Below are positions 1 to 64,000 of a DNA stretch of 64,000 nt, one piece after another (positions within the stretch are counted from its first letter, which is position 1; every line of letters starts with the position of its first letter). The notes beneath the pieces are model-generated. The model did not search any database. It was not told the DNA's origin and saw only the letters and a list, made by a program, of their open reading frames with translations. The DNA comes from a virus (lineage: Duplodnaviria > Caudoviricetes): IMG/VR virus record IMGVR_UViG_3300031820_000003, positions 22,868-86,867 of that record; one strand, written 5' to 3'. Both the position numbers and the translations under genes were made by a program.

Positions 1-73
1 TCGTGCGGCGGATGTCCTCATTCGAGAACCCCTTCGCATACTCGGTCAGGGTGATCAGATTGGAGACAGCCAT
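1..73 (-). CDS. Major capsid protein N-terminus (truncated by window edge)
   Basis: ATG at 73 with AAGGA SD; reads MAVSNLITLTEYAKGFSNEDIRRT; lies downstream of the scaffold gene. Confidence 0.65.
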   Translation of the reverse strand, partial: MAVSNLITLTEYAKGFSNEDIRRT

Positions 74-90
74 CGCTCAATTCCTTTCGC

Positions 91-306
91 TTAAGACTTG
101 CTTGCGCTCGAGGAATAGATCCACGAGCCGAGACTGGTATTGGCCACGCCGGCTTGACTGACGCCGATGATCGACCCGGAAGTCTTGGTGCCCTGCGCAC
201 CACCGATCTCCTGCGCGGCAATCTCGAGAACGCGGCGCAGATAGGCAGCCTCGGACGACTTCTTTTCGAAGCTCGGATCATTGATCGTGATGGTCAGGAC
301 GGTCAT
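91..306 (-). CDS. Small head-module protein
   Basis: 71 aa ORF coupled to the scaffold stop codon. Confidence 0.7.
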   Translation of the reverse strand: MTVLTITINDPSFEKKSSEAAYLRRVLEIAAQEIGGAQGTKTSGSIIGVSQAGVANTSLGSWIYSSSASKS

Positions 307-1124
307 CAGTTCCTCGCGTCTCCGTTACGCTGAAACTGCGATTGATCGAATTGCCGCGTGTAGTCGAGCCGCTCCCGTGGCGACATCTTGGCGAACTGCT
401 CGTCACTGACCTTGCCGGCCGGTGGCGGCGGCTCGCGACCGCTGGAGCGCGGTGCTGCGCCGCCCTGGCTGGTGAAGCGCGTGATAAGCCCCTCAAATGC
501 CTGAACGTCGGCCGCGGTAAAAAGACGGCCCTTGAGGCCGCCAACCCCCATGGCATCGAGCCATGTGTTGATCGCAGTCACGCGCGCCGTGCCGGTCGCG
601 CCGAGCTTGGCGATCTCGGCATTGCGGGCATTCTGCACCGCCTGCGCAGTCCCGATCTTGTCACCGGCGATCAGCGCAATGCCTTCGGAGAAAGCTTCCT
701 TGCTGAGCCCGTGCTTGAGCGCCCAGGACCTTGCCTGCGTCCACAGCGGATCATCGGACTTGATGTCGAACTGCACACCCTCCGGAGGCTTGAAGCTTTC
801 CGGCAGCTTGAGCTCGAAATCCTCGGCCTTTTGCGGCCGCGAGAGCTTGGCGACATCCTCGGCAGCTACGCGCGCAGTCAGCGCATTGACGTGCTCGCCG
901 AATTCCTTGTCCCTGATCTTGCTGGCGGTCGCATCCCAGAACTGCTCGGGGATGTAATCAGGACGCGCTACCGTTGCCGGTGGAGTTGTTGGAGACGGGG
1001 GTGTCGGTGTCGTTCCAGCCGGCGACGACGGAGTCTGGGGTGACGCGGCGGGCGGCGCCGCGGGAGCGGGAGATGGCGCGGGGCTCGGCGCGGGTGAAGG
1101 TGACGGTTGCGGCGTGTCGACCAC
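306..1124 (-). CDS. Capsid assembly/scaffolding protein
   Basis: Pro/Ser-rich N-terminus, RPDYIPEQFW motif as in T7-like scaffolds; position between portal and capsid. Confidence 0.8.
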   Translation of the reverse strand: MVDTPQPSPSPAPSPAPSPAPAAPPAASPQTPSSPAGTTPTPPSPTTPPATVARPDYIPEQFWDATASKIRDKEFGEHVNALTARVAAEDVAKLSRPQKAEDFELKLPESFKPPEGVQFDIKSDDPLWTQARSWALKHGLSKEAFSEGIALIAGDKIGTAQAVQNARNAEIAKLGATGTARVTAINTWLDAMGVGGLKGRLFTAADVQAFEGLITRFTSQGGAAPRSSGREPPPPAGKVSDEQFAKMSPRERLDYTRQFDQSQFQRNGDARN

Positions 1125-1332
1125 TTGCTTGCATTCCCTCGGCCATCAGGCCCATCAATTCGGCCGCGAAACTGCGGCGGCCTTCATTCCTCGGCAACGC
1201 ACATTCATGAGTTGCTGGTGTAGTGACAGCGCACAAGACTTTCTGCAGATAGCGATAAAGCAACTCACCGTCCGCAGTGCGCGCAATGCGATCGAGCGCC
1301 TGATGCATGTCGTCGTCGGTAATCTCGATCAT
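958..1332 (-). CDS. Bbp19-like small protein
   Basis: EGRRSFAAEL motif; directly after portal; C-terminal extension overlaps the scaffold gene. Confidence 0.6.
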   Translation of the reverse strand: MIEITDDDMHQALDRIARTADGELLYRYLQKVLCAVTTPATHECALPRNEGRRSFAAELMGLMAEGMQASGRHAATVTFTRAEPRAISRSRGAARRVTPDSVVAGWNDTDTPVSNNSTGNGSAS

Positions 1333-2915
1333 GCGGCAGGGCCAGGCGTTTCATTGGGCGCCTGCGAGACATGCCGCGCGCCGGCAAGCGCGGTGATCTG
1401 ATCGATAATCGCCTTGCGCTGCTGCGGATCGCGAAACTTGATCATGGTCACGCGCATCTTCTCGATGATGGCCTTCATCGTGCTCTCGCCGTCGACCGCC
1501 ATCTTGAACTCTTCCGGGAATGTCGGACCGACGATCTGCAACGCCTTGACTGCCATGCCGACCTCCTGCTGCTCGGCCGCCGCCTGCGCCGGATTGCGCG
1601 GCATGGTGGCGATGGCGCGGCCGTCGACCGTCACGGGCTGGATCGTGCCGGCCTTCTCGAGCAGGAACTTGAAGCGCAGGAAAATCGCCGCCGGGACCTC
1701 GCGCCAGAACGGTAGGCCCGGCGTGCCGATGCGCCGCTGTGCGCGCGCCATCTCATCGAGCCACTGGCCGAGCGTCGGCGGCGTATCGCCGCGCTGCTCT
1801 GGCAGGTCGACATAGAACAGCTTGCGCGTCGCCTTGACCTTCTCGGCATAGTCGAAGTTCGCAACGTCCGGCTTGGGTGGCGTGTAGATCGCCTTGACCG
1901 ATCCTTCGGTGCCCGGCCGGATCGGATAGGCCATGCCTTCCTCGACGCCCTGCTCGACTGCGGCAAACGAATCGTCCGGATAGGTGATGGGCGGCTTGAT
2001 CGACAGCGCCGCATTCTCGATGCGCATCGAGTCGAGCTCGTCGATCTGCCGAAAAGTAGGAAGCGCCTGGATCATCGGGCCGATACCATGCGGCCAGTCA
2101 GCGGTCGGGTTGAAGCGGCCGACGATCAGCGGGCAGGAGCCCTCGCCCTTGAGCTGCGCATCATGCACGAGCTTGTTGCCGACCAGGACCGTGTGCTGCC
2201 AGACCTCGTCCGACTTGTCCTCCCAGATGCGCCAGAACCCCCAGCAAACCTGCGTGCGCTGCGATGGCTTGTCCTCGCAGGTCTTCTTGACCTCGACATC
2301 CATCTTGTCCCAGATGTCTTCCCCAACGAGCTCGCGCACATAATGGTTGCGGGTGAAGCGCACGGCAAAGCGTGTATCGATCTCGCCATAAGGGCCAAGG
2401 TCAATCTCGAGCTCCCGCAACGGGATGGCCGAGACCACGATTGCCTTGGCCGGATGCGGCCGCTCGATCCACAGGCCGACGGTGCCGATCGCCAGATCAG
2501 GATAGAAGGCCTTGGTGATTTCCGGGTAGAGATTCGAAGCCTTCATGGCCTCGAAAATCTTCTTGTCGTCCGCCTTGATCCTGTCCTTGACCTGCTTCCA
2601 GACCGGTCCCTCGCGGCCGCCGGGCAGGTCCATCCCGGGCCCGCGCTCGCACCATTCCTGCGCCTCGGGCATGAAGGTGTTGACGATCTCGGTCACGAAG
2701 TCCTGACAGATCAGGAACGCCTGGTCGGTGTTGAGCTCGGGCGCATCCAGCATGCGCGCCTGCGAGGGCTGCACCGCTGAGCTGATCTGCCGCTGTCGGT
2801 TCGGAGCGGTGAAGAAATAGCATTCCTTTAGATCGAGCTCGACATACGACTTCCAGGTCCGACAGCCGGCCAGCCGCTCGACCGCCTTCTGCTCGAGTGT
2901 GTTTTCCTCGGGCAT
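1329..2915 (-). CDS. Portal / head-to-tail connector (T7 gp8/BPP-1-like)
   Basis: 528 aa; DLAIGT, HGIGPMIQALP and ARRIG-type motifs; position. Confidence 0.88.
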   Translation of the reverse strand: MPEENTLEQKAVERLAGCRTWKSYVELDLKECYFFTAPNRQRQISSAVQPSQARMLDAPELNTDQAFLICQDFVTEIVNTFMPEAQEWCERGPGMDLPGGREGPVWKQVKDRIKADDKKIFEAMKASNLYPEITKAFYPDLAIGTVGLWIERPHPAKAIVVSAIPLRELEIDLGPYGEIDTRFAVRFTRNHYVRELVGEDIWDKMDVEVKKTCEDKPSQRTQVCWGFWRIWEDKSDEVWQHTVLVGNKLVHDAQLKGEGSCPLIVGRFNPTADWPHGIGPMIQALPTFRQIDELDSMRIENAALSIKPPITYPDDSFAAVEQGVEEGMAYPIRPGTEGSVKAIYTPPKPDVANFDYAEKVKATRKLFYVDLPEQRGDTPPTLGQWLDEMARAQRRIGTPGLPFWREVPAAIFLRFKFLLEKAGTIQPVTVDGRAIATMPRNPAQAAAEQQEVGMAVKALQIVGPTFPEEFKMAVDGESTMKAIIEKMRVTMIKFRDPQQRKAIIDQITALAGARHVSQAPNETPGPAA

Positions 2916-3247
2916 CAGCGGCCCGTCAGCGGCGAGATGCTGGAGCCGCTCAAGGCCAGCCGCGAGCCGTAGCGCGAGAGAAGCGCGGCCATGTCGCCTT
3001 GCGTCTGCAGCTGCAGGGAATCGATAAGATTGGCGTGCGCCTGGTTCTGCTCAGCCTGCAGGTTCGGATCGGGCGGCAAGAGCGGCGATGTGCCCGACTG
3101 CAACTGCTGGGCCTGCTGCTGCTCCTGGATCTGCGCAGCCTCCACCGCACCCGTCCCCGGCGGGGTGACTGCTCTCTTGACCGTCTCGCCCAAGCGGAAT
3201 GCCTCCGTTGCGCAGGCACAATCGCCAGGGCATCCACGCTGGGGCAA
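2915..3247 (-). CDS. Small Gln-rich virion-associated protein (start uncertain)
   Basis: PDPNLQAEQ...YGSRLA core; coupled to portal start. Confidence 0.6.
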   Translation of the reverse strand: MPQRGCPGDCACATEAFRLGETVKRAVTPPGTGAVEAAQIQEQQQAQQLQSGTSPLLPPDPNLQAEQNQAHANLIDSLQLQTQGDMAALLSRYGSRLALSGSSISPLTGR

Positions 3248-3253
3248 CGCACG

Positions 3254-3715
3254 TTAGCTTATGGCAAATTCACCAAAAGCTTGCTTGGCATGAATCAATC
3301 GCGCGGAACCAGCCTCCTCTTTTGAGGAAAAGAAACCGATGTGTCTATTCTTCCCATCGACTGAGATCATAGCCCTCCATTTGTTTAAACGCGGAACAAA
3401 ATGAACGCCCTTGAACCCGGACTTGTTGTTGCGGTAAATATTCGTATTAGCTTGATTTTGGCCGCGCGTAGCCAATCGAAAATTGTTCCATTTGCTATTC
3501 GATGAGTTTCTGTCGATATGATCAATCTCCCGATTGGGAGGCTCTCCCTTCATAAAAATCCAAATCAAAATCGACTTCCGATAGTATTTGTCACCGACTT
3601 GAACATTCTGAGAGCCATGAAACCGACCATTACATTTCCGAAAATCTCCAGTCTCAGGATCATATTGGAATAACCGCCTCACTGTCGCCGCCGGCAGAAT
3701 GTTCTTTGGCCTCAT
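3254..3715 (-). CDS. HNH endonuclease with AP2 DNA-binding domain
   Basis: YDPETG, IDHIDRN..N..N.R HNH motif, SGFKGV..KWRA AP2 motif; AT-rich. Confidence 0.9.
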   Translation of the reverse strand: MRPKNILPAATVRRLFQYDPETGDFRKCNGRFHGSQNVQVGDKYYRKSILIWIFMKGEPPNREIDHIDRNSSNSKWNNFRLATRGQNQANTNIYRNNKSGFKGVHFVPRLNKWRAMISVDGKNRHIGFFSSKEEAGSARLIHAKQAFGEFAIS

Positions 3716-4127
3716 GCTTATCCCCGATGATCTCGCCACCATGGCGAAGGATGCATCGGTAAAGAGCATCAGGCCGCACAAGGGCAACGCACCTCAAGCC
3801 GAGAAGGTGCGCAATCGATGTGGTGCAGAAGAAGCCGAGACCGCGCGCGCCGCCGCGCCGGCGTGTCATCTTGATAATCTCGCAGCCGGCCGTGTAGCCC
3901 ATCAGCGCTGACAGGCCGGCGGGATGCGGCAGGAGCGCGAGCTGCGTGCCGGACCACTGCACATCATAGATCAGCCACGCCTTGAAGCCCGGGACATACG
4001 CGAATGCGCTGACATGCTTGAAGCGCCCCATGGCGAGCCACGACAGCCAGCGCCGCGACGATCTGGTGTGAAAGACAACGTACCAGTCGGACGGCACGAA
4101 GCCGTCAGGCGTCGTGATCGGTTCCAT
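3660..4127 (-). CDS. Conserved hypothetical phage protein
   Basis: 155 aa ORF in the late operon; 3' end overlaps the HNH start. Confidence 0.65.
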   Translation of the reverse strand: MEPITTPDGFVPSDWYVVFHTRSSRRWLSWLAMGRFKHVSAFAYVPGFKAWLIYDVQWSGTQLALLPHPAGLSALMGYTAGCEIIKMTRRRGGARGLGFFCTTSIAHLLGLRCVALVRPDALYRCILRHGGEIIGDKHEAKEHSAGGDSEAVIPI

Positions 4128-4314
4128 GTCCCAAAAAGAGTTTGATGCGCTCCCATAGAGGAAGCTTTTCATGGAACATCACGCCGTTTTCAAACCGGAA
4201 TCTCCACCCCCGATAGGGGACATATTTCACAATGGCAGGGTTCTTGGCCACCTCCACAGAAAACTCACGCGGAGATTTAATCGTCAGGATTTGATTGTAG
4301 CAATGCAGCATCAT
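4105..4314 (-). CDS. Hypothetical protein
   Basis: 69 aa, coupled to terL stop. Confidence 0.5.
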   Translation of the reverse strand: MMLHCYNQILTIKSPREFSVEVAKNPAIVKYVPYRGWRFRFENGVMFHEKLPLWERIKLFLGHGTDHDA

Positions 4315-5807
4315 GCCATCACTCTCCTCAGCGAGCGTCGCTCGGGCCGCATGCGTGCGGGCGCAACCGTTCCGACCGGCGTCAGGCCGATCATGCGCCG
4401 ACCCTCGCCCAGGCCGATGCAGGCATATTGCAGGGCATCGGCGATGTGGCTGTATTTGTCCTTCGACGGCTTGAGCTCGCCCTGCTCGTCCTTCTCGTTG
4501 TGATATCGGCCCGCCATCGCGACCTTCAAGGTGCGGCAGAGCGGCGACAACAAAAACCGCGGCTTGCCCGATTCCATCTGATTGAGCAGGTTCGCCACCG
4601 CATCAATGCGGGTCGATATCATGTTCATCTTCAGGCCTGGCGGCGCCAGCAGATTGATGCCATTCGCCGCATAAATTTCATAGCCGGTACGGCCGTCGTT
4701 CACGCCCTTGTCGTTTCCCTTCGGATCGCCATAGCCACGATAGGGACAATCGGGGTAATGCTTGGTGAGGAACGCCTTGACCCGCGCCGCCGATTCCGTC
4801 GTCGACTGGTTCTGCCAAATGATCTCGTTCTGCACATAAACCCGGTTGCCGATCATCTGCATGAAGACCGCACCCGCCGTGCGCCCGAAGTCGACGCCGA
4901 TCACGACCTCATGGCCCGGCACGGGACGCAACGGCTCACGCGCCACATGCGTCTCGATGGTGAACATGGGCCAGACCGGCGAGCCGTCGACCACCAGCGC
5001 CACACGGTTCATCAGGCGCGAGTCGATCCACGCCTTCGACGGCGCACCGATGATCTGCTCCTGATAGTAGTTCGCCGGCAGGTTCTTGAGGTTCTCCGCA
5101 ACCGGGTTGACCTTGTAGTCGCTGATGTTGCCGCGCTCGTCCCGCACCTCGATCAGAGCCGGCGGCTGCATGTGAAAGCCCCAGGTCGGCGGCCACTTGT
5201 AGCGCGCAAGCTCGTCGGCCTGCAGCCCCGCCGGCAACTCCACCTGCCCGGTCATGGCAGCCAGCCAATGATCCTCGTCCGGCGCGTTGGTATCGGCAAT
5301 GACCCCGCTCCACGGAGAGGGCCCGCCGTGCTCGAGCGGCGGATAGCGCAGGCGCGAGCGAGCCTCGATGAAGATGTCCTGCCGGTCCTGGAAACCAAGC
5401 TCGTTAAAGCCGATGCCCGTGTATTCGGTGGAGCGCAGCTTGCGAATGTCCTCGTCCTTGTCGAGCGACATGAAGTCGACCACCGTCTCGACATCGCCGA
5501 ACCTGATGCGATGCTGCATGACGGCCCCGTAGGTGAACCGCCCATAGACATCCTCCGGAAAACAGCGCAGCCAGGTGACGATCGTGGTGCGGCGCAGGTC
5601 CGGCATGGTGTTGCGGATCATGGCAAAGCGCGTGTGGCGGATGCCGTCGAGCGGCGACTTCACCTGCTCCTGCGCATGCCGCATGATGCGCAGACACAGC
5701 GCATAGGTCTTGCCCGAGCCGAGCGGCCCCTGAATGACGTCCACATTGCGATTGGAAGTAACGAAGTCGCAGAGCTTGGTCCCGGCAACGAACTGGAAGG
5801 TGCTCAA
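4311..5807 (-). CDS. terL: Terminase large subunit
   Basis: Walker A GPLGSGKT, IGFNE Walker B, GVDFG and HIADALQY RNase-H-like nuclease motifs. Confidence 0.93.
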   Translation of the reverse strand: MSTFQFVAGTKLCDFVTSNRNVDVIQGPLGSGKTYALCLRIMRHAQEQVKSPLDGIRHTRFAMIRNTMPDLRRTTIVTWLRCFPEDVYGRFTYGAVMQHRIRFGDVETVVDFMSLDKDEDIRKLRSTEYTGIGFNELGFQDRQDIFIEARSRLRYPPLEHGGPSPWSGVIADTNAPDEDHWLAAMTGQVELPAGLQADELARYKWPPTWGFHMQPPALIEVRDERGNISDYKVNPVAENLKNLPANYYQEQIIGAPSKAWIDSRLMNRVALVVDGSPVWPMFTIETHVAREPLRPVPGHEVVIGVDFGRTAGAVFMQMIGNRVYVQNEIIWQNQSTTESAARVKAFLTKHYPDCPYRGYGDPKGNDKGVNDGRTGYEIYAANGINLLAPPGLKMNMISTRIDAVANLLNQMESGKPRFLLSPLCRTLKVAMAGRYHNEKDEQGELKPSKDKYSHIADALQYACIGLGEGRRMIGLTPVGTVAPARMRPERRSLRRVMA

Positions 5808-6391
5808 GCGGTCAGCCCCACCTCGCGCACCGACATCAGCCGCGAACGTGCCGCCAGCAGAATGGGGAGAATCTTCGCGTCCATCCCGTCCTCGCCCTCG
5901 TCCGAATCCATTTCCGGCTCATAGGGCCCCGTATAGAGATCAGGCGGCACCGTCTCAGGCGAGAGCCGCGCCGCCTCGTCCCCCGAGATCAGCGTCGCCC
6001 ACTCATCCTCATAAGCCACGATATCATCGTCCGACCAGCCATCCAGCTTGAGCAGCATATGCTCATACCCGGTCGCCCACCAATGCGCCGACTTGGCCCC
6101 CGGCCCCACCCAATACTTGAGCCCAAGCCTGGTCATGAGCCACCACTCGATGCCCTCATGGCCATTCACATACCGGTCCGGCTCGACCCCCATCTTGAAC
6201 CGCAGCGGCGTCCCCTCGTCCGCATAAGTCATGCCGCCGTCCATCGAGCGACCTGCCCCATAAGGCACCAGAAACCGCCGGCTCACGATCGGCGGCCGCA
6301 CAAGAAAATTGCGCAGCCCAACCTCGCGCTGAATGAGCCTAATGACCGCCGATACCGGCGCCGCATCAGTATGGCGATGGCCCGCGCTCAT
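5804..6391 (-). CDS. Putative metal-binding enzyme (HExxE ... AHxxATxxEH)
   Basis: Motifs shared with 52570..53280; coupled to terL. Confidence 0.75.
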   Translation of the reverse strand: MSAGHRHTDAAPVSAVIRLIQREVGLRNFLVRPPIVSRRFLVPYGAGRSMDGGMTYADEGTPLRFKMGVEPDRYVNGHEGIEWWLMTRLGLKYWVGPGAKSAHWWATGYEHMLLKLDGWSDDDIVAYEDEWATLISGDEAARLSPETVPPDLYTGPYEPEMDSDEGEDGMDAKILPILLAARSRLMSVREVGLTA

Positions 6392-6522
6392 GAGCGCGCT
6401 CTCAACATCGCATTGAGGATGCGGAGCGATTCCCGAGAAGTCAGCATCCAGCCATTGACCATCAGCACAGGACGCCCGATCCTGTTCCAGGCCATGAAAA
6501 TTCCGTAGGGAAAATCGCTCAT
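6388..6522 (-). CDS. Small hypothetical protein (44 aa)
   Basis: MSDFPYGIFMAWNRIG...; ATGA-coupled to the downstream gene. Confidence 0.5.
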   Translation of the reverse strand: MSDFPYGIFMAWNRIGRPVLMVNGWMLTSRESLRILNAMLRARS

Positions 6523-6526
6523 CGCA

Positions 6527-6748
6527 TCATCTCACGATCACCTTCATGTCATCCCGATCAAACAAATTGCAGCACCACGTCGCATCAACCTTCCGTCCCT
6601 TCAGCCGGCGATTCCCGTTCTGACAAAACCCGCCACCCGCCCGGTCAAACCACTCGCAGTTCCCACATTGGAAAACAACACCAGACGTATTCTCAGCAAG
6701 CCCGATCGGCATCGCCTTCGTATCACCGCGCTCGTCATCCGCAGCCAT
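6527..6748 (-). CDS. HiPIP-like Cys4 protein, no export signal
   Basis: CGNCEWF...GFC...VDATWCCNLF matches HiPIP CxxC..C..CxxW/F spacing; start overlaps upstream stop. Confidence 0.65.
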   Translation of the reverse strand: MAADDERGDTKAMPIGLAENTSGVVFQCGNCEWFDRAGGGFCQNGNRRLKGRKVDATWCCNLFDRDDMKVIVR

Positions 6749-7116
6749 CAGTGCCGCTCTATGCTCGGCATGAACGGCAACCAAGGCCGATCAGGCTCCT
6801 TCAAGATAGCCCGCGCCGGTACCCGCAGCCGCTCCATCTTCGCACAGTGCTTCACTATCAACTCCTCATCACGCTGCGTATACGGCGCTATCTCCACCCC
6901 CTTGCGCGACATCCGACAAAACAACTTCACCTGTATCAACTGCGCTCCCTGCTCCTCATTCGGAGACAAATCCGCAAAATACCCCTCCCGCAATATAAAC
7001 GACTTCACAGGACCAATCTTCGCAAAATTCTGCGCCCAAGCCGCTATCTCCAAATCATAGCGCGCCAGAAAATATTCCGGAATCCGATCATGCTTCACCC
7101 GACCAACCGTGATCAT
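6748..7116 (-). CDS. Hypothetical protein
   Basis: 122 aa, coupled on both sides. Confidence 0.7.
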   Translation of the reverse strand: MITVGRVKHDRIPEYFLARYDLEIAAWAQNFAKIGPVKSFILREGYFADLSPNEEQGAQLIQVKLFCRMSRKGVEIAPYTQRDEELIVKHCAKMERLRVPARAILKEPDRPWLPFMPSIERH

Positions 7117-7319
7117 AACACCCTCACAACATCAAGCGAGGCCACAACATTGCGCCCAAAACTGTCAATCCCAAGCGAAAACTGTACCCGCATCCCACAC
7201 CGGTTCGCCTCGTCCATGACCGCGGCAACTTCAGTAAGCGCCTCCCGAATCCGCGCCTTGAGATCAGCCGCAACATCGCGGTCAGATCGCCCAGTCGAAG
7301 CAAGCGTCAGCTCAGTCAT
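7113..7319 (-). CDS. Hypothetical protein
   Basis: 68 aa from MTELTL; coupled. Confidence 0.65.
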   Translation of the reverse strand: MTELTLASTGRSDRDVAADLKARIREALTEVAAVMDEANRCGMRVQFSLGIDSFGRNVVASLDVVRVL

Positions 7320-7494
7320 GTCAGCCCCAATGTCGAATACCCCAAAATATTCCAGGCCAGAACTTTTACAGAGCAGAGCTGGGCAGGACCGGAGCAATCA
7401 AGGGCAGGAATGTGCGGGGGTGGATCAGGAGCTCGACGACGTCGCCGGTTTTTCCCCCCGGCCCTCCCGTGCACAGATTTGCTGAGACGCACCG

Positions 7495-7998
7495 TCACTT
7501 GTCATCCACCATCTGATCGAGATGGTGACGCCCTTGATCAATCAACAACTTTTCGTTTGTTTGTGTCACTGGCTGTGAAACGATCTGAATGACCAGACCA
7601 GGCATGGTGTGACTTGTGCCTGATCTGCCTGCATTATCAGCCGCCATGCCGTCAATGAACCGCATTGCGCCAAGCTTGGCCATCTCGTTGGTTGATTCGT
7701 TGCGCATGCGCCTGGCGTGATGAATGTTCTGCGCACTCACGTAAGCATGAAGCATCTCCCTTTCCCGCTTCATGAATGCGACGACATGGGGTCGGTACAG
7801 TGCACACCGAACAGCATGGGTTGTCATTCCTGCGGCTTGTGCAGCCACATCAAGCTCTTGACCTTCCCAGACAATTGCCTTGAGTGCGGCCGCCAATTTA
7901 CGGCCGATCCTGCCACCCTTGCGGCGATCTATTTGTGCTGGGGCTGGACTGGCCTTGCGCGGCACCGGGACGGCGCTGGACAGGTCGGTATTGGTCAT
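7495..7998 (-). CDS. Putative terminase small subunit (HTH)
   Basis: HTH-like AAQAAGMTTHAVRCAL, helical middle, PGLVIQIV tail; first late gene; no other terS candidate in unit A. Confidence 0.5.
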   Translation of the reverse strand: MTNTDLSSAVPVPRKASPAPAQIDRRKGGRIGRKLAAALKAIVWEGQELDVAAQAAGMTTHAVRCALYRPHVVAFMKREREMLHAYVSAQNIHHARRMRNESTNEMAKLGAMRFIDGMAADNAGRSGTSHTMPGLVIQIVSQPVTQTNEKLLIDQGRHHLDQMVDDK

Positions 7999-8229
7999 GG
8001 TGGTGGAAGTTGGGGTGCGGCGGTGTGTGATAGCAACGCACAATGGGTGGGTAGCACATCGCTGCGCGCGTTGCGCTTGCTCGTGAAGAACGGCTGTCTG
8101 TGGCGAGCTTTGTTTTTCTTATAGGGGAAGCCTTGAAATCATTGTGGAATTGGATTTGGCCATTGCTCACTAAAAGATAGCATTGGGGGTGCGTTGCGAA
8201 TGCGCACAGAATGATAGCATTGGGGAGGG

Positions 8230-8505
8230 GTGGCGAGGGCTGGACATCCCATGCGCTCGCGGGCGCTCCGACTGATGCGATCTGGCCTGGCGACGCCTGG
8301 TGAGATTGCCCGGGCGTTGGGGGTGTCGCGGCTCCTGGTCATGAACTGGAGGGCGAGGGCGGGCATTGATACGGCGGCGGCTCGAGCCGCTCATGTGCGG
8401 CGCCTGATGCTGCGGGGGACTGACCATGGTGAGCACAAGGGGGCAAACGGATCAGCGGCTGCGGCACCATTGCCTGCCGATCGTGAAGCTATCGGTCCGG
8501 TGTGA
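8230..8505 (+). CDS. HTH DNA-binding protein (antisense to flanking operons)
   Basis: TPGEIARALGVSRLLVMNW HTH; GGGAGG SD. Confidence 0.65.
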   Translation: MARAGHPMRSRALRLMRSGLATPGEIARALGVSRLLVMNWRARAGIDTAAARAAHVRRLMLRGTDHGEHKGANGSAAAAPLPADREAIGPV

Positions 8506-8626
8506 GAGCTGCGGGCATCAGGCCATTGTCGCGGTGCCGATGCGCGGATCGCGCTATCCTGAGCTCTATTGCGGGTGGTGCGGCGATCGTGAGCCGCTGG
8601 TCGAGCCGGTGCGCCACAAGCTCTGA
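8426..8626 (+). CDS. Zinc-ribbon protein
   Basis: CESC...CGWC. Confidence 0.5.
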   Translation: MVSTRGQTDQRLRHHCLPIVKLSVRCESCGHQAIVAVPMRGSRYPELYCGWCGDREPLVEPVRHKL

Positions 8627-8747
8627 TCGCCCCTGCCACTTATCGTGGCGGCGAGCATAACCGCCATGGCGGTGCGGATTTGTGCCAATCATTCCGGCCA
8701 TGGCCTTGCTTGCCCGCCGCGCGCTGACTTCATCAAACCATCTGGTT

Positions 8748-9284
8748 TCATCGCGATTGCGGGCATTTTTGGCATTTTGCACCTTGTTTCGCGGCCTTCT
8801 TCGCTGCATTCCAATTGATCGGTTGTTGAGCCAAGCGGCGCTTGGCTTGACGCGCACGACCAGCTGCACGAGCCAATCTCTTGATTTCCCTAGCGGGCAA
8901 TTTGAACCGCGCCTGACCACCCTTTCGGCCGATCGCCTTCATGTGCCGTCTGCTTAGTTCAATGGTCACCGTTCCGCTACGCACAAGCCGTTCGTCGCGT
9001 TTCTGCACGCGGTTTCCATACCGGCGGACAGCTTCCTCATCGACGACCGCAATGAACTTGATCTGCAGGACACCGAGCACCGCCCCCATGGAGCGCATCC
9101 CGATGCGCCGGACCGGACGGGGTCCAAGCAGCTTGGACAGATACCGGTCCGGCAGGCCGCTGAGCTTGGCCGTCTCCTCGCCGCTGCGGTTGATGTGCAG
9201 GTCGTTGGCGCGCTCCCGCAGGATTCGCATCATGGAGGGATAGTCGGTCACTTCACCGAGCACCCCCGCCCCCTCTACCCCCAT
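8748..9284 (-). CDS. Putative DNA-binding protein with basic GRKGG tail
   Basis: HTH-like N-half; MKAIGRKGGQAR. Confidence 0.65.
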   Translation of the reverse strand: MGVEGAGVLGEVTDYPSMMRILRERANDLHINRSGEETAKLSGLPDRYLSKLLGPRPVRRIGMRSMGAVLGVLQIKFIAVVDEEAVRRYGNRVQKRDERLVRSGTVTIELSRRHMKAIGRKGGQARFKLPAREIKRLARAAGRARQAKRRLAQQPINWNAAKKAAKQGAKCQKCPQSR

Positions 9285-9302
9285 CGGCTTGGCCTCCCGA
9301 AC

Positions 9303-9713
9303 CTATCGACTGCCCGGGCCCGGAAAGGGCGGCTTGGGTGCCGCACCCCCAGGAGCGGCTACGGACGTCGCTGGTGCGGGTATCGTGGCGGCCTTGGGTA
9401 GCCCACCCCCGTTAGGCGCGGGCGTATCCTTGACGGCTCCTGGCGAGTCTGAGGAGCCGCCGGAGATAGGAGGGCCGCCATTGTCCCCCATCAGGGCCTG
9501 GTCCACCGCATCGAGAGCCTCGTCGAGCTCGTCCACAGCACCGCCCACCACGTCGACCTTGGATTCAGCCTTGGCGATGACGGTATCCACTTTGTCGCGA
9601 ACCGCGCCCATCTTCTTGGAAATGACATCGCGAGCCTTTCCTTCCGCGTATTCGACCAGCTTGTCGAGCTCGCCGGTCAGCGCCTGGAGATTGGTGAACT
9701 TGAGGGCCATCAA
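9303..9713 (-). CDS. Helical protein with Pro/Gly-rich tail
   Basis: 136 aa; positional analog of 53940..54284. Confidence 0.7.
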   Translation of the reverse strand: MMALKFTNLQALTGELDKLVEYAEGKARDVISKKMGAVRDKVDTVIAKAESKVDVVGGAVDELDEALDAVDQALMGDNGGPPISGGSSDSPGAVKDTPAPNGGGLPKAATIPAPATSVAAPGGAAPKPPFPGPGSR

Positions 9714-10105
9714 TTCACCTCCAGTCGGGCTAAAGGGCGCGCGTCCTCATAGGGCTTCATCTCCGCGTCGACAATGGACTGGCGAGCACGGGCCGCCATC
9801 TTGCTGCGCCGTGCCTTCAAGGCCTCGAGCTCGTCCTCCGCGTCCTTGGCCACCGTCTCGAGCTGAATCCGATATTCCAGGTTCTGCTGGGTCAGGTGAT
9901 CGCAGCGCAAGTTGGCCGCCGTACATTCGGCCCGGTAATGATCAGCCTCGCGGCCGGCCACTTCCAGCGCTGTCTCGAGCTGGTGCACCTTTTCCAGCAG
10001 CTGCGCATTCTCGTCGCGCACCCGCAACAGGTCGGCGACGTCCTCCAGAATCCTCAATCCTTGCTCGCGTGCGCTCATCCGTTCCTCCATATCGATTGAT
10101 GCCAC
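9710..10105 (-). CDS. Coiled-coil protein
   Basis: Heptad-rich 131 aa. Confidence 0.7.
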   Translation of the reverse strand: MASIDMEERMSAREQGLRILEDVADLLRVRDENAQLLEKVHQLETALEVAGREADHYRAECTAANLRCDHLTQQNLEYRIQLETVAKDAEDELEALKARRSKMAARARQSIVDAEMKPYEDARPLARLEVN

Positions 10106-10244
10106 GTCGTTTGGCCATCTGATAAATCGTGCTCTTAACCAGCCCGTAGATACGGGCCAGCTCCATCACATTCTCGCCGGCGCGGTACCGCCGCATCAGG
10201 TCGCGGCGCTGCTGCGCGGTCAGCCGCCATGGACGCGTGCTCAT
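9942..10244 (-). CDS. HTH protein
   Basis: ENVMELARIYGLVKSTIYQM HTH. Confidence 0.6.
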   Translation of the reverse strand: MSTRPWRLTAQQRRDLMRRYRAGENVMELARIYGLVKSTIYQMAKRRGINRYGGTDERTRARIEDSGGRRRPVAGARRECAAAGKGAPARDSAGSGRPRG

Positions 10245-10441
10245 CCGGCGGCCGCACCGTATCCGACCTCCCGCTTCACCTCACGCCACAGAGCTTCCGT
10301 ATCTGGCGGAAATACCAGCTGCGAAAACGGCCCCTCGATCTTGAACGGACCGGGCGCACCAGCTTGCCCGATGTAGCTTTGCGCAGCCTCGCGCGTCGAG
10401 CCCATGGCGCAGACAACACCGTCATAAATCACCACGTACAT
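10241..10441 (-). CDS. Hypothetical protein
   Basis: 66 aa; analog of 54701..54895. Confidence 0.6.
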   Translation of the reverse strand: MYVVIYDGVVCAMGSTREAAQSYIGQAGAPGPFKIEGPFSQLVFPPDTEALWREVKREVGYGAAAG

Positions 10442-10452
10442 TGCCTATCTCC

Positions 10453-10674
10453 TCACTTGATCCCTGGAATGTTGATGCTGACACCCGCCAGCATGTGCAG
10501 CAGCGGAATGACCACGTAGAACAGGACAATCGCCACCACGAGGATGATCAGCAGCACGTCGATGATCTGCCGGAATATCGGCTCGAGCGGGATAAGACCG
10601 ACAATCTGCCGCACAGCCCAGAACACAAAGCCGGCGATGAGCAGCGCGATGATGATCTGGATGATGATGGTCAT
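10453..10674 (-). CDS. Small two-TM membrane protein
   Basis: Two strongly hydrophobic helices. Confidence 0.75.
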   Translation of the reverse strand: MTIIIQIIIALLIAGFVFWAVRQIVGLIPLEPIFRQIIDVLLIILVVAIVLFYVVIPLLHMLAGVSINIPGIK

Positions 10675-11171
10675 GCCTTTTCCCTTCCAGGCTCGAACCG
10701 TCCGATTGGACGGCCATATCGCTTAACCGCATCGTCATAATTGCTCAGAATCGTCCCCGGCGGATGCTTGCCGTCAGGTCCGGGCGCTGGGTCAGGCGGA
10801 ACAGGTCGCCGCACCGGCCGAGATGGTGGCGGCAGCGATCGATATTTGGCAAACCGCGCTTTCTCGTTGATCAGCGCATCACAAAATTCCTTCACCTCCC
10901 CGGAATTCGGCATGAAGGCTGCAAACTTCGGTTTCGATTGAATACCGGTGCGCGGGTCAGTGGCCTCGCGAATAATATCGGGCTCATACATCGCCAATAC
11001 TGCAGCGATAGCAGCGACATACGTATCAGGATCGTTCGCGTCACCCCTTCGGTATGAGCCCAATAATAGCTTGGCCCGTTCCGTCGCGTAGGTCGCTCGG
11101 GGCTGGCTCGTCGAATGCTCGGACACGGTCGAGGAGATCGTCGCACGCTTCCATGATTGTTCGCTTGCCAT
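10671..11171 (-). CDS. Replication accessory protein (lambda P position; helicase-loader-like)
   Basis: Follows the initiator; similar layout to 54883..55380. Confidence 0.6.
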   Translation of the reverse strand: MASEQSWKRATISSTVSEHSTSQPRATYATERAKLLLGSYRRGDANDPDTYVAAIAAVLAMYEPDIIREATDPRTGIQSKPKFAAFMPNSGEVKEFCDALINEKARFAKYRSLPPPSRPVRRPVPPDPAPGPDGKHPPGTILSNYDDAVKRYGRPIGRFEPGREKA

Positions 11172-11658
11172 TGACCTTTAGCCCCTCTGCCGCCTTACGA
11201 ATCCAATTGCGCCACGTTGCTGACCAATCAGCCTTGCGCGCATTCGGACCAGCACGCGCCTGCCAGTAGTCCTTGAATTTCGAGAGCTCGCTCGTCGTTC
11301 GAGCGCCGCCAATCGCGGTCTCCGCAAAATTGAGATCGTTCTGCGATGGAAACCAGTCAGGGGGAATTCGGGCGCCGACCGACGGTACCCGCCGTGAAAC
11401 AATCTCCTCTTTAGTACTCTGAGAGTCAGTAGGAGGAGGAAGTTCTTTATATGCACTCTTCCTCGAATTCCGCTTTCTTTCCCGGTCGTAGGCCCTTCGT
11501 CTTTCGGCCGCCGTATCCACCGGAATTCCGGTGGATGTCCGGTGGAATTCCGCGGACTCTTGCGCGTGCTGTTGGGCCAGATCGACTATGCGTGCTGTGA
11601 CGTCCGGTGGAATTCCGGTGGACAAAAGATAGGACACGAGGTCGGCAATGGCGCTCAA
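11041..11658 (-). CDS. Replication initiator (lambda O position; DnaT-like C-terminus)
   Basis: RIPPDW..FKDYW..KADWSATWRNW; internal iterons. Confidence 0.75.
   Translation of the reverse strand: MSAIADLVSYLLSTGIPPDVTARIVDLAQQHAQESAEFHRTSTGIPVDTAAERRRAYDRERKRNSRKSAYKELPPPTDSQSTKEEIVSRRVPSVGARIPPDWFPSQNDLNFAETAIGGARTTSELSKFKDYWQARAGPNARKADWSATWRNWIRKAAEGLKVNGKRTIMEACDDLLDRVRAFDEPAPSDLRDGTGQAIIGLIPKG
11519..11622. repeat. Iteron-like repeats CCGGTGGA (putative origin, unit A)
   Basis: Copies at 11528, 11539, 11604 and 11615 (11-bp spacing) inside the initiator gene. Confidence 0.65.
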
Positions 11659-11822
11659 GCGGCGCGCTCCTCACCGGCCCGATCGGCCATTTCGTCTTGG
11701 ATGATCTCGCGCATGATGGCCTCAATCACCTTTGACTTGCTCGGCTTGCGCGCCGCTTTGCGCATGCGCTCGATCGAGGCGACTTCCTCATCGGTGAATT
11801 CGCAGACGATGAATCTCTTCAT
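11655..11822 (-). CDS. Small RHH-like regulator
   Basis: 55 aa, ends IQDEMADRAGEERAA; similar to 55888..56076. Confidence 0.6.
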   Translation of the reverse strand: MKRFIVCEFTDEEVASIERMRKAARKPSKSKVIEAIMREIIQDEMADRAGEERAA

Positions 11823-12040
11823 GGCAGGTTCACCTTTGCCAGCGTGATAGGAGCCTTTCCCTTGCGCCGCGTGTTCTGCCAGGTGATCATCGACCGCCGG
11901 CGCACGTCGTCCGGCTGCGCGCCGATGCAGCGCTTGCCGTCACTGGGGAATGTCGGGGTGTCCTTGGATGGCATGGGCCGGGGGCTGCGGCGTGCCTGCC
12001 TCTCCCGTTGCTGGCTGCGATTGAGCTGGACGACGCTCAT
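11819..12040 (-). CDS. Small basic protein
   Basis: C-terminus ITLAKVNLP shared with 54495..54704. Confidence 0.65.
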   Translation of the reverse strand: MSVVQLNRSQQRERQARRSPRPMPSKDTPTFPSDGKRCIGAQPDDVRRRSMITWQNTRRKGKAPITLAKVNLP

Positions 12041-12513
12041 CGGACGACCTTCACCTTGGTCCCGGGATAAGCGGCCTCGACCAGCTTGCGCTTGATCCTG
12101 GATAGGGGAGTGTCCTTGCCTTTCACGTCGTCGAGAGCGCGTCTGACGTGATCTTTCTTGGCGCCAAGGATTTCCCAATAGCGGAAATCCAAGATCACCT
12201 TGCAGATGTGCTTGCCGTTGATGGCGATCGGATAGGAGGGCTGAATCTCAATGTCGCGGACGCGGCCGGCCCGCTCGAGTAGCTTCAGCCCATCGTAGTA
12301 TTCGGCTTCACGCTTGCTGGCGAACAGATGGGGCTTGCCGTTGACTATGCGGGTGCGCTCGGCCTTGCCAGCAACGCTGTTGTCGACGCCGTATTTGCTG
12401 CGCGTGTTGCCGCCCTTCTGGCGAGCGGCCATCATCTTGCGATACTCCGCGCGGGACAGCGGAGCGCCGAATGGCCGATCAATCATCGACGGTATGTTGC
12501 TTCTGTCATTCAT
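12037..12513 (-). CDS. DUF1064-like PD-(D/E)xK nuclease (putative resolvase)
   Basis: FASKREAEYY..L...IQPSY..LDFRY..DVKG; homolog of 56073..56477. Confidence 0.8.
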   Translation of the reverse strand: MNDRSNIPSMIDRPFGAPLSRAEYRKMMAARQKGGNTRSKYGVDNSVAGKAERTRIVNGKPHLFASKREAEYYDGLKLLERAGRVRDIEIQPSYPIAINGKHICKVILDFRYWEILGAKKDHVRRALDDVKGKDTPLSRIKRKLVEAAYPGTKVKVVR

Positions 12514-12756
12514 CGGACTGAGGTTATTCCCGTATATCCAGCGTGGTATTTCCACCCGATTGACGGTCGATTCTCACGCAAGGATAAAACTGCCCCCATG
12601 TCGTGTTCAGCAAAACCGCGTCAGTATTGTTGCCGTTTATATTTTTGTCGCACGACTGACACACGCACTTGTATTCAGACACCAGTTGGCGGATACATTT
12701 CCCCCGGGCGCATAAAAACAATCAACAGTCGGGGGTTGCGTAATGGGTACCGTGAT

Positions 12757-12972
12757 TCACTGGGCTGCCTCGCGCGGCCGCAAAAAAGCGTCCATCGGAA
12801 CTTCACTCCCAGATACCTCGCTCAACCGCTTCGCCAAGCCCAAGGACGCTTCCTTGCGGCCGGCGAAGATGTTGCGAAGGTGCCATTCGGAGCAGCCAAC
12901 CGTAGCGGCCAGGACGGAAACGGTCATTCCCTTGCCGTTGGCCCAACGTAGCATCGGGTGCAAATCAGACAT
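12757..12972 (-). CDS. cro: Cro-like XRE HTH regulator
   Basis: HTH; first gene of the leftward lytic operon; protein identical to the unit B copy. Confidence 0.82.
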   Translation of the reverse strand: MSDLHPMLRWANGKGMTVSVLAATVGCSEWHLRNIFAGRKEASLGLAKRLSEVSGSEVPMDAFLRPREAAQ

Positions 12973-12982
12973 GGGGCGGAGT

Positions 12983-13032
12983 ATTCCCACTAGGAATGGC
13001 GAAAGTCAACCCGAAATATTCCTCGAAGGAAT
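12983..13032. promoter_or_regulatory. OR-like operators ATTCC-N5-GGAAT (12983-12997, 13018-13032) with PR -35 TTGACT (minus strand, 13009-13004)
   Basis: Two palindromes between divergent cro and cI; identical in unit B. Confidence 0.8.
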
Positions 13033-13066
13033 AGGCCGTTTTCAGAATGACTTAGTAGAGTCGGCT

Positions 13067-13372
13067 ATGGCCAAGAAAGCGAAGCCAGAACTCTCTCAAA
13101 TGCACCTTAAGGACTGGCTCGGATATTTTGAGCTCGGTCCGACAGCGGCAGCCAAGCACGCTGGATGCACACAGCCGTACATCTCCAATATGATGGCTGG
13201 ACGCAGGACAAGCGTAAATGTCTTGTATTTGGTTAAACTTACCGAAGAAATAGGGATCACCGTCAACGATCTCTATCGGCCGGCGCCGACCAAGCTACAG
13301 CTCGCCCAGCTGCAGAGCTATTCGCCTCAGGCACAGGCTACGATTCTCCAGCGCGCTCGCAAGAAGTCCTGA
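13067..13372 (+). CDS. cI: CI-like repressor, HTH only (101 aa)
   Basis: XRE HTH (TQPYISN helix), divergent from cro, flanked by operator pairs. Confidence 0.8.
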   Translation: MAKKAKPELSQMHLKDWLGYFELGPTAAAKHAGCTQPYISNMMAGRRTSVNVLYLVKLTEEIGITVNDLYRPAPTKLQLAQLQSYSPQAQATILQRARKKS

Positions 13373-13420
13373 CACTCGGCTGACGTCATTTCTGGCCGAT
13401 ATCGTTGCACGGGCTCAACT

Positions 13421-13470
13421 ATTCCTCCTAGGAATATTTTGGTTGACAGTAGCCCATTCCTGTGAGAAAT
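13421..13470 (+). promoter_or_regulatory. OL-like operators (13421-13435, 13456-13470) flanking PL -35 TTGACA (13443-13448)
   Basis: Same ATTCC-N5-GGAAT motif; one copy has GAAAT. Confidence 0.8.
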
Positions 13471-13500
13471 AGGTCCTCAGAGTGATTTGGAGGACTGCCC

Positions 13501-13605
13501 ATGTACCGCGACCGTCTGTCCGACACTGACGTCTTCATCACCCTCATATCGGCCTTGGCCTTCCTCGCCTTTGCTGAGATCGCGGTCCTGCGGGTGCTGT
13601 CGTGA
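13501..13605 (+). CDS. Single-TM peptide (34 aa), first PL gene
   Basis: GGAGG SD; hydrophobic helix. Confidence 0.7.
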   Translation: MYRDRLSDTDVFITLISALAFLAFAEIAVLRVLS

Positions 13606-13820
13606 CCGCCCGGACCAGGACTTTCGTACCGGCCGCCCAGCGCCCTACGGAGCTCGCTGACGAGACTTGCGATTGGGCTACTGCCCAGGCAGCCGAGATC
13701 ATAAGCGACGCCTGGGACTACGCGCACGGGCGCCAGACCTATGTCCAGGTCAGGTCCGCCGTGGCCCAGCGCCTGCGCATGATCCGCGCCCGCGGCGAAG
13801 CGGCTGTGAGGCGGTCATGA
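13602..13820 (+). CDS. Hypothetical protein
   Basis: Coupled ORF. Confidence 0.6.
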   Translation: MTARTRTFVPAAQRPTELADETCDWATAQAAEIISDAWDYAHGRQTYVQVRSAVAQRLRMIRARGEAAVRRS

Positions 13821-13999
13821 ACAGCGTCATCCCGTGCAAGAAAGGCGCCGAATGTAATTGGCCGGCATGTCCTCTCGACTGCCCAGAACGTCCAGGAGCC
13901 AACGTCAAAAGTTCTGCGCCATATGGCGATTGGTGTCGCGATCCTGATCTTTGCGCCGGCAAAGGCTACTGCCCGCGCGATCCAACATGTGGAGATTAG
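13817..13999 (+). CDS. Cys-rich small protein (8 Cys in 60 aa)
   Basis: MNSVIPCKKGAEC...; ATGA-coupled. Confidence 0.6.
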   Translation: MNSVIPCKKGAECNWPACPLDCPERPGANVKSSAPYGDWCRDPDLCAGKGYCPRDPTCGD

Positions 14000-14002
14000 G
14001 TC

Positions 14003-14188
14003 ATGAGCCGGCGTTTACCGACATTTTGCACCCACGGCGAGTTCGAGCGGGCCTCGGAAGCCGAGCGCCGGGAATGGACAGCGCGGCTGCTGCGCAGGTG
14101 GGGTAGCGACGAGGCCCGCAAGCTCGACTTCGATTGCCAGTCCGATTTCGACAGAACGGACAGCTCCAGACGATGGCCCGAGTCATGA
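14003..14188 (+). CDS. Hypothetical protein
   Basis: 61 aa in the PL operon. Confidence 0.55.
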   Translation: MSRRLPTFCTHGEFERASEAERREWTARLLRRWGSDEARKLDFDCQSDFDRTDSSRRWPES

Positions 14189-14388
14189 CCCGACCAATCA
14201 ACCTTGAACGGCTTCACGAGGCGACGGATCAGCAGCTGGCTGATGCCTATGCGAGGGCATTGCAGCTTGCACACGATGCTCCGAAGGACATGCCGAATGA
14301 AGGCATGGCATCTCCGACATGGGCCGTTCGATCGCGCGAAGCGTTTCGCATCGGTGACGAGATTGCACGGCGCGAGAAAAACAAATGA
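14185..14388 (+). CDS. Hypothetical protein
   Basis: 67 aa, coupled. Confidence 0.6.
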   Translation: MTRPINLERLHEATDQQLADAYARALQLAHDAPKDMPNEGMASPTWAVRSREAFRIGDEIARREKNK

Positions 14389-14474
14389 CCTGGATCATCG
14401 TAGGACTGATCGCACTACTGTGGTTCGCCGGCGCATTGGCTGTCTGGAAAATTTGCAGCATGGGGGCGGACTGA
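14385..14474 (+). CDS. Single-TM peptide (29 aa)
   Basis: MTWIIVGLIALLWFAGALAVWKICSMGAD; coupled on both sides. Confidence 0.6.
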   Translation: MTWIIVGLIALLWFAGALAVWKICSMGAD

Positions 14475-14683
14475 TGGCGCGCGATTACATCCCGATCGAC
14501 CAAATTATCAATGCGCTTCGGCAATTCCCAAAGGGGGCAACCTCTCGTCAACTAGCCGAACACCTCGGCATGAAGCCGCATAGCGTCGGGACTCGGCTCT
14601 ACAAACAGCACATCTACGGACGCGGTGTCGATCGCACCGAGAGCGCCGGGCCGCAACACGAATACATCTGGAGGGCTGAATGA
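14474..14683 (+). CDS. Winged-helix DNA-binding protein
   Basis: GATSRQLAEHLGMKPHSV; homolog of 58264..58473. Confidence 0.75.
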   Translation: MARDYIPIDQIINALRQFPKGATSRQLAEHLGMKPHSVGTRLYKQHIYGRGVDRTESAGPQHEYIWRAE

Positions 14684-15498
14684 CCCGCACCGCCGTCAAA
14701 GACAAGATCGAGACCACACTCGCGCCCGAGGCGCCGACTGCTCAGCTGCCCGCTGTCGCCGAGCCCGCGCGGCAGGAGCGCAGGCCCCTCATGACACCGA
14801 AGACGATCGCGCCTGCGATCTACTCGGGCAAGATCGCCAAGGCGGTCATCGCGGTGTCCAAGGAAATCGGCCGCATTCAGAAGGACGGCGAGAACGCATT
14901 CCAGCGCTACAAGTACACCCGCTGGGAGGACATCAACGAACGCCTGTCGCCTCTGCTAGTCGAGCACGGCCTGATCCTCGTACAGAACGAGTTGAGCCGC
15001 GATGTGATCGAGCGCAGCGCCGAGGGCTGCGTGTTGGCGATCGTCTATCAGTTCATCCTCGTGAGCGAAGACGGCGACGCTTGGCCGCCGGTCGAGTGGA
15101 CCGCCATTGCGCGCCTGACCGATAAGAAGGGTACGCCCGACGACAAGGCCGCCGCCAAGTGCCACACCCAGGCCGAGAAACAGTTCTGCATCAAACAATT
15201 CAAAATCAGGACCGACACCTACGAAGACGGCGACGCGAGCGAAACCATGTCGCGGGTCAATCCTCGGGCCAAGGAAGTCTACCGCGAGATGGAAGCGCAG
15301 ATTGACGCCTGTAAGTCCGCGGTCGAGCTCGGTGCCTGGGGCAAGGACAACAAGGACCGCATCCAAATCTTGCACCCGCAGTGGCAGAAGGAATTGCGCG
15401 TCCGCTACAGCGAACGGCTGTCCGTGTTCCAGCAAGATAACGTCGAGTGGACGGATGAAGGCGTGAACGATCCGAAGACCGGCGAAGTCGTGCAGTGA
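14680..15498 (+). CDS. erf: ERF-family single-strand annealing protein
   Basis: IQKDGENAFQRYKY..EDI..L.PLL..HGL. Confidence 0.88.
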   Translation: MTRTAVKDKIETTLAPEAPTAQLPAVAEPARQERRPLMTPKTIAPAIYSGKIAKAVIAVSKEIGRIQKDGENAFQRYKYTRWEDINERLSPLLVEHGLILVQNELSRDVIERSAEGCVLAIVYQFILVSEDGDAWPPVEWTAIARLTDKKGTPDDKAAAKCHTQAEKQFCIKQFKIRTDTYEDGDASETMSRVNPRAKEVYREMEAQIDACKSAVELGAWGKDNKDRIQILHPQWQKELRVRYSERLSVFQQDNVEWTDEGVNDPKTGEVVQ

Positions 15499-15620
15499 AG
15501 ATCGCTGCCGCGCTCATCCTGTTTGTTGTCGTGTGCTTGGCACTCTGGGGAGCGCGGGAGCATCCGCCCAAGGACTGCATCGGAATTGGCAAGGGTATGG
15601 ATGAAAGGTGCTGGAGATGA
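15495..15620 (+). CDS. Membrane-anchored peptide with conserved two-Cys tail
   Basis: TM followed by AREHPPKDCIGIGKGMDERCWR; homolog at 60144. Confidence 0.7.
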   Translation: MKIAAALILFVVVCLALWGAREHPPKDCIGIGKGMDERCWR

Positions 15621-15808
15621 AAATGAGCGCAAGGTCATGGAACTCTCTAGCAGTCGGCTCCGCGAGCATGTTTGGTTATTCAGGAAGTGGGCTTCTCGCG
15701 CATTTCTGGTCAGAAGCGCCATCGCTGTGGCTTTCATTAACCATGTGCGTCATCTGCTTTGCGGGCATAGTTTTTTGTTCAGGCAAAGCACAGGGGTACT
15801 GGAGATGA
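15617..15808 (+). CDS. Small two-TM protein
   Basis: Homolog at 60275..60466. Confidence 0.7.
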   Translation: MKMSARSWNSLAVGSASMFGYSGSGLLAHFWSEAPSLWLSLTMCVICFAGIVFCSGKAQGYWR

Positions 15809-15951
15809 TGGACAGATATGACAAAGATTTTCTTGAACACATCGCCATGCTTCAGCGCGAGCAAGCGACCCAAACTATCAAGCTGCTCGAGGAAATAAAA
15901 TTGTTGCTGGCCCAGCTCGTGGCCCGCACGCCGGATAAGGTCGGGTATTAA
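15805..15951 (+). CDS. Small helical protein
   Basis: 48 aa, nearly identical to 60463..60609. Confidence 0.75.
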   Translation: MMDRYDKDFLEHIAMLQREQATQTIKLLEEIKLLLAQLVARTPDKVGY

Positions 15952-16084
15952 ACAATGGGAAACGTTGCCTTGGCGCAGACACTCGGATGGGTCTGCAAGC
16001 GCAACGGGGGCGAGCCGCCATCTGACGTACCGGCTTTTGCCCTACCAAACTAGTCACAACAAGTGAGACAACGGGAGAACTCAG

Positions 16085-16405
16085 GTGTTCAATCTAAGCA
16101 TTTATAGATTCGGCGTCCAACGCTCAGAAGTTTATATGTTTCTGAACAAGGATAAGGCCGAGATCGCCTACCTGAAAATCAAGGCAGCATTGGCGCAATA
16201 CAAGCCATGGGGCAACGATAAGGATGCGATCGTTTCGTTTATTGGGCATGACGATCTGGAGGTAACCTATCGTCTTGAACACATTTCGTCCGTGTCGCTT
16301 GGCGATACCACTGTGGACGAACCTATGCAGATCGAGCACGCGAAATACATTGGTCGTCTCAACGCCGCCGCTGAAAGCGAATGCAAGAAAAGTAAACCCG
16401 AATAG
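16085..16405 (+). CDS. Hypothetical protein (lower GC)
   Basis: GGGAG SD; ORF. Confidence 0.6.
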   Translation: MFNLSIYRFGVQRSEVYMFLNKDKAEIAYLKIKAALAQYKPWGNDKDAIVSFIGHDDLEVTYRLEHISSVSLGDTTVDEPMQIEHAKYIGRLNAAAESECKKSKPE

Positions 16406-16447
16406 TGTAACGGGAATTGTGTCTACGGGAAACTAGGAGGGACGATC

Positions 16448-16660
16448 ATGAGCTACCGAGTTGTTTATGGCGAGACGATACCGGCATGGGAGAAGATTTT
16501 CCCGACGCTTCGCGAGGCCAAGGCATTCGCCAAAGAGCACGAGGGTTTTGGCGACATAATCTTCAGCATCAACAAGGTCGTTCCCGGTCAAGGGCCGCAG
16601 TCGTTAGTGGCGGCGATCGAAGCTGGCGAGGTCGAGGGATTTTGTCGCGCAGCTAAGTAA
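16448..16660 (+). CDS. Hypothetical protein
   Basis: GGAGG SD; 70 aa. Confidence 0.7.
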   Translation: MSYRVVYGETIPAWEKIFPTLREAKAFAKEHEGFGDIIFSINKVVPGQGPQSLVAAIEAGEVEGFCRAAK

Positions 16661-17238
16661 TGCGGAATGAGACAACAGAAATGAAGCCGTTAGCAGCACA
16701 CATCTGGAATCGGGAAGAACATGAGCACTATGTCGAGCCCGAGTGGTGTTCGCAGCGGCTCTTTCAGGTCGAGCCGTTTGTGCAGGAGATTTGGGACCCG
16801 GCTTGTGGGTTTGGACGTATCTGTGAGTCAGCACGGGCGGCAGGACATGCCGTTCATGGCACGGATATCATGCATCGCGGTTACTACGCGCAAACGGCTA
16901 CATGCGATTTTCTAAGCTCGTCTGAGCGGTGGACCAATATCGTCACAAATCCTCCATTCGACCTCTTCGCTGGCTTTGTCCGGCATGCACTTCAGCTTGC
17001 CAGGGGCAAGGTGGCGATGATCTGGCTGGTTCGCCGCTTACCGGCCGCGCGCTGGCTTAAGGAAACACCCCTGCAACGCATCTGGTGGTTAACGCCTCGT
17101 CCCTCAATGCCGCCTGGACACACAATCACAGCCGGTGAGAAACCCGGTGGGGGGACACAGGATTTTTGCTGGTTGGTGTGGGAGCAGGGACGACCCTACG
17201 TAGGCGCAACCGACTGGCTGCATCGCGATAATTCATGA
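16660..17238 (+). CDS. Orphan DNA N6-adenine (amino) methyltransferase
   Basis: Motif I WDPACGFG and motif IV TNPPF. Confidence 0.85.
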   Translation: MRNETTEMKPLAAHIWNREEHEHYVEPEWCSQRLFQVEPFVQEIWDPACGFGRICESARAAGHAVHGTDIMHRGYYAQTATCDFLSSSERWTNIVTNPPFDLFAGFVRHALQLARGKVAMIWLVRRLPAARWLKETPLQRIWWLTPRPSMPPGHTITAGEKPGGGTQDFCWLVWEQGRPYVGATDWLHRDNS

Positions 17239-17693
17239 TTGATGAGACAATGGAAACCGCGATGCTCTTTCGTAATACGGGGACATTGCCCTTACGGAGC
17301 GAAAATCGCGTCTCCGTTCTTGAGCTTTGCAACCGAGCAGCCGAAGCCCTCAAGGCTGTCGGCTTCGAGCGGGTACAGGTTTCGATGAAGAGCGAGGCCA
17401 CCTACTACCGTCTGCCGGGACGACATGGGCTTCTGCGTATAGCCACCCACAAGTCAAAGCGGACGCCGATCGGCATGGATTACGTTGCTGCTACGTTGAC
17501 GTTCAACGGCGGCAAGAGAGACCGCGATACCATGATTATGAAGGATAGTCGCTTCGAGGGAATGCTTTGGGTTGCGGTCGGGCAATACATCTTGCGATCA
17601 GGTGCGCCGCATGAGTCCAGGTATACCGGCAAACGCGGAACCTGGGAATCCCATTGTGTTCCTTCTGCTGAATCTACAGGAACGAAGCCATGA
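17235..17693 (+). CDS. Hypothetical protein
   Basis: 152 aa, coupled. Confidence 0.7.
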   Translation: MIDETMETAMLFRNTGTLPLRSENRVSVLELCNRAAEALKAVGFERVQVSMKSEATYYRLPGRHGLLRIATHKSKRTPIGMDYVAATLTFNGGKRDRDTMIMKDSRFEGMLWVAVGQYILRSGAPHESRYTGKRGTWESHCVPSAESTGTKP

Positions 17694-17981
17694 TCCCGAA
17701 GCTGACATCGAAGCAGAAAAAGCACATCAAGGACCGGGGCGCTCAATTCGATAACGCGCTGGCGCGGGCAACGATGTGCGTCCGCTCCTGCGGCAAGCTG
17801 ATCGGGATGGAAAAGGTGCGAGCTCCGATCGCCTGGAGAGCAGCCCTTGCCGCAACGGGATATCCGTTTGAGACGGAAGGCTTTGTCATGGGAGAACGAA
17901 GCCGGCCCGGTTGATCAGGAAATCCAAGACATCGCCAGCAAGCTCTATGACGACGCTGTAAGAGCCGCGAGACAAACATGA
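17690..17981 (+). pseudogene. Frameshifted allele of 61305..61595
   Basis: Extra A at 17895-17896 gives a stop at 17914; the rest of the reading frame is still present. Confidence 0.7.
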
Positions 17982-18034
17982 CTCTCCCCTACCCGCCGCC
18001 CTGGATGGACAGGGCACGCTGACGAGCAGGAGCC

Positions 18035-18184
18035 ATGACGATGGATATGGTCGGCCTAATTGTCTTCCACCTACCGAGCAGGCTCAGACTTTGGGTTGCT
18101 CGCAAGATCGGTAAGCCGATGGCCGGCGGTGGATGGATGATAGGGACGACAGTGGCGATCTATGATCCATCCGTCGAGGACTGA
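18035..18184 (+). CDS. Small hypothetical protein (49 aa)
   Basis: AGGAG SD. Confidence 0.5.
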   Translation: MTMDMVGLIVFHLPSRLRLWVARKIGKPMAGGGWMIGTTVAIYDPSVED

Positions 18185-18189
18185 GACAA

Positions 18190-18465
18190 ATGACCGACTC
18201 GGTAATTGAGCCTCTGAAGGAAAAGGCGCCACCTCAAAAGAGGGACACGCTCTTTGTCACCGACAAGGAGCTTATCGAGCGGCTCGGCATCCCGAAGCAA
18301 GACGCATGGCCCGTTCTCAAGATGCTAGACGAGAATAAGAAATCTGGTTTTCCACAGAAGTCCAAGCTTTGGGGTGGACGGCGCTACTGGCCGGCGGTCA
18401 AGGCCTATTTCGATCGGACAAATGGTCTTACGGTTGAGACTCCACAAGAACGGAGGGCCTCGTGA
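18190..18465 (+). CDS. xis: Excisionase-like winged-helix protein
   Basis: FPQK..LWGGRRYWPAVKAY; directly upstream of int. Confidence 0.78.
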   Translation: MTDSVIEPLKEKAPPQKRDTLFVTDKELIERLGIPKQDAWPVLKMLDENKKSGFPQKSKLWGGRRYWPAVKAYFDRTNGLTVETPQERRAS

Positions 18466-19691
18466 CCGAAAGACCGCCTCGACCTGAAATCCCGAATGCT
18501 CCTGGCCTGCGCTGGTATCCCCGCGTGATCGGCTGGGAAGCCCGCTGGCGCGCCCGCCCCGACCTGGTGCAGGCCGGCTTCCGCCCGAAGAGTTTTGGAC
18601 TCTGGCGCGGTGCAGAGCCCACAGAGCAAGAGATTGCCTGGATGCAGGACAGGTGTGAGCGCCTGCAGGCCGACATGCTCGTTTGGGGCCGCGATGGTCT
18701 CCCGCAGCCAGAGACGGCGTTTGACGGCACGGTCAGGTCTCTCGTGCAATGCTACGAAAGCGATCCGGACTCCAGCTTTCACAAGTTACGCTTCCAGTCA
18801 AAGCGCAACAGCCGCTATCGATGCCGCGTCCTGATCCGTGACTATGGCGATCAGGCCGTAGCTGATATCGACGCGCGGCTGATCAAGCGCTGGCATGCGG
18901 GTTGGACGGTCGACGGGAAGATCGCTAGCGGTCACATGATGGTCACGATGCTGCGGACCTTGATGGGGTTCGGCGCGACCTTCTTCAAGAAGGATCAGGG
19001 CGGGGCTGATTGCGCGACCGTGCGCACCCTGCTCTCCATGATGAAGTTCCCTAACATCAAGCCGCGCAATGTCTGCCTGACGGCCGAGCACGCCATCGCG
19101 ATCCGCGCCGAGGCGCACAAGCAGGGTATGCCATCGATCGCGCTCGCCCAGGCTATCCAGTTCGAGGTGGCCTTGAGGCAGAAGGACGTGATTGGGGAAT
19201 GGGTGCCCACCAGCGAGCCGGGTGTGTCAGACGTTATCGCAGGCAACGACAAATGGCTACGCGGTATCCGCTGGAACGAAATCGATGCGAACCTGATCCT
19301 GCGCCACACGACCAGCAAACGCGGCAAGGACATCGAATTCAATCTGCGCTTGGCGCCGATGGTCATGGAGGAACTCGCCCGCATTGGCGATCTGCCCAAG
19401 AGCGGGCCGGTGATCATCTACGAGCGCACCGGAGTTCCCTACTACGCTCATCAGTTCGGCAAGGAGTGGAAGATCATCGCGCGGGGCGCTGGCATCCCGG
19501 ATGGCGTCCACAACATGGACTCGCGGGCGGGCGCCATTACGGAGGCCACCGAGGCCGGCGTCCCGCTCGAGCACGTCCAGCACCTCGCCACACACTCGAA
19601 CATCACGACCACACAGGGCTACTCGCGGGGCAAGACGGAGAAAGTCGAGAGCACTGCGCGGGCTCGGGTGGCGCACCGGAACAAGAAGTGA
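18462..19691 (+). CDS. int: Tyrosine recombinase / integrase
   Basis: ALRQKDV, DSRAGAITEA, HSNITTTQGY catalytic motifs. Confidence 0.92.
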   Translation: MTERPPRPEIPNAPGLRWYPRVIGWEARWRARPDLVQAGFRPKSFGLWRGAEPTEQEIAWMQDRCERLQADMLVWGRDGLPQPETAFDGTVRSLVQCYESDPDSSFHKLRFQSKRNSRYRCRVLIRDYGDQAVADIDARLIKRWHAGWTVDGKIASGHMMVTMLRTLMGFGATFFKKDQGGADCATVRTLLSMMKFPNIKPRNVCLTAEHAIAIRAEAHKQGMPSIALAQAIQFEVALRQKDVIGEWVPTSEPGVSDVIAGNDKWLRGIRWNEIDANLILRHTTSKRGKDIEFNLRLAPMVMEELARIGDLPKSGPVIIYERTGVPYYAHQFGKEWKIIARGAGIPDGVHNMDSRAGAITEATEAGVPLEHVQHLATHSNITTTQGYSRGKTEKVESTARARVAHRNKK

Positions 19692-19829
19692 ACCTGTGCA
19701 CCACGAACGTTAAGCGAAAGTGCATAGGACACGGATGGGGCACTGCTCAAGCTAAGTCTTTGATTTTGTTGATGCGTAAATTCATGTGTCATTAACAAAG
19801 CGGTCAATGAAATCAATGGGCTAGTGCAC
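19692..19829. other. attP-like site (unit A/B junction)
   Basis: TTCA-TGTGTCA-TTAA core (19781-19795) between inverted TTGATTT/AAATCAA arms; GTGCA repeats; ~90% identical to 63417..63553. Confidence 0.7.
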
Positions 19830-20018
19830 CATCGAAGAACGGCAGGGAAGAATACGGACGTGTGGGGAGTACGGAAAGCGAGGATGGCCCAGGGCGGAGA
19901 ACAGGTCTGCCCGGTCGCCGGATGCGCCAACTGGAAAGCCGAGATCAAAGCTTTGCGGATTGCCTGTGAAACCCGCACGGCGAGTGGAGGTGCAATTCCT
20001 CCCACGTCCACCAATTAG
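19824..20018 (+). CDS. Variable small ORF after att (start uncertain)
   Basis: Stop abuts the shared repeat; occupies the same slot as 63593..63871. Confidence 0.35.
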   Translation: MHHRRTAGKNTDVWGVRKARMAQGGEQVCPVAGCANWKAEIKALRIACETRTASGGAIPPTSTN

Positions 20019-20020
20019 GA

Positions 20021-20147
20021 GATCGGACGGGACGGTAGAGGAGCTATAGGGATGAGCGATCCCATTGATCGACTGAAGGAAGAGGTGAGTTTCCGAGAAG
20101 CCGATCCAAATAATTACGATGAGCAGGTAACGGCTGATCTTCGATAT
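20021..20147 (+). repeat. Direct repeat copy 1 (identical to 63874..64000)
   Basis: Exact match for at least 127 bp; offset 43,853 bp. Confidence 0.95.
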
Positions 20148-20276
20148 CTCATAGATCGGGTGGCCGAGCTGGAGCAGGCCATCTACGAAGTCGTGAACCA
20201 CGGCGATGCCAGCGGCGATCCGGAGCTGATGGCCAAGCTCAAGAGACTGACCCCGGAAGCCGGGTGGACGGATTAG
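20052..20276 (+). CDS. Hypothetical protein
   Basis: 74 aa; second copy begins at 63905. Confidence 0.7.
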   Translation: MSDPIDRLKEEVSFREADPNNYDEQVTADLRYLIDRVAELEQAIYEVVNHGDASGDPELMAKLKRLTPEAGWTD

Positions 20277-20280
20277 GAGG

Positions 20281-20526
20281 GTGAGAATGAAGTGCCCAAA
20301 GTGCGACGAGGACTGCGAGCGCGATAGCGTCGATGTGGGTGTGGGCGTGATCCACGGTCCATATGGATGCCCGAGTTGTGCTTGGTCTGAGGATTCCGAA
20401 TACGACCTATCGGACGGCAAAGACCCTGTGGATGAGAAGGGTGGCGCAATCGATCAGTATGGTGGCTATCATCCGCCCGGATCGTCTATGGCCCTAGCTT
20501 ACCGGTTGGCGCGAAATCACGAGTAG
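20281..20526 (+). CDS. Zinc-finger protein
   Basis: CPKC...CPSC; GGAGG SD. Confidence 0.7.
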   Translation: MRMKCPKCDEDCERDSVDVGVGVIHGPYGCPSCAWSEDSEYDLSDGKDPVDEKGGAIDQYGGYHPPGSSMALAYRLARNHE

Positions 20527-20550
20527 TCATCGGTCGAGAGACAAGAGGAA

Positions 20551-20712
20551 TCATCTATTGGCCCGTTCCCGCCTCTTCAGTTCCCGCTCGACCGCCTGCC
20601 GGATGAATTCGGCCTGGCCCTCCCCCTCCTTGAGGGCGGCTTCGATCCTGGCGAGTGTCCCGGCAGGGAACCGCCCGAGGGCGGCTTCCTCGTTTATGCG
20701 TTTCCGGCCCAT
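20551..20712 (-). CDS. Ribbon-helix-helix (Arc-like) regulator
   Basis: MGRKRIN..RFP....IEAAL......FIRQAVERE. Confidence 0.75.
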   Translation of the reverse strand: MGRKRINEEAALGRFPAGTLARIEAALKEGEGQAEFIRQAVERELKRRERANR

Positions 20713-20729
20713 CTTTTTTCTCCGCAAAA

Positions 20730-20770
20730 GTGATATCACCTATTGACAGGCCAAAAATAGGTGATATCAT
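20730..20770 (+). promoter_or_regulatory. sigma70-type promoter TTGACA-16-TATCAT inside a 15-bp inverted repeat
   Basis: GTGATATCACCTATT / AATAGGTGATATCAT arms (14/15 match). Confidence 0.78.
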
Positions 20771-20797
20771 GTTCATTGTCAACAACGGAGAATGGCC

Positions 20798-20959
20798 ATG
20801 CTGATCGTCACCTGGAAGGAAAACGGAATGCGGCTTCGAGTTCTCGGTGAGAAGAAAGGGCGCCAAGACGAGCTTCGGATTGTGGTTCAGAAGGAAACAG
20901 CCCAAGGCATTCATGGGCAATTCTCTCTACGTCCGGAGGAAATCGAGTGGCCGATCTGA
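20798..20959 (+). CDS. Small beta-rich protein (53 aa)
   Basis: MLIVTWKENGMRLRV...; GGAG SD; first gene after the promoter. Confidence 0.65.
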   Translation: MLIVTWKENGMRLRVLGEKKGRQDELRIVVQKETAQGIHGQFSLRPEEIEWPI

Positions 20960-21114
20960 TTGTTCAGGAGCCCTTACGGGATCGAATAGGCCGGGTTCTC
21001 TATGAAGAGCCCGGCCTTGACCGGAACTGGTACGAACTCAGCGAAGAGCGCCGAGAGCCGTGGCGCAAAGATGCTGATCGAGTCATCGCGATTCTATCTG
21101 AGAGAGGAGAATAA
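20947..21114 (+). CDS. Small hypothetical protein (55 aa)
   Basis: GGAGG SD, GTG start. Confidence 0.6.
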   Translation: MADLIVQEPLRDRIGRVLYEEPGLDRNWYELSEERREPWRKDADRVIAILSERGE

Positions 21115-21115
21115 G

Positions 21116-21547
21116 ATGGCGGAGACAAGCGAAGATTGGGCGATCAGTCCCCAACATGCAGCTCAACTGGCTTATGGCTTGCTTTGGCTAGATCCCTTAC
21201 CCTCGATGCCTTCAAAGGCCGCCAGGAAGCAGTTGCTCCACGCTCTTTCACACGAAGAACGGAAAGCCGGGATTGGCTGGGCGATGAAAATCGCGGCCGA
21301 CATTCGAGAAAATATTGGTAGCGCGAGCGATAATGCGCTTTTGCGCAAGGCCAAAGAAATGCGGCATGCCATCGATATGATTGAAGGTGCTCTAATGCGA
21401 TGGCCCGAATTAATGGAGTTGCCTAAGAAATGGGGCGATCCGCGCCACCATAGAGAACTCGGTTTGCGCGATATCAAGGGCAACTGCGGCCAGCTCTATG
21501 ACGTTTACGACGCCATGATGGAAATGCAATCGGATCATCAATTCTGA
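21116..21547 (+). CDS. Hypothetical protein
   Basis: GAGGAG SD; from MAETSED. Confidence 0.65.
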   Translation: MAETSEDWAISPQHAAQLAYGLLWLDPLPSMPSKAARKQLLHALSHEERKAGIGWAMKIAADIRENIGSASDNALLRKAKEMRHAIDMIEGALMRWPELMELPKKWGDPRHHRELGLRDIKGNCGQLYDVYDAMMEMQSDHQF

Positions 21548-21601
21548 CGAATTCGAATCGTTGGCATAAAGTCATCAGTAGACGCACAATAGGAGCGAAC
21601 C

Positions 21602-21892
21602 ATGGTTGATTTCACGAGACCCGGACGCATGATATCTGGTTCAAAAACTGAGCCCAAGGGTCATGTGTGCGTCTTTAACGCCAATGTGTGCTCGAAGTCG
21701 CGCGGCAAGTTTTGGTTCGGGGATATCGACATCACCGCCGACGCGGATGACTTGCGCAAGCTGGCCGTCAAGGAAGGCGAAGAGATTTACATTCTCCGCG
21801 AGATGGACGGACGATTCATGAATGAAGCGGAGCCGCTGCTTCACAAGTCCGTCGCGCGCGTCACTCCGGACGGCACAATAACGGTCGGATGA
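21602..21892 (+). CDS. Hypothetical protein
   Basis: AGGAG SD. Confidence 0.7.
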   Translation: MVDFTRPGRMISGSKTEPKGHVCVFNANVCSKSRGKFWFGDIDITADADDLRKLAVKEGEEIYILREMDGRFMNEAEPLLHKSVARVTPDGTITVG

Positions 21893-21896
21893 GTAA

Positions 21897-22124
21897 TTGT
21901 CTAACATCACATCGGACAACGGGATGCGCATCGGAGAACTGATCGCGGTGGCTAGGGAGTTAAAAGGATGGACGCTTCGGGACCTCGAAAAGAAAACCGG
22001 AATTTCCAATGCGCTTCTATCGCAGATCGAGACCGGTCGCATCAAGAGCCCAAGCTGGCGCAACGTGGTCGCAATCGCGAAGGCGCTCAATCTGAAACTG
22101 GATCGACTGGCGGCATGCGACTGA
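21897..22124 (+). CDS. XRE-family HTH regulator
   Basis: WTLRDLEKKTGISNALLSQIETG. Confidence 0.85.
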   Translation: MSNITSDNGMRIGELIAVARELKGWTLRDLEKKTGISNALLSQIETGRIKSPSWRNVVAIAKALNLKLDRLAACD

Positions 22125-22155
22125 CCCATATCAAAAGTGACAAGGAGAACGGCTG

Positions 22156-22446
22156 ATGCGCGTGAACGTCTACACAGAGGAATTGCTGACGGTCGGGAAC
22201 AACCCAGTGGCGGCTGAAATCGTCGAAACAGAATATATAAGCTCGCGAACCGGACAGCCCATGAAGAACTACGGACTGCGGATTTACCTCAAGTCGCATC
22301 CCGACCTGCATTACGTTCCGGGGCGCGACGACGATCGATCCGCAATCACGTTCTGGTGCGGGCCAACGCGCCGTGCTGCCGTAGAGTTCTGGCGCTTCGT
22401 TGGTGCCATGGCGTTCGATGTCGCGGAGCGGAATCACGATGACTGA
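22156..22446 (+). CDS. Hypothetical protein
   Basis: AGGAG SD. Confidence 0.7.
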   Translation: MRVNVYTEELLTVGNNPVAAEIVETEYISSRTGQPMKNYGLRIYLKSHPDLHYVPGRDDDRSAITFWCGPTRRAAVEFWRFVGAMAFDVAERNHDD

Positions 22447-22711
22447 CACGACGAGAATCGAAATCGCGATCTATATCGACGACCAGGAATATGCGATGCG
22501 CGTGTGGCCTGCGGTGCCACGGGTCGGCGATGAGATCATGGTGCGGAGAGTAGAGCCCCGCAATGAGACGCACAACATGGTCAATCGCCCTCGTGTCCTG
22601 GACGAGCATGCCATCGCGGTTGTCGAAACGGTCTGCTGGGGCACGAGCGACAAGAGCCGAGATGGTCCATGGAGCGAACTGCGGGTCTCCATGTTCTGCA
22701 AATGGCGCTGA
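22439..22711 (+). CDS. Hypothetical protein
   Basis: 90 aa, overlapping start. Confidence 0.6.
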   Translation: MTDTTRIEIAIYIDDQEYAMRVWPAVPRVGDEIMVRRVEPRNETHNMVNRPRVLDEHAIAVVETVCWGTSDKSRDGPWSELRVSMFCKWR

Positions 22712-22736
22712 GTCACGGTGAGAGAGAGGTCGAGAA

Positions 22737-22976
22737 ATGAACGTCACGCCTGAAATGGTCGAAGCGGCGGCGAAGGCTATCTATGACGCCGAGCCGTACT
22801 ACGAACAAGGCGAGTACGTTGACGGTTTTCCTGTTTCACCCGGAGGGAACTTGACATGGAATCAGGCCAAGGCGCGAGACGCCGAATTTTCTGGCGATGG
22901 CTTGTTTATCCCAATCACTCAGTTTCCATATCGAGCCGCACGAGCAGCGCTCGAAGCCGCATTGTCTAATACCTGA
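22737..22976 (+). CDS. Hypothetical phage protein
   Basis: VTPEMVEAAAKAI...ARAALEAA phage motif. Confidence 0.7.
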   Translation: MNVTPEMVEAAAKAIYDAEPYYEQGEYVDGFPVSPGGNLTWNQAKARDAEFSGDGLFIPITQFPYRAARAALEAALSNT

Positions 22977-22988
22977 GAACACAACGCC

Positions 22989-23321
22989 ATGGTCACGCCG
23001 CAAGAACTTCGAGACCGGGCCGAACTGCTCCGTCAATGGGGCAAGTTTGAGCTGGGCATGACCCCTCCAGCAGCGCTCGACTACGACGACACAATGCAGA
23101 AGCTTGATGCAGCAGCGGCAGAGATCGAACGGCTGCAGGCTCTGCTCACAGAGGTGTCAATCAGACTACACGCATGGGAAGGGGGTGAGCCCTCTGCAAT
23201 GATGTGCGGAGATTTGGCCAAAGAAATCGACGAGGCGCTGAATAATGAGCAGTTACACAATAGCGGCGCATCTAGCTCAATAGATGCGCCACCGCCGCGC
23301 AATGAGGGCGTGGAGCCATAA
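22989..23321 (+). CDS. Coiled-coil phage protein
   Basis: AAAEIERLQ motif. Confidence 0.65.
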   Translation: MVTPQELRDRAELLRQWGKFELGMTPPAALDYDDTMQKLDAAAAEIERLQALLTEVSIRLHAWEGGEPSAMMCGDLAKEIDEALNNEQLHNSGASSSIDAPPPRNEGVEP

Positions 23322-23572
23322 GCGAAACGAGAGGCGGCGCGAGGCGCGGGCACTGGCGCGTAGTGCTCACGGCTATCGCCGGTTCTGACGCGCGGCTATC
23401 AGTAGATAGGCAGGCAAGATGAACCGATGCGAAAAATGTGGGTCAACCACGGAACACGTGTGCTCCTGGGTTTGTGTGGATATTTGCCCGAAATGCGATG
23501 GGTGGCCTGATTCAACTTGCCCTACGGATCGATTCTGTCAGCCTGATGCGGCATCAAAACAGGAGATTGATC

Positions 23573-23770
23573 ATGGCAACGAAGTTGATTGATGTTCAGC
23601 CCGGAGACGCTCTGATTGCCGATGCTGGATTTACGTGCGTGAAGCCGGGAAGGGTTTCCGTGAAGAAGAGTGACAATGGCCTCTACTTTGACTGCAGCGA
23701 GGGCCGGCATTACCTCGACGGGCAGGTCAATGACGAAGGCAGCCTTGTAGGATTGAGGCGCATCGACTAG
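23573..23770 (+). CDS. Small hypothetical protein (65 aa)
   Basis: AGGAG SD. Confidence 0.7.
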   Translation: MATKLIDVQPGDALIADAGFTCVKPGRVSVKKSDNGLYFDCSEGRHYLDGQVNDEGSLVGLRRID

Positions 23771-23783
23771 CGCGCGGCTATAG

Positions 23784-23990
23784 ATGAACACCGTCCGCAA
23801 AACCCGCCTGCAGCGGAAAATGACCCAGCGCGATCTTGCCGGAAAGGTCGGCACGAGCCAGCAGCAGATCCAGCGCATCGAGAACGGGCAGACGCCTACG
23901 CTCGAGCTGGCGTGCAGGATTTCCAGCGCACTCAAGGCTGAACTGACAGAGTTGTTCCCGATTGAGACGCGCGCACTCAATAGGAAATAG
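23784..23990 (+). CDS. XRE-family HTH regulator
   Basis: MTQRDLAGKVGTSQQQIQRIENG. Confidence 0.88.
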   Translation: MNTVRKTRLQRKMTQRDLAGKVGTSQQQIQRIENGQTPTLELACRISSALKAELTELFPIETRALNRK

Positions 23991-23995
23991 ATGAT

Positions 23996-24343
23996 ATGTG
24001 CTCGTGTCCTGAGCGGCCGAAATGCGAATGGGACTGGTGCGATGAGCCTGCAGACTGGTCCGTTTACCAACCTCAATGGGGATCACGCCCCCAGCGCTTC
24101 AAGCTCATGTGCGATGAGCACTACGGATGGTACTGCGAGAAAATTCCCGGCATCGACCGTCCGGACGGAGCGGATGAATACTGGCGCTCATCACTCGCCG
24201 ATTCGCTGCGCTTTGGGATGATCAAGACGGCATTCGAGGACCGGCAGAATGGGAGAAAGCCGCTAGCGATCGAGGATACGGGCTACAAGCGAAAATACAC
24301 CTTCGAACAGTTGAAGCAGATAGTCCAATCGAGACATAGATGA
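23996..24343 (+). CDS. Cys-containing hypothetical protein
   Basis: CxC..CxxC..C motif. Confidence 0.6.
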   Translation: MCSCPERPKCEWDWCDEPADWSVYQPQWGSRPQRFKLMCDEHYGWYCEKIPGIDRPDGADEYWRSSLADSLRFGMIKTAFEDRQNGRKPLAIEDTGYKRKYTFEQLKQIVQSRHR

Positions 24344-24552
24344 TGAGTAACCGAGAAAAGATTACCATGCTCCCGGGCAGTCAGCCCGACCTCAAGATCA
24401 TGATGGCCATGGTGTGCGAGGAATATCCTGGCGTGAGCCGTGGTATCGTGATCGTGTTCGATGAGAACGGCGACATGCACACGAATTTCCGGTGCAACGA
24501 TCAGGAGATGGCCTTAGCTGGCGCTCGGTTGCTTCACCTTGCAAACACTTGA
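24340..24552 (+). CDS. Hypothetical protein
   Basis: Coupled ORF. Confidence 0.65.
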   Translation: MMSNREKITMLPGSQPDLKIMMAMVCEEYPGVSRGIVIVFDENGDMHTNFRCNDQEMALAGARLLHLANT

Positions 24553-24570
24553 TTCACAAGAGACGACACA

Positions 24571-24702
24571 ATGAGACTCAATGCAATCCTAACGTGGCTA
24601 GCCCTGCTGACCACATGGATTTGGTTGCTAAATGTCGCTATTGACGCAAAATTTTCGCGTGAGGTCATCAATATTTTAGCTGGGCACGCTGACGCGAAGT
24701 AA
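24571..24702 (+). CDS. Single-TM peptide (43 aa)
   Basis: MRLNAILTWLALLTTWIWLL... Confidence 0.5.
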   Translation: MRLNAILTWLALLTTWIWLLNVAIDAKFSREVINILAGHADAK

Positions 24703-24717
24703 TGCCTAATGGGTCAA

Positions 24718-25194
24718 TCATTTTCCGTTCATCGGTACCATGACGCGCTGACGTAAACCGTCCAGCTCCAGGCGAAGATTCTTCAACTCGTCGGCGACTG
24801 TAAAGGTAGAATTTGACTTGCGGTCGATTTCCTCTGATCGAATCTCAAGGTGATCGATCCTTTTCTCCAGCGTCGTCACCGAAGTCAACGTGCTCGTGCG
24901 TCGGTTTTGCTCAGTCTCGATCCGCAGAATATGGGCATCAGCCCTTTCGAGGTCGCGGCGCAGGGCAGAGAGATCGTGATCCACGGTCTTCTTGTACTCG
25001 TCGTTGGTCTGGATAGACGTGTAGAGCTTTGCAAGCTGGTCGCCGTCCTTCTCGCGCCCAGCCTCAAGCTTCTCGATCCGAACCGATTGCGGCACGATGA
25101 CAACCGAATAAATGCCCCCGGCGGCTATAGCAACGGCGCTGATAGCACCGATCATGGTCCTTATCCAATCGGCGCCATTGTTCGGTGCGGGCAT
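24718..25194 (-). CDS. TM-anchored coiled-coil protein (i-spanin-like topology)
   Basis: N-terminal TM followed by a long coiled coil; end of lysis cassette. Confidence 0.6.
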   Translation of the reverse strand: MPAPNNGADWIRTMIGAISAVAIAAGGIYSVVIVPQSVRIEKLEAGREKDGDQLAKLYTSIQTNDEYKKTVDHDLSALRRDLERADAHILRIETEQNRRTSTLTSVTTLEKRIDHLEIRSEEIDRKSNSTFTVADELKNLRLELDGLRQRVMVPMNGK

Positions 25195-25196
25195 TC

Positions 25197-25553
25197 TCAG
25201 CCATTATTCTTGATCATCCCGACACCATGCCGAAGTTCGTCGTACCACTTGGTCAGCGTCGTGATTTGTGACTGGAGATTCTCAATCTCTTTCTTCTGAA
25301 CCGCAACCGTAGTCACAACCTCGTTGAGCTTCTTCAGCTCATCCTTCATCTCGGTAATTTCTTCAGTCTGTTGCCTGCTGACCGCCTCGAATGTTCCGGC
25401 CATTCTTCCCATCTTTACAATGATAGCACCGAGAGCCAGGCCGCCTCCGATTATCTCAACCGCGACTTTTGTGTATTCCAGAATTTCCGTTTCAAGCGCC
25501 ATTCCCATCGCCTCAAAAGAGAAGGGAGGCGCAGGATAGCGCCTCCCCATCAA
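25197..25553 (-). CDS. TM plus coiled-coil protein (holin/XhlA-like topology)
   Basis: VAVEIIGGGLALGAIIV TM followed by coiled coil. Confidence 0.6.
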   Translation of the reverse strand: MMGRRYPAPPFSFEAMGMALETEILEYTKVAVEIIGGGLALGAIIVKMGRMAGTFEAVSRQQTEEITEMKDELKKLNEVVTTVAVQKKEIENLQSQITTLTKWYDELRHGVGMIKNNG

Positions 25554-25589
25554 CTCGATTACTCCCCTACTGGATTTACTCTACGCAAC

Positions 25590-26345
25590 TCAAAGCTTGT
25601 ATTCGAGCGTGAGCATCTGCGTCAGGAAGTTGTACTTCGCCGTGCTGGTCGCGATCGGAACGGTGCCGCCCGTGGGCGTGACCGTCAGCGAGCGCGAACC
25701 GAGGTCGGTGTATCGCCCCTCGATGCCGACGTTCAGGTGATCAGTGAAGGCGTACTTCATGAATGCGCCGAAGTCCCACCCGATGCTCGTATCCGAAATC
25801 GCCTGCGTGCAGTTCGTCCCGCCGGCACACGCCCCAGCCGCCGTCAGGTTCGGCTTGGCGCCACCGAAGGCAAAGCCGCCCTTGACGCCCACGAGGAGCT
25901 TCGGATCAAGGCCGGCATAGCCGAGCTCGACATTGACCGCGCCCAGGTAGTTCGTCTGGTTGCTGATGCTGAGCACCGGGATGCCGCCAGTGGCAAGCGT
26001 GGAACCATTCTGAAGGTTCATCACGCCGATGTCGGCCTCGGCACCGAGCACCCATGGCGAGCCTTGCTGCTGGAAGAATACCTCAAGGCCGCCACCGAAC
26101 CCAGGACCATGCGGAATGGAAGCCAGGTTGATGGTGGTCGGCGTGGGCGAGGTCGGGGCGATGGTGGTATCCATCCCGGCAAAGTTTGCCGAGTAGGAAC
26201 CATAGCCCCAGATATAGAAGCCGCTCCAATTGAACGACCCCACCGGAGCTTTGTAGACCGGCTGCGGAGTGGCCAGCTTCAGGTCGGCAGCGCCGGCCGG
26301 TGAAATCGTCAGAATCAACGCAGAGGCAAGCAGGAAATTTCGCAT
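25590..26345 (-). CDS. Outer-membrane beta-barrel protein (Omp25/RopB-like)
   Basis: Signal peptide, AADL..P.YKAP..FNWSGFY, alternating beta strands, C-terminal LEYKL. Confidence 0.88.
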   Translation of the reverse strand: MRNFLLASALILTISPAGAADLKLATPQPVYKAPVGSFNWSGFYIWGYGSYSANFAGMDTTIAPTSPTPTTINLASIPHGPGFGGGLEVFFQQQGSPWVLGAEADIGVMNLQNGSTLATGGIPVLSISNQTNYLGAVNVELGYAGLDPKLLVGVKGGFAFGGAKPNLTAAGACAGGTNCTQAISDTSIGWDFGAFMKYAFTDHLNVGIEGRYTDLGSRSLTVTPTGGTVPIATSTAKYNFLTQMLTLEYKL

Positions 26346-26465
26346 GTCGCTCTCCCTTGGCGCATCGCGCGCCCTACCCTGCTTGGCTATTAGCTAGCGA
26401 ACTAACGTAAAGCAAAAAATGAGTCCTGACTGATTTTGTCAAAACCCGTTGCATAAATGCCACTA

Positions 26466-26840
26466 TTACGGCATGACCTTGGGATGCGTGGCCATCGCGG
26501 CTGAGGCTTGCCCCGCAATGACGTTGAGAACCTCGGGGATATTGGCGATCTTGTCCGCCACCGCCGCTGTCTTGGATGGCTCGGACACCGCTGCTGTGGC
26601 CTGCGTGGTTACCACCATGGTATTCGGCAATGCGCCAGCGGATGCCTTCAGGCCAGCATTGCGGCGCACCCAGACTCCCCAAATGGTTGGCGCAACGGTG
26701 ACGATCGACCCGGTTAGGGTGGTCATGCTCGTGAGCAATACGGATTCGTCCCCCGCAGTCATCAGGCCGCGAGTGACGAGGACGCCGCCCAAAATCTGCA
26801 ACACGGTACGCACAAGCATCAGGATTTGCTCCTGGTTCAT
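26466..26840 (-). CDS. Putative holin (Pam3-gp28-like)
   Basis: MNQEQILMLVRTVLQILGGVLV.RG; 2 TM; next to endolysin. Confidence 0.7.
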   Translation of the reverse strand: MNQEQILMLVRTVLQILGGVLVTRGLMTAGDESVLLTSMTTLTGSIVTVAPTIWGVWVRRNAGLKASAGALPNTMVVTTQATAAVSEPSKTAAVADKIANIPEVLNVIAGQASAAMATHPKVMP

Positions 26841-26939
26841 GTCAGGCTCCACAATAAGAGGAAGAGAGGCCGCCAATACAGATTAGCGGCGATGATTACG
26901 CATACGGAAAGCAACAAGAAACCTATCGCTGCCGCAGTA

Positions 26940-27191
26940 TCATTCACGCGGCTTGCTGACTTTGTTGGGCGTCACCGATGAAAACGGAACAATCCCTCCC
27001 CACCAAAAATGGCATGTGAGGAATCCGGTTATGAAACCGGCGATCCATGGGAAGGCAGGGAAGTATGCGGAGATCGTCCAGACGAACCGCGATAGCGTGG
27101 CCGTGTTGTCATAGAGGGAATACGCTTCCATGACCGAGAACGACACGACGAGGATCAGCAGCCACGCCGCCCACTTCCAGTAACCCTTCAC
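26940..27191 (-). CDS. Putative holin/antiholin (2 TM)
   Basis: Hydrophobic; coupled to endolysin stop. Confidence 0.65.
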   Translation of the reverse strand: MKGYWKWAAWLLILVVSFSVMEAYSLYDNTATLSRFVWTISAYFPAFPWIAGFITGFLTCHFWWGGIVPFSSVTPNKVSKPRE

Positions 27192-27781
27192 GCGATTGCC
27201 CCTTGCACCATCTTAACCGCCGTCGCGGCGATTTCCTTGTCTCGCCTGATCCAATCGCCACCGAATCTGCCGAACGTGCGGAAGCTGCGATACACTGCGG
27301 CCCGACGACCCTCCTCATCAAGGATCACAGCGGGCACATCCTTGATGGCCATGACCCTGAGATTGGTCTGCGGCCCCCATGCGCCATCCGCCGTAATGCC
27401 GAGGCTCGCCTGCAGCAGCATAATCATGCGCCGCGTCCCCATGTTCACGCGAGTATCAAAGCAGAACAGGTCGAGGCCGATCGGCAGTCTCGGGCAGAAC
27501 GGCAGCCAATAGCTATCGTAGTAGATCGTGGTGCCGATCTCCTCTCCTATGTGCCGCACGTCGCCTTCAGGAAGCCCATGCGCTTCGCAGTACTCGTCAT
27601 AGTCAGCGTGAGTCAGGCCGCATTGCGTGGCCCCACCGGGGTCTTGCGGGTCATTGTCGAAGTTCCTAGGATTGGTCCAGTCGGCCGACGTGCCGGTGTA
27701 GACATTGCATTCTTGCTGAAGCACGAATGGGAGGCAGATTTGAAATCGCGGGTCCATCCAGTTTTCCTTGATGTCATCCAA
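27188..27781 (-). CDS. Endolysin, glycosyl hydrolase family 108 (start may be 27757)
   Basis: E..NDPQDPGGAT..G, FD..VNMG, DG..GPQT, FGGDWIRR. Confidence 0.9.
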   Translation of the reverse strand: MDDIKENWMDPRFQICLPFVLQQECNVYTGTSADWTNPRNFDNDPQDPGGATQCGLTHADYDEYCEAHGLPEGDVRHIGEEIGTTIYYDSYWLPFCPRLPIGLDLFCFDTRVNMGTRRMIMLLQASLGITADGAWGPQTNLRVMAIKDVPAVILDEEGRRAAVYRSFRTFGRFGGDWIRRDKEIAATAVKMVQGAIA

Positions 27782-27874
27782 TGTGTGCTGACCGGGACTT
27801 TCTACGGAATTGTCGCAGCCTTTTTCATTATCGGCATATTGGTAAGCGCCGGGGCGCTTCCTTGATGGACGTTC

Positions 27875-29332
27875 TTATGTCAGCGGAACAATGATAATCA
27901 CAACGTCAGCAGTCGCAGCCGACCCCTGCGCAGTGCCGATCCTCACCTGAAGCGTTGCATCGTTGTAGGCTTCTGTGCCGGCATTGGTGATCGTCAGATT
28001 TTGCGAATTGTTGTTCGTATCAGCGGCCGTTGCTGTGACCGTGACGGCCTGATTGGCGGCAATGGTCTGGCCGCCACCGCCAGTCCCCGTGAACACGCCT
28101 ATCGTCGCGGTAGAGATCGATGCGCTGGCGTTGTTGAGGCGAACACTTTGGACTTGATATCGAGAAACCCCTGGCGGCAACGGAACGGGAATAGCGTTAT
28201 CGGTATTGGCTGAGTTGAAATTAACGCCCGTCAGCTTGATGCGGGTAAACCCGATCTGGTCAAAGGTGGCGACAGTTAGCCCTTTGCTGAGAATGCCACC
28301 AGTGCCGTCAACGCTGAAACCGTTGGATTTGAATGCGCTTCCAGAAAACGTGAAGCCTGTGAAGTCGACGCCGTGGGTTACGTTGAACGTGCCGAGGGTT
28401 TCAAGATGCGTCCCAATAACGGTGCCGCTCGAAGCGATCGGAGGTAAGCCGTTGGCGGCAGTTTCCGCAAAGCTAATACCCTGCTTCCAACCAAGTCCGG
28501 GACCGTAGACCCCTGTCGCTCCCCCCGTGTAAAACACCAGGCCAGCATCGCTGGACGCACCAACAACTTGGGTAAAATTGGCGATGTTGACGCCCCAATT
28601 GTATTTGGCCGTTCCTCCAGTTGCTCCATAGTTGTCAACTTCGGCTCCAGACGCGACAAACAAGTTCGTCGCAGCAGCACTTACGCGGACTTGTGGGTTG
28701 GCGCCAAAGTAAGCCCCAAGCGCACCAGCGCCGGTATTCGTGCCTCCATCTCCGGTGCGAGTGTCAGATATGGAAGAGCCGCCTGTGTAGTTTCGGTTTG
28801 TATTGCTGGCGTTCGTTATTGCTGTTTGTACCAACCACCCAAAAATCGGGACCCGGCCGCCTGTCGCTGCTGATCCGCCGAAAATATGGACGATCTCGAA
28901 ATCGTAGAGAATCCCGGCTCCGACAGCGCCGTTATCCGATGGAATAAAAATGCCATCCATGGCGGTGCTGGATGTGCCGCTGCCACCCGCAAAGCCGGGG
29001 AATGTCGATCCTGAAATGCTCTGATTGATGAGCAGCCCTTGAGTCGTCGAATTGGCCGGCGGGCTTATCACTAACGGCGTCGAATTCCCGACAATCGAGC
29101 CGACTGCCGACAGCGGCACCTGAAAGAAAGTCTTGGCTACGCTGTCATATCCGAGCAAATAGTCTGTCGGGAAATTTGCGGTCTGTGGAGGGTTCTGAAT
29201 TCCAAGATTGGAGATGTTGAAGCCGACAGTCCAGATGCCGTTCTGCTTGGTGATGGTGACTGGACCTGTGCCTGTCACCAGCGCCGGGAATGGCACATTG
29301 GTATTGAGGCGGATTGTTGCGGGAGCGGCCAT
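27875..29332 (-). CDS. Tail fibre / receptor-binding protein
   Basis: 485 aa, Gly/Thr/Ala/Asn-rich; adaptor N-terminus. Confidence 0.75.
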   Translation of the reverse strand: MAAPATIRLNTNVPFPALVTGTGPVTITKQNGIWTVGFNISNLGIQNPPQTANFPTDYLLGYDSVAKTFFQVPLSAVGSIVGNSTPLVISPPANSTTQGLLINQSISGSTFPGFAGGSGTSSTAMDGIFIPSDNGAVGAGILYDFEIVHIFGGSAATGGRVPIFGWLVQTAITNASNTNRNYTGGSSISDTRTGDGGTNTGAGALGAYFGANPQVRVSAAATNLFVASGAEVDNYGATGGTAKYNWGVNIANFTQVVGASSDAGLVFYTGGATGVYGPGLGWKQGISFAETAANGLPPIASSGTVIGTHLETLGTFNVTHGVDFTGFTFSGSAFKSNGFSVDGTGGILSKGLTVATFDQIGFTRIKLTGVNFNSANTDNAIPVPLPPGVSRYQVQSVRLNNASASISTATIGVFTGTGGGGQTIAANQAVTVTATAADTNNNSQNLTITNAGTEAYNDATLQVRIGTAQGSAATADVVIIIVPLT

Positions 29333-29333
29333 G

Positions 29334-30041
29334 CTAGTTCGTCGTGCCGCCGTACAACACGGGCAGCCTCCCTGTGAATATCTGGCGCGTGTTCACGCTA
29401 TCGGTCATGGTCATGCAGGCCAGGAACGTCCGCGCATAGGTGTTGGATTGCGAGTTGTAGGGAACATCCAGGATGGTCCTGAAGACGCTCTCCGGGATGG
29501 AGATTTGGAAAAAGCCGATATCGATGATCGTGATGCCGTTCCCGAGGCCAGCTACCAGGATTGGCCCCTGGTCGTCAGGCGTGCCGAAGTCGTACCAGGC
29601 GATATAGCCAGAACCCGTATTGTTGGGCGTCTCGCCGCGTATCTCGAACTGGAATGTCCATCCGATCTGGCAAACCAGTGCGCCGTTCGAGCTCGTATAG
29701 CTCGTCACGTAGCCGACCATCGTATTAAGGCCGGTCGCTGTATCGGCAATGGTGACGGGATCGCCGGGCTTGATGCCGAGGCCCGCGCCGACAGTCAACG
29801 GAAGAGCGGATAGCTGGCTGCCGATCGGGAATGTCGGGATGGTGATCGGCGTGGTGGATGTGGTGACGATCGCGCCATCGGTGACGGTCCACGCGCTCGA
29901 CGTGAAACTCGAGCCAGGATTGGCGAGCGTCGTGCCGCTCAGATTGATGGGCGAGCCCGTATCGTCATCGAACAGCGAACCAAATGTGAGGAAGTCCTCC
30001 CGGTTCGTGAACTGCGGGAAGTAGACCGGAGTTGAGTACAT
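29334..30041 (-). CDS. Tail-associated (adaptor) protein
   Basis: Beta-rich; TNREDF...INLSG motif; tail cluster. Confidence 0.7.
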   Translation of the reverse strand: MYSTPVYFPQFTNREDFLTFGSLFDDDTGSPINLSGTTLANPGSSFTSSAWTVTDGAIVTTSTTPITIPTFPIGSQLSALPLTVGAGLGIKPGDPVTIADTATGLNTMVGYVTSYTSSNGALVCQIGWTFQFEIRGETPNNTGSGYIAWYDFGTPDDQGPILVAGLGNGITIIDIGFFQISIPESVFRTILDVPYNSQSNTYARTFLACMTMTDSVNTRQIFTGRLPVLYGGTTN

Positions 30042-30059
30042 ATCAGAGCTTTATATTGA

Positions 30060-30088
30060 TTGACAGGTGTGCCAGAGGTTCATATGGT
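30060..30088 (+). promoter_or_regulatory. Putative promoter TTGACA-17-TATGGT for a leaderless HNH mRNA
   Basis: -10 box ends 5 nt before the ATG at 30094. Confidence 0.55.
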
Positions 30089-30093
30089 CTATA

Positions 30094-30603
30094 ATGCCTG
30101 TGAAACCAAAGCCATTGCCGCCTCTTTCAGTGCTCAAAGCGGCCTTCCTGCATGATCCAAAAACAGGTCGGCTGATCAACAAAGTTTCGCGGACTTCTCG
30201 CAAGGCCGGAGAATTTGCTGAGTCGTACAATGTTGCTGGATATGCAGTCGTCCACTTGAACGGAAAGAATTATCTTGCTCATCGCGTTATTTGGAAAATG
30301 ATTTACGGAAAGGACCCAGTCGGTTATCTCGATCATAAGAATTCTAAGGACCGTTCTAATAACCGAAAAGACAATCTTCGCGAAGCAACACATCAACAAA
30401 ATATGTTCAATCTGCGCGTTCGCCGGGATAGTTCTACTGGCATTAAGGGCGTCCACCGTAGGAAGGGAAGCGGCAAGTTTCGCGCCTATATTTCCGTCAG
30501 TGGGCGCCGAGAATGGCTTGGAAACTTCCCAACCATTGAAGAAGCGGCAGCGGCCGTCCGTCAACGGCGGATCGAAATCCATGGAGCCTATGCAAGTCAT
30601 TGA
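30094..30603 (+). CDS. HNH endonuclease with AP2 domain (antisense insertion)
   Basis: AHRVIW..LDHKN..NNRKDNLR; TGIKGV..KFRA. Confidence 0.9.
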   Translation: MPVKPKPLPPLSVLKAAFLHDPKTGRLINKVSRTSRKAGEFAESYNVAGYAVVHLNGKNYLAHRVIWKMIYGKDPVGYLDHKNSKDRSNNRKDNLREATHQQNMFNLRVRRDSSTGIKGVHRRKGSGKFRAYISVSGRREWLGNFPTIEEAAAAVRQRRIEIHGAYASH

Positions 30604-30610
30604 TATATAA

Positions 30611-31672
30611 TCATAATTTCACATACCAACTTCCCGTCAGCGCGGCGCTCAGGACATTGTGCGAGCTGCCCGAGCCGAGAGCGCTGATTGTGCCGGCGGG
30701 CGTAATGGTCACCGTTGGCGTGAAGTTGCCAGTGTTGAAGGCTGCGAAACCGCCGCCACCGAGAGTGCCTGCGGTGCTCGACGTAACTTGCTGATTGCCG
30801 CTCCACGTCTGCTGCGTGCCGGTAAAGGTGGGCGACACCGCCGGCAACTGCGCCTGTGTTAGCGTATGATTATCCTCGCCCGCGGTCGCGCCCGGCGTTG
30901 TCGGCGTATCGCCGCCTGACGTGATGTTCTGCGCGAGCAGAAGGCCGAGCGGGGCATTGCCCATGTCATCAACACCGACACCGCATATGCGCGCGCGGCA
31001 GTCATAGACCGTAATCGTCTTGTTGGCATTGAAGTCGGCCAAGCCGGATGCGCCCTTGCCGCCCGCGACCGTACAGAGGTGGCAGTTGGTCCACAGATAG
31101 ACGAACAGAGCTTGCGTATCGGCATTGGCTCGGCCCGTTGCGCCTGACGTAGCGCTGCCGATCGTCAGCCCATTGGCCTTGACCCATCCGGTGATAGTCT
31201 CGCCGGTCGGCCGGAACTTCAGGTCTCCTGTCGCGAAGATCGTGGTCGGATCGATGCCGCCGCCGCCCCCCGACCCACCTGACGGCCCGATGACGAGCGC
31301 GGACGGATAGTCGAACTGCACCACACCTCCCGCATCTGTTAGGCGGATGTGGACGGACCCATTGGCGAGGTAAAATGCGGGGACACGGCCATTTGCATCA
31401 AGCGGCAAGGGCCATGGATTCTGGATCGTCAGCGCTGTATCCTGGAACGAGTTCTGACGGGTGGCGACCGTGCCAACCTGATAGAAATACAGCAGGCCGC
31501 CAATGAGTGGCGTTCCGCAGGCATTGGCAGCGGTCGAGCATCCCACGAATGAGAATTGCTGGGTCAGGGAGACCGGCAGCGTGCCTTGCGCCGATGCCGG
31601 TGCGTAGCCGAATAGCAATAGGAGGGCAGCAATGGTAACTCTTGCTCGTATTGCAGTTAGTTTCATCGTCAT
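30611..31672 (-). CDS. Tail fibre with tail-collar domain and N-terminal Sec-type signal peptide
   Basis: GLLYFY.GT..LDANGR head-binding-type domain; TGDLK..GW..NG collar; MKLTAIRAR-VTIAALLLLFG-APASA|Q. Confidence 0.8.
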   Translation of the reverse strand: MTMKLTAIRARVTIAALLLLFGYAPASAQGTLPVSLTQQFSFVGCSTAANACGTPLIGGLLYFYQVGTVATRQNSFQDTALTIQNPWPLPLDANGRVPAFYLANGSVHIRLTDAGGVVQFDYPSALVIGPSGGSGGGGGIDPTTIFATGDLKFRPTGETITGWVKANGLTIGSATSGATGRANADTQALFVYLWTNCHLCTVAGGKGASGLADFNANKTITVYDCRARICGVGVDDMGNAPLGLLLAQNITSGGDTPTTPGATAGEDNHTLTQAQLPAVSPTFTGTQQTWSGNQQVTSSTAGTLGGGGFAAFNTGNFTPTVTITPAGTISALGSGSSHNVLSAALTGSWYVKL

Positions 31673-31823
31673 AACAGGGGTCCTGTTTTGGGCAACGTCA
31701 GGCGACGATTGGCATTGGCATGACCATCCGTTTGAACAAACGCTAATCATTTTCTGGCCGTGGTCAGTATTGTTGTTGAGCATTGCGCCTTTGATCATCA
31801 TCAAAGCGATAGACAACAGATGA
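31632..31823 (+). CDS. Small two-TM protein (antisense)
   Basis: AGGAGG SD; two TM; ATGA-coupled to the next ORF. Confidence 0.5.
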   Translation: MVTLARIAVSFIVITGVLFWATSGDDWHWHDHPFEQTLIIFWPWSVLLLSIAPLIIIKAIDNR

Positions 31824-31978
31824 TCTTCTTCATCGTCTGCTTGGTTTCCGTTTATTCCATCACTGAAGGGATGATCGTGTTCCCTTGGTCGGGCTGGCTA
31901 TTGCTGGCCCTGATCTTCTGCCGGCGCCGTAAGTCGACGCTGGACAGCCTGCGTGATGTGCTCGGCCCGGATGCCTAG
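31820..31978 (+). CDS. Small membrane protein (antisense)
   Basis: Hydrophobic 52 aa; coupled. Confidence 0.4.
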   Translation: MIFFIVCLVSVYSITEGMIVFPWSGWLLLALIFCRRRKSTLDSLRDVLGPDA

Positions 31979-33823
31979 ATTGTTGGCGAGATTGCGGGTC
32001 GCCAAATTGAAGGCGGTCGTCCGTGCTGGCGTTGGCGAGGCAAGAAGCGTCTGATAGGCGCGCGACCATTTCGAAGCCGACGCAGCGCTGGCCGGACTCG
32101 CAAGCCATCTCGTGAACATCCAGAGTGCAGCCGTCGATCCTGCACCGATAGCCGTTCCGCCGCCAAGCCCACCTGTAGCCACGTCAGTCGCGAGCAATGC
32201 TGCGTCCTTCGCCACATCCATCAGCACCAGGAACGAGGCGGAATGCGATGTGCTGCTTTCCCGCAGCGCGCCTTTGATGTGCTGACCCATCTGCGCGATA
32301 GCCTCGATCGAGGCCCGGTGCGCAGGACTTGGTGTAAATGGTGTCAGGTCGCCATGCTCCTCGCGCAGCCGGTTTACGGCTGTCACGAACTTGGCAAGGC
32401 TGAATTGGCCGGTCGCCGGATTGAATCCGAGCGCCCGCAATGTCGGGTCGTCAGCGTGCTTGTTGAGAATGCCCTGTAGCTTCTTGTTCGCCTGTGAGAG
32501 CGGACCAAATCGGCTTTCGGCCGCATCGAAGGCCCGCTGCGCACGAGCCCCGCCCTGCCGCCCGATATTGTCCCGTATGTCCGCCGTCATGGCACGGGTA
32601 ATTTGGTTATAGTCCGCAGCGTTGTAGCCGGGATGAGGGGTCGCCACATTACCGGCCTCGCGCGCGTCCACCCGCGCCCGGTGTGCACCGTTGAAGCTGG
32701 CGCCCTGCCCGATATTCTCGAATTGCTCGAGCCCCTGATCAGGATTGGGATGCCCGGCAGCCGTGCGTGCGGCCTTGACCCTTTGCACCGCGGCAGCCGT
32801 GCGCGGCATCGGCATGACCCGATCGGGAGCAATCTGGCCACGCACATTGCCATAAAGGCCGTCTATGGCCTGCCGATTGGCGTCTATAGCGTCCTGAATG
32901 CGCGATTGACCGGCAACGGTGCCGGCCGCCTCCTCGGTCTGCGCAACTCGCTCGCCAATCTTCTCGCCGGCAAACGGCACCTGCCGCAGCTTGGCGGTCG
33001 TCGCCTGCACCGCAGAGCTATCCGAAACCACTCCGCGCGGCAGCGGTGCCCCGATGATATCGGCCGTGCGTGCGGCCTGCTGACCAGGTGTTGTTCCGGT
33101 GGTCAGGCGAGGTCCTACGGCAGCCCCGAGAGCACCACCCAGCCCGAGGCCAATAAGCCCGGTTGTCGCCCCACGGGTCGCTATATCGCTTGGGGATGCC
33201 CCCTCGCTAGTGGCCTCGCCAGTGCCATAGAGAGCGCCGCCTATGGCGCCTGTGCGCGCCCCCTGTATCGCCCTGGCCCCAATGCCACCCGCACGCATGG
33301 CGCCTGCGCCGGGGACTGGCATCGCCAGGGTGCCCGCCAACTGTCCGGCGAGGTAAATCTGCGGATGCTGCTCCTTGGCGAGGTCCTGGTTCTCAAGCGC
33401 CGCCTGCCGCCCGCGGTTATAGGCGTCCTGCACATCCGGATCGGGATGACCGGAGAGATAGCCACTGAGGAGCTTGGCCGCCCCAAGAACAGGCCGCAAT
33501 GCCGCAGCGCCGCTCGCCCGCTCCTCTGGCGTCTTAGGCTCGGGCAGCCCAGACGCGGACGCAACGCCTTCCAGAGCCGGCGAGAAGCCGAATGTGAGCC
33601 CTTCCGCAGCAGCGGTGCCAAGAGCCTCCCCACCGCTTACCTGCCGCTTTGGCGGCGGTGGCGTGTCGTGGTCGTCCGCAAAGGGATCGCCCGCTGGCCC
33701 CGCAGGAGCGACGCCAGTCCCGCTCGCGCCCCGCGCCGGTGCGTCGAGGTCATCGGCAAACGGGTCGACCGGAGGCGGCTCGACGCCTCGCGGATGTACA
33801 ACACCGACATATGTGGGCGTCAT
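31898..33823 (-). CDS. DNA ejection protein (P22 gp16 position)
   Basis: 641 aa, Ala/Gly-rich with hydrophobic segments; DDPFA repeats. Confidence 0.75.
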   Translation of the reverse strand: MTPTYVGVVHPRGVEPPPVDPFADDLDAPARGASGTGVAPAGPAGDPFADDHDTPPPPKRQVSGGEALGTAAAEGLTFGFSPALEGVASASGLPEPKTPEERASGAAALRPVLGAAKLLSGYLSGHPDPDVQDAYNRGRQAALENQDLAKEQHPQIYLAGQLAGTLAMPVPGAGAMRAGGIGARAIQGARTGAIGGALYGTGEATSEGASPSDIATRGATTGLIGLGLGGALGAAVGPRLTTGTTPGQQAARTADIIGAPLPRGVVSDSSAVQATTAKLRQVPFAGEKIGERVAQTEEAAGTVAGQSRIQDAIDANRQAIDGLYGNVRGQIAPDRVMPMPRTAAAVQRVKAARTAAGHPNPDQGLEQFENIGQGASFNGAHRARVDAREAGNVATPHPGYNAADYNQITRAMTADIRDNIGRQGGARAQRAFDAAESRFGPLSQANKKLQGILNKHADDPTLRALGFNPATGQFSLAKFVTAVNRLREEHGDLTPFTPSPAHRASIEAIAQMGQHIKGALRESSTSHSASFLVLMDVAKDAALLATDVATGGLGGGTAIGAGSTAALWMFTRWLASPASAASASKWSRAYQTLLASPTPARTTAFNLATRNLANNLGIRAEHITQAVQRRLTAPAEDQGQQ

Positions 33824-35343
33824 TTGGCGTACTTGATATCCCCGTTCGGGGTCCGGTACGGGTCACCCGACTTGAGCCCTTGCGCCTGTTTCCATGCCTG
33901 CGCCTGCGCCGGGGTCTTGATCGTCGGCGGGGCCTCTGGAGCGCCCAGCAGGGTCGGATTGGCGGCCTCTTGGTCCGTGAATGCCGGATGGGCCTTGACA
34001 TAATCCGCCACCTGCTTGGCGAAGCCGTCATCCAACACGCCGCCATGCTTGGCCCGATAGTCGATCGCCATGTCACGAATCTGCGTCGAGCGCTGGCCGA
34101 TCCGGTCCATGATGTTGATCAGCATACGGTTACCCCAAACCGTATTCTGCAGGTTGGGGTTCGATTTCACTACCTGCTCGATCTGCTGCGAGAAGATACG
34201 CGCGCTGGCGCCACCCGCCTCCATGAGCTGATCGCGCTGCTGGTTGACCGCGCTCAATGTGGTAATGGCGTTGATCTTCTCGAGGCCCTGTTGCAGGGTT
34301 GCCGCGGCCGGCGAACCGAACAGATCGCGGACCTTGTTCATGGCAAGCGAGGCATCTGCGCCAATGCCGGTATAGGTGCGCGGGTCGCTCAGAATGCCGT
34401 GCGCTAGCGTCAGCACGGGCTTCATATCGCGCTCGTATTGCGTCGCGGAAGCCTGAATGCCTTCCCATGTTTTGCCGGACTGGTCGATGGTCTGCTTTTG
34501 GGTTGCCGTGGCCGCGGTCGTCCCAGATGCGAGGTTCTTCTGCTCGGGGGTCAATTCGACATTCTTGCCGAGAATATCGCGGATTTGCTTGGCAGTTGCA
34601 TCGTGGGCTTCCGCTGCCTTTTCATAGGTCTGCGCTTGAGCAGTATCCCCGAGTGCTCCATAGCGCGCCCCCTGCTGGCGAAGATAGGTGGCCGCCTTTT
34701 CATGATTGCGAGCGGTGCCTTCGCTATAGAAGCCATTGGGCACGCTGCTGCCGCCGGGTTGCGGCGTCGCCTGGGCGGTTTGCTGTGGCTGAGTATTGGG
34801 CGAACTCGCGCCCATGAACGGCGCAGGGCTTGGCCCCGCATTATCCGAACCCATAATCTGCTCGCCGCCTGGCAAAATGCTTCCAGGCGGCTTGCCGGTA
34901 ATGCTGCCCGGTCCCGCATTTGTCTGCGGCATGTGGGCATCGGCGGATGGCTGCGTAGGCGGCGGCGCGTTCCCCGGCGCAGGATTACCTGTGCCTACAG
35001 AAGGGGCACCGAAGCCGCCTGAAATCTTGTCTGCGTTCTGAAAATCCGTCGCGGATTGATTAGCGAGCTGCATCCTTAGAAGCTGCGGCAACATCTGCTG
35101 CGCAGCTTCCGTTCCGCCAAGACGCGAGATTGTATCAGCTACCTTATTGTAATCGACGTTGCCATTCTCATCCTTTGGAAGGCCATTTTGAAATGCTGTC
35201 TGCTGCGCGCGCTTCTGCGCATACTGTTGGCCCTCTTGGAACTGCTCAGGAAGTTTGCCGATCCAACTAAAATCAACAAGAGGCGCTGCATAGTTCGGAG
35301 GCCGAGGTGCGCCCGGAAGCTCCACATTGTCATAGGCGGCCAT
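33820..35343 (-). CDS. DNA ejection protein (P22 gp20 position)
   Basis: 507 aa, Gln/Ala-rich; YAAPLVDFS N-terminus. Confidence 0.75.
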   Translation of the reverse strand: MAAYDNVELPGAPRPPNYAAPLVDFSWIGKLPEQFQEGQQYAQKRAQQTAFQNGLPKDENGNVDYNKVADTISRLGGTEAAQQMLPQLLRMQLANQSATDFQNADKISGGFGAPSVGTGNPAPGNAPPPTQPSADAHMPQTNAGPGSITGKPPGSILPGGEQIMGSDNAGPSPAPFMGASSPNTQPQQTAQATPQPGGSSVPNGFYSEGTARNHEKAATYLRQQGARYGALGDTAQAQTYEKAAEAHDATAKQIRDILGKNVELTPEQKNLASGTTAATATQKQTIDQSGKTWEGIQASATQYERDMKPVLTLAHGILSDPRTYTGIGADASLAMNKVRDLFGSPAAATLQQGLEKINAITTLSAVNQQRDQLMEAGGASARIFSQQIEQVVKSNPNLQNTVWGNRMLINIMDRIGQRSTQIRDMAIDYRAKHGGVLDDGFAKQVADYVKAHPAFTDQEAANPTLLGAPEAPPTIKTPAQAQAWKQAQGLKSGDPYRTPNGDIKYAK

Positions 35344-36053
35344 CAGGCAAATGCCCCGAATATACTCTTGCCAACATTACCAAGGCCACCAAGCGCCTGG
35401 CCTCCGACCGTATTCGATCCAAGGCTAGCTACTCCGCCAAGCGCATTCCAGAAGTTCGCGGAGGCATTGAGCGGCGCGAGATCGGCCGATGCCTGCGCAT
35501 TGCCCTGGCCTACCTGCGTGCCATAGGCCGCATTGCCCTGGGTAGTGAATGAGTTATTAAGCTGGCCACCAAGGTTCTGGTTGCCTTGCAACACCTGTCC
35601 AGCCGTCGCGGTCTGCTGTGGCAGATATTGCGAAAGATTGTTGACGTAGTTTTGCCAGCCCGTATTGGCGAGACCCTGGCCATACTTCAACAGGTCGAGA
35701 TTGGTGCCACCCGAATTAAGCTGGCCAGTCGCGGCCTGATTGCGGAGAATATTCTGGTTGCCTTGGTCTAATTGAAACTGATAACCGGGATTGTTCTGGA
35801 ACCCGGCAACCGCCTGCGCATTGCCCTGTGGGCCATTGAGGCCGAGCGCATTGCCGTATTGCGTGGCGCCCTGCGTGTTCTGATTGAAGGCCGTCGTAGG
35901 CGCATTGATGCCTGTCTGTCCATAGCTGGTCAGCGCGCCGCGGCCTTGGCCAAACAGGTCCGATAGCTGGTTGTAGCCAAGCTGCAAACCCTGCTTCTGA
36001 TCATTGGCAGCGTTTTGCTGATCTTGCGAACTGAAGATATCGAACAAACCCAT
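35343..36053 (-). CDS. DNA ejection protein (P22 gp7-like)
   Basis: FQNNPGYQFQLDQG...AATG.LNSG motif. Confidence 0.8.
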   Translation of the reverse strand: MGLFDIFSSQDQQNAANDQKQGLQLGYNQLSDLFGQGRGALTSYGQTGINAPTTAFNQNTQGATQYGNALGLNGPQGNAQAVAGFQNNPGYQFQLDQGNQNILRNQAATGQLNSGGTNLDLLKYGQGLANTGWQNYVNNLSQYLPQQTATAGQVLQGNQNLGGQLNNSFTTQGNAAYGTQVGQGNAQASADLAPLNASANFWNALGGVASLGSNTVGGQALGGLGNVGKSIFGAFA

Positions 36054-36310
36054 CAGAGCGTCCTCACAAATATGGTCGCCGGATCGGCCGTGCTGCGATA
36101 TAGGCCATTCAACGGAACACCGGCCGCAGCAGCATTCGCATTCGTCGGCACCGCAACTCCCGTCAGCGGGCCAAGCGAGTTCTGGTTCAAAAGCTGGACG
36201 AGCTTATTCACCGTATCCAACCATTGTCCGAATGCGAGTGTCGGACGGCCATCGGGGAGAACAACCTGAAAGTTGGTCGGCGGCAGCGGGAATAGGACTT
36301 GCGTGGTCAT
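36053..36310 (-). CDS. Small tail protein
   Basis: Coupled; AAAAGVPLNGLYR. Confidence 0.65.
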   Translation of the reverse strand: MTTQVLFPLPPTNFQVVLPDGRPTLAFGQWLDTVNKLVQLLNQNSLGPLTGVAVPTNANAAAAGVPLNGLYRSTADPATIFVRTL

Positions 36311-38043
36311 CAGTCGCCCACATAGCGCGGGTCGCTAGCCTGCGTTGCCTTGATGAATCCGGTATAGACAGGATCGGTCACGTCGAGACGCCATCGGCAG
36401 CCCATGGGTCCTGACAAGCCCATGGACTTGACCGATGCGCGGACCCGACGTGACCTACCCTGCTGGCCGATCGACCGCAGCAGTGGATTTCCCCAATTCA
36501 GGCCGCCGTCCTTCGATATCGAGACGGCCACCTGTGGATTGACCATGTTATCGGGCGCCGTGACATCGGTTGCCGTCCCGCCCGAAGTCCAGGCATGAAC
36601 GAACGTCGTGCCAATGAGGTCGATATTGAATGCGTCGATGACGTTCACGGCCCATGTACCGTTGGCCTCCGTGGTGCCGCCGACATTCACCACGTTCACC
36701 GTATCGCCGGTAATGACGTTGGCCGTATTGTTGACCCGCAACCGCACAACGCCGCCGGTTCCTGACGAGGTGCCGAGCACCGTCATGACGACGCTCAGAA
36801 CGGCCTGCCCAACGCCCATCACGAAATCGAAGTCAGCCCGCGCCACCCGTATCTGGTTCGGGAAGTTGTCCACCGGGCCGCTTTCGATGCGGAATAGTTG
36901 CGGTGCACCGTTCTCCGTGTAGTTCGTATCGTCCACGTAAAGCAGGTTACCGGACTGAATATCGCCCATCAGCCATTTGCCGAATGCCGGATGGCCACCC
37001 GATCCGCGCCATCGGCTTTGCTGTCCGGTCGATGCAAGCAGGCTCGATCGCTCATTCCATTTCTGCGTGGAGAGATTGAACTCCCATGTCACCGAGGCGG
37101 CATTGCTGGAGATCGTCCAGAACTTCTTGCCGGCATATTCGTACACGCCTGCATCCAGCAGGTTGCCCTTACGGTTCTCCGACTCAATGAAGCGATCGAC
37201 ATCCGGCGATGAGACCTTGATGGGCTGGAACGTCGCCCATGACAGGCGATAGACGCCGAAGTCCTGTGCCGCCCATATCAGGTCGTCAAAGCCGGTTTCC
37301 CATCCAGCAATCGCATTGGCCTGTAGAAGGCCGAAGGGAATTGTCGTCAGCCGCGAGTACGGGAAGGCTGGAGAGGGTTGCGCCGTATCCTGCCACACCT
37401 CGCAGCCGCCCGTCGTAAAGAAAAACATCAGGCCCGAATAGGCGATGCCGCGCAGCAACGTCACATCGGATTTTGACTGCAGCTTGACGAAGGTCTGCGT
37501 GTTGATCGTACCGACCGAGTTGATGGGCGATGCGAATACGCGGCCGTCCGCGATCGTGTAGAAGAAAAAGCCGTCCTGAAAGCTTATCGAGTTCGGTTGC
37601 GGGAGGTTGCCGCCGCCATTGTACGCCGTCGGCGCTCCACCTCCACTAAGAATATAAGCACCGTTGTCGATATCGACGGCAACAACGTCCGGTGAGGCCG
37701 CCAAATCGCGGGCAATTGATACTTTCTTCGTTCCTGGGAATGCCCCGAGGCTTGCGTAGGTTCCATTGACATCGATCGTGCTCGCATTTCCGCTCCATGT
37801 CTCATAGGATAGATTCGTGACAATCAGGCCCCCGCGATAGCCGGTCTGCCCGGTCGCGGCATTATTGTGCTGCGAGAGGCCGGGCTGCCGACGCCATACC
37901 TGCTTGGCAGGCCCGGACGGCTGTTGCGGATCATCGATCGGCTCGGCCGTGCAGTTGAGAAGCCGCCCCGCCGATTCCTGCGTGCTCGCCCCCGGAAAAC
38001 TCGACAACGGGAAGCGAATGGGAATCGGATCGCCTGTCGCCAT
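36310..38043 (-). CDS. Tail hub / packaged-DNA stabilization protein (P22 gp10-like)
   Basis: 577 aa, beta-rich; SKDGG..W, SIGQ.G motifs. Confidence 0.85.
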   Translation of the reverse strand: MATGDPIPIRFPLSSFPGASTQESAGRLLNCTAEPIDDPQQPSGPAKQVWRRQPGLSQHNNAATGQTGYRGGLIVTNLSYETWSGNASTIDVNGTYASLGAFPGTKKVSIARDLAASPDVVAVDIDNGAYILSGGGAPTAYNGGGNLPQPNSISFQDGFFFYTIADGRVFASPINSVGTINTQTFVKLQSKSDVTLLRGIAYSGLMFFFTTGGCEVWQDTAQPSPAFPYSRLTTIPFGLLQANAIAGWETGFDDLIWAAQDFGVYRLSWATFQPIKVSSPDVDRFIESENRKGNLLDAGVYEYAGKKFWTISSNAASVTWEFNLSTQKWNERSSLLASTGQQSRWRGSGGHPAFGKWLMGDIQSGNLLYVDDTNYTENGAPQLFRIESGPVDNFPNQIRVARADFDFVMGVGQAVLSVVMTVLGTSSGTGGVVRLRVNNTANVITGDTVNVVNVGGTTEANGTWAVNVIDAFNIDLIGTTFVHAWTSGGTATDVTAPDNMVNPQVAVSISKDGGLNWGNPLLRSIGQQGRSRRVRASVKSMGLSGPMGCRWRLDVTDPVYTGFIKATQASDPRYVGD

Positions 38044-38059
38044 CGATCAGCATTTCCAG

Positions 38060-38470
38060 TTATTTAGTATAATCCCGAGGTGACCAAGGCGATGTATAAC
38101 CCTGGTCGTGGAAAAATTGTCCGTCTTGCTGCCACCCATATTTCAAGGATGGATGATCAGCCAAACTAACCGCATCTGTTCCGGCTGCCTTAGCGGCATC
38201 CTCAATAGCGAACAGGTGCGATGGAGCTGCATATGTCTTCCCCTCGACTTGAATTGCGGGCTTGAATGGTTTCCCTTCTATCATCTGGTCTGCTGTTAAA
38301 GTCTTGCCGACTTTCTGATCACTGGCGGCAGTCTGCCCTTGGGTAACAGGATTTCGCTCGTGTCCTCCTGGATTTGAATACCCAGGCGCCATCGGGTTAA
38401 ATGGCTTGAAATTCTCCATAGCCCGATCTGATACCAAGCCCTGCGCATAAAGGTTCTTCAAATCTGCCAT
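38060..38470 (-). CDS. Hypothetical late protein (lower GC)
   Basis: 136 aa between gp4-like and gp10-like genes. Confidence 0.65.
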   Translation of the reverse strand: MADLKNLYAQGLVSDRAMENFKPFNPMAPGYSNPGGHERNPVTQGQTAASDQKVGKTLTADQMIEGKPFKPAIQVEGKTYAAPSHLFAIEDAAKAAGTDAVSLADHPSLKYGWQQDGQFFHDQGYTSPWSPRDYTK

Positions 38471-38871
38471 CAGAAATACAAGGCCCGCAATGGCTCATAG
38501 GTCGCGCGCAACCGAAGCTGCTGCTTCAGAGATAATGCCGCCGAGCCCGCACCCAACTGAACCGGGCTCGGCGGCCCCCCCAACCCCTTGGTGAGCAGCG
38601 AAACGAGGTCTTGCGGAGTCGCGCCGAACTTGACGGCGCATTCACCAGCGAGAATGTCAGCGAGATCGGCAAACCATGCGCCGGGAATGTTCGAAGGGTC
38701 GGGGATATAGCAAATTTCGAGCTGCGCCAGCTTGCGAAAGATCGCATCCACCTTCTCAAAGACATAATTGTAGTCCTCGGGGTCGGTCGGCTGACCCGCG
38801 GCCAAGACGCCAAGATTGGCCAGCGTCTCGTTCACCAGGTCATTGATCGTCCGAAAGGCGGTATTGGGCAC
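38470..38871 (-). CDS. Head-tail adaptor (P22 gp4-like)
   Basis: T..DLV.E.L.NLGV.AAGQ.....ED. Confidence 0.8.
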   Translation of the reverse strand: MPNTAFRTINDLVNETLANLGVLAAGQPTDPEDYNYVFEKVDAIFRKLAQLEICYIPDPSNIPGAWFADLADILAGECAVKFGATPQDLVSLLTKGLGGPPSPVQLGAGSAALSLKQQLRLRATYEPLRALYF

Positions 38872-38874
38872 CTA

Positions 38875-39234
38875 TCAGCTCCCCACTGGCTCGCCAGGAA
38901 GCGCGGATACCAATTTGCCGGCATCGACCGTCGCATGCTCGATTGCGGCATTCGGGAAGGTCTTTGGCTTCGGCGGCCGGCCTCGCTTGCGTGGGGCATC
39001 GCCTTCGACCTGAAAATGCTGATTGCGCTTGATGCGCTCGAGCAGGCTGACCATGCGCTTGCGGGTAACGAGCTTCCATGTGCCGTCCCGTGGATTGCTG
39101 ACGCGCTCGGTGAACTCCTCCTCCTGCTTGCCCTCGTTCGGGTCAACATCCTGCGCGATATTGGCTTCCCATTCGCGACCGAATGCGGTCGTCTTGAAAG
39201 CCTCATCGGCATCCGGCAGCCATGTGACTTTCAT
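38875..39234 (-). CDS. Hypothetical head-module protein
   Basis: 119 aa from MKVTW. Confidence 0.65.
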   Translation of the reverse strand: MKVTWLPDADEAFKTTAFGREWEANIAQDVDPNEGKQEEEFTERVSNPRDGTWKLVTRKRMVSLLERIKRNQHFQVEGDAPRKRGRPPKPKTFPNAAIEHATVDAGKLVSALPGEPVGS

Positions 39235-39644
39235 GGGATGAGCCCCACCCGCCAATTGAGGCCCGAGACGGTCGCCACGCCGCGAGCTCCAAGCGGAGAG
39301 CCGGCGCGGATAGCGATGGCGGACTGACCTGCTGTGATGGAGAACGAGGCATTCGCGCCGAGAGCATTGATCGTCTCGCCCAGCGCAGGGAACAGGTTCA
39401 GGGCGTTCGCCGTGTCGTTCATGATCAGAACGCCGGTCGATGCTTCCATTGAGCCGACCGATGGCAGCACGAGCGAGCCGGTTCCTACCGACTGATCGAC
39501 GTGATTGCCCTCGGAGATGATCTTGAAACCGGTCGCCTGGTTGTTAGCGACGCTGGCATTGATGTTGCGCTGCATCTGCGCGCCCGGCCCACCAAGGCCA
39601 AAGACGAACATCTGCTCCACAGCATCCAGGGTAACGCTAGGCAT
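39231..39644 (-). CDS. Putative virion beta-protein
   Basis: 137 aa; AAAGGA SD. Confidence 0.7.
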   Translation of the reverse strand: MPSVTLDAVEQMFVFGLGGPGAQMQRNINASVANNQATGFKIISEGNHVDQSVGTGSLVLPSVGSMEASTGVLIMNDTANALNLFPALGETINALGANASFSITAGQSAIAIRAGSPLGARGVATVSGLNWRVGLIP

Positions 39645-39658
39645 AGGATGGTCCTTTC

Positions 39659-39710
39659 AAAAAAGGACCGCCGCCGCCCCGTTCTGCATCACGGGACAGC
39701 GGCGGCTAGT
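39659..39710 (-). terminator. Rho-independent terminator-like hairpin after the capsid gene pair
   Basis: GCCGCCGC...GCGGCGGC stem followed by TTTTT on the minus strand. Confidence 0.6.
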
Positions 39711-39763
39711 TGGGTCGTGTCGTCGGTTTCGGGAGGAAACCCTCCGGGGAAACAACGCCGGAG

Positions 39764-40369
39764 CTAGCAGGCCGGGGAAGTAAAGCCCGGCGCATTCGAT
39801 GCAGGCAGGCAGCCGCCGTCGTTCGGACCGAGAAACTCGATATCGAACACGATGGTACCTGTGGTGGGCGCGGCACCCGTGAACGTCACGGTCAGCCACA
39901 AGTCGAAGCCGCCGTCCGCGCCCGTCGTCGCAATGCCGTTGCCAGTGGCCTGTGCGCCCTGCCCCGCCGTGACGATGGTGAGAGCAGGAGCGCCGGTTGC
40001 CGCCGTCTTGATATCCTGCGCAGATACAAGCTGAGCGCCGGCCGAAGCCGTGCCGAGCGACATGGTGCACGTGGTCGCCGCATTGCAAACGGCTGACTGG
40101 AACCAATTGCCGCGCAGGATGAACGCATTGTAGGGCAGCGCGCCGACTTTCACGCTGCAGGTGCCCGCCGCAAACACGCACGCCGGGCCGTTGTCAGCCT
40201 GCACACTCGTTGCCGAGACGGTGAAGATATGCCGCTCGTAATAAGTCTGCTGGCTGGGATAGTAGCGAGGCCCAAAGGTGGGCGGGATCGTCAGCGCATA
40301 GGCAGCGATGACGCCAGGGACGACGAGGAGCGCAAGAGCGCGCACCGCCGATCGAAGCAGATTCTTCAT
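39764..40369 (-). CDS. Capsid-adjacent (decoration position) protein with Sec-type signal peptide
   Basis: AAGGAG SD; MKNLLRSAVR-ALALLVVPGVI-AAYA|L; 6 Cys in 3 pairs. Confidence 0.75.
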   Translation of the reverse strand: MKNLLRSAVRALALLVVPGVIAAYALTIPPTFGPRYYPSQQTYYERHIFTVSATSVQADNGPACVFAAGTCSVKVGALPYNAFILRGNWFQSAVCNAATTCTMSLGTASAGAQLVSAQDIKTAATGAPALTIVTAGQGAQATGNGIATTGADGGFDLWLTVTFTGAAPTTGTIVFDIEFLGPNDGGCLPASNAPGFTSPAC

Positions 40370-40379
40370 AGTGCTCTCC

Positions 40380-41525
40380 TTACGCATCCGTGGCAGAGGC
40401 GGCGAAAATCGTGAACACGCCCCACTCTTTGTAGTTGCCTGAGAAGTTCAGCTTGGCGATCTTCTTGAAGCCGTAGGCCATTTCTACGCCTACGCCTCGA
40501 TAGAATTGGTAGTCGTCTTCCTTCAAGAATGTCGGCCGCGGCATACGACCCCACGCCCAAGCCATTGCGGATTGGCCGCACAGGAATGCCGGCGCCACCT
40601 GAATGCTGCCCGAGCCGGCCGTCGTATAGGTGACCGGAAGGCGCACAGTCAGTTCCGGGATTTCCCGGATGATGATGCCGTTGTAGATCAGGTCGCCATC
40701 CTGAAAGAGCGGATTGGCGTCAAGACCATCGTCCTCGCGCGGACGAGCCTGCGTGTTGGCGTTGATGATCGTCGGGTCGGCCTGCAGATCACGGAACTGC
40801 AGGGAGTTCGCGAAGCAGATGAAGTATTCGCGACCGTTCTTGAGCTTGTAGGGCCGAATGCGCGGGTTAGCCAGCTTGGCAAGCCGCTTGGCCTTAAGCA
40901 GCATGGACGCCGACAGGGTCATGCCGGCCGTGATGTTCGCCATTGCGGTGGCGAACGTGGCCGAGAAGTTGCCCGTAGCGCCGCCCACCAGAACACGGTC
41001 CTGCTGGTCGGCCATCCACGTGTTGCGCTGGGCCGCGGTCGCCGCATCGAACAACGCGCCGTTGACGCGCTGGCCGTTGATGGAGCCAAGACCCGTTGGC
41101 GCCGTCGAGTTCAGGGGAATTGCATAGAACGCGTCGATGATCTCGTCGCGCTGCAGTTCCTTGCCCCAATCCTCCAGGAGCGGCCGAGCGAGGCCGAACA
41201 GGTCGATTGAGGACTTCTGTTCTTCCGCCTTGGCGATCTTGACGGCATTACGCGCCCAATCGATCCACATGCGATCGCCGAAGTTGTCGATCGCCTCTTC
41301 GTTGCCGACCAGGGCGCCGGTCGAGATGGCCTGCGCCTTGAGACGCGCAACCAGCGGAATGTTGATCTGCTCGCCGCCCTTCTTGAGGTCATTGATAACG
41401 CGAATGATCGCGGTCAGCTCGGTGCCGACATAGGGCGAGAACAGGTTTTGACGGATGTATTCTCGGGTAACTTCCTTGCGGAAGACGATAAGCTTATTAT
41501 TGGCTTGGACTGTCGAGAGTGCCAT
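40380..41525 (-). CDS. Major capsid protein (DUF4043-like)
   Basis: 381 aa; L.GNEE..DNF..IDWARNAV; follows scaffold. Confidence 0.88.
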   Translation of the reverse strand: MALSTVQANNKLIVFRKEVTREYIRQNLFSPYVGTELTAIIRVINDLKKGGEQINIPLVARLKAQAISTGALVGNEEAIDNFGDRMWIDWARNAVKIAKAEEQKSSIDLFGLARPLLEDWGKELQRDEIIDAFYAIPLNSTAPTGLGSINGQRVNGALFDAATAAQRNTWMADQQDRVLVGGATGNFSATFATAMANITAGMTLSASMLLKAKRLAKLANPRIRPYKLKNGREYFICFANSLQFRDLQADPTIINANTQARPREDDGLDANPLFQDGDLIYNGIIIREIPELTVRLPVTYTTAGSGSIQVAPAFLCGQSAMAWAWGRMPRPTFLKEDDYQFYRGVGVEMAYGFKKIAKLNFSGNYKEWGVFTIFAASATDA

Positions 41526-41568
41526 AGCCAGCCCCTTTCGGAGTTGGCTAGAGCGTCATGCAGTACGT

Positions 41569-42567
41569 CTAGCGAAGTGGTGTGAATGCGTCCGCGAAGA
41601 TTGCGCCCTCCGACCCATCGAAGCCGCGCGGGTCCATGCGTGGTTGACCACGCCCTCCGCCGGCATTGGAGAGATCTGGAAGGATTTGCTGACGCTGTTG
41701 TCTTTGGCCGTTGTTCCCGTTTCCGGGCGAGCCGCGGCCACGGCCCTTGGCAACCATTGCAAGCGCACGGTTGAGGTCCTCGGGGTCGACGCCGAGCGTT
41801 TCGGTCATCTGATCCATCAGTCCTCGCGTACGCTCCTCGCGATAGGCATCCAATCGCGGTTCGGCCCACTTCATCAGTGCGCGGCCGGGATTGGGTGAGC
41901 CCATGATGCGTTGCGCTTCTTGGCGGACGAGCGGATCGTTCTTGCCCTTGATGAGTTCCTGATAGGCGAACTCGAACTCGGGGCCGTGCTCCTCGTGCGC
42001 AGCAGCCATGCTGGCATTGAGGAACCGCTCGTCCATCTCCCGTTGAAGGGTTTGACGCATTTCATCCCGCGTGGCCTTTTCCCAGCCAGTCGGGTCCGCA
42101 AACATGTCGGGACGCTCGGGTGCCTTCGGCTGCTCCTGGGGAGCCCGTAGGCGCGACATTTCATCGACGCGGCCGGTGAGAGTGGCAATCTGTTCCCGCA
42201 ATTGGCGGGCTTCTGCCTCGGCCGCGCGGGCACGTTCGGACTCCTCACGAAGCCTGCCGGATGGAACGAAGCGCTGTGTTCGTTCGTCTCGCCGCTCCTG
42301 TGGAGGTTCCTGGACTTCAGGCTCCTCCTCGGATTCATCCTCTTCGACTTCGGGCTCGTCCTCGTCCTGCGCATCGATTTCGTCGCTCTCCTCGTCTGGA
42401 TTGTCCCCTACGGGGTCCTCCATCTCCTCGAGCGACTTGTCGCCGTCGTTTTCCGGGTCGTCGATGCTATTGGCCTCCGCGAAGATTTCCTCCTCGGTGG
42501 CCTGGATAGCAGCTTGTACGCGTGCGTCCTCGTCACTCGCTTGCGCGAGCTCGCTTCTGGTTGCCAT
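41569..42567 (-). CDS. Scaffolding protein
   Basis: Acidic N-terminus, FVPSGRLREE, coiled coil; precedes capsid. Confidence 0.85.
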   Translation of the reverse strand: MATRSELAQASDEDARVQAAIQATEEEIFAEANSIDDPENDGDKSLEEMEDPVGDNPDEESDEIDAQDEDEPEVEEDESEEEPEVQEPPQERRDERTQRFVPSGRLREESERARAAEAEARQLREQIATLTGRVDEMSRLRAPQEQPKAPERPDMFADPTGWEKATRDEMRQTLQREMDERFLNASMAAAHEEHGPEFEFAYQELIKGKNDPLVRQEAQRIMGSPNPGRALMKWAEPRLDAYREERTRGLMDQMTETLGVDPEDLNRALAMVAKGRGRGSPGNGNNGQRQQRQQILPDLSNAGGGRGQPRMDPRGFDGSEGAIFADAFTPLR

Positions 42568-42683
42568 GATATTCCCTTATCCCCGATATCGCTCAGGTAT
42601 GCGCTGCCCTTGTCGCCGGGCCAGCGTGGCGAGAAAGTTGGCCGTCTCGCGCGGCACGCCTATGTCGTCAGGCGCGAACGATC
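42568..42683 (-). promoter_or_regulatory. Candidate structured cis-regulatory leader RNA of the scaffold gene
   Basis: Four consecutive hairpins; two share loop G(G/A)CGACA; SD lies in the last loop. Confidence 0.55.
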
Positions 42684-43130
42684 TCAGTTTGTTTGCACAT
42701 GGAAGCCATGCGCGACCACATTGGCGACGCCACCAGCACCGGCCGCACTCGCGGTCACGGTGATGGTCGTGTTGATGGCGTTCGCCGGGATCGGCATGGG
42801 AAACTCGACAATCAGCGGCGGCGGGTTGGGCGTCGTCGCCGCTGCCGCCAGCGTGTTCAGCGTATAGATCATGCTGCCGCCGATCGTATTGGCAACCGTG
42901 ATCGTGATGACGGCGGTTGCGGTCGGATTGATCTCCGTAACCTCAAAGCCGCTGATGTAGGTCAGCCGCGCAGGTGACGCCGGCAGGGTTGCCGTGGTCG
43001 CCGCGGTGGTGCCCTGTGCGCTGTTGGTGACCGGAATAGCGCCGGCCGGATAGCCACCAGGCCCGATCGCCTGCGCAAAGGCAGCGCTAGAGAATGCGAG
43101 CGCCGCAATCAGTGCAATGAGCCTGTACAT
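42684..43130 (-). CDS. Thr/Ala-rich beta protein with Sec-type signal peptide
   Basis: MYR-LIALIAALAF-SSAAFA|Q. Confidence 0.75.
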   Translation of the reverse strand: MYRLIALIAALAFSSAAFAQAIGPGGYPAGAIPVTNSAQGTTAATTATLPASPARLTYISGFEVTEINPTATAVITITVANTIGGSMIYTLNTLAAAATTPNPPPLIVEFPMPIPANAINTTITVTASAAGAGGVANVVAHGFHVQTN

Positions 43131-43140
43131 GCTGCTTGTC

Positions 43141-44043
43141 CTAATGTCGGTGCATCAGTTGGGTCATGGTCGGGAAGAACGGATGGCTGCGCGGGGTCGT
43201 GGTGACGGCAGGCGGAATGAAGGTCGCAATCGACAGATTGTAGGGCACGAATGGCGCGTTATCGATGCGGATCGGCTGCGCAGGATTGCGCCAGTCCGAC
43301 AGATTGAACGGCTGCGATGGATTGGGGAAATTGAGCGGCAGCGACAGGCTGAGGGTATCTGCACCGATCTTCCCTCGTGCATTCGTCGCTAACGGCCAAT
43401 CACCTTGGGCAAATGGCGGTACAACAATCGGCGTCGCCTGCAACGGCAGCAGATTGACGACGATGTCGGACTTGATCGGCGGCAGGCCGAAGATGCGGAT
43501 TTCGGTCGCATTGACGAACGGCTGGGCCGGATTGGGCGTCAATAGTGGCGAGAGCGTCCCAATGGCCTCGGCCGTAGACTTCGGTTGCGCCGGGCGTGCA
43601 AGCTCCCAGAGATTTTGAGCGAATGGCTGTGCCGGATTTGGAGCATACAGCGGCAAGGATGCCGCGAAAGACGTATCTGGAATCTTCTGACGCAGAGTTG
43701 CCGCGAGCAGCCAATCAGTCTGTTTGAATGGCCTCGGTGGAGCAACTGCCCCAATTGCGCCGCCTACGGTTTCGGAGGGAACCTTCAGCCAAGGTCTTGC
43801 TGGGCCTTCCCATAGCGCCTGGACAAACGGCTGCGCTGGGTTGGGATGGAAGGTCGGAAAAAGGTTTGCAGGCGCGTCGGAGGCCTGAACTTTTCCCGGT
43901 CCCTGCGGTCTTGGCCAGTCTGTCTGAGTGAACGGCTGCTTGGGATTAGGCGCGTATAATGCAGAGATAGTGACGTTATACGTCTCACTCGCGACCTTCC
44001 GCGGCGGGTAGATCGTGACAATTATCGGAGGGCGGAAGGTCAT
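43141..44043 (-). CDS. Pro-rich repeat protein (7 x PNPxQPFxQxxW)
   Basis: Internal ~33-38 aa repeats. Confidence 0.75.
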   Translation of the reverse strand: MTFRPPIIVTIYPPRKVASETYNVTISALYAPNPKQPFTQTDWPRPQGPGKVQASDAPANLFPTFHPNPAQPFVQALWEGPARPWLKVPSETVGGAIGAVAPPRPFKQTDWLLAATLRQKIPDTSFAASLPLYAPNPAQPFAQNLWELARPAQPKSTAEAIGTLSPLLTPNPAQPFVNATEIRIFGLPPIKSDIVVNLLPLQATPIVVPPFAQGDWPLATNARGKIGADTLSLSLPLNFPNPSQPFNLSDWRNPAQPIRIDNAPFVPYNLSIATFIPPAVTTTPRSHPFFPTMTQLMHRH

Positions 44044-44049
44044 AGAAGT

Positions 44050-44571
44050 TTACATCGTCTCGTAGATGATATGCGCGCCCATCGCAGAGGCGGCCGTCGA
44101 GCCGGTGAACGAACTTAAGCTCAGCTCGCCCAGCGATGCCGTGTTGCCGAGGATGCCGAAGCGATCCGAGGTGTTGGCATAGTTCGCTCGAACGATGCCG
44201 CCGAAGGCATTGAACGTGAAGTTCTTCTTCGAGAGTGACACCGAGTTCGAGCGGATGGGCTGCGTCGTTGCAGCAGCCACGAATGCAACAGCAGGAGCCG
44301 TCAGCACGCCCGCGGAGGGGTTGTCCGGGCCGTTCGTGTTCGGGGTGGTCAATGTCGAGCCGCCAACCGTCACAGTCGAGTCGCGGCCGAGCAGCATGAT
44401 GAGCGGCGCGGTCGAGGCCGCTTGCCCGCCCATGTAAACCTCATCGACGAAGTTCACTTGGGTCGCGGTGCCGCCTTGGATGACCATGTAGGTGGCAGTC
44501 GTGAGTGAGGAGCCATCGGCCGTCCCCGCGCCAGGAGTGATGGTGCCGACAGCGAAGGTATAGACAGACAT
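44050..44571 (-). CDS. Putative virion protein
   Basis: AAGGAG SD; Thr/Ala-rich. Confidence 0.75.
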   Translation of the reverse strand: MSVYTFAVGTITPGAGTADGSSLTTATYMVIQGGTATQVNFVDEVYMGGQAASTAPLIMLLGRDSTVTVGGSTLTTPNTNGPDNPSAGVLTAPAVAFVAAATTQPIRSNSVSLSKKNFTFNAFGGIVRANYANTSDRFGILGNTASLGELSLSSFTGSTAASAMGAHIIYETM

Positions 44572-44586
44572 AGCGTATCTCCTTGA

Positions 44587-44910
44587 TTACCGGGTCAGCC
44601 GGTTGAACATCTCGTAAAGCTGCTGCCGCAGCGGGACGCACGAGCCCGTCAACCGTCTGCGTAGGGAACAGCGGTCGCATAGATAGGCGTCATGCACCAT
44701 GCAGTATTCGCGATCGCGCGAGCGGTTAGGATTGAGGATCACATCGCCACCGCAGCTATGGCAGACCGTGATTGCCGACTCGAAAACCTGCCCCGCTCCC
44801 ACCACTGGCGCATCGAGATTGTTGGCGCGGATGAATTCCTGCGAGATGCCGGGCGAGTTACGATGATCGATGAGAATGTAGGCCTCATCCGCGCGCTTGC
44901 TCCTCATCAC
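44587..44910 (-). CDS. Cys-rich zinc-binding protein
   Basis: CHSC..CMVH..CDRC..C. Confidence 0.7.
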   Translation of the reverse strand: MMRSKRADEAYILIDHRNSPGISQEFIRANNLDAPVVGAGQVFESAITVCHSCGGDVILNPNRSRDREYCMVHDAYLCDRCSLRRRLTGSCVPLRQQLYEMFNRLTR

Positions 44911-45575
44911 ATTGTCGCCTGCGCCATGAGAACATCCGCGCTAGCTGGCACCTGCACGTCGCAGGCGGCATAGCCCCAGAAGTCCGACGTGATGGCAGCC
45001 GTTGATAGCGTGGTAGACCCAGCACCCGCCGTATAGTTGGCCGCTCCGTTGTTGACCCTCGACGTGTCCACCCACCATTGCGTCTGGTTCGTGCCGCTAA
45101 TGGTCGCACTGTCATCAAACATGCAGCCGACAGCAAAGTCGTTGGTTGGGCTGGTGACGGTGATGCTCGGTGCTGTGGAGGTTGCCGTGGTGGCCGTGCC
45201 GTTCTTGCAGGGCGTCGTAGTGTCCGACCCCTTCCACGACATCATGTTGAAGTAGCCGGCGTAAGTATTCGTCCACGTCATCTTGGCGGTCTGCGCGCCA
45301 GTGGTCGGGGAACCGATCGTGGAGAGGAATGCCCTGCTGGTATTGATGGCTCCGTTATGGAAGCCCGTATCGGCCGAGGTTACGATTGAGAGCGTTTGTG
45401 CCGCCCACTGTACGACAACGCTCGTGGGCGTTGAGATTCCGATGTTGTCTCCGAATACGGAGGATGCCACAACGGCGGTCGCGGATGCCGTCGCGGTGAT
45501 CGGCGTGCCGGAAACAGTCGTCGCCGCAGCAAAGCTAATGTCTGTAGTGTTGACGGCATCGACCGCGACAGCCAT
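44907..45575 (-). CDS. Putative virion beta-sandwich protein
   Basis: Thr/Ala-rich 222 aa. Confidence 0.7.
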   Translation of the reverse strand: MAVAVDAVNTTDISFAAATTVSGTPITATASATAVVASSVFGDNIGISTPTSVVVQWAAQTLSIVTSADTGFHNGAINTSRAFLSTIGSPTTGAQTAKMTWTNTYAGYFNMMSWKGSDTTTPCKNGTATTATSTAPSITVTSPTNDFAVGCMFDDSATISGTNQTQWWVDTSRVNNGAANYTAGAGSTTLSTAAITSDFWGYAACDVQVPASADVLMAQATM

Positions 45576-46189
45576 CAGCCCAATTCCACCACTTGGAGGG
45601 AGGTCACGAGGCTAGCGCTTGTCGTCAGCGAAGCACGAATCATCCGGTTGAGATTGCCGGCGCCATCAGACGGAAGCGCGTGCTGGAGCCAGCAAAGACC
45701 GCCGCCGCCAGAACTCATCGCCACAGAGGCTACGGTTTGCGAGTTGTTGACGATGTAGGTGCCTGCACCGCCGGTCCCGGTTCCGAAGTCGGTGATATAG
45801 GTGCCCATGGCAACGGTGAGGGCAGTCGGGCCAACGACCAAGTCACCGATACGCAGATTGCCCCCTGACGGAGCCAACGCAATTGTCAGAGTGGTTCCGG
45901 CGATTACCCCAACGTAGGTAATCAGCCGTGATGGTGGTGCGTAGCCCTTATCACGCCCTACGGTGCATAGGGGCTGACCATCGCTCTTCATCGGGTTCCA
46001 GGTCGTGCCGCCGTCGAAGCTCACATCAAGGGTGGCTGTCGCGGTAGCGGTATTGGAGCCCGTGTGGTTAGTGGTGTCGTACTGAAGTCTGATTGCGGTG
46101 GCGTTCACATTCGTGGCCACCGCTGCGATATTGATCGTGCCATTGACCGCGCTATTGGCGCCAGTCGTATGCGTCGCCAGCGTGGTCAT
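45575..46189 (-). CDS. Putative virion/fibre protein
   Basis: GTYI..FGTGTGG.GTY.V..SQTV.S fibre-like motif. Confidence 0.7.
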   Translation of the reverse strand: MTTLATHTTGANSAVNGTINIAAVATNVNATAIRLQYDTTNHTGSNTATATATLDVSFDGGTTWNPMKSDGQPLCTVGRDKGYAPPSRLITYVGVIAGTTLTIALAPSGGNLRIGDLVVGPTALTVAMGTYITDFGTGTGGAGTYIVNNSQTVASVAMSSGGGGLCWLQHALPSDGAGNLNRMIRASLTTSASLVTSLQVVELG

Positions 46190-46492
46190 CTACGAATCCG
46201 CGATCACGGACAGCTTGTCGCCGGGCCGCACGCTGTAGACGCGCAGGCCCCCAGCGGGGATGAATTGGCTATTGACCGACGCGACAGGGTTCGATCCGCC
46301 GCATAGCACCGCGCAGTTGGCCGTGGTCGATACCTCGATCAGCCGCGTGGATGGGCTGAAGGCATTCGATTGCTGCGGAGTGCCGCTTGAGAAGTCGATA
46401 ACCGGCTGTTCGAGTGCTGGCGGGCTGACTGGCGCTTGTACGCTGGAGAACACCGGCTCGGTGTATTCCGCGATCTTCAAGTGCGACGACAT
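46190..46492 (-). CDS. Small virion beta-protein
   Basis: 100 aa, ends PGDKLSVIA. Confidence 0.7.
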   Translation of the reverse strand: MSSHLKIAEYTEPVFSSVQAPVSPPALEQPVIDFSSGTPQQSNAFSPSTRLIEVSTTANCAVLCGGSNPVASVNSQFIPAGGLRVYSVRPGDKLSVIADS

Positions 46493-46914
46493 CAGGCCAC
46501 AAGCTTGCCGGCCGCCTCGTCAAATGCCGCCTTGAGCTTGGCCGATTGGGCATTGAGCACGTCGAGCTCGGCCCGGCGGTCGCGGATTTGCGCCTGCAGG
46601 CCCGTCAGAACGTCAGCGGCAGCCTTTACCTGCTGGTCCGCACTCTCGGTCGCCGCAGCCATGCGGCTCTTGTGGGCCTCGTGGGCGGCATCCAGGTCCC
46701 TTTTGATCTTGGCGGCCGCCTCACCATGATCATGCAACGATAACGCTGCGGCATTTCTGGCTTTATGCGCTTGGGTTTGCGCCTCTATTGCCGCCTCGTG
46801 TGCCGCCTTGGCGCGCGCCTCGGCCTGCCTGGCCTGCTCTACAATGGCGGCATGGTTGTCGATCGCCTCCATCGCCGCCTTCAGCGAGTCCGCAAACGCT
46901 CTCAGGTCGCTCAT
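46492..46914 (-). CDS. Coiled-coil protein
   Basis: Ala-rich heptads; coupled to portal stop. Confidence 0.7.
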   Translation of the reverse strand: MSDLRAFADSLKAAMEAIDNHAAIVEQARQAEARAKAAHEAAIEAQTQAHKARNAAALSLHDHGEAAAKIKRDLDAAHEAHKSRMAAATESADQQVKAAADVLTGLQAQIRDRRAELDVLNAQSAKLKAAFDEAAGKLVA

Positions 46915-48935
46915 GCTGCTCTACTCTTCTGTTTCGGCCGCATGGCCAGTTCCTTGCGCTTGGCCGCATGCTCGGCAGCGCGCGTCTGCGCCGTCGCATA
47001 AAGCTCGGCCATCTTGAATTGATGCTCCTGCTCGTTCTGCCGCATCTCGAGCGCAATGCGCTGGCGTTCCGCCGCCTCACGCTCGCGCTCCAGTGCTGCA
47101 TCGCGCTCCTGTGCCTGCGCCTCGCGCTGCTGGCTCGCCTGCTCGGCCTGCACGCTGAACTGAGCCTTGGCGATCTCGGCCTGACCCTTCTGAGCCTGCG
47201 TTTGCGCCGTGATTTGCGCAATCTGCATCTTCGGATCAGGCTTCTGCGCGGCCTGCTGCATCATCATGTTGAGCTTGTCGCGTATCTCCTGCGGCAGCGG
47301 CATCAGCTCAAAGAGGATATTCGGCGGAACAACGCCCGGCGGCAGCGTCTTGAGCGTCTCCAGCGTGTCGAGCAGCACATTGGCAACGTCAGGACCCTCA
47401 TCCAGGACGAGATCGACCGCGATATTACCCAGCCGATTGACCCAACACGGCCGCCCGAACTGATCCATGCGCACGCCGTTGAGCTGAATGAGCTGCATGG
47501 CCTGCTGATTACCCGCATTGACCCTCAGCCAGCGCTCGTTCTGCCAAGTGGAGCGCACGATGTTCCAAACGGTTCGATAAACACGGAGCTTCCAAGCCCT
47601 GTAATACTTGATGAATGATCCCAACTCCGCCAATCCTGCTTTCTGAAGCATGTTGATAGCGACACCGGAGTGCATGTCAGGAGCATCTGCTCCCATGATA
47701 TCGGGTGTGATGTTGGCAAACTGGTCGATTTCATTGCGTGCGTCCTGCATCAGTCCGAGTTGCGCTTGGAGATCAGGCTGCCACTCGTCAACCGTGACTT
47801 CTTTGCCAGGATTTCGCTCAACAACGCCATCAGGACGCGCCCACTCGGTGCGCGCCTTTTCAGTATCATCCACTGCGCCCTTCTCCATGATGAGCCGCCG
47901 AGTATTGGATATGAACAATGCCTTTGAGCGACGCTGGTTGAGCTCGTCCTGAGGGCCTTTAAGGTTCCGCGGGAAGCCATAGCGATCTCCATCATGATCC
48001 ACAGCAGCCGAGAACATGATGAACCGGTTCATCGGCCGATTGCGCTCGTCCAAGAATGGCGAAACGCCCTGCGTCAGCAGCAGCCACGAGCAGTAGAAGG
48101 CCCAATACCATTTGCCCTGATACTTATACCAGTGCTCGACAAGGCGAAGACGCTGCTCGTTTACGTAAATCCATTTGAACTCGCGGTCGCTGTGCGTCGT
48201 CAGGTCGAACCCGGTATCGACCATCAAGGTTCGGAGTTCAGCCTCCTTGTCGGGGAATAGCTCGACGGCTGACTCAACATCGAGCCATTTGGCGATACCC
48301 ATGTAACGGGCGTCGCTGAAGTCTGGTTTGTAGGATCGAGGGTCGTAGAAGAAGTCGTCCCCGAAGACGAAATCACCAGAAATGTCCGGGTCAGCGTGGT
48401 CGCCGGGGACGAGCTTGAGTTCGATGCCACCGATGCCCTCTATCGCTGCTTGTTTGCATGCCTCGAAGTCGAGGTACTCAAAGTCCATTCCGTCCAGAAC
48501 AGCCCTTACCGATTGGGTGACCAGATCGGCTCCGGCTTGCGCTTGGGGATTGCGAGGATAAGCTTTGGGGTCCTGTCGCAGCTTCTGTACAAGGCCAACA
48601 ATGCCGTCAATCTTGCGGTTTGTTCGGTTGAAAGTAATGACAGGTTGTCGGCGCGTCCGCAGGATACGGATTTCCTCAGGAGACCACTGGGCTCCGTGGT
48701 AGTAATGCCGGCTGACCTTTTGTTCCTCATACTCGAGCACCTTGGTCGCGAGATAATCGGTATACTGCTGGCGCAGGCGCGAGACCGGGAAGAATCCGTC
48801 TTCATCGGACGTATAGTCGAAGTCATCAGGCTGGTTCGTGGTCCAGTTATGTCCAACCGTGCCACCACGCGATTTGAAGTTCTCCGTTCCGATGTTGGCA
48901 TTTGGCCGCATCGACGGACGCGCAGCGTAGACCAT
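46911..48935 (-). CDS. Portal protein (P22-like, long C-terminal coiled-coil barrel)
   Basis: YYHGAQW..RRQP..N; D..DARY; QDE.N.RRS; SGVAI. Confidence 0.92.
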   Translation of the reverse strand: MVYAARPSMRPNANIGTENFKSRGGTVGHNWTTNQPDDFDYTSDEDGFFPVSRLRQQYTDYLATKVLEYEEQKVSRHYYHGAQWSPEEIRILRTRRQPVITFNRTNRKIDGIVGLVQKLRQDPKAYPRNPQAQAGADLVTQSVRAVLDGMDFEYLDFEACKQAAIEGIGGIELKLVPGDHADPDISGDFVFGDDFFYDPRSYKPDFSDARYMGIAKWLDVESAVELFPDKEAELRTLMVDTGFDLTTHSDREFKWIYVNEQRLRLVEHWYKYQGKWYWAFYCSWLLLTQGVSPFLDERNRPMNRFIMFSAAVDHDGDRYGFPRNLKGPQDELNQRRSKALFISNTRRLIMEKGAVDDTEKARTEWARPDGVVERNPGKEVTVDEWQPDLQAQLGLMQDARNEIDQFANITPDIMGADAPDMHSGVAINMLQKAGLAELGSFIKYYRAWKLRVYRTVWNIVRSTWQNERWLRVNAGNQQAMQLIQLNGVRMDQFGRPCWVNRLGNIAVDLVLDEGPDVANVLLDTLETLKTLPPGVVPPNILFELMPLPQEIRDKLNMMMQQAAQKPDPKMQIAQITAQTQAQKGQAEIAKAQFSVQAEQASQQREAQAQERDAALEREREAAERQRIALEMRQNEQEHQFKMAELYATAQTRAAEHAAKRKELAMRPKQKSRAA

Positions 48936-49615
48936 TAGTGAACCATCATCCGCTTGCCGCTCTCATGCTCGACAATCGCAATCGCCTGCAGCTTGGCATG
49001 CGCCTCCTCAAGCGTGCGGCAGCCAAAGCCCATCCGCTTGCCGCTGGGCAAGGTCGAGACCACAAGCCATGGCCATTCGTGCCGGTCCTGGTTGACGTTC
49101 TCCTCAATGCCCCAGACCGTTTCAATCTGGGACATCGCCGCCCCACTCTACCTGTGCCGCCTCGTCCTCGCTGTAGACCCACCCGCGCGGCAGCTTGGTG
49201 TTCTCCATCTGCTGCGCCGTCGAGCCTAAGCCAGTCACGATACGATCCACATCCCAGTCAAAGGCGTTATGCTCGATAAGGTGCGACTTGCTGCCATGCG
49301 AGAAGCACAGGCCAAAACGCTCAGGCTCGCCCTTGATGGTGTAGAGCGCCACACGTCCGCGACCGGCCAGGCGAGCATTGAGGGCGGTCTCAAGCTGGCG
49401 ATCGCGATCGGTGCAGTATGTGCGGCTGTCGGAGATGCGCTTCATAGCTTGGGCAAATGCGGATTTAACTCGTGCTCCAGCAGCATAAGAGCGTATTTTG
49501 AGGCTTCTGATTTGCCCTGATCAACGATCTTGATCAGTTCAAAGAGTTGCTTCCGAGATAAAGGCTTCTCGTGATATTCAATATGGCCGACTCCATCATC
49601 CATTGCTGCCCTCAT
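48935..49615 (-). other. Three small coupled ORFs between terL and portal (48935-49135, 49122-49445, 49442-49615)
   Basis: Overlapping start/stop codons. Confidence 0.55.
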
Positions 49616-51144
49616 AGCGTCTTCAGCAGATAGTCGTTCTGCTTGCGGTCGAATGTGTCCTTCGGCGTGCCGTAGTCCGTGAACTTGAACTCTTCCTCGA
49701 TCGGCTTCTCACGCAACCATGGCCGCGAGCTACAGGCATATCGCCAGTCATCCGCCGCATGATCCTCGCTCTGCGTGTCCAAGTCTTCCGGCTTGGCAGG
49801 ATCGTGCTGCAACATCGGTATGGTGCGGATCGAGGCAGAGCAGGTCGAGAAGCAATAGATCATCGGAATGCCCAATGGCTTCCCGTCGTCCGTCAGTTTG
49901 CCCACCAGGCGCGAGCGCATCTGGTCCCAGCCCGCCATAGGCCCGCGTCGGTCCTTGCTGTCCTTGGCCGATACGCGCGTATTGTCCGCCCGGCGGAAGG
50001 ACATGCGCTCCTTGCGCAAGAGTTCGTCATTGATGCGTTCGCCGATCGACGGGCCGCCATCCTCTTTGAACGTGGATGGGTCTAGAACCGCGTCAGAAAG
50101 CGCAGGATCGCTGGCTTCAAGCTCGGCTATCTGGCGGCCTACCTCGTTGGCGTCGAGCTTGAGCCCCTTCTGGCCTGATTCTGCGGGGTCGCGTGTGCCA
50201 TAGAACTCTCGATATCGCACGAGCGCGCCACGTGGCAGCTTCTTGCGGCCGAGCCAGTGGTCATCCTGAACCACTGCCCACCAGCCAAAAGAAAACGGTG
50301 AATATGAACCCCAGTCACCCGATCGAAACCGTATCCAGTCCTCAGGGATATCAAACGGCTCGATAACATGCTTTTCGGTTGACCAGCAGTCGAAGAATGC
50401 CCCTTCGACGACATTCCAGTCGCCATCCAGCCATGCCTTGACCAGCGCCTCACTCCCGAGACCGGCAAGCCGGCTTGGATAGCCAGGGTCGTTTTGCAGC
50501 AGGATCGCGTTGTCGCTGATCTTCGCCGGGATGAACATCCGATGATGATGCGTCACCGCATCGTATATCCGCTGATACCCGCCTTGAGCGGGGTTGACGA
50601 AGTAGCTCTTGACCCAATGGTGACCGACACCGCCCGGATTTGCCGTCGATCTTATGCGCTTTCTTGGCACGTTTTCCCGCGAACGAAGCCGGCCTCTCAA
50701 GTATCGATATGCTTCGTCGGTAGCCCACTGGGTCAGCTCATCCCAGCCGATCCACGTATAGCTGTGGCCCTGATAGCGCGTGCGGTGCTTGACCTGCTCG
50801 AGATAGCGGAAGCGCAGTGTTGCCCCATTGGGCCACGTCCATGTCTTCTTCTGCTCGTTCCAGGCGGCGCCTGTCTGCGGATAAAGCTCATGGGCGCGCG
50901 ACATCAGTTCTTCGAGTTCGGCATAGGTGCGGCGGAACAGGATGCCGCGCCATGCGCTGCCATATGTCGGCACGTCCTGCAGGTAGTCGCCTAGCAGAAA
51001 GTCTGACTTGCCGCCTCCTGCGGCACCGCCATAGAGAAGCTCATTGCACCAGGTCGCCAGGATTGCGTCCGTTTGCGGACCTTCCTGCGGGGACCAGCGT
51101 TCGAGCTGATATGAGTTTGCGTCTTCGTTCAGCCCATTGCTCAT
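49612..51144 (-). CDS. terL: Terminase large subunit
   Basis: WSPQEGPQ, YGGAAGGGKS, WIGWDE, SGDWG, DHAADDWRY. Confidence 0.95.
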   Translation of the reverse strand: MSNGLNEDANSYQLERWSPQEGPQTDAILATWCNELLYGGAAGGGKSDFLLGDYLQDVPTYGSAWRGILFRRTYAELEELMSRAHELYPQTGAAWNEQKKTWTWPNGATLRFRYLEQVKHRTRYQGHSYTWIGWDELTQWATDEAYRYLRGRLRSRENVPRKRIRSTANPGGVGHHWVKSYFVNPAQGGYQRIYDAVTHHHRMFIPAKISDNAILLQNDPGYPSRLAGLGSEALVKAWLDGDWNVVEGAFFDCWSTEKHVIEPFDIPEDWIRFRSGDWGSYSPFSFGWWAVVQDDHWLGRKKLPRGALVRYREFYGTRDPAESGQKGLKLDANEVGRQIAELEASDPALSDAVLDPSTFKEDGGPSIGERINDELLRKERMSFRRADNTRVSAKDSKDRRGPMAGWDQMRSRLVGKLTDDGKPLGIPMIYCFSTCSASIRTIPMLQHDPAKPEDLDTQSEDHAADDWRYACSSRPWLREKPIEEEFKFTDYGTPKDTFDRKQNDYLLKTL

Positions 51145-51529
51145 AGGTTTCGGTGGGTGGAGCGTCGATGAATGCTACGTTATTGGTAACCTCGACGGTC
51201 GGCCGTTCGTTCAGCTTGCCGGCGAGCTTGGCCTTGAGGGTGAGAGCGGAGACGGCAGCGCCCATCTGCGGCTGCTCTAACGCAATCGCGAGCTGCCTGA
51301 TCTCTTCGGCCTCTTCCATGAGGCTTTCGAGAGTTACCTCGAACTTTTTAGCCGTCTTGCGCTGAAGATAGGTAACCCTATCCGTAATGCTTTCATTTGC
51401 TTTCAAGCGCGTAGCGTTCCCGCGATTCGCGCTATAACCTGCTACTTGGTAAGCCTCATCGGCCGTTTTCCCTTCTGCCAATGCCTGGGCGAAAGCCTCG
51501 TGGCGAGGGTTCTTAAGAGGACCTGGCAT
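51041..51529 (-). CDS. terS: Terminase small subunit
   Basis: LKNPRHEAFAQ.....ADEAYQVAGY. Confidence 0.88.
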   Translation of the reverse strand: MPGPLKNPRHEAFAQALAEGKTADEAYQVAGYSANRGNATRLKANESITDRVTYLQRKTAKKFEVTLESLMEEAEEIRQLAIALEQPQMGAAVSALTLKAKLAGKLNERPTVEVTNNVAFIDAPPTETYEQWAERRRKLISARTLVPAGRSANGRNPGDLVQ

Positions 51530-51664
51530 CGCTTAGCTTTTCATGATGGATGATACCGTATTCATCTACCCAGAATTTCCATTCAGAGGAATAGGGAGTG
51601 AACTCAATGGGCGGAATGAAAGTGGCCGCCATGACATTTAGGACTTCGTGATATTGCTCGTCGG

Positions 51665-52129
51665 TCATGTGCCGTCCCTTCCTTTAGGGCCACCATAGTA
51701 CGACTTATTGCCCGCATTGCCACCGGCTGGTCCACCTGAATGGACAGGCTGCTTGCCTTTCATGCGGGTGTTGCCGGTCTTCTTGCTGGGTCCGCGGCCA
51801 CCATAGCCTGCGCCGGCGGGGAATGTCTTGGACTGCTTCTGCGGGAACTGGTCGATGGCCTTCTTGCCGGGTACATAGCTGGCATTTACGCCGCCACCCT
51901 TTGAGGGCATGCCACCGATGCGGTCGCGCTGATAGGCGGGATCATTGATGTGGTTCTCGTCCACCTGAGCCTTTTGGCCGAGCGCGCCCTCATCCTTGGA
52001 CTTGGGCATCATGCTGGTCATGCGGCCTTTTTGCGAGCGGGTCTTGCTCAATGTTGCATTGCGCACGCCCGCGGCAGCCTTACCGGAGATCATCCCTGAG
52101 CGCATCAGGGAGGACATGGATTCAGTCAT
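51665..52129 (-). CDS. Basic Gly/Lys-rich disordered late protein
   Basis: Low-complexity sequence; GGAG SD. Confidence 0.7.
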   Translation of the reverse strand: MTESMSSLMRSGMISGKAAAGVRNATLSKTRSQKGRMTSMMPKSKDEGALGQKAQVDENHINDPAYQRDRIGGMPSKGGGVNASYVPGKKAIDQFPQKQSKTFPAGAGYGGRGPSKKTGNTRMKGKQPVHSGGPAGGNAGNKSYYGGPKGRDGT

Positions 52130-52373
52130 GGCGCATCTCCGAGGGGGACGGGAATACCGGAGGGGTGAGTGGGGTTTCCGGCTCGGTTGCCTTGCTGGCG
52201 GTAGTCAGCAGGTCGTGGAGATCCTGCATGGACTTGGCGAAGATCGGCGTGACGACCCAGCCATTCTGGGCGCGGGTCCATGCCTCGTCCTTGAGAGCCT
52301 CGAACTTATTGAGGAATGTATTCCTTGCCTTCTCTTCCTCGTCGGCCTGCTGGAGGGCGGTAAGATCGCTCAT
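52122..52373 (-). CDS. Hypothetical protein
   Basis: 83 aa from MSDLTAL; coupled. Confidence 0.65.
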   Translation of the reverse strand: MSDLTALQQADEEEKARNTFLNKFEALKDEAWTRAQNGWVVTPIFAKSMQDLHDLLTTASKATEPETPLTPPVFPSPSEMRHD

Positions 52374-52570
52374 GAGATACCGTGCCTTTCCGCGGCGCGA
52401 TCGGATATGGCGCCGCTTTTCTTGATGCGATTGGCCTTGGACAACAGCTTGGTGCCCTTGTCGGCCTGATTGAATTCCTTGCCGACCTTCTGCGGAACGC
52501 CGCCGTAGCCGCCCGGCGTATGCGCCGCGGCCGCCATTAATCTCGCTTGTGCGGGCGATTTGCTGGGCAT
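52370..52570 (-). CDS. Small basic phage protein
   Basis: MPSKSPAQARLMAAAAH..VPQKVGKEF...D motif common in phage late regions. Confidence 0.8.
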   Translation of the reverse strand: MPSKSPAQARLMAAAAHTPGGYGGVPQKVGKEFNQADKGTKLLSKANRIKKSGAISDRAAERHGIS

Positions 52571-53280
52571 CAGCGTCGCTCAACCCATTTCAGACAGTTT
52601 CGATTCCATCGCACGAGACCGCAGACGATCTCGCATTCCGAGCTTTCCTTGTCCGGATTCATGTACATCGCGCAGTCGTCACAATCGCGGCCACCCATGC
52701 CGTATCCGATCTTCGGATCGGCCTTGGAATGCTTGAATGCATCCTTGACGCCCTTGGCCTTGAAGATGCGAATGAGTTCCAAGTCGCGCGGCTCGGGATT
52801 GTCGAGATAAGGGCCGCACCACAGGTCTTTCGGCGGATCGACCGGATCGCGCGCCATGCAGCGCTTTAGGGCCTTGTCGATCTGCTCCTCGTAGGTTGCA
52901 GTTTTTCCCTTACCGAGGACGACCTCGACTGATTCGTGCTCCTTGGCGGTCGCGAAGCCGTGCGCGGCGAGATAATTATCGACCGGATTGTCGCCGTCGT
53001 CGATGGCCTTTTCGGTGTGCTCGTGCTCGACCCAGCAGGCAATGAGCTGGCGCGGCGACATGCCCCGCACCTTGACCTTGCCGGACATCACCTCGGTGTA
53101 CAGCGTGCGGTCGATATAGACCGTCTTGCCATCGACCGAGACGCCGCCAGCATAGGGAATATCGTGCGAGGTGTCGAGTTTGACCGACTTGGCGTACAGG
53201 TCCGAGGTGTCGGCCTCACCTAAAACAAGATACAATTCCTGTGGTGTCTTGACCTCGCCGCGCAGATGGCCGGTGCTCAA
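52570..53280 (-). CDS. HExxE metal-binding enzyme fused to a C-terminal HiPIP-like Cys4 domain
   Basis: PYAGG.SVDG..YID, HEHTE, AH..AT..EH, DL..GPY; CDDC..C..V.G.V....NCLKW. Confidence 0.78.
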   Translation of the reverse strand: MSTGHLRGEVKTPQELYLVLGEADTSDLYAKSVKLDTSHDIPYAGGVSVDGKTVYIDRTLYTEVMSGKVKVRGMSPRQLIACWVEHEHTEKAIDDGDNPVDNYLAAHGFATAKEHESVEVVLGKGKTATYEEQIDKALKRCMARDPVDPPKDLWCGPYLDNPEPRDLELIRIFKAKGVKDAFKHSKADPKIGYGMGGRDCDDCAMYMNPDKESSECEIVCGLVRWNRNCLKWVERR

Positions 53281-53437
53281 GGGTGTTCACCTATGGTGCG
53301 GGGCATCCCTGGCCCGTAAGCAAGGCAGCGAAGAACGGGCCAGGGCGCCAGCCGCGCCGAGGGCAGCTCCGCGCGGAGCGAATAGAAATCCATCATGTAA
53401 GGATTATTGCCCAAAGTGACGAAAGTAACGAAGGCTG

Positions 53438-53833
53438 TCAAGTAACGGTGGAGATTTCGGCCAAAAGCTGGGCGCGGTACCAAGCATTGCGCATGGCCTC
53501 GATATAGCAATTACGGGCCGTGTCGTGCGACTTATGGATGAAATCGGCCATGCGGCCAAATGAGCAGCCGCACGAGCGCCACCAGATGAATCGAAATTCC
53601 TTTTTGGGCATGCCTTGCGTCCAGTCGAGCGCGGGCAGCATGTCGGACACGTCCGCCGGGGATGGACGAAATTTCGGCATTGCAGCATCGTTGTACCCAT
53701 AGGCAACCTCGTCGTCGGCCGTGATGGGCCAATAGGTCTTCAGCACGCGCGGCCGATCCTTATCCGGCAATGCCCGCAATGTGCGGCAGGCGCGCAATAA
53801 TCTTTCCTCAACTTCCTTGTACGGGATGGTCAT
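53438..53833 (-). CDS. Putative late regulator (lambda Q position; DUF6362-like)
   Basis: ERL..A.RTL..LP; PSPADV; C-terminal HTH. Confidence 0.65.
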   Translation of the reverse strand: MTIPYKEVEERLLRACRTLRALPDKDRPRVLKTYWPITADDEVAYGYNDAAMPKFRPSPADVSDMLPALDWTQGMPKKEFRFIWWRSCGCSFGRMADFIHKSHDTARNCYIEAMRNAWYRAQLLAEISTVT

Positions 53834-53939
53834 CGATTTGGATTCTTGCGAGTAAAATAGCTGTACGTGATGATCCAGCCTATCCACGCGCCGACGAAGA
53901 TACCGAGAAAGTAGCCGATAAAGGCAGCGTCCCCCGGCG

Positions 53940-54284
53940 TCATCGCCAGTTACCTACGTTTGTGGCGGCCTCCAATGGCTTTGGTGTGGCCCGTGGTGAG
54001 TCCGGTATCGTGGGGGCTACCGGGAGAGCGGCAACAGGCTTTGACTCACCAGCGGGCGTTTCTGTGCCTTTGGCAGGCGCGGGCTGCGGAGGCGAGTTTC
54101 CCAGGGTCTGCGCCTCGAACAGAAGGTCGGTGTGGTGCTTCTTGATCTGCCCGGTGATTTCGTCGGCATCTGCGGCGAATGCGCCAGCGGCCGTTTCCAG
54201 GTCGGTGGAGGCCCGCCGTGCGGAATTGATCGCGTCGCGCGCACGCTGGACGGTTGCCCCAAGCCCCTTGATTTCGATCGCCAT
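53940..54284 (-). CDS. Helical protein with Pro-rich tail
   Basis: From MAIEIKGL. Confidence 0.7.
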   Translation of the reverse strand: MAIEIKGLGATVQRARDAINSARRASTDLETAAGAFAADADEITGQIKKHHTDLLFEAQTLGNSPPQPAPAKGTETPAGESKPVAALPVAPTIPDSPRATPKPLEAATNVGNWR

Positions 54285-54285
54285 A

Positions 54286-54895
54286 TCATTTTTTCCCCTG
54301 GCCAGCATTCGGTGAACTCGAACCATTGTGGTGAGGAGCGCGATGCTGGACTGCAACGGGTCGTCCATTGCCGATGTCCCCGACCTGCCGCGATGGATTG
54401 CCGAGCTCATCCTTGAACCATTCCGTGCGCCGATGAACGCCGGCCGCGGCCATGCTGCCGAAGCGCATTTTCTGCATAACGAGTTCGGAGTAGCTCATGG
54501 CAGATTCACCGTGGCCAGCGTGATCTTGACCTTGCCGCGGCGCTTGGTGTTGGCGGACGAGATCATCGACTTACGGCGGATCGCGAGCGGCGCCTTCCCG
54601 AACGTCCGCGATCGGTCGCGCGGATATGTGGGGACCTCCACCGGATCGTAGTGGTGGGATACCCTTGCGTGCATCCCCATGATGCGCTTGCTGGTGATGC
54701 TCATCCGCCGGCCGCCCCATAGCAGACGGTGCGCTTCACATTGCGAAACCGTGGCTGATCCTCCGGGTCGGTAAAGACCTGGAACGAGCACGGGCCATCG
54801 ATGCGGGTGACCGGATATTTCTTGGCCTCCTCGACCAATGCGGCGCGTTCATCGGCCTGCGCAACAATATTTCCATCGCAAATCAGATTGTACAT
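54286..54895 (-). other. Three small coupled ORFs (54286-54498, 54495-54704, 54701-54895)
   Basis: Overlapping start/stop codons; the middle ORF shares ITLAxVNLP with 11819..12040. Confidence 0.6.
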
Positions 54896-55380
54896 GCGTC
54901 GGCCTCCTTGCTTCCAGGCATGCGCTGGAAATAGACTTTCGGAATTGCAGCGATCCGCTCGCGCATCATGGCGCAGTGTTCTTCGCTGAAGTCTGGTTCA
55001 GGTTTGGGCTCCCATGGCCGCGTATCCCAAAGCGAGTTGTATTTCGCCATGGTCTGATGCTCGCGAAGACGCTTGTCACACCACTCCGCTATCGATGCGG
55101 TCGTAGGCGGGAATTCGCGGCTGAGGACATAGGGGCTGGCAAACTCACAGCACTCCTCGACAATCCCGAGCGGGTACTTGGTCAGCGTCGCAGTGATACC
55201 TGACGCATAGATTTCTGGATTAGGTGGCTTCGCGTGTGGCCATTGTCCAAGGAGTTTTTTGGCCGCCTTAGCCGCCTCGTGGGGTGACGTCACGCATTGG
55301 AGGATCGCCCGCGATTTCACCGCTCGTTCCTGCAATGATGCGGTCGAAGGCGTCCATGGTGTCACTTCCGTGCTGGCCAT
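54883..55380 (-). CDS. Replication accessory protein (lambda P position)
   Basis: Follows the initiator. Confidence 0.6.
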   Translation of the reverse strand: MASTEVTPWTPSTASLQERAVKSRAILQCVTSPHEAAKAAKKLLGQWPHAKPPNPEIYASGITATLTKYPLGIVEECCEFASPYVLSREFPPTTASIAEWCDKRLREHQTMAKYNSLWDTRPWEPKPEPDFSEEHCAMMRERIAAIPKVYFQRMPGSKEADACTI

Positions 55381-55891
55381 TGGATTTTCCTTTCAATGAG
55401 GCGGCGACGTATTCTCGCGGATCGTGCTTTGTGGCTGCGAGTTCGAGCACCGAACGAGCCAACGACACATCGTGGCTTTTGGCTTTCAGGAGACTGGCGA
55501 TGAGACCGCCCGAGGCTTTGCCGCAAACCTGGCGCCCTCGGCGGAAAAGGTCTTTTTCGAGTTCGGCTTGGGACGGCCCAACTTCATCCGCCGAAACCGA
55601 AGGTTTCGGAATCTCCGGGGGGTTAAGGAAGGGAGTATGAGGGAAACCATCGGGGGGGTTATGATCGTCACCGTGACTCCTCGGTGAGGTATCGGTGACG
55701 TCACCGTGACGTTTCTTGTGACGCCACCTTTGCGTACGGTGACGCGCACTGTTACGTCTCTCGATTTCCTTTTCCTGACGGGCGTCGTCGTCAGCTTGTA
55801 TATCCGCCAATATCGAGAGAACGCCGGCGAGACTGTCGCCGGGCAGGTTGAGAGCGCTGAGCCGCCGCAGAATGTCGGCATTGATCTTCAA
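55268..55891 (-). CDS. Replication initiator (lambda O position)
   Basis: Internal GTGACG iterons; position. Confidence 0.72.
   Translation of the reverse strand: MKINADILRRLSALNLPGDSLAGVLSILADIQADDDARQEKEIERRNSARHRTQRWRHKKRHGDVTDTSPRSHGDDHNPPDGFPHTPFLNPPEIPKPSVSADEVGPSQAELEKDLFRRGRQVCGKASGGLIASLLKAKSHDVSLARSVLELAATKHDPREYVAASLKGKSNGQHGSDTMDAFDRIIAGTSGEIAGDPPMRDVTPRGG
55666..55756. repeat. Iteron-like GTGACG repeats (putative origin, unit B)
   Basis: Copies at 55695, 55706, 55718 and 55739, plus GTTACG at 55751. Confidence 0.65.
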
Positions 55892-56076
55892 GCCGCCTTC
55901 TCCGCTGCGTGATCGGCCATCTCGTCTTCGATGCTCGTCATCAGAAGCGAATAGATGTAGGCGGTACGGCTCTTGCGAGCGATGTTCATGGCGTCAGCCA
56001 AACGATCGAGGCTCGCGACCTCGCAGCGTTTGAGCGGCAGGCGCACGGATATGATTTCCATGTCGTCGTCAGTCAT
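55888..56076 (-). CDS. Small RHH-like regulator
   Basis: ISVRLPL; ends IEDEMADHAAEKAA. Confidence 0.65.
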   Translation of the reverse strand: MTDDDMEIISVRLPLKRCEVASLDRLADAMNIARKSRTAYIYSLLMTSIEDEMADHAAEKAA

Positions 56077-56477
56077 TTGATCACCTTGACCTTGGTGCCG
56101 GGATACGCAGCTTCGACCAACTTGCGCTTGAGGCGAGACAGCGCGTTGTCCACGCCCTTCACGTCTTCGACGGACCGGGTCTGACCCTCGAAATACCGAA
56201 AGTCCAAAATGACTTTGCAGATGTGCACGCCGTTGACGGAAATCGGATAAGCCGGCTGGAGCTCGAGCATGCGGATGTGACCGGCTTGCTCGAGCAGCTT
56301 CAGCTCTTGGTAGCGCTCGGCTTCGCGCTTGCTGTGAAATACGATTCCATCGACCTCAGTACGTTTCGCCCCGTATTTGCTTGGCTTTTTGTTCTGCGCG
56401 GCCATGAGCTGGCGATACTCCGTGCGGGAGAGCGCCGGCCGGAATGGAACATCAGTGAAATCCGGTATGTTGCTCAT
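56073..56477 (-). CDS. DUF1064-like nuclease
   Basis: SKYGAKRTEVDGI.FHSK.EA.RY..L..DVKG. Confidence 0.88.
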   Translation of the reverse strand: MSNIPDFTDVPFRPALSRTEYRQLMAAQNKKPSKYGAKRTEVDGIVFHSKREAERYQELKLLEQAGHIRMLELQPAYPISVNGVHICKVILDFRYFEGQTRSVEDVKGVDNALSRLKRKLVEAAYPGTKVKVIK

Positions 56478-56689
56478 TTCTACCGTAGTATTCAGCCCGA
56501 TTGACGAAACCCACCAAACATCTCTAATTACCGCTCATGGGCAGCGTGCGTTCACTGATGTTTGGTCAGCACTATTGCCGTTATATTTTTGTCACACGCA
56601 CTTGCATTCAGGTACCAGCAGGTAGATACATTTCCCCCGGGCGTAGAAGAATAATTAACAGTCGGGGGTTGCGTAATGGGCGTCGTGGT

Positions 56690-56905
56690 TCATTGGGCTG
56701 CCTCGCGCGGCCGCAAAAAAGCGTCCATCGGAACTTCGCTCCCAGATACCTCACTCAATCGCTTCGCCAGGCCCAAGGATGCTTCCTTGCGGCCAGCGAA
56801 GATGTTGCGGAGGTGCCATTCGGAGCAGCCAACCGTAGCGGCCAAGACGGAAACGGTCATTCCCTTGCCGTTGGCCCAACGTAGCATCGGGTGCAAATCA
56901 GACAT
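56690..56905 (-). CDS. cro: Cro-like regulator
   Basis: Protein identical to the unit A copy. Confidence 0.82.
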   Translation of the reverse strand: MSDLHPMLRWANGKGMTVSVLAATVGCSEWHLRNIFAGRKEASLGLAKRLSEVSGSEVPMDAFLRPREAAQ

Positions 56906-56915
56906 GGGACGGAGT

Positions 56916-56965
56916 ATTCCCACTAGGAATGGCGAAAGTCAACCCGAAATATTCCTCGAAGGAAT
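56916..56965. promoter_or_regulatory. OR-like operators (56916-56930, 56951-56965)
   Basis: Identical to unit A. Confidence 0.8.
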
Positions 56966-56999
56966 AGGCCCTTGTCATAATGACTTAGTAGAGTCGGCT

Positions 57000-57305
57000 A
57001 TGGCCAAGAAAGCGCAGCCGGGACTCTCTCAGATGCACCTTGCGGATTGGCTCGAGTATTTCGAACTCGGCCCGACCGCGGCGGCCAAGCTCGCCGGATG
57101 CACACAGCCGTACATTTCCAATATCATGGCGGGCCGCAGGACAAGCGTAAATGTCTTGTATCTGGTGAGACTTACCGAAGAAATAGGGATCAGTGTTAAC
57201 GATCTCTACCGACCGGCCCCGACCAGGCTGCAGCTCGCGCAGCTACAGAACTATTCACCTCAGGCACAAGCGACGATTCTCCAGCGAGCACGCAAGAAGT
57301 CCTGA
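57000..57305 (+). CDS. cI: CI-like repressor, HTH only
   Basis: About 90% identical to 13067..13372. Confidence 0.8.
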   Translation: MAKKAQPGLSQMHLADWLEYFELGPTAAAKLAGCTQPYISNIMAGRRTSVNVLYLVRLTEEIGISVNDLYRPAPTRLQLAQLQNYSPQAQATILQRARKKS

Positions 57306-57353
57306 CACTCGTCTGACGTCATTTCTGGCCGATATCATTGGACGGATTAATCT

Positions 57354-57403
57354 ATTTCTACTAGGAATATTTCGGTTGACAGCGGTCCATTCCTGTGAGA
57401 AAT
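57354..57403 (+). promoter_or_regulatory. OL-like operators (57354-57368, 57389-57403) with PL TTGACA (57376-57381)
   Basis: Same motif as in unit A. Confidence 0.78.
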
Positions 57404-57433
57404 AGGTCCTCAGAGTGATTTGGAGGACCCCTC

Positions 57434-57556
57434 ATGACCGACGACCGCATCAGTGACGCCACGCTGGGCATTCTGCTGCTCGCAGGCGCGGCATTCGCCA
57501 TCGGCAGCACGCTGATCATCTGCGCATGGATGAACCCGATCGGGGGTGCCCTGTGA
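57434..57556 (+). CDS. Single-TM peptide (40 aa), first PL gene
   Basis: GGAGG SD. Confidence 0.7.
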   Translation: MTDDRISDATLGILLLAGAAFAIGSTLIICAWMNPIGGAL

Positions 57557-58118
57557 GCGCGCACTGTTCCACGAGGGCTCCCAGCGCCGCTCTGGACGAC
57601 GCCTATGCCCTCTACATCCTCGCCGTGACCGGATGCCGCCCGAAGCCGCTGCGCGCATTAAACAGCCCGGCGGCCCTTCAGGCCCGCGCCGCCGAGATCG
57701 AGGTCCACATGCAAGCGTTTGCCGCCTTCATGACGGCGGTCATGGCCGACACCGCGCAGAACATGTGGTTCTCCCGCGATGAGGCGAACGAGATCAACGC
57801 CACGCTGCAGGACTTGGCCAGCGATGTGCGTGGCACTGTGCTACGCGCGATCGAGGATAGGGGGGCGGCATGACTCCGCTGAAAATCACGATGATGCTGC
57901 ACTACTACGCGATCGCTGCTCCTTACTCGGAGCATAACCTAGCACACGCCAGATCGTCAGCGGTGCACGAACAGCGTCAGGAATTGCTGACAGATGGAAT
58001 GATTTTTCAGGATGATGGGCGTGAATCCGGATGGGGAGTAACGGAAAAAGGGCGCGCTTATGTTGATGCCCTTTTGGCCATTCCGCTGCCGGTCTGTAAG
58101 TGGGTGATCCCGTCATGA
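57553..58118 (+). other. Two hypothetical CDS (57553-57873, 57870-58118)
   Basis: Coupled ORFs. Confidence 0.6.
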
Positions 58119-58264
58119 GCGCCAAGGTCATTCCCCTGCGCCCGCGCGCAATCGAGCCCATCCGGGTCGAGACCGAGAAGCGCCTGCCGCCGGCGGTGTC
58201 CTTCTGGATTTGGATCGCGATGTCCGCACCGTTTTGGCGCCTGATGTTTTGGTGGGTGATCTGA
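58115..58264 (+). CDS. Single-TM Trp-rich peptide (49 aa)
   Basis: Coupled on both sides. Confidence 0.6.
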   Translation: MSAKVIPLRPRAIEPIRVETEKRLPPAVSFWIWIAMSAPFWRLMFWWVI

Positions 58265-58473
58265 TGGCCCGCGATTATGTGCCGATCGAGAAAATCAGGC
58301 GCGCGCTGCAGCGGTTCCCTGATGGAGCAACAACGCTGCAGGTCGCGGAGGTGCTGGGCATGAATCCGCACAATCTCAGCTCGCGACTGACCAAGCAGTT
58401 CATGTACGGGAAGGGCGTTTCGCGGGATTTTAAACCCGGGTCAAATGCCTTCATCTGGAGGATTGAGCAATGA
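58264..58473 (+). CDS. Winged-helix protein
   Basis: Homolog of 14474..14683. Confidence 0.75.
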
Positions 58474-59594
58474 ACCAGATCGTTCCCATGCGATCGGAGG
58501 GTCAGGCCCTCATCCGCTTCGATCATGATCAGATCGAGCTTATCAAGCGCACAATTTGCAAGGGCGCGACCGACGACGAATTGCAGCTATTCATGCACCA
58601 GGCGCAGCGTACCGGCCTTGATCCGTTCGCCCGGCAAATCTATGCCATCAAGCGATGGGACGGCTTATTGAAGCGTGAGGTCATGGCGGTGCAGACGAGC
58701 ATCGATGGCCTGCGTCTGATTGCGGAGCGCACCAGCAAATATGCCGGCCAACTCGGGCCGTTCTGGTGTGGCCAGGATGGCAAGTGGATGGACGTATGGT
58801 TGGACAACGCACCGCCTGTCGCGGCCCGCGTTGGCGTCCTTCGCTCCGACTTCAAGGAGCCGCTATGGGGCGTCGCCCGCTTTCAGTCCTACGCCGGCAA
58901 GAACAAGGAGGGCAACCTCACGCGCATGTGGGCGGCCATGGGCGACGTGATGGTCGCCAAATGCGCCGAAGCGCTCGCCCTGCGGAAGGCTTTCCCGCAA
59001 GAGCTATCGGGCCTCTATACGAACGATGAGATGGCCCAAGCTTCTCCGCAGGAGGAGGAGCAGCCCAAGCGCTCCACCAGTGTCCGAGAGATAATGCGCG
59101 ACGACATCAAGGAAATGGGCGGCCTGTCCGAGAAGGAAATGCGCGAGCTCTACATGGCGCTGCTGGACGAACTCAAGAAATGCCCGCCGGATGAGATGGA
59201 CGGTTGGTATGCCTCGCAGGCCGACCGGATCAATAAGCTACCGATGGGTTGGCAGGGTACGCTCAAGCGCAACATGGAAAAGCGCCGGCCGGCCGAGCCC
59301 CACGACCCGCAGACAGGCGAGATAACCGAGCAGGTCGTGTGGACGGAAACGGACGAGCGCCCGGCGACGGCGGACGATCTGGATATCCCCGATGCGCTTA
59401 AGCGCTGGATTCCAGCGGAAGAAGCCAGTTGGCTCGCGTGGCTCAAGGCTGCGGTGGTCGAGACCAACAGCGCATCGGCCTTGTTCGATCTCAAGACCGG
59501 CAGCCTGTCGGACGCGATCAAGAGCAAGCTATCAGCCAAAGGATTGGCGCAGGCCGCGTCGCTATTCGAGGCGAGGCTGCAAGACCTGTCATGA
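58470..59594 (+). CDS. bet: Phage recombination protein Bet (RecT/Red-beta family)
   Basis: GATDDEL..F......GLDPF.RQIY; SIDGLR.IA; [21 protein letters not shown]. Confidence 0.92.
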
Positions 59595-59905
59595 GCGAGC
59601 TTTGGTCAGAGAAATACAGGCTTGCGGCGGTCGAGTGGGTCGATAAGGAAGCCGCCGCCAGCATACTCGAGGAAACCAAGTCAGCATTCCTCGCAAAGCT
59701 CATGCTCGAGCAGGGCGACGTTCCTGTGTCGCGTGCGGAAATGCAGGTGAAAGCATCGGCAGAATGGAGCGACTTTATTCTGAAGAAGGAGCGCGCCCGC
59801 AAGGCGGCAAACCTGGCCAAGGTCAAATGCGAGTATTTACGGATGAAGTTCCAGGAGTGGAATAGCCACGAGGCAACGGCACGAGTGGAGCGGAGAGCGG
59901 CATGA
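59591..59905 (+). CDS. Helical UvsY-like protein
   Basis: All-helical 104 aa directly after bet. Confidence 0.55.
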
Positions 59906-60147
59906 GCGAGATAACAGGATGGCAGCCGATCGAAACTGCGCCGAAGAATAAGCAGGTTATCATGCTGTTCTTTCCGAACGGCTGCGACATGCAGATGGTG
60001 GAAAAAAGCAAGATCGGCTTGGGGTTTTGGGATACTGACGATTGGTATCACCTAGATAGCCGGGGGTTCTCCATGACTTACCTAGGGGAAATTCCTACGC
60101 ATTGGATGCCGCTGCCCGACCCGCCATCGACTCCCGGTGCGGCGTGA
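59902..60147 (+). CDS. DUF551-like protein
   Basis: WQPIETAPK...PTHWMPLP. Confidence 0.85.
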   Translation: MSEITGWQPIETAPKNKQVIMLFFPNGCDMQMVEKSKIGLGFWDTDDWYHLDSRGFSMTYLGEIPTHWMPLPDPPSTPGAA

Positions 60148-60609
60148 GGGTCGTGCTGGCGTTCACCTTGACGGCGCTCGGCGCCCTTGTGCTCGGGCTG
60201 TTATGGTCAGCGCGGGAGCACCCGCCCAAGGACTGCATCGGAGTTGGCAAGGGCATGGAGGAAAGGTGCTGGAGATGAAAATGAACGCAAGGTCATGGAA
60301 CTCTATAAGCGTCGGCGCGGCAAGCATGTTCGGTTACTCAGGCCATGAGTTCATTGCTTGCTTCTCGCCCACCTCACCATCGCTATGGCTTTCCTCGGTG
60401 ATAGGCTTAATCGCTGTTGCGGGAGTGGTTTTTTGCTCAGGTAAGGCATTGGAGTGCAGGGAATGATGGACAAATATGACAAAGATTTTCTTGAACACAT
60501 CGCCAAGCTTCAGCGCGAGCAAACGGCCCAAACGATCAAGCTGCTCGAGGACATCAAGTTGTTGCTGGCCCAGCTCGTGGCCCGCACGCCGGATAAGGTC
60601 GGGTATTAG
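60144..60609 (+). other. Conserved three-gene cassette (60144-60278 TM plus Cys2; 60275-60466 two TM; 60463-60609 helical)
   Basis: Homologs of 15495..15951. Confidence 0.72.
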
Positions 60610-60688
60610 TTACTGAGGCTTTGCGGACAGGCGGCGTTGTGGGTAGCAATTAGTCCCATGGCGGGAATTGTCACAACGGGACTGAAAC

Positions 60689-60958
60689 ATGGCCAGACTC
60701 GGCGCGGTACACATCGATAGGTTTTCGTCGCTCGACGACCTGCCAAAGAAGCTCTACGGAGATGAAATGGCCGTACTACGCGCGCTCGCAAAGCCGCAGA
60801 GATTTAGTGCTTTCGAGATGACCGGCACGCTGTTTTCTACGATCAAGCGTCTTGAGGCAGAGGGGCTCTTAAAGATCGAGAGGGATACTTACCCATGGAC
60901 GAACACGCCGCTGACTGACGCTGGTCTAGCCGCCGTCGCGCGTAATAATGCGGAATGA
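60689..60958 (+). CDS. Winged-helix-like protein
   Basis: IKRLEAEGLL...LTDAG. Confidence 0.65.
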   Translation: MARLGAVHIDRFSSLDDLPKKLYGDEMAVLRALAKPQRFSAFEMTGTLFSTIKRLEAEGLLKIERDTYPWTNTPLTDAGLAAVARNNAE

Positions 60959-61308
60959 AACAACCGAAAATGTCCCATAGCTACGCCCATATGTGTCGCG
61001 ACGATCATACGCAGATCGGCCACAACGACAACACCGACGAGAGGTGTCCGCTTTGTCGGGCTCTTGCTCGATCTGAGCAACTTGAGGACGCGCTGCAAAG
61101 GATCGTGCAGTGGGCCGAGGCATATCCGATCGACATCTTTCACGAGCCGTCGAAAGAGGAATGTCACCGGGCGCACGAGCTTCTGACGGCCAACGGCATG
61201 ACACTGGATGCCTTCAGCGCCAGCATGGGGCGCCATTGCCTTAAGGGCATTGGCGACATCGCGCGCGGTGTACTCACTTCTGCTGAATCTACAGGAACGA
61301 AGCCATGA
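60955..61308 (+). CDS. Zn-finger plus coiled-coil protein
   Basis: C...H....CPLC. Confidence 0.7.
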   Translation: MKQPKMSHSYAHMCRDDHTQIGHNDNTDERCPLCRALARSEQLEDALQRIVQWAEAYPIDIFHEPSKEECHRAHELLTANGMTLDAFSASMGRHCLKGIGDIARGVLTSAESTGTKP

Positions 61309-61595
61309 TCCCGAAGCTGACATCGAAGCAGAAAAAGCACATCAAGGACCGGGGCGCTCAATTCGATAACGCGCTGGCGCGGGCAACGATGTGCGTCCGC
61401 TCCTGCGGCAAGCTGGTCGGCATGGAAAAGGTGCGAGCTCCGATTGCCTGGAGAGCCGCCCTTGCTGCAACTGGATATCCGTTCGAGACAGATGGCTTTG
61501 TCATGGGAGACGAGGCCGGCCCCGTTGACCAAGAAATTCAGGACATCGCCAGCAAGCTCTATGACGACGCTGTAAAGGCCGCGAGACAAATATGA
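61305..61595 (+). CDS. Hypothetical protein (intact allele)
   Basis: 96 aa; near-identical DNA at 17690..17981. Confidence 0.75.
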   Translation: MIPKLTSKQKKHIKDRGAQFDNALARATMCVRSCGKLVGMEKVRAPIAWRAALAATGYPFETDGFVMGDEAGPVDQEIQDIASKLYDDAVKAARQI

Positions 61596-61849
61596 CCGAG
61601 CCCCGCACCGAAACGCTCGAGCGCGAGAAGGACAAGCTTTTTGTCACCGACGCGGAGCTGATGCGAAAGCTTGGCCTCGATCCAAGCATCGCGCGTCCGG
61701 TCATCAAGATGCTGGATGAGAACAATAAATCCGGTTTTCCACAGAAGTCAAAGCTTTGGGGTGGACGGCGCTACTGGCCGGCCGTCAAGGCGTGGCTTGA
61801 CCGGACAAATGGTCTTACGGTCGAGACTCCACAGAGGGCCTCAGCATGA
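61592..61849 (+). CDS. xis: Excisionase-like protein
   Basis: Homolog of 18190..18465. Confidence 0.78.
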   Translation: MTEPRTETLEREKDKLFVTDAELMRKLGLDPSIARPVIKMLDENNKSGFPQKSKLWGGRRYWPAVKAWLDRTNGLTVETPQRASA

Positions 61850-62148
61850 CCGATAGATTAAAAAGTGGCATCGAAAAATACGCGAACATGCTTCGCCAAT
61901 ACCTCGGCCCGTGGGGCTGCCGAACTCGGCTCCTCGGCTACGATGAGTTGCTCGAAGTCTCAAAGATGGCGTTTGACGTTCCGGGGCACAACCTGCCGGA
62001 AGTAGCGACGCGCGTGCAGGTTCTAGGAACACGCGAAAGGTCTGCGCGTGTGCGGGAGGCCATCCGACGACACTGGCCAACACCGAACCACCTATGGCCG
62101 GCCGACGCTCCTGTGCGCAGGTCGCTCGCGAAGGAGGCACTCTCGTGA
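61846..62148 (+). CDS. Hypothetical protein inserted between xis and int
   Basis: Coupled on both sides; absent in unit A. Confidence 0.65.
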   Translation: MTDRLKSGIEKYANMLRQYLGPWGCRTRLLGYDELLEVSKMAFDVPGHNLPEVATRVQVLGTRERSARVREAIRRHWPTPNHLWPADAPVRRSLAKEALS

Positions 62149-63416
62149 CCGACAGACCGTTCAAACCTGACATTCAGGGCGCACCAGGGCTGCGCTGGTA
62201 TCCGCGCGTAGCCGGCTGGGAAGCTCGCTGGCGACCGCGCCCCGACCTCGTGCAGCGCGGCTTCAGGCCCAAGAGCGTTGGCCTATGGCGCAGCACGAAG
62301 GAAACCCCGGAGCCGAGCTCGGCCGAGCTCGCCTATATCCAGGATCGTTGCGAGCGGCTCCAAGCTGACATGCTCGTGTGGGGTCGTGGCGGCCTCGTCC
62401 AGGAATCGTCCTTCGATGGCACCGTTCGATCCTTGGTGCAGTGCTACGAGACCGACCCGGATTCGGACTTTCACAAGCTGCGGTTCCAGAGCAAGCGCAA
62501 TAGCCGTTACCGCTGCCTCGTCCTGATCCGCGACTATGGCGACCAGGCCGTGGCCGACATCGACGCGCGGCTGATCAAGCGATGGCACGAAGGATGGACG
62601 GTCGATGGGAAGATCGCCACGGGTCACATGATGGTCACGACGTTACGGACCTTGATGGGGTTCGGCGCGACCTACTTCAAGAAGCACCAGGGCGGGGCTG
62701 ACTGCGCCACCGTACGCGGGCTGCTCTCCATGATGAAGTTCCCCAACATCAAGCCGCGCAATGTCTGCTTGACGGCCGAGCACGCCATTGCGATCCGTGC
62801 CGAGGCCCACAAGCAAGGTATGCCGTCGATCGCGCTCGCTCAGGCTATCCAGTTCGAGGTCGCCTTGAGGCAAAAGGATGTGATCGGGGAATGGGTACCC
62901 ACCAGCGAGCCGGGCGTGTCCGACGTTATCGCCGGCAACGACAAGTGGACGCGCGGCATCCGCTGGAACGAAATCGATGCGAACCTGATCCTGCAACACG
63001 AGACCAGCAAGCGCGGCAAAGACATCGAATTCAATCTGCGCCTGGCACCGATGGTCATGGAGGAACTGAAGTTAGTCCTCGGACTAAATTTAGTCGATGG
63101 GCTAACAAGGTCTAAACTTCCCACGAGCGGCCCGGTGATTGTCTACGAGCGCACCGGTATGCCTTACTATCAGCACCAGTTCGGCAAGGAGTGGAAGTGC
63201 ATCGCGCGCGCCGCTGGCATCCCGGATGGGGTCCACAACATGGACAGCCGAGCCGGCGCCATCACAGAAGCGACCGAGGCCGGCGTACCGCTCGAGCACG
63301 TCCAGCACCTCGCCACGCACAGCAACATCACGACCACACAGGGCTACTCCCGCGGCAAGACGGAGAAGGTCGAGAGCGTGGCCCGAGCTCGGATCGAGCA
63401 CCGGAACAGAAAGTGA
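62145..63416 (+). CDS. int: Tyrosine recombinase / integrase
   Basis: Close homolog of 18462..19691. Confidence 0.92.
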   Translation: MTDRPFKPDIQGAPGLRWYPRVAGWEARWRPRPDLVQRGFRPKSVGLWRSTKETPEPSSAELAYIQDRCERLQADMLVWGRGGLVQESSFDGTVRSLVQCYETDPDSDFHKLRFQSKRNSRYRCLVLIRDYGDQAVADIDARLIKRWHEGWTVDGKIATGHMMVTTLRTLMGFGATYFKKHQGGADCATVRGLLSMMKFPNIKPRNVCLTAEHAIAIRAEAHKQGMPSIALAQAIQFEVALRQKDVIGEWVPTSEPGVSDVIAGNDKWTRGIRWNEIDANLILQHETSKRGKDIEFNLRLAPMVMEELKLVLGLNLVDGLTRSKLPTSGPVIVYERTGMPYYQHQFGKEWKCIARAAGIPDGVHNMDSRAGAITEATEAGVPLEHVQHLATHSNITTTQGYSRGKTEKVESVARARIEHRNRK

Positions 63417-63553
63417 ATTCCGTGTACCAGAACACTAAGCGAAAGTGCATGGGACACGGATGGAGCACTGCTCAAGCTAAGTCTTTGATTTTGTTGATGC
63501 GAAAATTCATGTGTCATGAACAAAGCGGTCAATGAAATCAACGGGCCAGTGCA
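63417..63553. other. attP-like site (end of unit B)
   Basis: TTCA-TGTGTCA-TGAA core (63506-63520) with both arms. Confidence 0.72.
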
Positions 63554-63592
63554 CTACGGGTGATCGGACAGGATGAATAGGGAGCCATAGGG

Positions 63593-63871
63593 ATGCTCTA
63601 CGGAAAAGTTGGATTGATCCTTCTGCTGGCCAACTCAGCAGCGGTCGCGCAAACGAGCGATATGCGATTTTGTGACGAGGTGAAACCTCCCACCCGAATG
63701 GATGAGCCTTTCGTCTGCATTCTTCGCGATCCAGGAATCCGGCTTATCCCAAAGCCGGGCGAGCCGACCATCAGTAACTCGCCTGCGCCTAAATGTGACG
63801 AGGGCTACGAGCTTGTTCTCAGCCAAGCCATGCGGCCAATGTGCGCGCGGGATTTGCGAGAACCGAAATAG
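63593..63871 (+). CDS. Small secreted Cys-containing protein
   Basis: Signal peptide ...NSAAVA|Q; 4 Cys. Confidence 0.65.
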   Translation: MLYGKVGLILLLANSAAVAQTSDMRFCDEVKPPTRMDEPFVCILRDPGIRLIPKPGEPTISNSPAPKCDEGYELVLSQAMRPMCARDLREPK

Positions 63872-63873
63872 GC

Positions 63874-64000
63874 GATCGGACGGGACGGTAGAGGAGCTAT
63901 AGGGATGAGCGATCCCATTGATCGACTGAAGGAAGAGGTGAGTTTCCGAGAAGCCGATCCAAATAATTACGATGAGCAGGTAACGGCTGATCTTCGATAT
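63874..64000 (+). repeat. Direct repeat copy 2 (start of a third unit; CDS from 63905 truncated)
   Basis: Identical to 20021..20147. Confidence 0.95.

Follow-up and report, generated by a model that had tools for sequence, protein, structure and literature searches.

The window analysed here, a 64,000-nucleotide stretch of viral DNA, carries the late genes of a temperate, short-tailed phage (podophage, P22/Pam1-like) whose hosts are Bradyrhizobium-type soil bacteria. The temperate lifestyle is indicated by an integrase gene. All features described below lie on the minus strand. At the head end of the module are a P22-like portal gene (46911..48935; PF16510, E 1.8e-90), a gene for a 148-aa small jellyroll protein (gene C, 42684..43130) that separates the portal-side genes from the scaffold gene, the scaffolding gene itself (41569..42567), which was assigned by position and acidic composition only and is syntenic with its counterparts in Pam1 and in phage L006, and the major capsid gene (40380..41525; PF13252 match). 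Beyond the capsid gene lie gene B (39764..40369), whose 201-aa product is a putative cement-type protein with the capsid protein as its presumed binding partner, and a gene for a P22 gp10-like tail hub protein (36310..38043; phrog_578), part of the presumed fibre docking site; the L006 ortholog of this hub has PF11134, Phage_stabilise. Three genes for ejection or internal virion proteins (31898..36053), all without a signal, precede gene A (30611..31672), which encodes a tail fibre of 353 aa. The positions of A, B and C are all kept in the related phage L006/L036.

Downstream of A, the fibre cluster continues with two genes without a signal, p235 (29334-30041) and p485 (27875-29332); only the first ~90 residues of p485 are common to relatives. 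The lysis cassette (24718..27781) consists of a GH108 endolysin that is cytoplasmic, with neither signal nor SAR (27188-27781), a holin of the Pam3 gp28 family (26466-26876), an outer-membrane barrel with a signal peptide (25590-26345) and an Rz-like protein with a TM segment and a coiled coil (24718-25194).

Signal-type N-termini of three late proteins

A sequence-only reading of this locus had proposed that three late genes start with basic, hydrophobic N-termini ending in AxA at ATG codons supported by Shine-Dalgarno sequences, and this is borne out: a Shine-Dalgarno-like motif lies 6-8 nt upstream of each start (AGGA for A and C, AAGGAG for B). Signals in the three proteins and in their families were called by simple rules (basic n-region, hydrophobic h-region, AxA). 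By these rules, the predicted signal peptide of A comprises residues 1-28 (31589-31672), with K4, R9 and R11 in the n-region, an h-region of ~12-17 residues and a predicted cut APASA/QGTLP after residue 28 (the slash marks the cut). The first 25 residues of B (40295-40369) show the n/h/c pattern of a predicted signal peptide or signal-anchor, with K2, R6 and R10 followed by 16-18 hydrophobic residues that include a Pro-Gly, and with a predicted cut AAYA/LTIPP after residue 25. The predicted signal of C is shorter (residues 1-19; 43074-43130), with R3 as its basic residue and AAFA/QAIGP as the predicted cut after residue 19. Of 26 late proteins that were inspected, A, B and C alone begin in this way, and the phage's own outer-membrane barrel gene provides an in-genome example of a genuine signal. 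By reading, neither a Tat twin-arginine motif nor a lipobox or Cys at +1 was found in A, B or C.

It is evident that these N-termini are conserved. A signal is present in 113 of the 120 A homologs among the matches listed, in ~79 of 81 B homologs and in 19 of 27 C homologs, and the positively charged n-region is kept in the homologs of all three. In the A family, position -1 is Ala in 109 of the 113 signals (96%), position -3 is Ala in 76% and Ala or Val in 98 of 113, and position +1 is Gln in 88%; the median signal length is 22. Such selection for Ala at positions -1 and -3 suggests signal peptidase I as the cleaving enzyme. Cut sites in the C family read AFA/Q, AHA/Q or ANA/Q, and in the B family A25 and L26 are nearly invariant. 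The hydrophobic run has a median length of 14 residues in the A family and 13 in the C family, compared with 24 in the B family. A run of 24 residues means that B might stay membrane-anchored, and judging from its sequence B may be an uncleaved signal-anchor protein instead of one with a cleaved signal.

Mis-called starts, or chance hydrophobic N-termini without function, could in principle produce such a picture, and two observations lean that way: seven of the 120 A homologs begin downstream of the signal, and an antisense ORF covers the first 41 nt of A. However, the seven look like truncated gene calls, the ribosome-binding sites of A, B and C are at the right spacing, and no in-frame ATG, GTG or TTG occurs near any of the three predicted cuts. 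The frame has also stayed open and the n/h/c pattern has been kept in more than 200 homologs despite sequence drift. We consider an artefact of this kind extremely improbable. Nor do homologs within the families generally lack the extension, and the signal-less relatives in other phages begin at the predicted cut. An Astrobacterium prophage fibre begins M-AGTLP, which corresponds to the predicted cut site of A, and the alignments of two signal-less relatives of B, VPMS1 MS_010 and a cement-like protein from a Rhodomicrobiaceae prophage, begin at B residue 27.

Signal-bearing late proteins are not confined to this module. No signal-less paralog of A or B was found in the same record, and the only paralog of C in the record is a signal-bearing copy in another prophage. 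This second, unrelated podophage likewise has signal-bearing late proteins, of which the C-family member is one. Another, of 203 aa, matches the Pam1 cement protein over a 19-residue motif only (E 4e-4) and does not match the B profile, and cement identity is not claimed for it. Bradyrhizobium isolates (loci L009 and L011) have prophages with signal-bearing fibres, and hundreds of uncultured relatives likewise combine secretion signals with paired cysteines on these virion-type parts. Searches with A, B and C matched no cultured close relative of this phage family.

Relationship of A, B and C to virion proteins

In A, the predicted signal is followed first by a Cys-stapled loop and a tailspike head-binding-type domain (residues ~46-116); a Gly linker then leads to a collar-like domain, and the tip is variable. 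In a profile search, positions 39-95 of the A profile match residues 10-65 of 7eeq (E 3.5e-8), and the single sequence matches 7eeq/9vyg at E values from 8.4e-4 to 1.7e-5. The anchor-type domain directly follows the signal, at the N-terminus of the predicted mature protein. It is the most conserved part of A and the C-terminal tip varies; a conserved anchor with a variable tip is the usual pattern of virion receptor-binding proteins. The earlier description of A as a collar-domain fibre is a tentative label: A aligns with 'tail collar domain' proteins of Bordetella phages (36% over 137 residues, tblastn), but no Pfam family, Collar (PF07484) included, was matched at E <= 0.01. The Pam5 gp16 tail fibre shares 41% identity with the collar-like middle part of A, and some A homologs are named microcystin-dependent protein by JGI. 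By these sequence relationships A is the counterpart of a genuine virion part, the tailspike anchor domain, and not a moron of unrelated origin.

Gene B starts 10 nt after the stop of the capsid gene, and a cement-type gene right after the capsid gene is also found in Pam1, VPMS1 (MS_010), L006 and L030. The protein consists of the signal or anchor (residues 1-25), a conserved N-terminal arm (26-46) and a body of jellyroll type. Of its 39 invariant or near-invariant positions, 10 fall within residues 25-46. Its AF2 model (pLDDT 82) is a beta sandwich in which residues 2-25 form a helix. The best PDB matches of this model by VIA are 7eel_H (Z 8.9, rmsd 5.9, 136 aligned), 8h89_J (Z 8.6, rmsd 3.0, 123 aligned), 7dn2_1 (Z 8.1) and 7dou_4 (Z 7.7); the Z values are middling, and these top four are all phage cement proteins, with other jellyrolls at 6.8 or below. 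At the sequence level, the B profile matched no PDB sequence, found nothing in a scan of species genomes and gave an hhalign probability of 1.3% against the Pam1 cement sequence, so that B is likened to Pam1 cement by fold and position only. B does share 34% identity over 97 residues with VPMS1 MS_010. These results suggest that B is the counterpart of a capsid cement protein rather than a moron of unrelated origin.

An alternative annotation of B as an Rz-like spanin (phrog_20969, E 3.2e-10; VPMS1 annotation) was rejected because of the beta-sandwich model, the position in the head operon and the separate lysis cassette, which is 12 kb away and has its own Rz-like gene. The phrog_20969 label probably traces to the VPMS1 annotation.

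The AF2 model of C (pLDDT 84.6) shows a jellyroll of the generic viral kind, without a specific relative in the PDB, and the C profile matched no PDB sequence. The best match of C is a 126-aa Curvibacter phage protein, and its atlas clusters are 100% viral. Against cultured phages, tblastn gave no match up to E 5, also with a signal-less family member as query. The gene is in the same position in L006.

The three proteins could also be exported and yet stay off the particle, virion-derived domains having been re-used in the envelope; display on the host was the alternative named by the sequence-only reading. They may then mask or occupy receptors or exopolysaccharide, for superinfection exclusion or, in the manner of T5 Llp, to shield progeny against debris. 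Alternatively, they may alter the surface of the lysogen. In either case p235 and p485 would be the real fibres and the capsid would be cement-free. Lambda Lom and Bor and T5 Llp are well-known examples of exported phage proteins outside the virion. The phage is temperate and has an outer-membrane barrel gene as well, and p485 combines a conserved N-terminus with a variable remainder; p235 and p485, being signal-less, could be the real receptor-binding proteins and so free A for another role. A lies ~220 nt (31673-31897) from its upstream neighbour, a gap of 212 nt in L036, so that a promoter of its own is possible, and a consensus scan found none there. In Astrobacterium L008 and Microvirga L014, relatives that combine the same hub with fibres lacking a signal, genes B and C are both absent, which makes B and C look like dispensable add-ons. 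Signal-bearing genes of Porphyromonas phages have likewise been read as envelope modifiers (PMC10367356). However, conservation within these proteins is highest in the head-binding domain of A and the N-terminal arm of B, which would be odd if the proteins no longer bound a particle. No virion fibre of this genome has an A-like tip, so A is not a decoy for one. B and C are also set tightly in the head operon, ~10 nt after the preceding stop, at a place kept in relatives, and the annotation of Cellulophaga phage phi18:3 records proteins with such signals as having been detected in virions. We regard a purely off-particle role as unlikely, if well short of negligible.

Paired cysteines

The six Cys in three close pairs that the sequence-only reading had reported for each of A and B are confirmed. 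In A the pairs are 45/52, 197/200 and 225/230 (Cx6C, Cx2C and Cx4C), and in B they are 64/71, 95/101 and 187/201 (Cx6C, Cx5C and Cx13C). The copy of C in this genome has no Cys. When homologs of A, B and C are compared, Cys pairs are gained and lost as pairs with no exception. Both Cys of the 45/52 pair are present in 29 A homologs and neither in 10; for the 95/101 pair of B the corresponding numbers are 30 and 33, and for the Cys pair of the C family they are 14 and 13. In the C family, the pair is confined to signal-bearing members. Similarly, cement relatives without a signal contain 0-1 Cys, compared with a median of 6. The signals and the Cys pairs are thus conserved and specific to this lineage.

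The N-terminal segments could be real without the virion copies being made via export. Late in infection, the bulk of the precursors might remain in the cytoplasm and assemble there with their N-termini kept or cut by another protease, or the segment, above all that of B, might be a membrane tether for timing or localising assembly. The hydrophobic run of the B family has the length of a membrane helix and is a helix in the AF2 model, and capsid proteins with predicted signals in Porphyromonas phages were explained as prohead-protease substrates (PMC10367356). One fifth of the late proteins in the window contain Cys though they are cytoplasmic, so that Cys alone is no proof of export. On the other hand, A and C have textbook short h-regions with AxA/Q conserved over more than 100 divergent sequences, the signal-less homologs begin exactly at the cut site, the Cys pairs covary like disulfides and accompany the signal, and no gene for a prohead protease could be recognised in the module. 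These observations argue against either of these readings, which together we judge to be improbable.

A proposed two-compartment assembly model

Tailed phages are held to assemble entirely in the cytoplasm. In other phages, finished heads are able to accept tailspikes and decoration proteins in vitro, as in P22, phage L and T4. We propose that A, B and C belong to the outside of the virion and that they are made as Sec precursors, exported, cut, oxidised and joined to the particle at lysis. The chances of this reading we put close to even, if slightly short of it. The fibre, the cement and a second small jellyroll decoration would cross the inner membrane via Sec and be cleaved by signal peptidase I at AxA, and the host Dsb system would form their disulfides in the periplasm. 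Meanwhile, DNA-filled particles lacking fibre and cement would be built in the cytoplasm. Both pools would come together once the holin has opened the inner membrane and lysis has occurred, and fibre and cement would bind last. Since the endolysin is cytoplasmic, large inner-membrane lesions are needed in any case. The Cys pairs could alternatively be oxidised only after release. Joining after lysis would cost efficiency through dilution, which counts against the proposal.

If extended to a large group of soil podophages, most of them uncultured, the proposal is more tentative, and its odds in our estimate are below even. Head, portal, hub and ejection proteins would be cytoplasmic; fibre, cement and a further decoration protein would be exported by Sec, cut, disulfide-bonded in the periplasm and added only when holin action and lysis merge the compartments, so that maturation would be coupled to lysis and depend on host Sec and Dsb. 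The interpretation offered by the sequence-only reading, in which fibre and decoration proteins are exported, is partly supported.

If the proposal is true, infectivity and stability would hinge on the Sec system, signal peptidase and Dsb system of the host, which would be new points of resistance and specificity. Burst measurements and lysis timing would mean something new, particles being incomplete until the membrane opens, and outer parts stapled by disulfides might account for persistence in soil. It would then also be necessary for annotation pipelines to retain signal-bearing late proteins instead of discarding or relabelling them, as with the B family under its label 'Rz-like spanin'.

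Comparison with known systems

A full-text literature search found no description of a Sec signal on a fibre or cement protein of a tailed phage, in keeping with the earlier suggestion of an undescribed assembly route. This novelty is qualified by GenBank, where signal-bearing proteins of Cellulophaga phage phi18:3 are listed as virion proteins from MS/MS. In that phage (NC_021794), gp085-087 have signal-like N-termini ending in Ser-Gln or Ala-Gln, and are labelled virion, structural or tail proteins in the record; no discussion of these signals was found in print. Signal-bearing late proteins are thus common to both phages, although phi18:3 belongs to an unrelated phage family with a Bacteroidota host. 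Its annotation is the only experimental hint found that such proteins reach the particle, and co-purification is possible.

The tailspikes of the cyanophages Pam1 (PDB 7EEQ) and Pan3 (9VYG, 9VYH) have an anchor domain like that of A, and the Pam1 gene likewise follows the ejection-protein genes. In the proteins of Pam1 and Pan3 and in Pam5 gp16, the anchor domain comes first and there is no signal, whereas A also has a Sec-type signal of 28 residues, a loop of the disulfide type and additional Cys pairs. Similarly, the cements of Pam1 (PDB 7EEL chain H), Ralstonia phage GP4 (gp1) and Helicobacter phages KHP30 and KHP40 resemble B in being small jellyroll or Ig-like proteins with an extended N-terminal arm, encoded directly after a PF13252-type or related capsid gene. 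They have no signal and 0-1 Cys. In B, by contrast, a predicted signal of 25 residues is conserved and there are three Cys pairs, and its sequence has no recognisable similarity to theirs.

Sec or lipoprotein signals are also carried by lambda Lom and Bor, T5 Llp and genes of Porphyromonas phages (PMC10367356), all of which act in the host envelope. None of these accessory genes has homology to a virion part, whereas A and B match a tailspike anchor and a cement protein and are located at the positions of those genes. The coat proteins pVIII and pIII of the Inoviridae are signal-bearing virion proteins, and the inovirus particle is finished at or beyond the inner membrane, as proposed here. 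Inoviruses, however, are extruded without lysis and have no cytoplasmic capsid, whereas the present phage would be a tailed phage with an HK97-type head that is finished from two compartments.

Genome organization and phage identity

The IMG/VR virus record is 86.9 kb long and contains two prophage-like units, the window covering its bases 22868-86867. The three genes of interest, A (tail fibre, 30611-31672, 353 aa), B (directly after the capsid gene, 39764-40369, 201 aa) and C (before the scaffold gene, 42684-43130, 148 aa), all lie in the second unit, which occupies roughly window 20000-63400 and is marked at its end by an integrase gene (62094-63416). The late genes of this unit are on the minus strand and follow the P22/Pam1 order: large terminase (49612-51144), P22-type portal (46911-48935; PF16510, E 1.8e-90), several small Thr/Ala/Gly-rich proteins, C, scaffold, major capsid protein (40380-41525; PF13252), B, small head-completion genes, a gp10-like hub (36310-38043; its ortholog in the related locus L006 matches PF11134), three ejection-type proteins and A. 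Beyond A and an inserted endonuclease come two fibre-cluster genes and the lysis cassette, also on the minus strand. The phage is temperate. No close cultured relative was found by capsid-protein comparison, the nearest being the Pseudanabaena podophages Pam1, Pan3 and Pam5 (32-36% identity).

The inserted endonuclease is an HNH_3 and AP2 homing-endonuclease gene (30067-30603, plus strand) that separates A from its neighbour in the fibre cluster; in the related locus L036 the same two fibre-cluster genes are 5 nt apart, with no endonuclease insert. In the head module, a 204-aa Thr/Ala/Gly-rich protein (45575-46189, minus strand) just after the portal-side genes has a tail-fibre match (phrog_38233, E 5e-11, 70 residues), and by this sequence match could be a head fibre or a signal-less decoration protein. 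The extra head-module genes between the portal and C also encode a 107-aa protein (44587-44910, minus strand) with six cysteines, of which four form two zinc-finger-like CxxC motifs (50/53 and 78/81). In the two units, divergently oriented genes begin almost identically (12037-13372 and 56073-57305), and the pairs of excisionase-like and integrase genes are similar (18190-19691 and 61592-63416), which points to either a tandem of two related temperate phages or a wrongly joined record.

Export signals and paired cysteines

The sequence-only reading had described three late genes beginning with basic-hydrophobic-AxA signal peptides, and inspection of the N-termini and their conservation confirmed this. 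Each of A, B and C has an ATG start with a Shine-Dalgarno-like motif 6-8 nt upstream, followed by basic residues, a hydrophobic run and an AxA site, with predicted cuts after residue 28 in A (APASA|QGTLP), residue 25 in B (AAYA|LTIPP) and residue 19 in C (AAFA|QAIGP). Judged by simple rules and conservation, such an N-terminus is confined to these three in a set of 26 late proteins. An in-genome example of a real signal with the same architecture is provided by the outer-membrane barrel protein that the phage encodes (25590-26345). No in-frame restart was seen near the predicted cuts, and no signal-less copy of A or B was found in the genome. The six cysteines in three close pairs agree exactly with that reading and lie at 45/52, 197/200 and 225/230 in A and at 64/71, 95/101 and 187/201 in B. 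C of this genome has no cysteine.

The signals are conserved in homologs. Among the 120 best matches in the A family, which exceeds 1,600 proteins, 113 carry a signal (median length 22; Ala at -1 in 96% and at -3 in 76%, Gln at +1 in 88%), and the remaining seven resemble truncated gene calls. The signal sequence in A drifts freely while its pattern stays, as expected under selection on a working signal peptide. Essentially all of the 81 B homologs have the basic start, the hydrophobic run and a nearly invariant A25-L26 followed by Pro, and 19 of the 27 C homologs have an AFA|Q-type signal, which is absent from the other eight. It is very improbable that the signals of A, B and C are artefacts. 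Signal-bearing A homologs occur in prophages of Bradyrhizobium japonicum, Bradyrhizobium sp. C9 and Bradyrhizobium sp. AS23.2, diderm hosts with a periplasm. The hydrophobic run is longer in the B family (median 24) than in the A and C families (13-14), so the N-terminus of B, judged by its sequence, may be an uncleaved signal-anchor. It is mainly from this long run that a second reading draws, in which the signals are bypassed or act as a tether; we consider it unlikely for the three proteins.

The cysteines are gained or lost as pairs. The 45/52 pair of A is complete in 29 sequences and absent from 10, the 95/101 pair of B is complete in 30 and absent from 33, and the C-family pair is complete in 14 and absent from 13, never with a single cysteine. 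The C-family pair is confined to signal-bearing members. Signal-less cement relatives have 0-1 cysteines, the B-family median being 6, and signal-less fibres do not have the conserved NC...HC pair. An Astrobacterium prophage shares the gp10-like hub with the present phage, and its fibre starts M-AGTLP, at the predicted cut of A; a Microvirga fibre and the fibre of a further MAG also have no signal. Signal-less cement-like proteins of Vibrio phage VPMS1 and a Rhodomicrobiaceae prophage align from B residue 27. B and C are both missing from the Astrobacterium and Microvirga relatives with signal-less fibres, and A, B and C hold the same positions in the related phage L006/L036.

The other prophage in the record, a T7/SU10-like podophage, also encodes signal-bearing late proteins: just outside the window, upstream of its start (record 15324-20715; L041:3324-8715), four or five consecutive ones have signal-like N-termini and even cysteine counts. 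They are sited between the capsid and tail-tube genes; one clearly belongs to the C family (hhalign 99.85%), and another, of 684 aa, has an arabinofuranosidase-like segment. In L036, two further signal-bearing genes (L036:12347-13580), for a 325-aa protein and a coiled-coil-like one of 81 aa, follow the fibre cluster; the window has no counterpart at that place.

A and B as probable counterparts of virion proteins, and the modelled fold of C

In A, the signal and a short Cys-stapled loop are followed by a match to the head-binding domain of the tailspikes of Pam1 (7EEQ) and Pan3 (9VYG, 9VYH), with family profile positions 39-95 on residues 10-65 of the 7EEQ chain (E 3.5e-8). The N-terminus predicted for mature A therefore lines up with the one that a virion-anchored spike has natively. 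Its middle part shares 41% identity with the Pam5 tail fibre and 36% with Bordetella phage "tail collar" proteins. Conservation is highest in the anchor and collar parts; the C-terminal tip is variable.

B has no Pfam match. Its AF2 model (pLDDT 82) predicts a helix at the N-terminus (residues 2-25), followed by a flexible arm and then a beta sandwich; the best Foldseek match of the model is the Pam1 cement chain 7eel_H. Upon VIA re-alignment of the model the top four matches were all phage cement proteins (Z 8.9, 8.6, 8.1 and 7.7), whereas unrelated jellyrolls reached at most 6.8; sequence-profile comparison with Pam1 cement gave no support. B is thus probably a cement protein, judged by predicted fold and synteny. 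Ten of its 39 invariant or near-invariant positions fall in residues 25-46. PHROG labels B an "Rz-like spanin" (phrog_20969), a name probably taken from the annotation of VPMS1, whose B homolog MS_010 (L001:6004-6447) has no signal and lies directly after a PF13252 capsid gene; the modelled fold and this position point to the cement family, and the label is probably wrong.

C is modelled as a small jellyroll (pLDDT 84.6) with only generic PDB matches. Of the viral models, the one it matches best belongs to Curvibacter phage P26059B and has 126 residues (E 4.8e-9, TM 0.83). The Atlas clusters of C are 100% viral. The L006 homolog, with a signal and a Cys pair, is located between portal and scaffold.

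What these results establish is that fibre and cement-type proteins, known as virion proteins, occur here in a new form whose export signals are conserved and whose cysteines are paired in the manner of disulfides. A, B and C could instead be exported without being virion parts, the signal-less products of the two fibre-cluster genes (p235, 29334-30041; p485, 27875-29332) serving as the real fibres. The phage is a lysogen-former with its own outer-membrane barrel gene, A is preceded by a spacer of about 220 nt (31673-31897), and only the first ~90 residues of p485 are common to relatives, all of which would fit. However, the most conserved parts of A and B are their putative particle-binding parts, and the genome has no virion fibre with an A-like tip for A to mimic. 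We regard this alternative as rather unlikely.

Lysis cassette and a possible assembly route

Because the endolysin, a GH108 enzyme, has neither a signal nor a SAR segment, lysis requires holin lesions wide enough to let folded proteins through; the cassette encodes a holin of the Pam3 gp28 family. The barrel gene (PF13505, minus strand) is flanked by the holin and Rz-like genes, and a comparable one is found in the other prophage at genome 1322-1993.

In other phages, P22 tailing and the binding of Dec and Soc are terminal steps that work on finished heads in vitro. In the preferred reading, A, B and C are exported virion parts: they would pass through Sec, be cut by signal peptidase I and be oxidized by the host Dsb system, while heads with portal, hub and ejection proteins would be filled with DNA in the cytoplasm; fibre and cement would attach on opening of the inner membrane and lysis of the cell. 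We put this route at a little under an even chance. The sequence-only reading had proposed such export, and it is supported in part: the conserved signals, the Cys pairs and the virion-protein counterparts speak for it, and the steps beyond the signal are inferred. If true, the assembly route following from fibre and cement export would be categorically new.

Comparison with known systems

Full-text literature searches turned up no paper in which a fibre or cement protein of a tailed phage is described as having a Sec signal. Nearest in print to signal-bearing tailed-phage parts is the report of signal peptides on Porphyromonas phage genes, whose products were taken to modify the envelope or to be substrates of a prohead protease (Matrishin et al. 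2023, PMC10367356). The proteins gp085, gp086 and gp087 of Cellulophaga phage phi18:3 (NC_021794; L043:4892-10584) have signal-like N-termini ending in Ser-Gln or Ala-Gln, and their annotation calls them virion, structural or tail proteins "based on experimental MS/MS proteomics analysis". This is a weak experimental precedent for signal-bearing virion proteins, given an unrelated phage and possible co-purification. Pam1 resembles the present phage in gene order, with the tailspike gene after the ejection genes, as A is, and the cement gene after the capsid gene, at the position equivalent to B.
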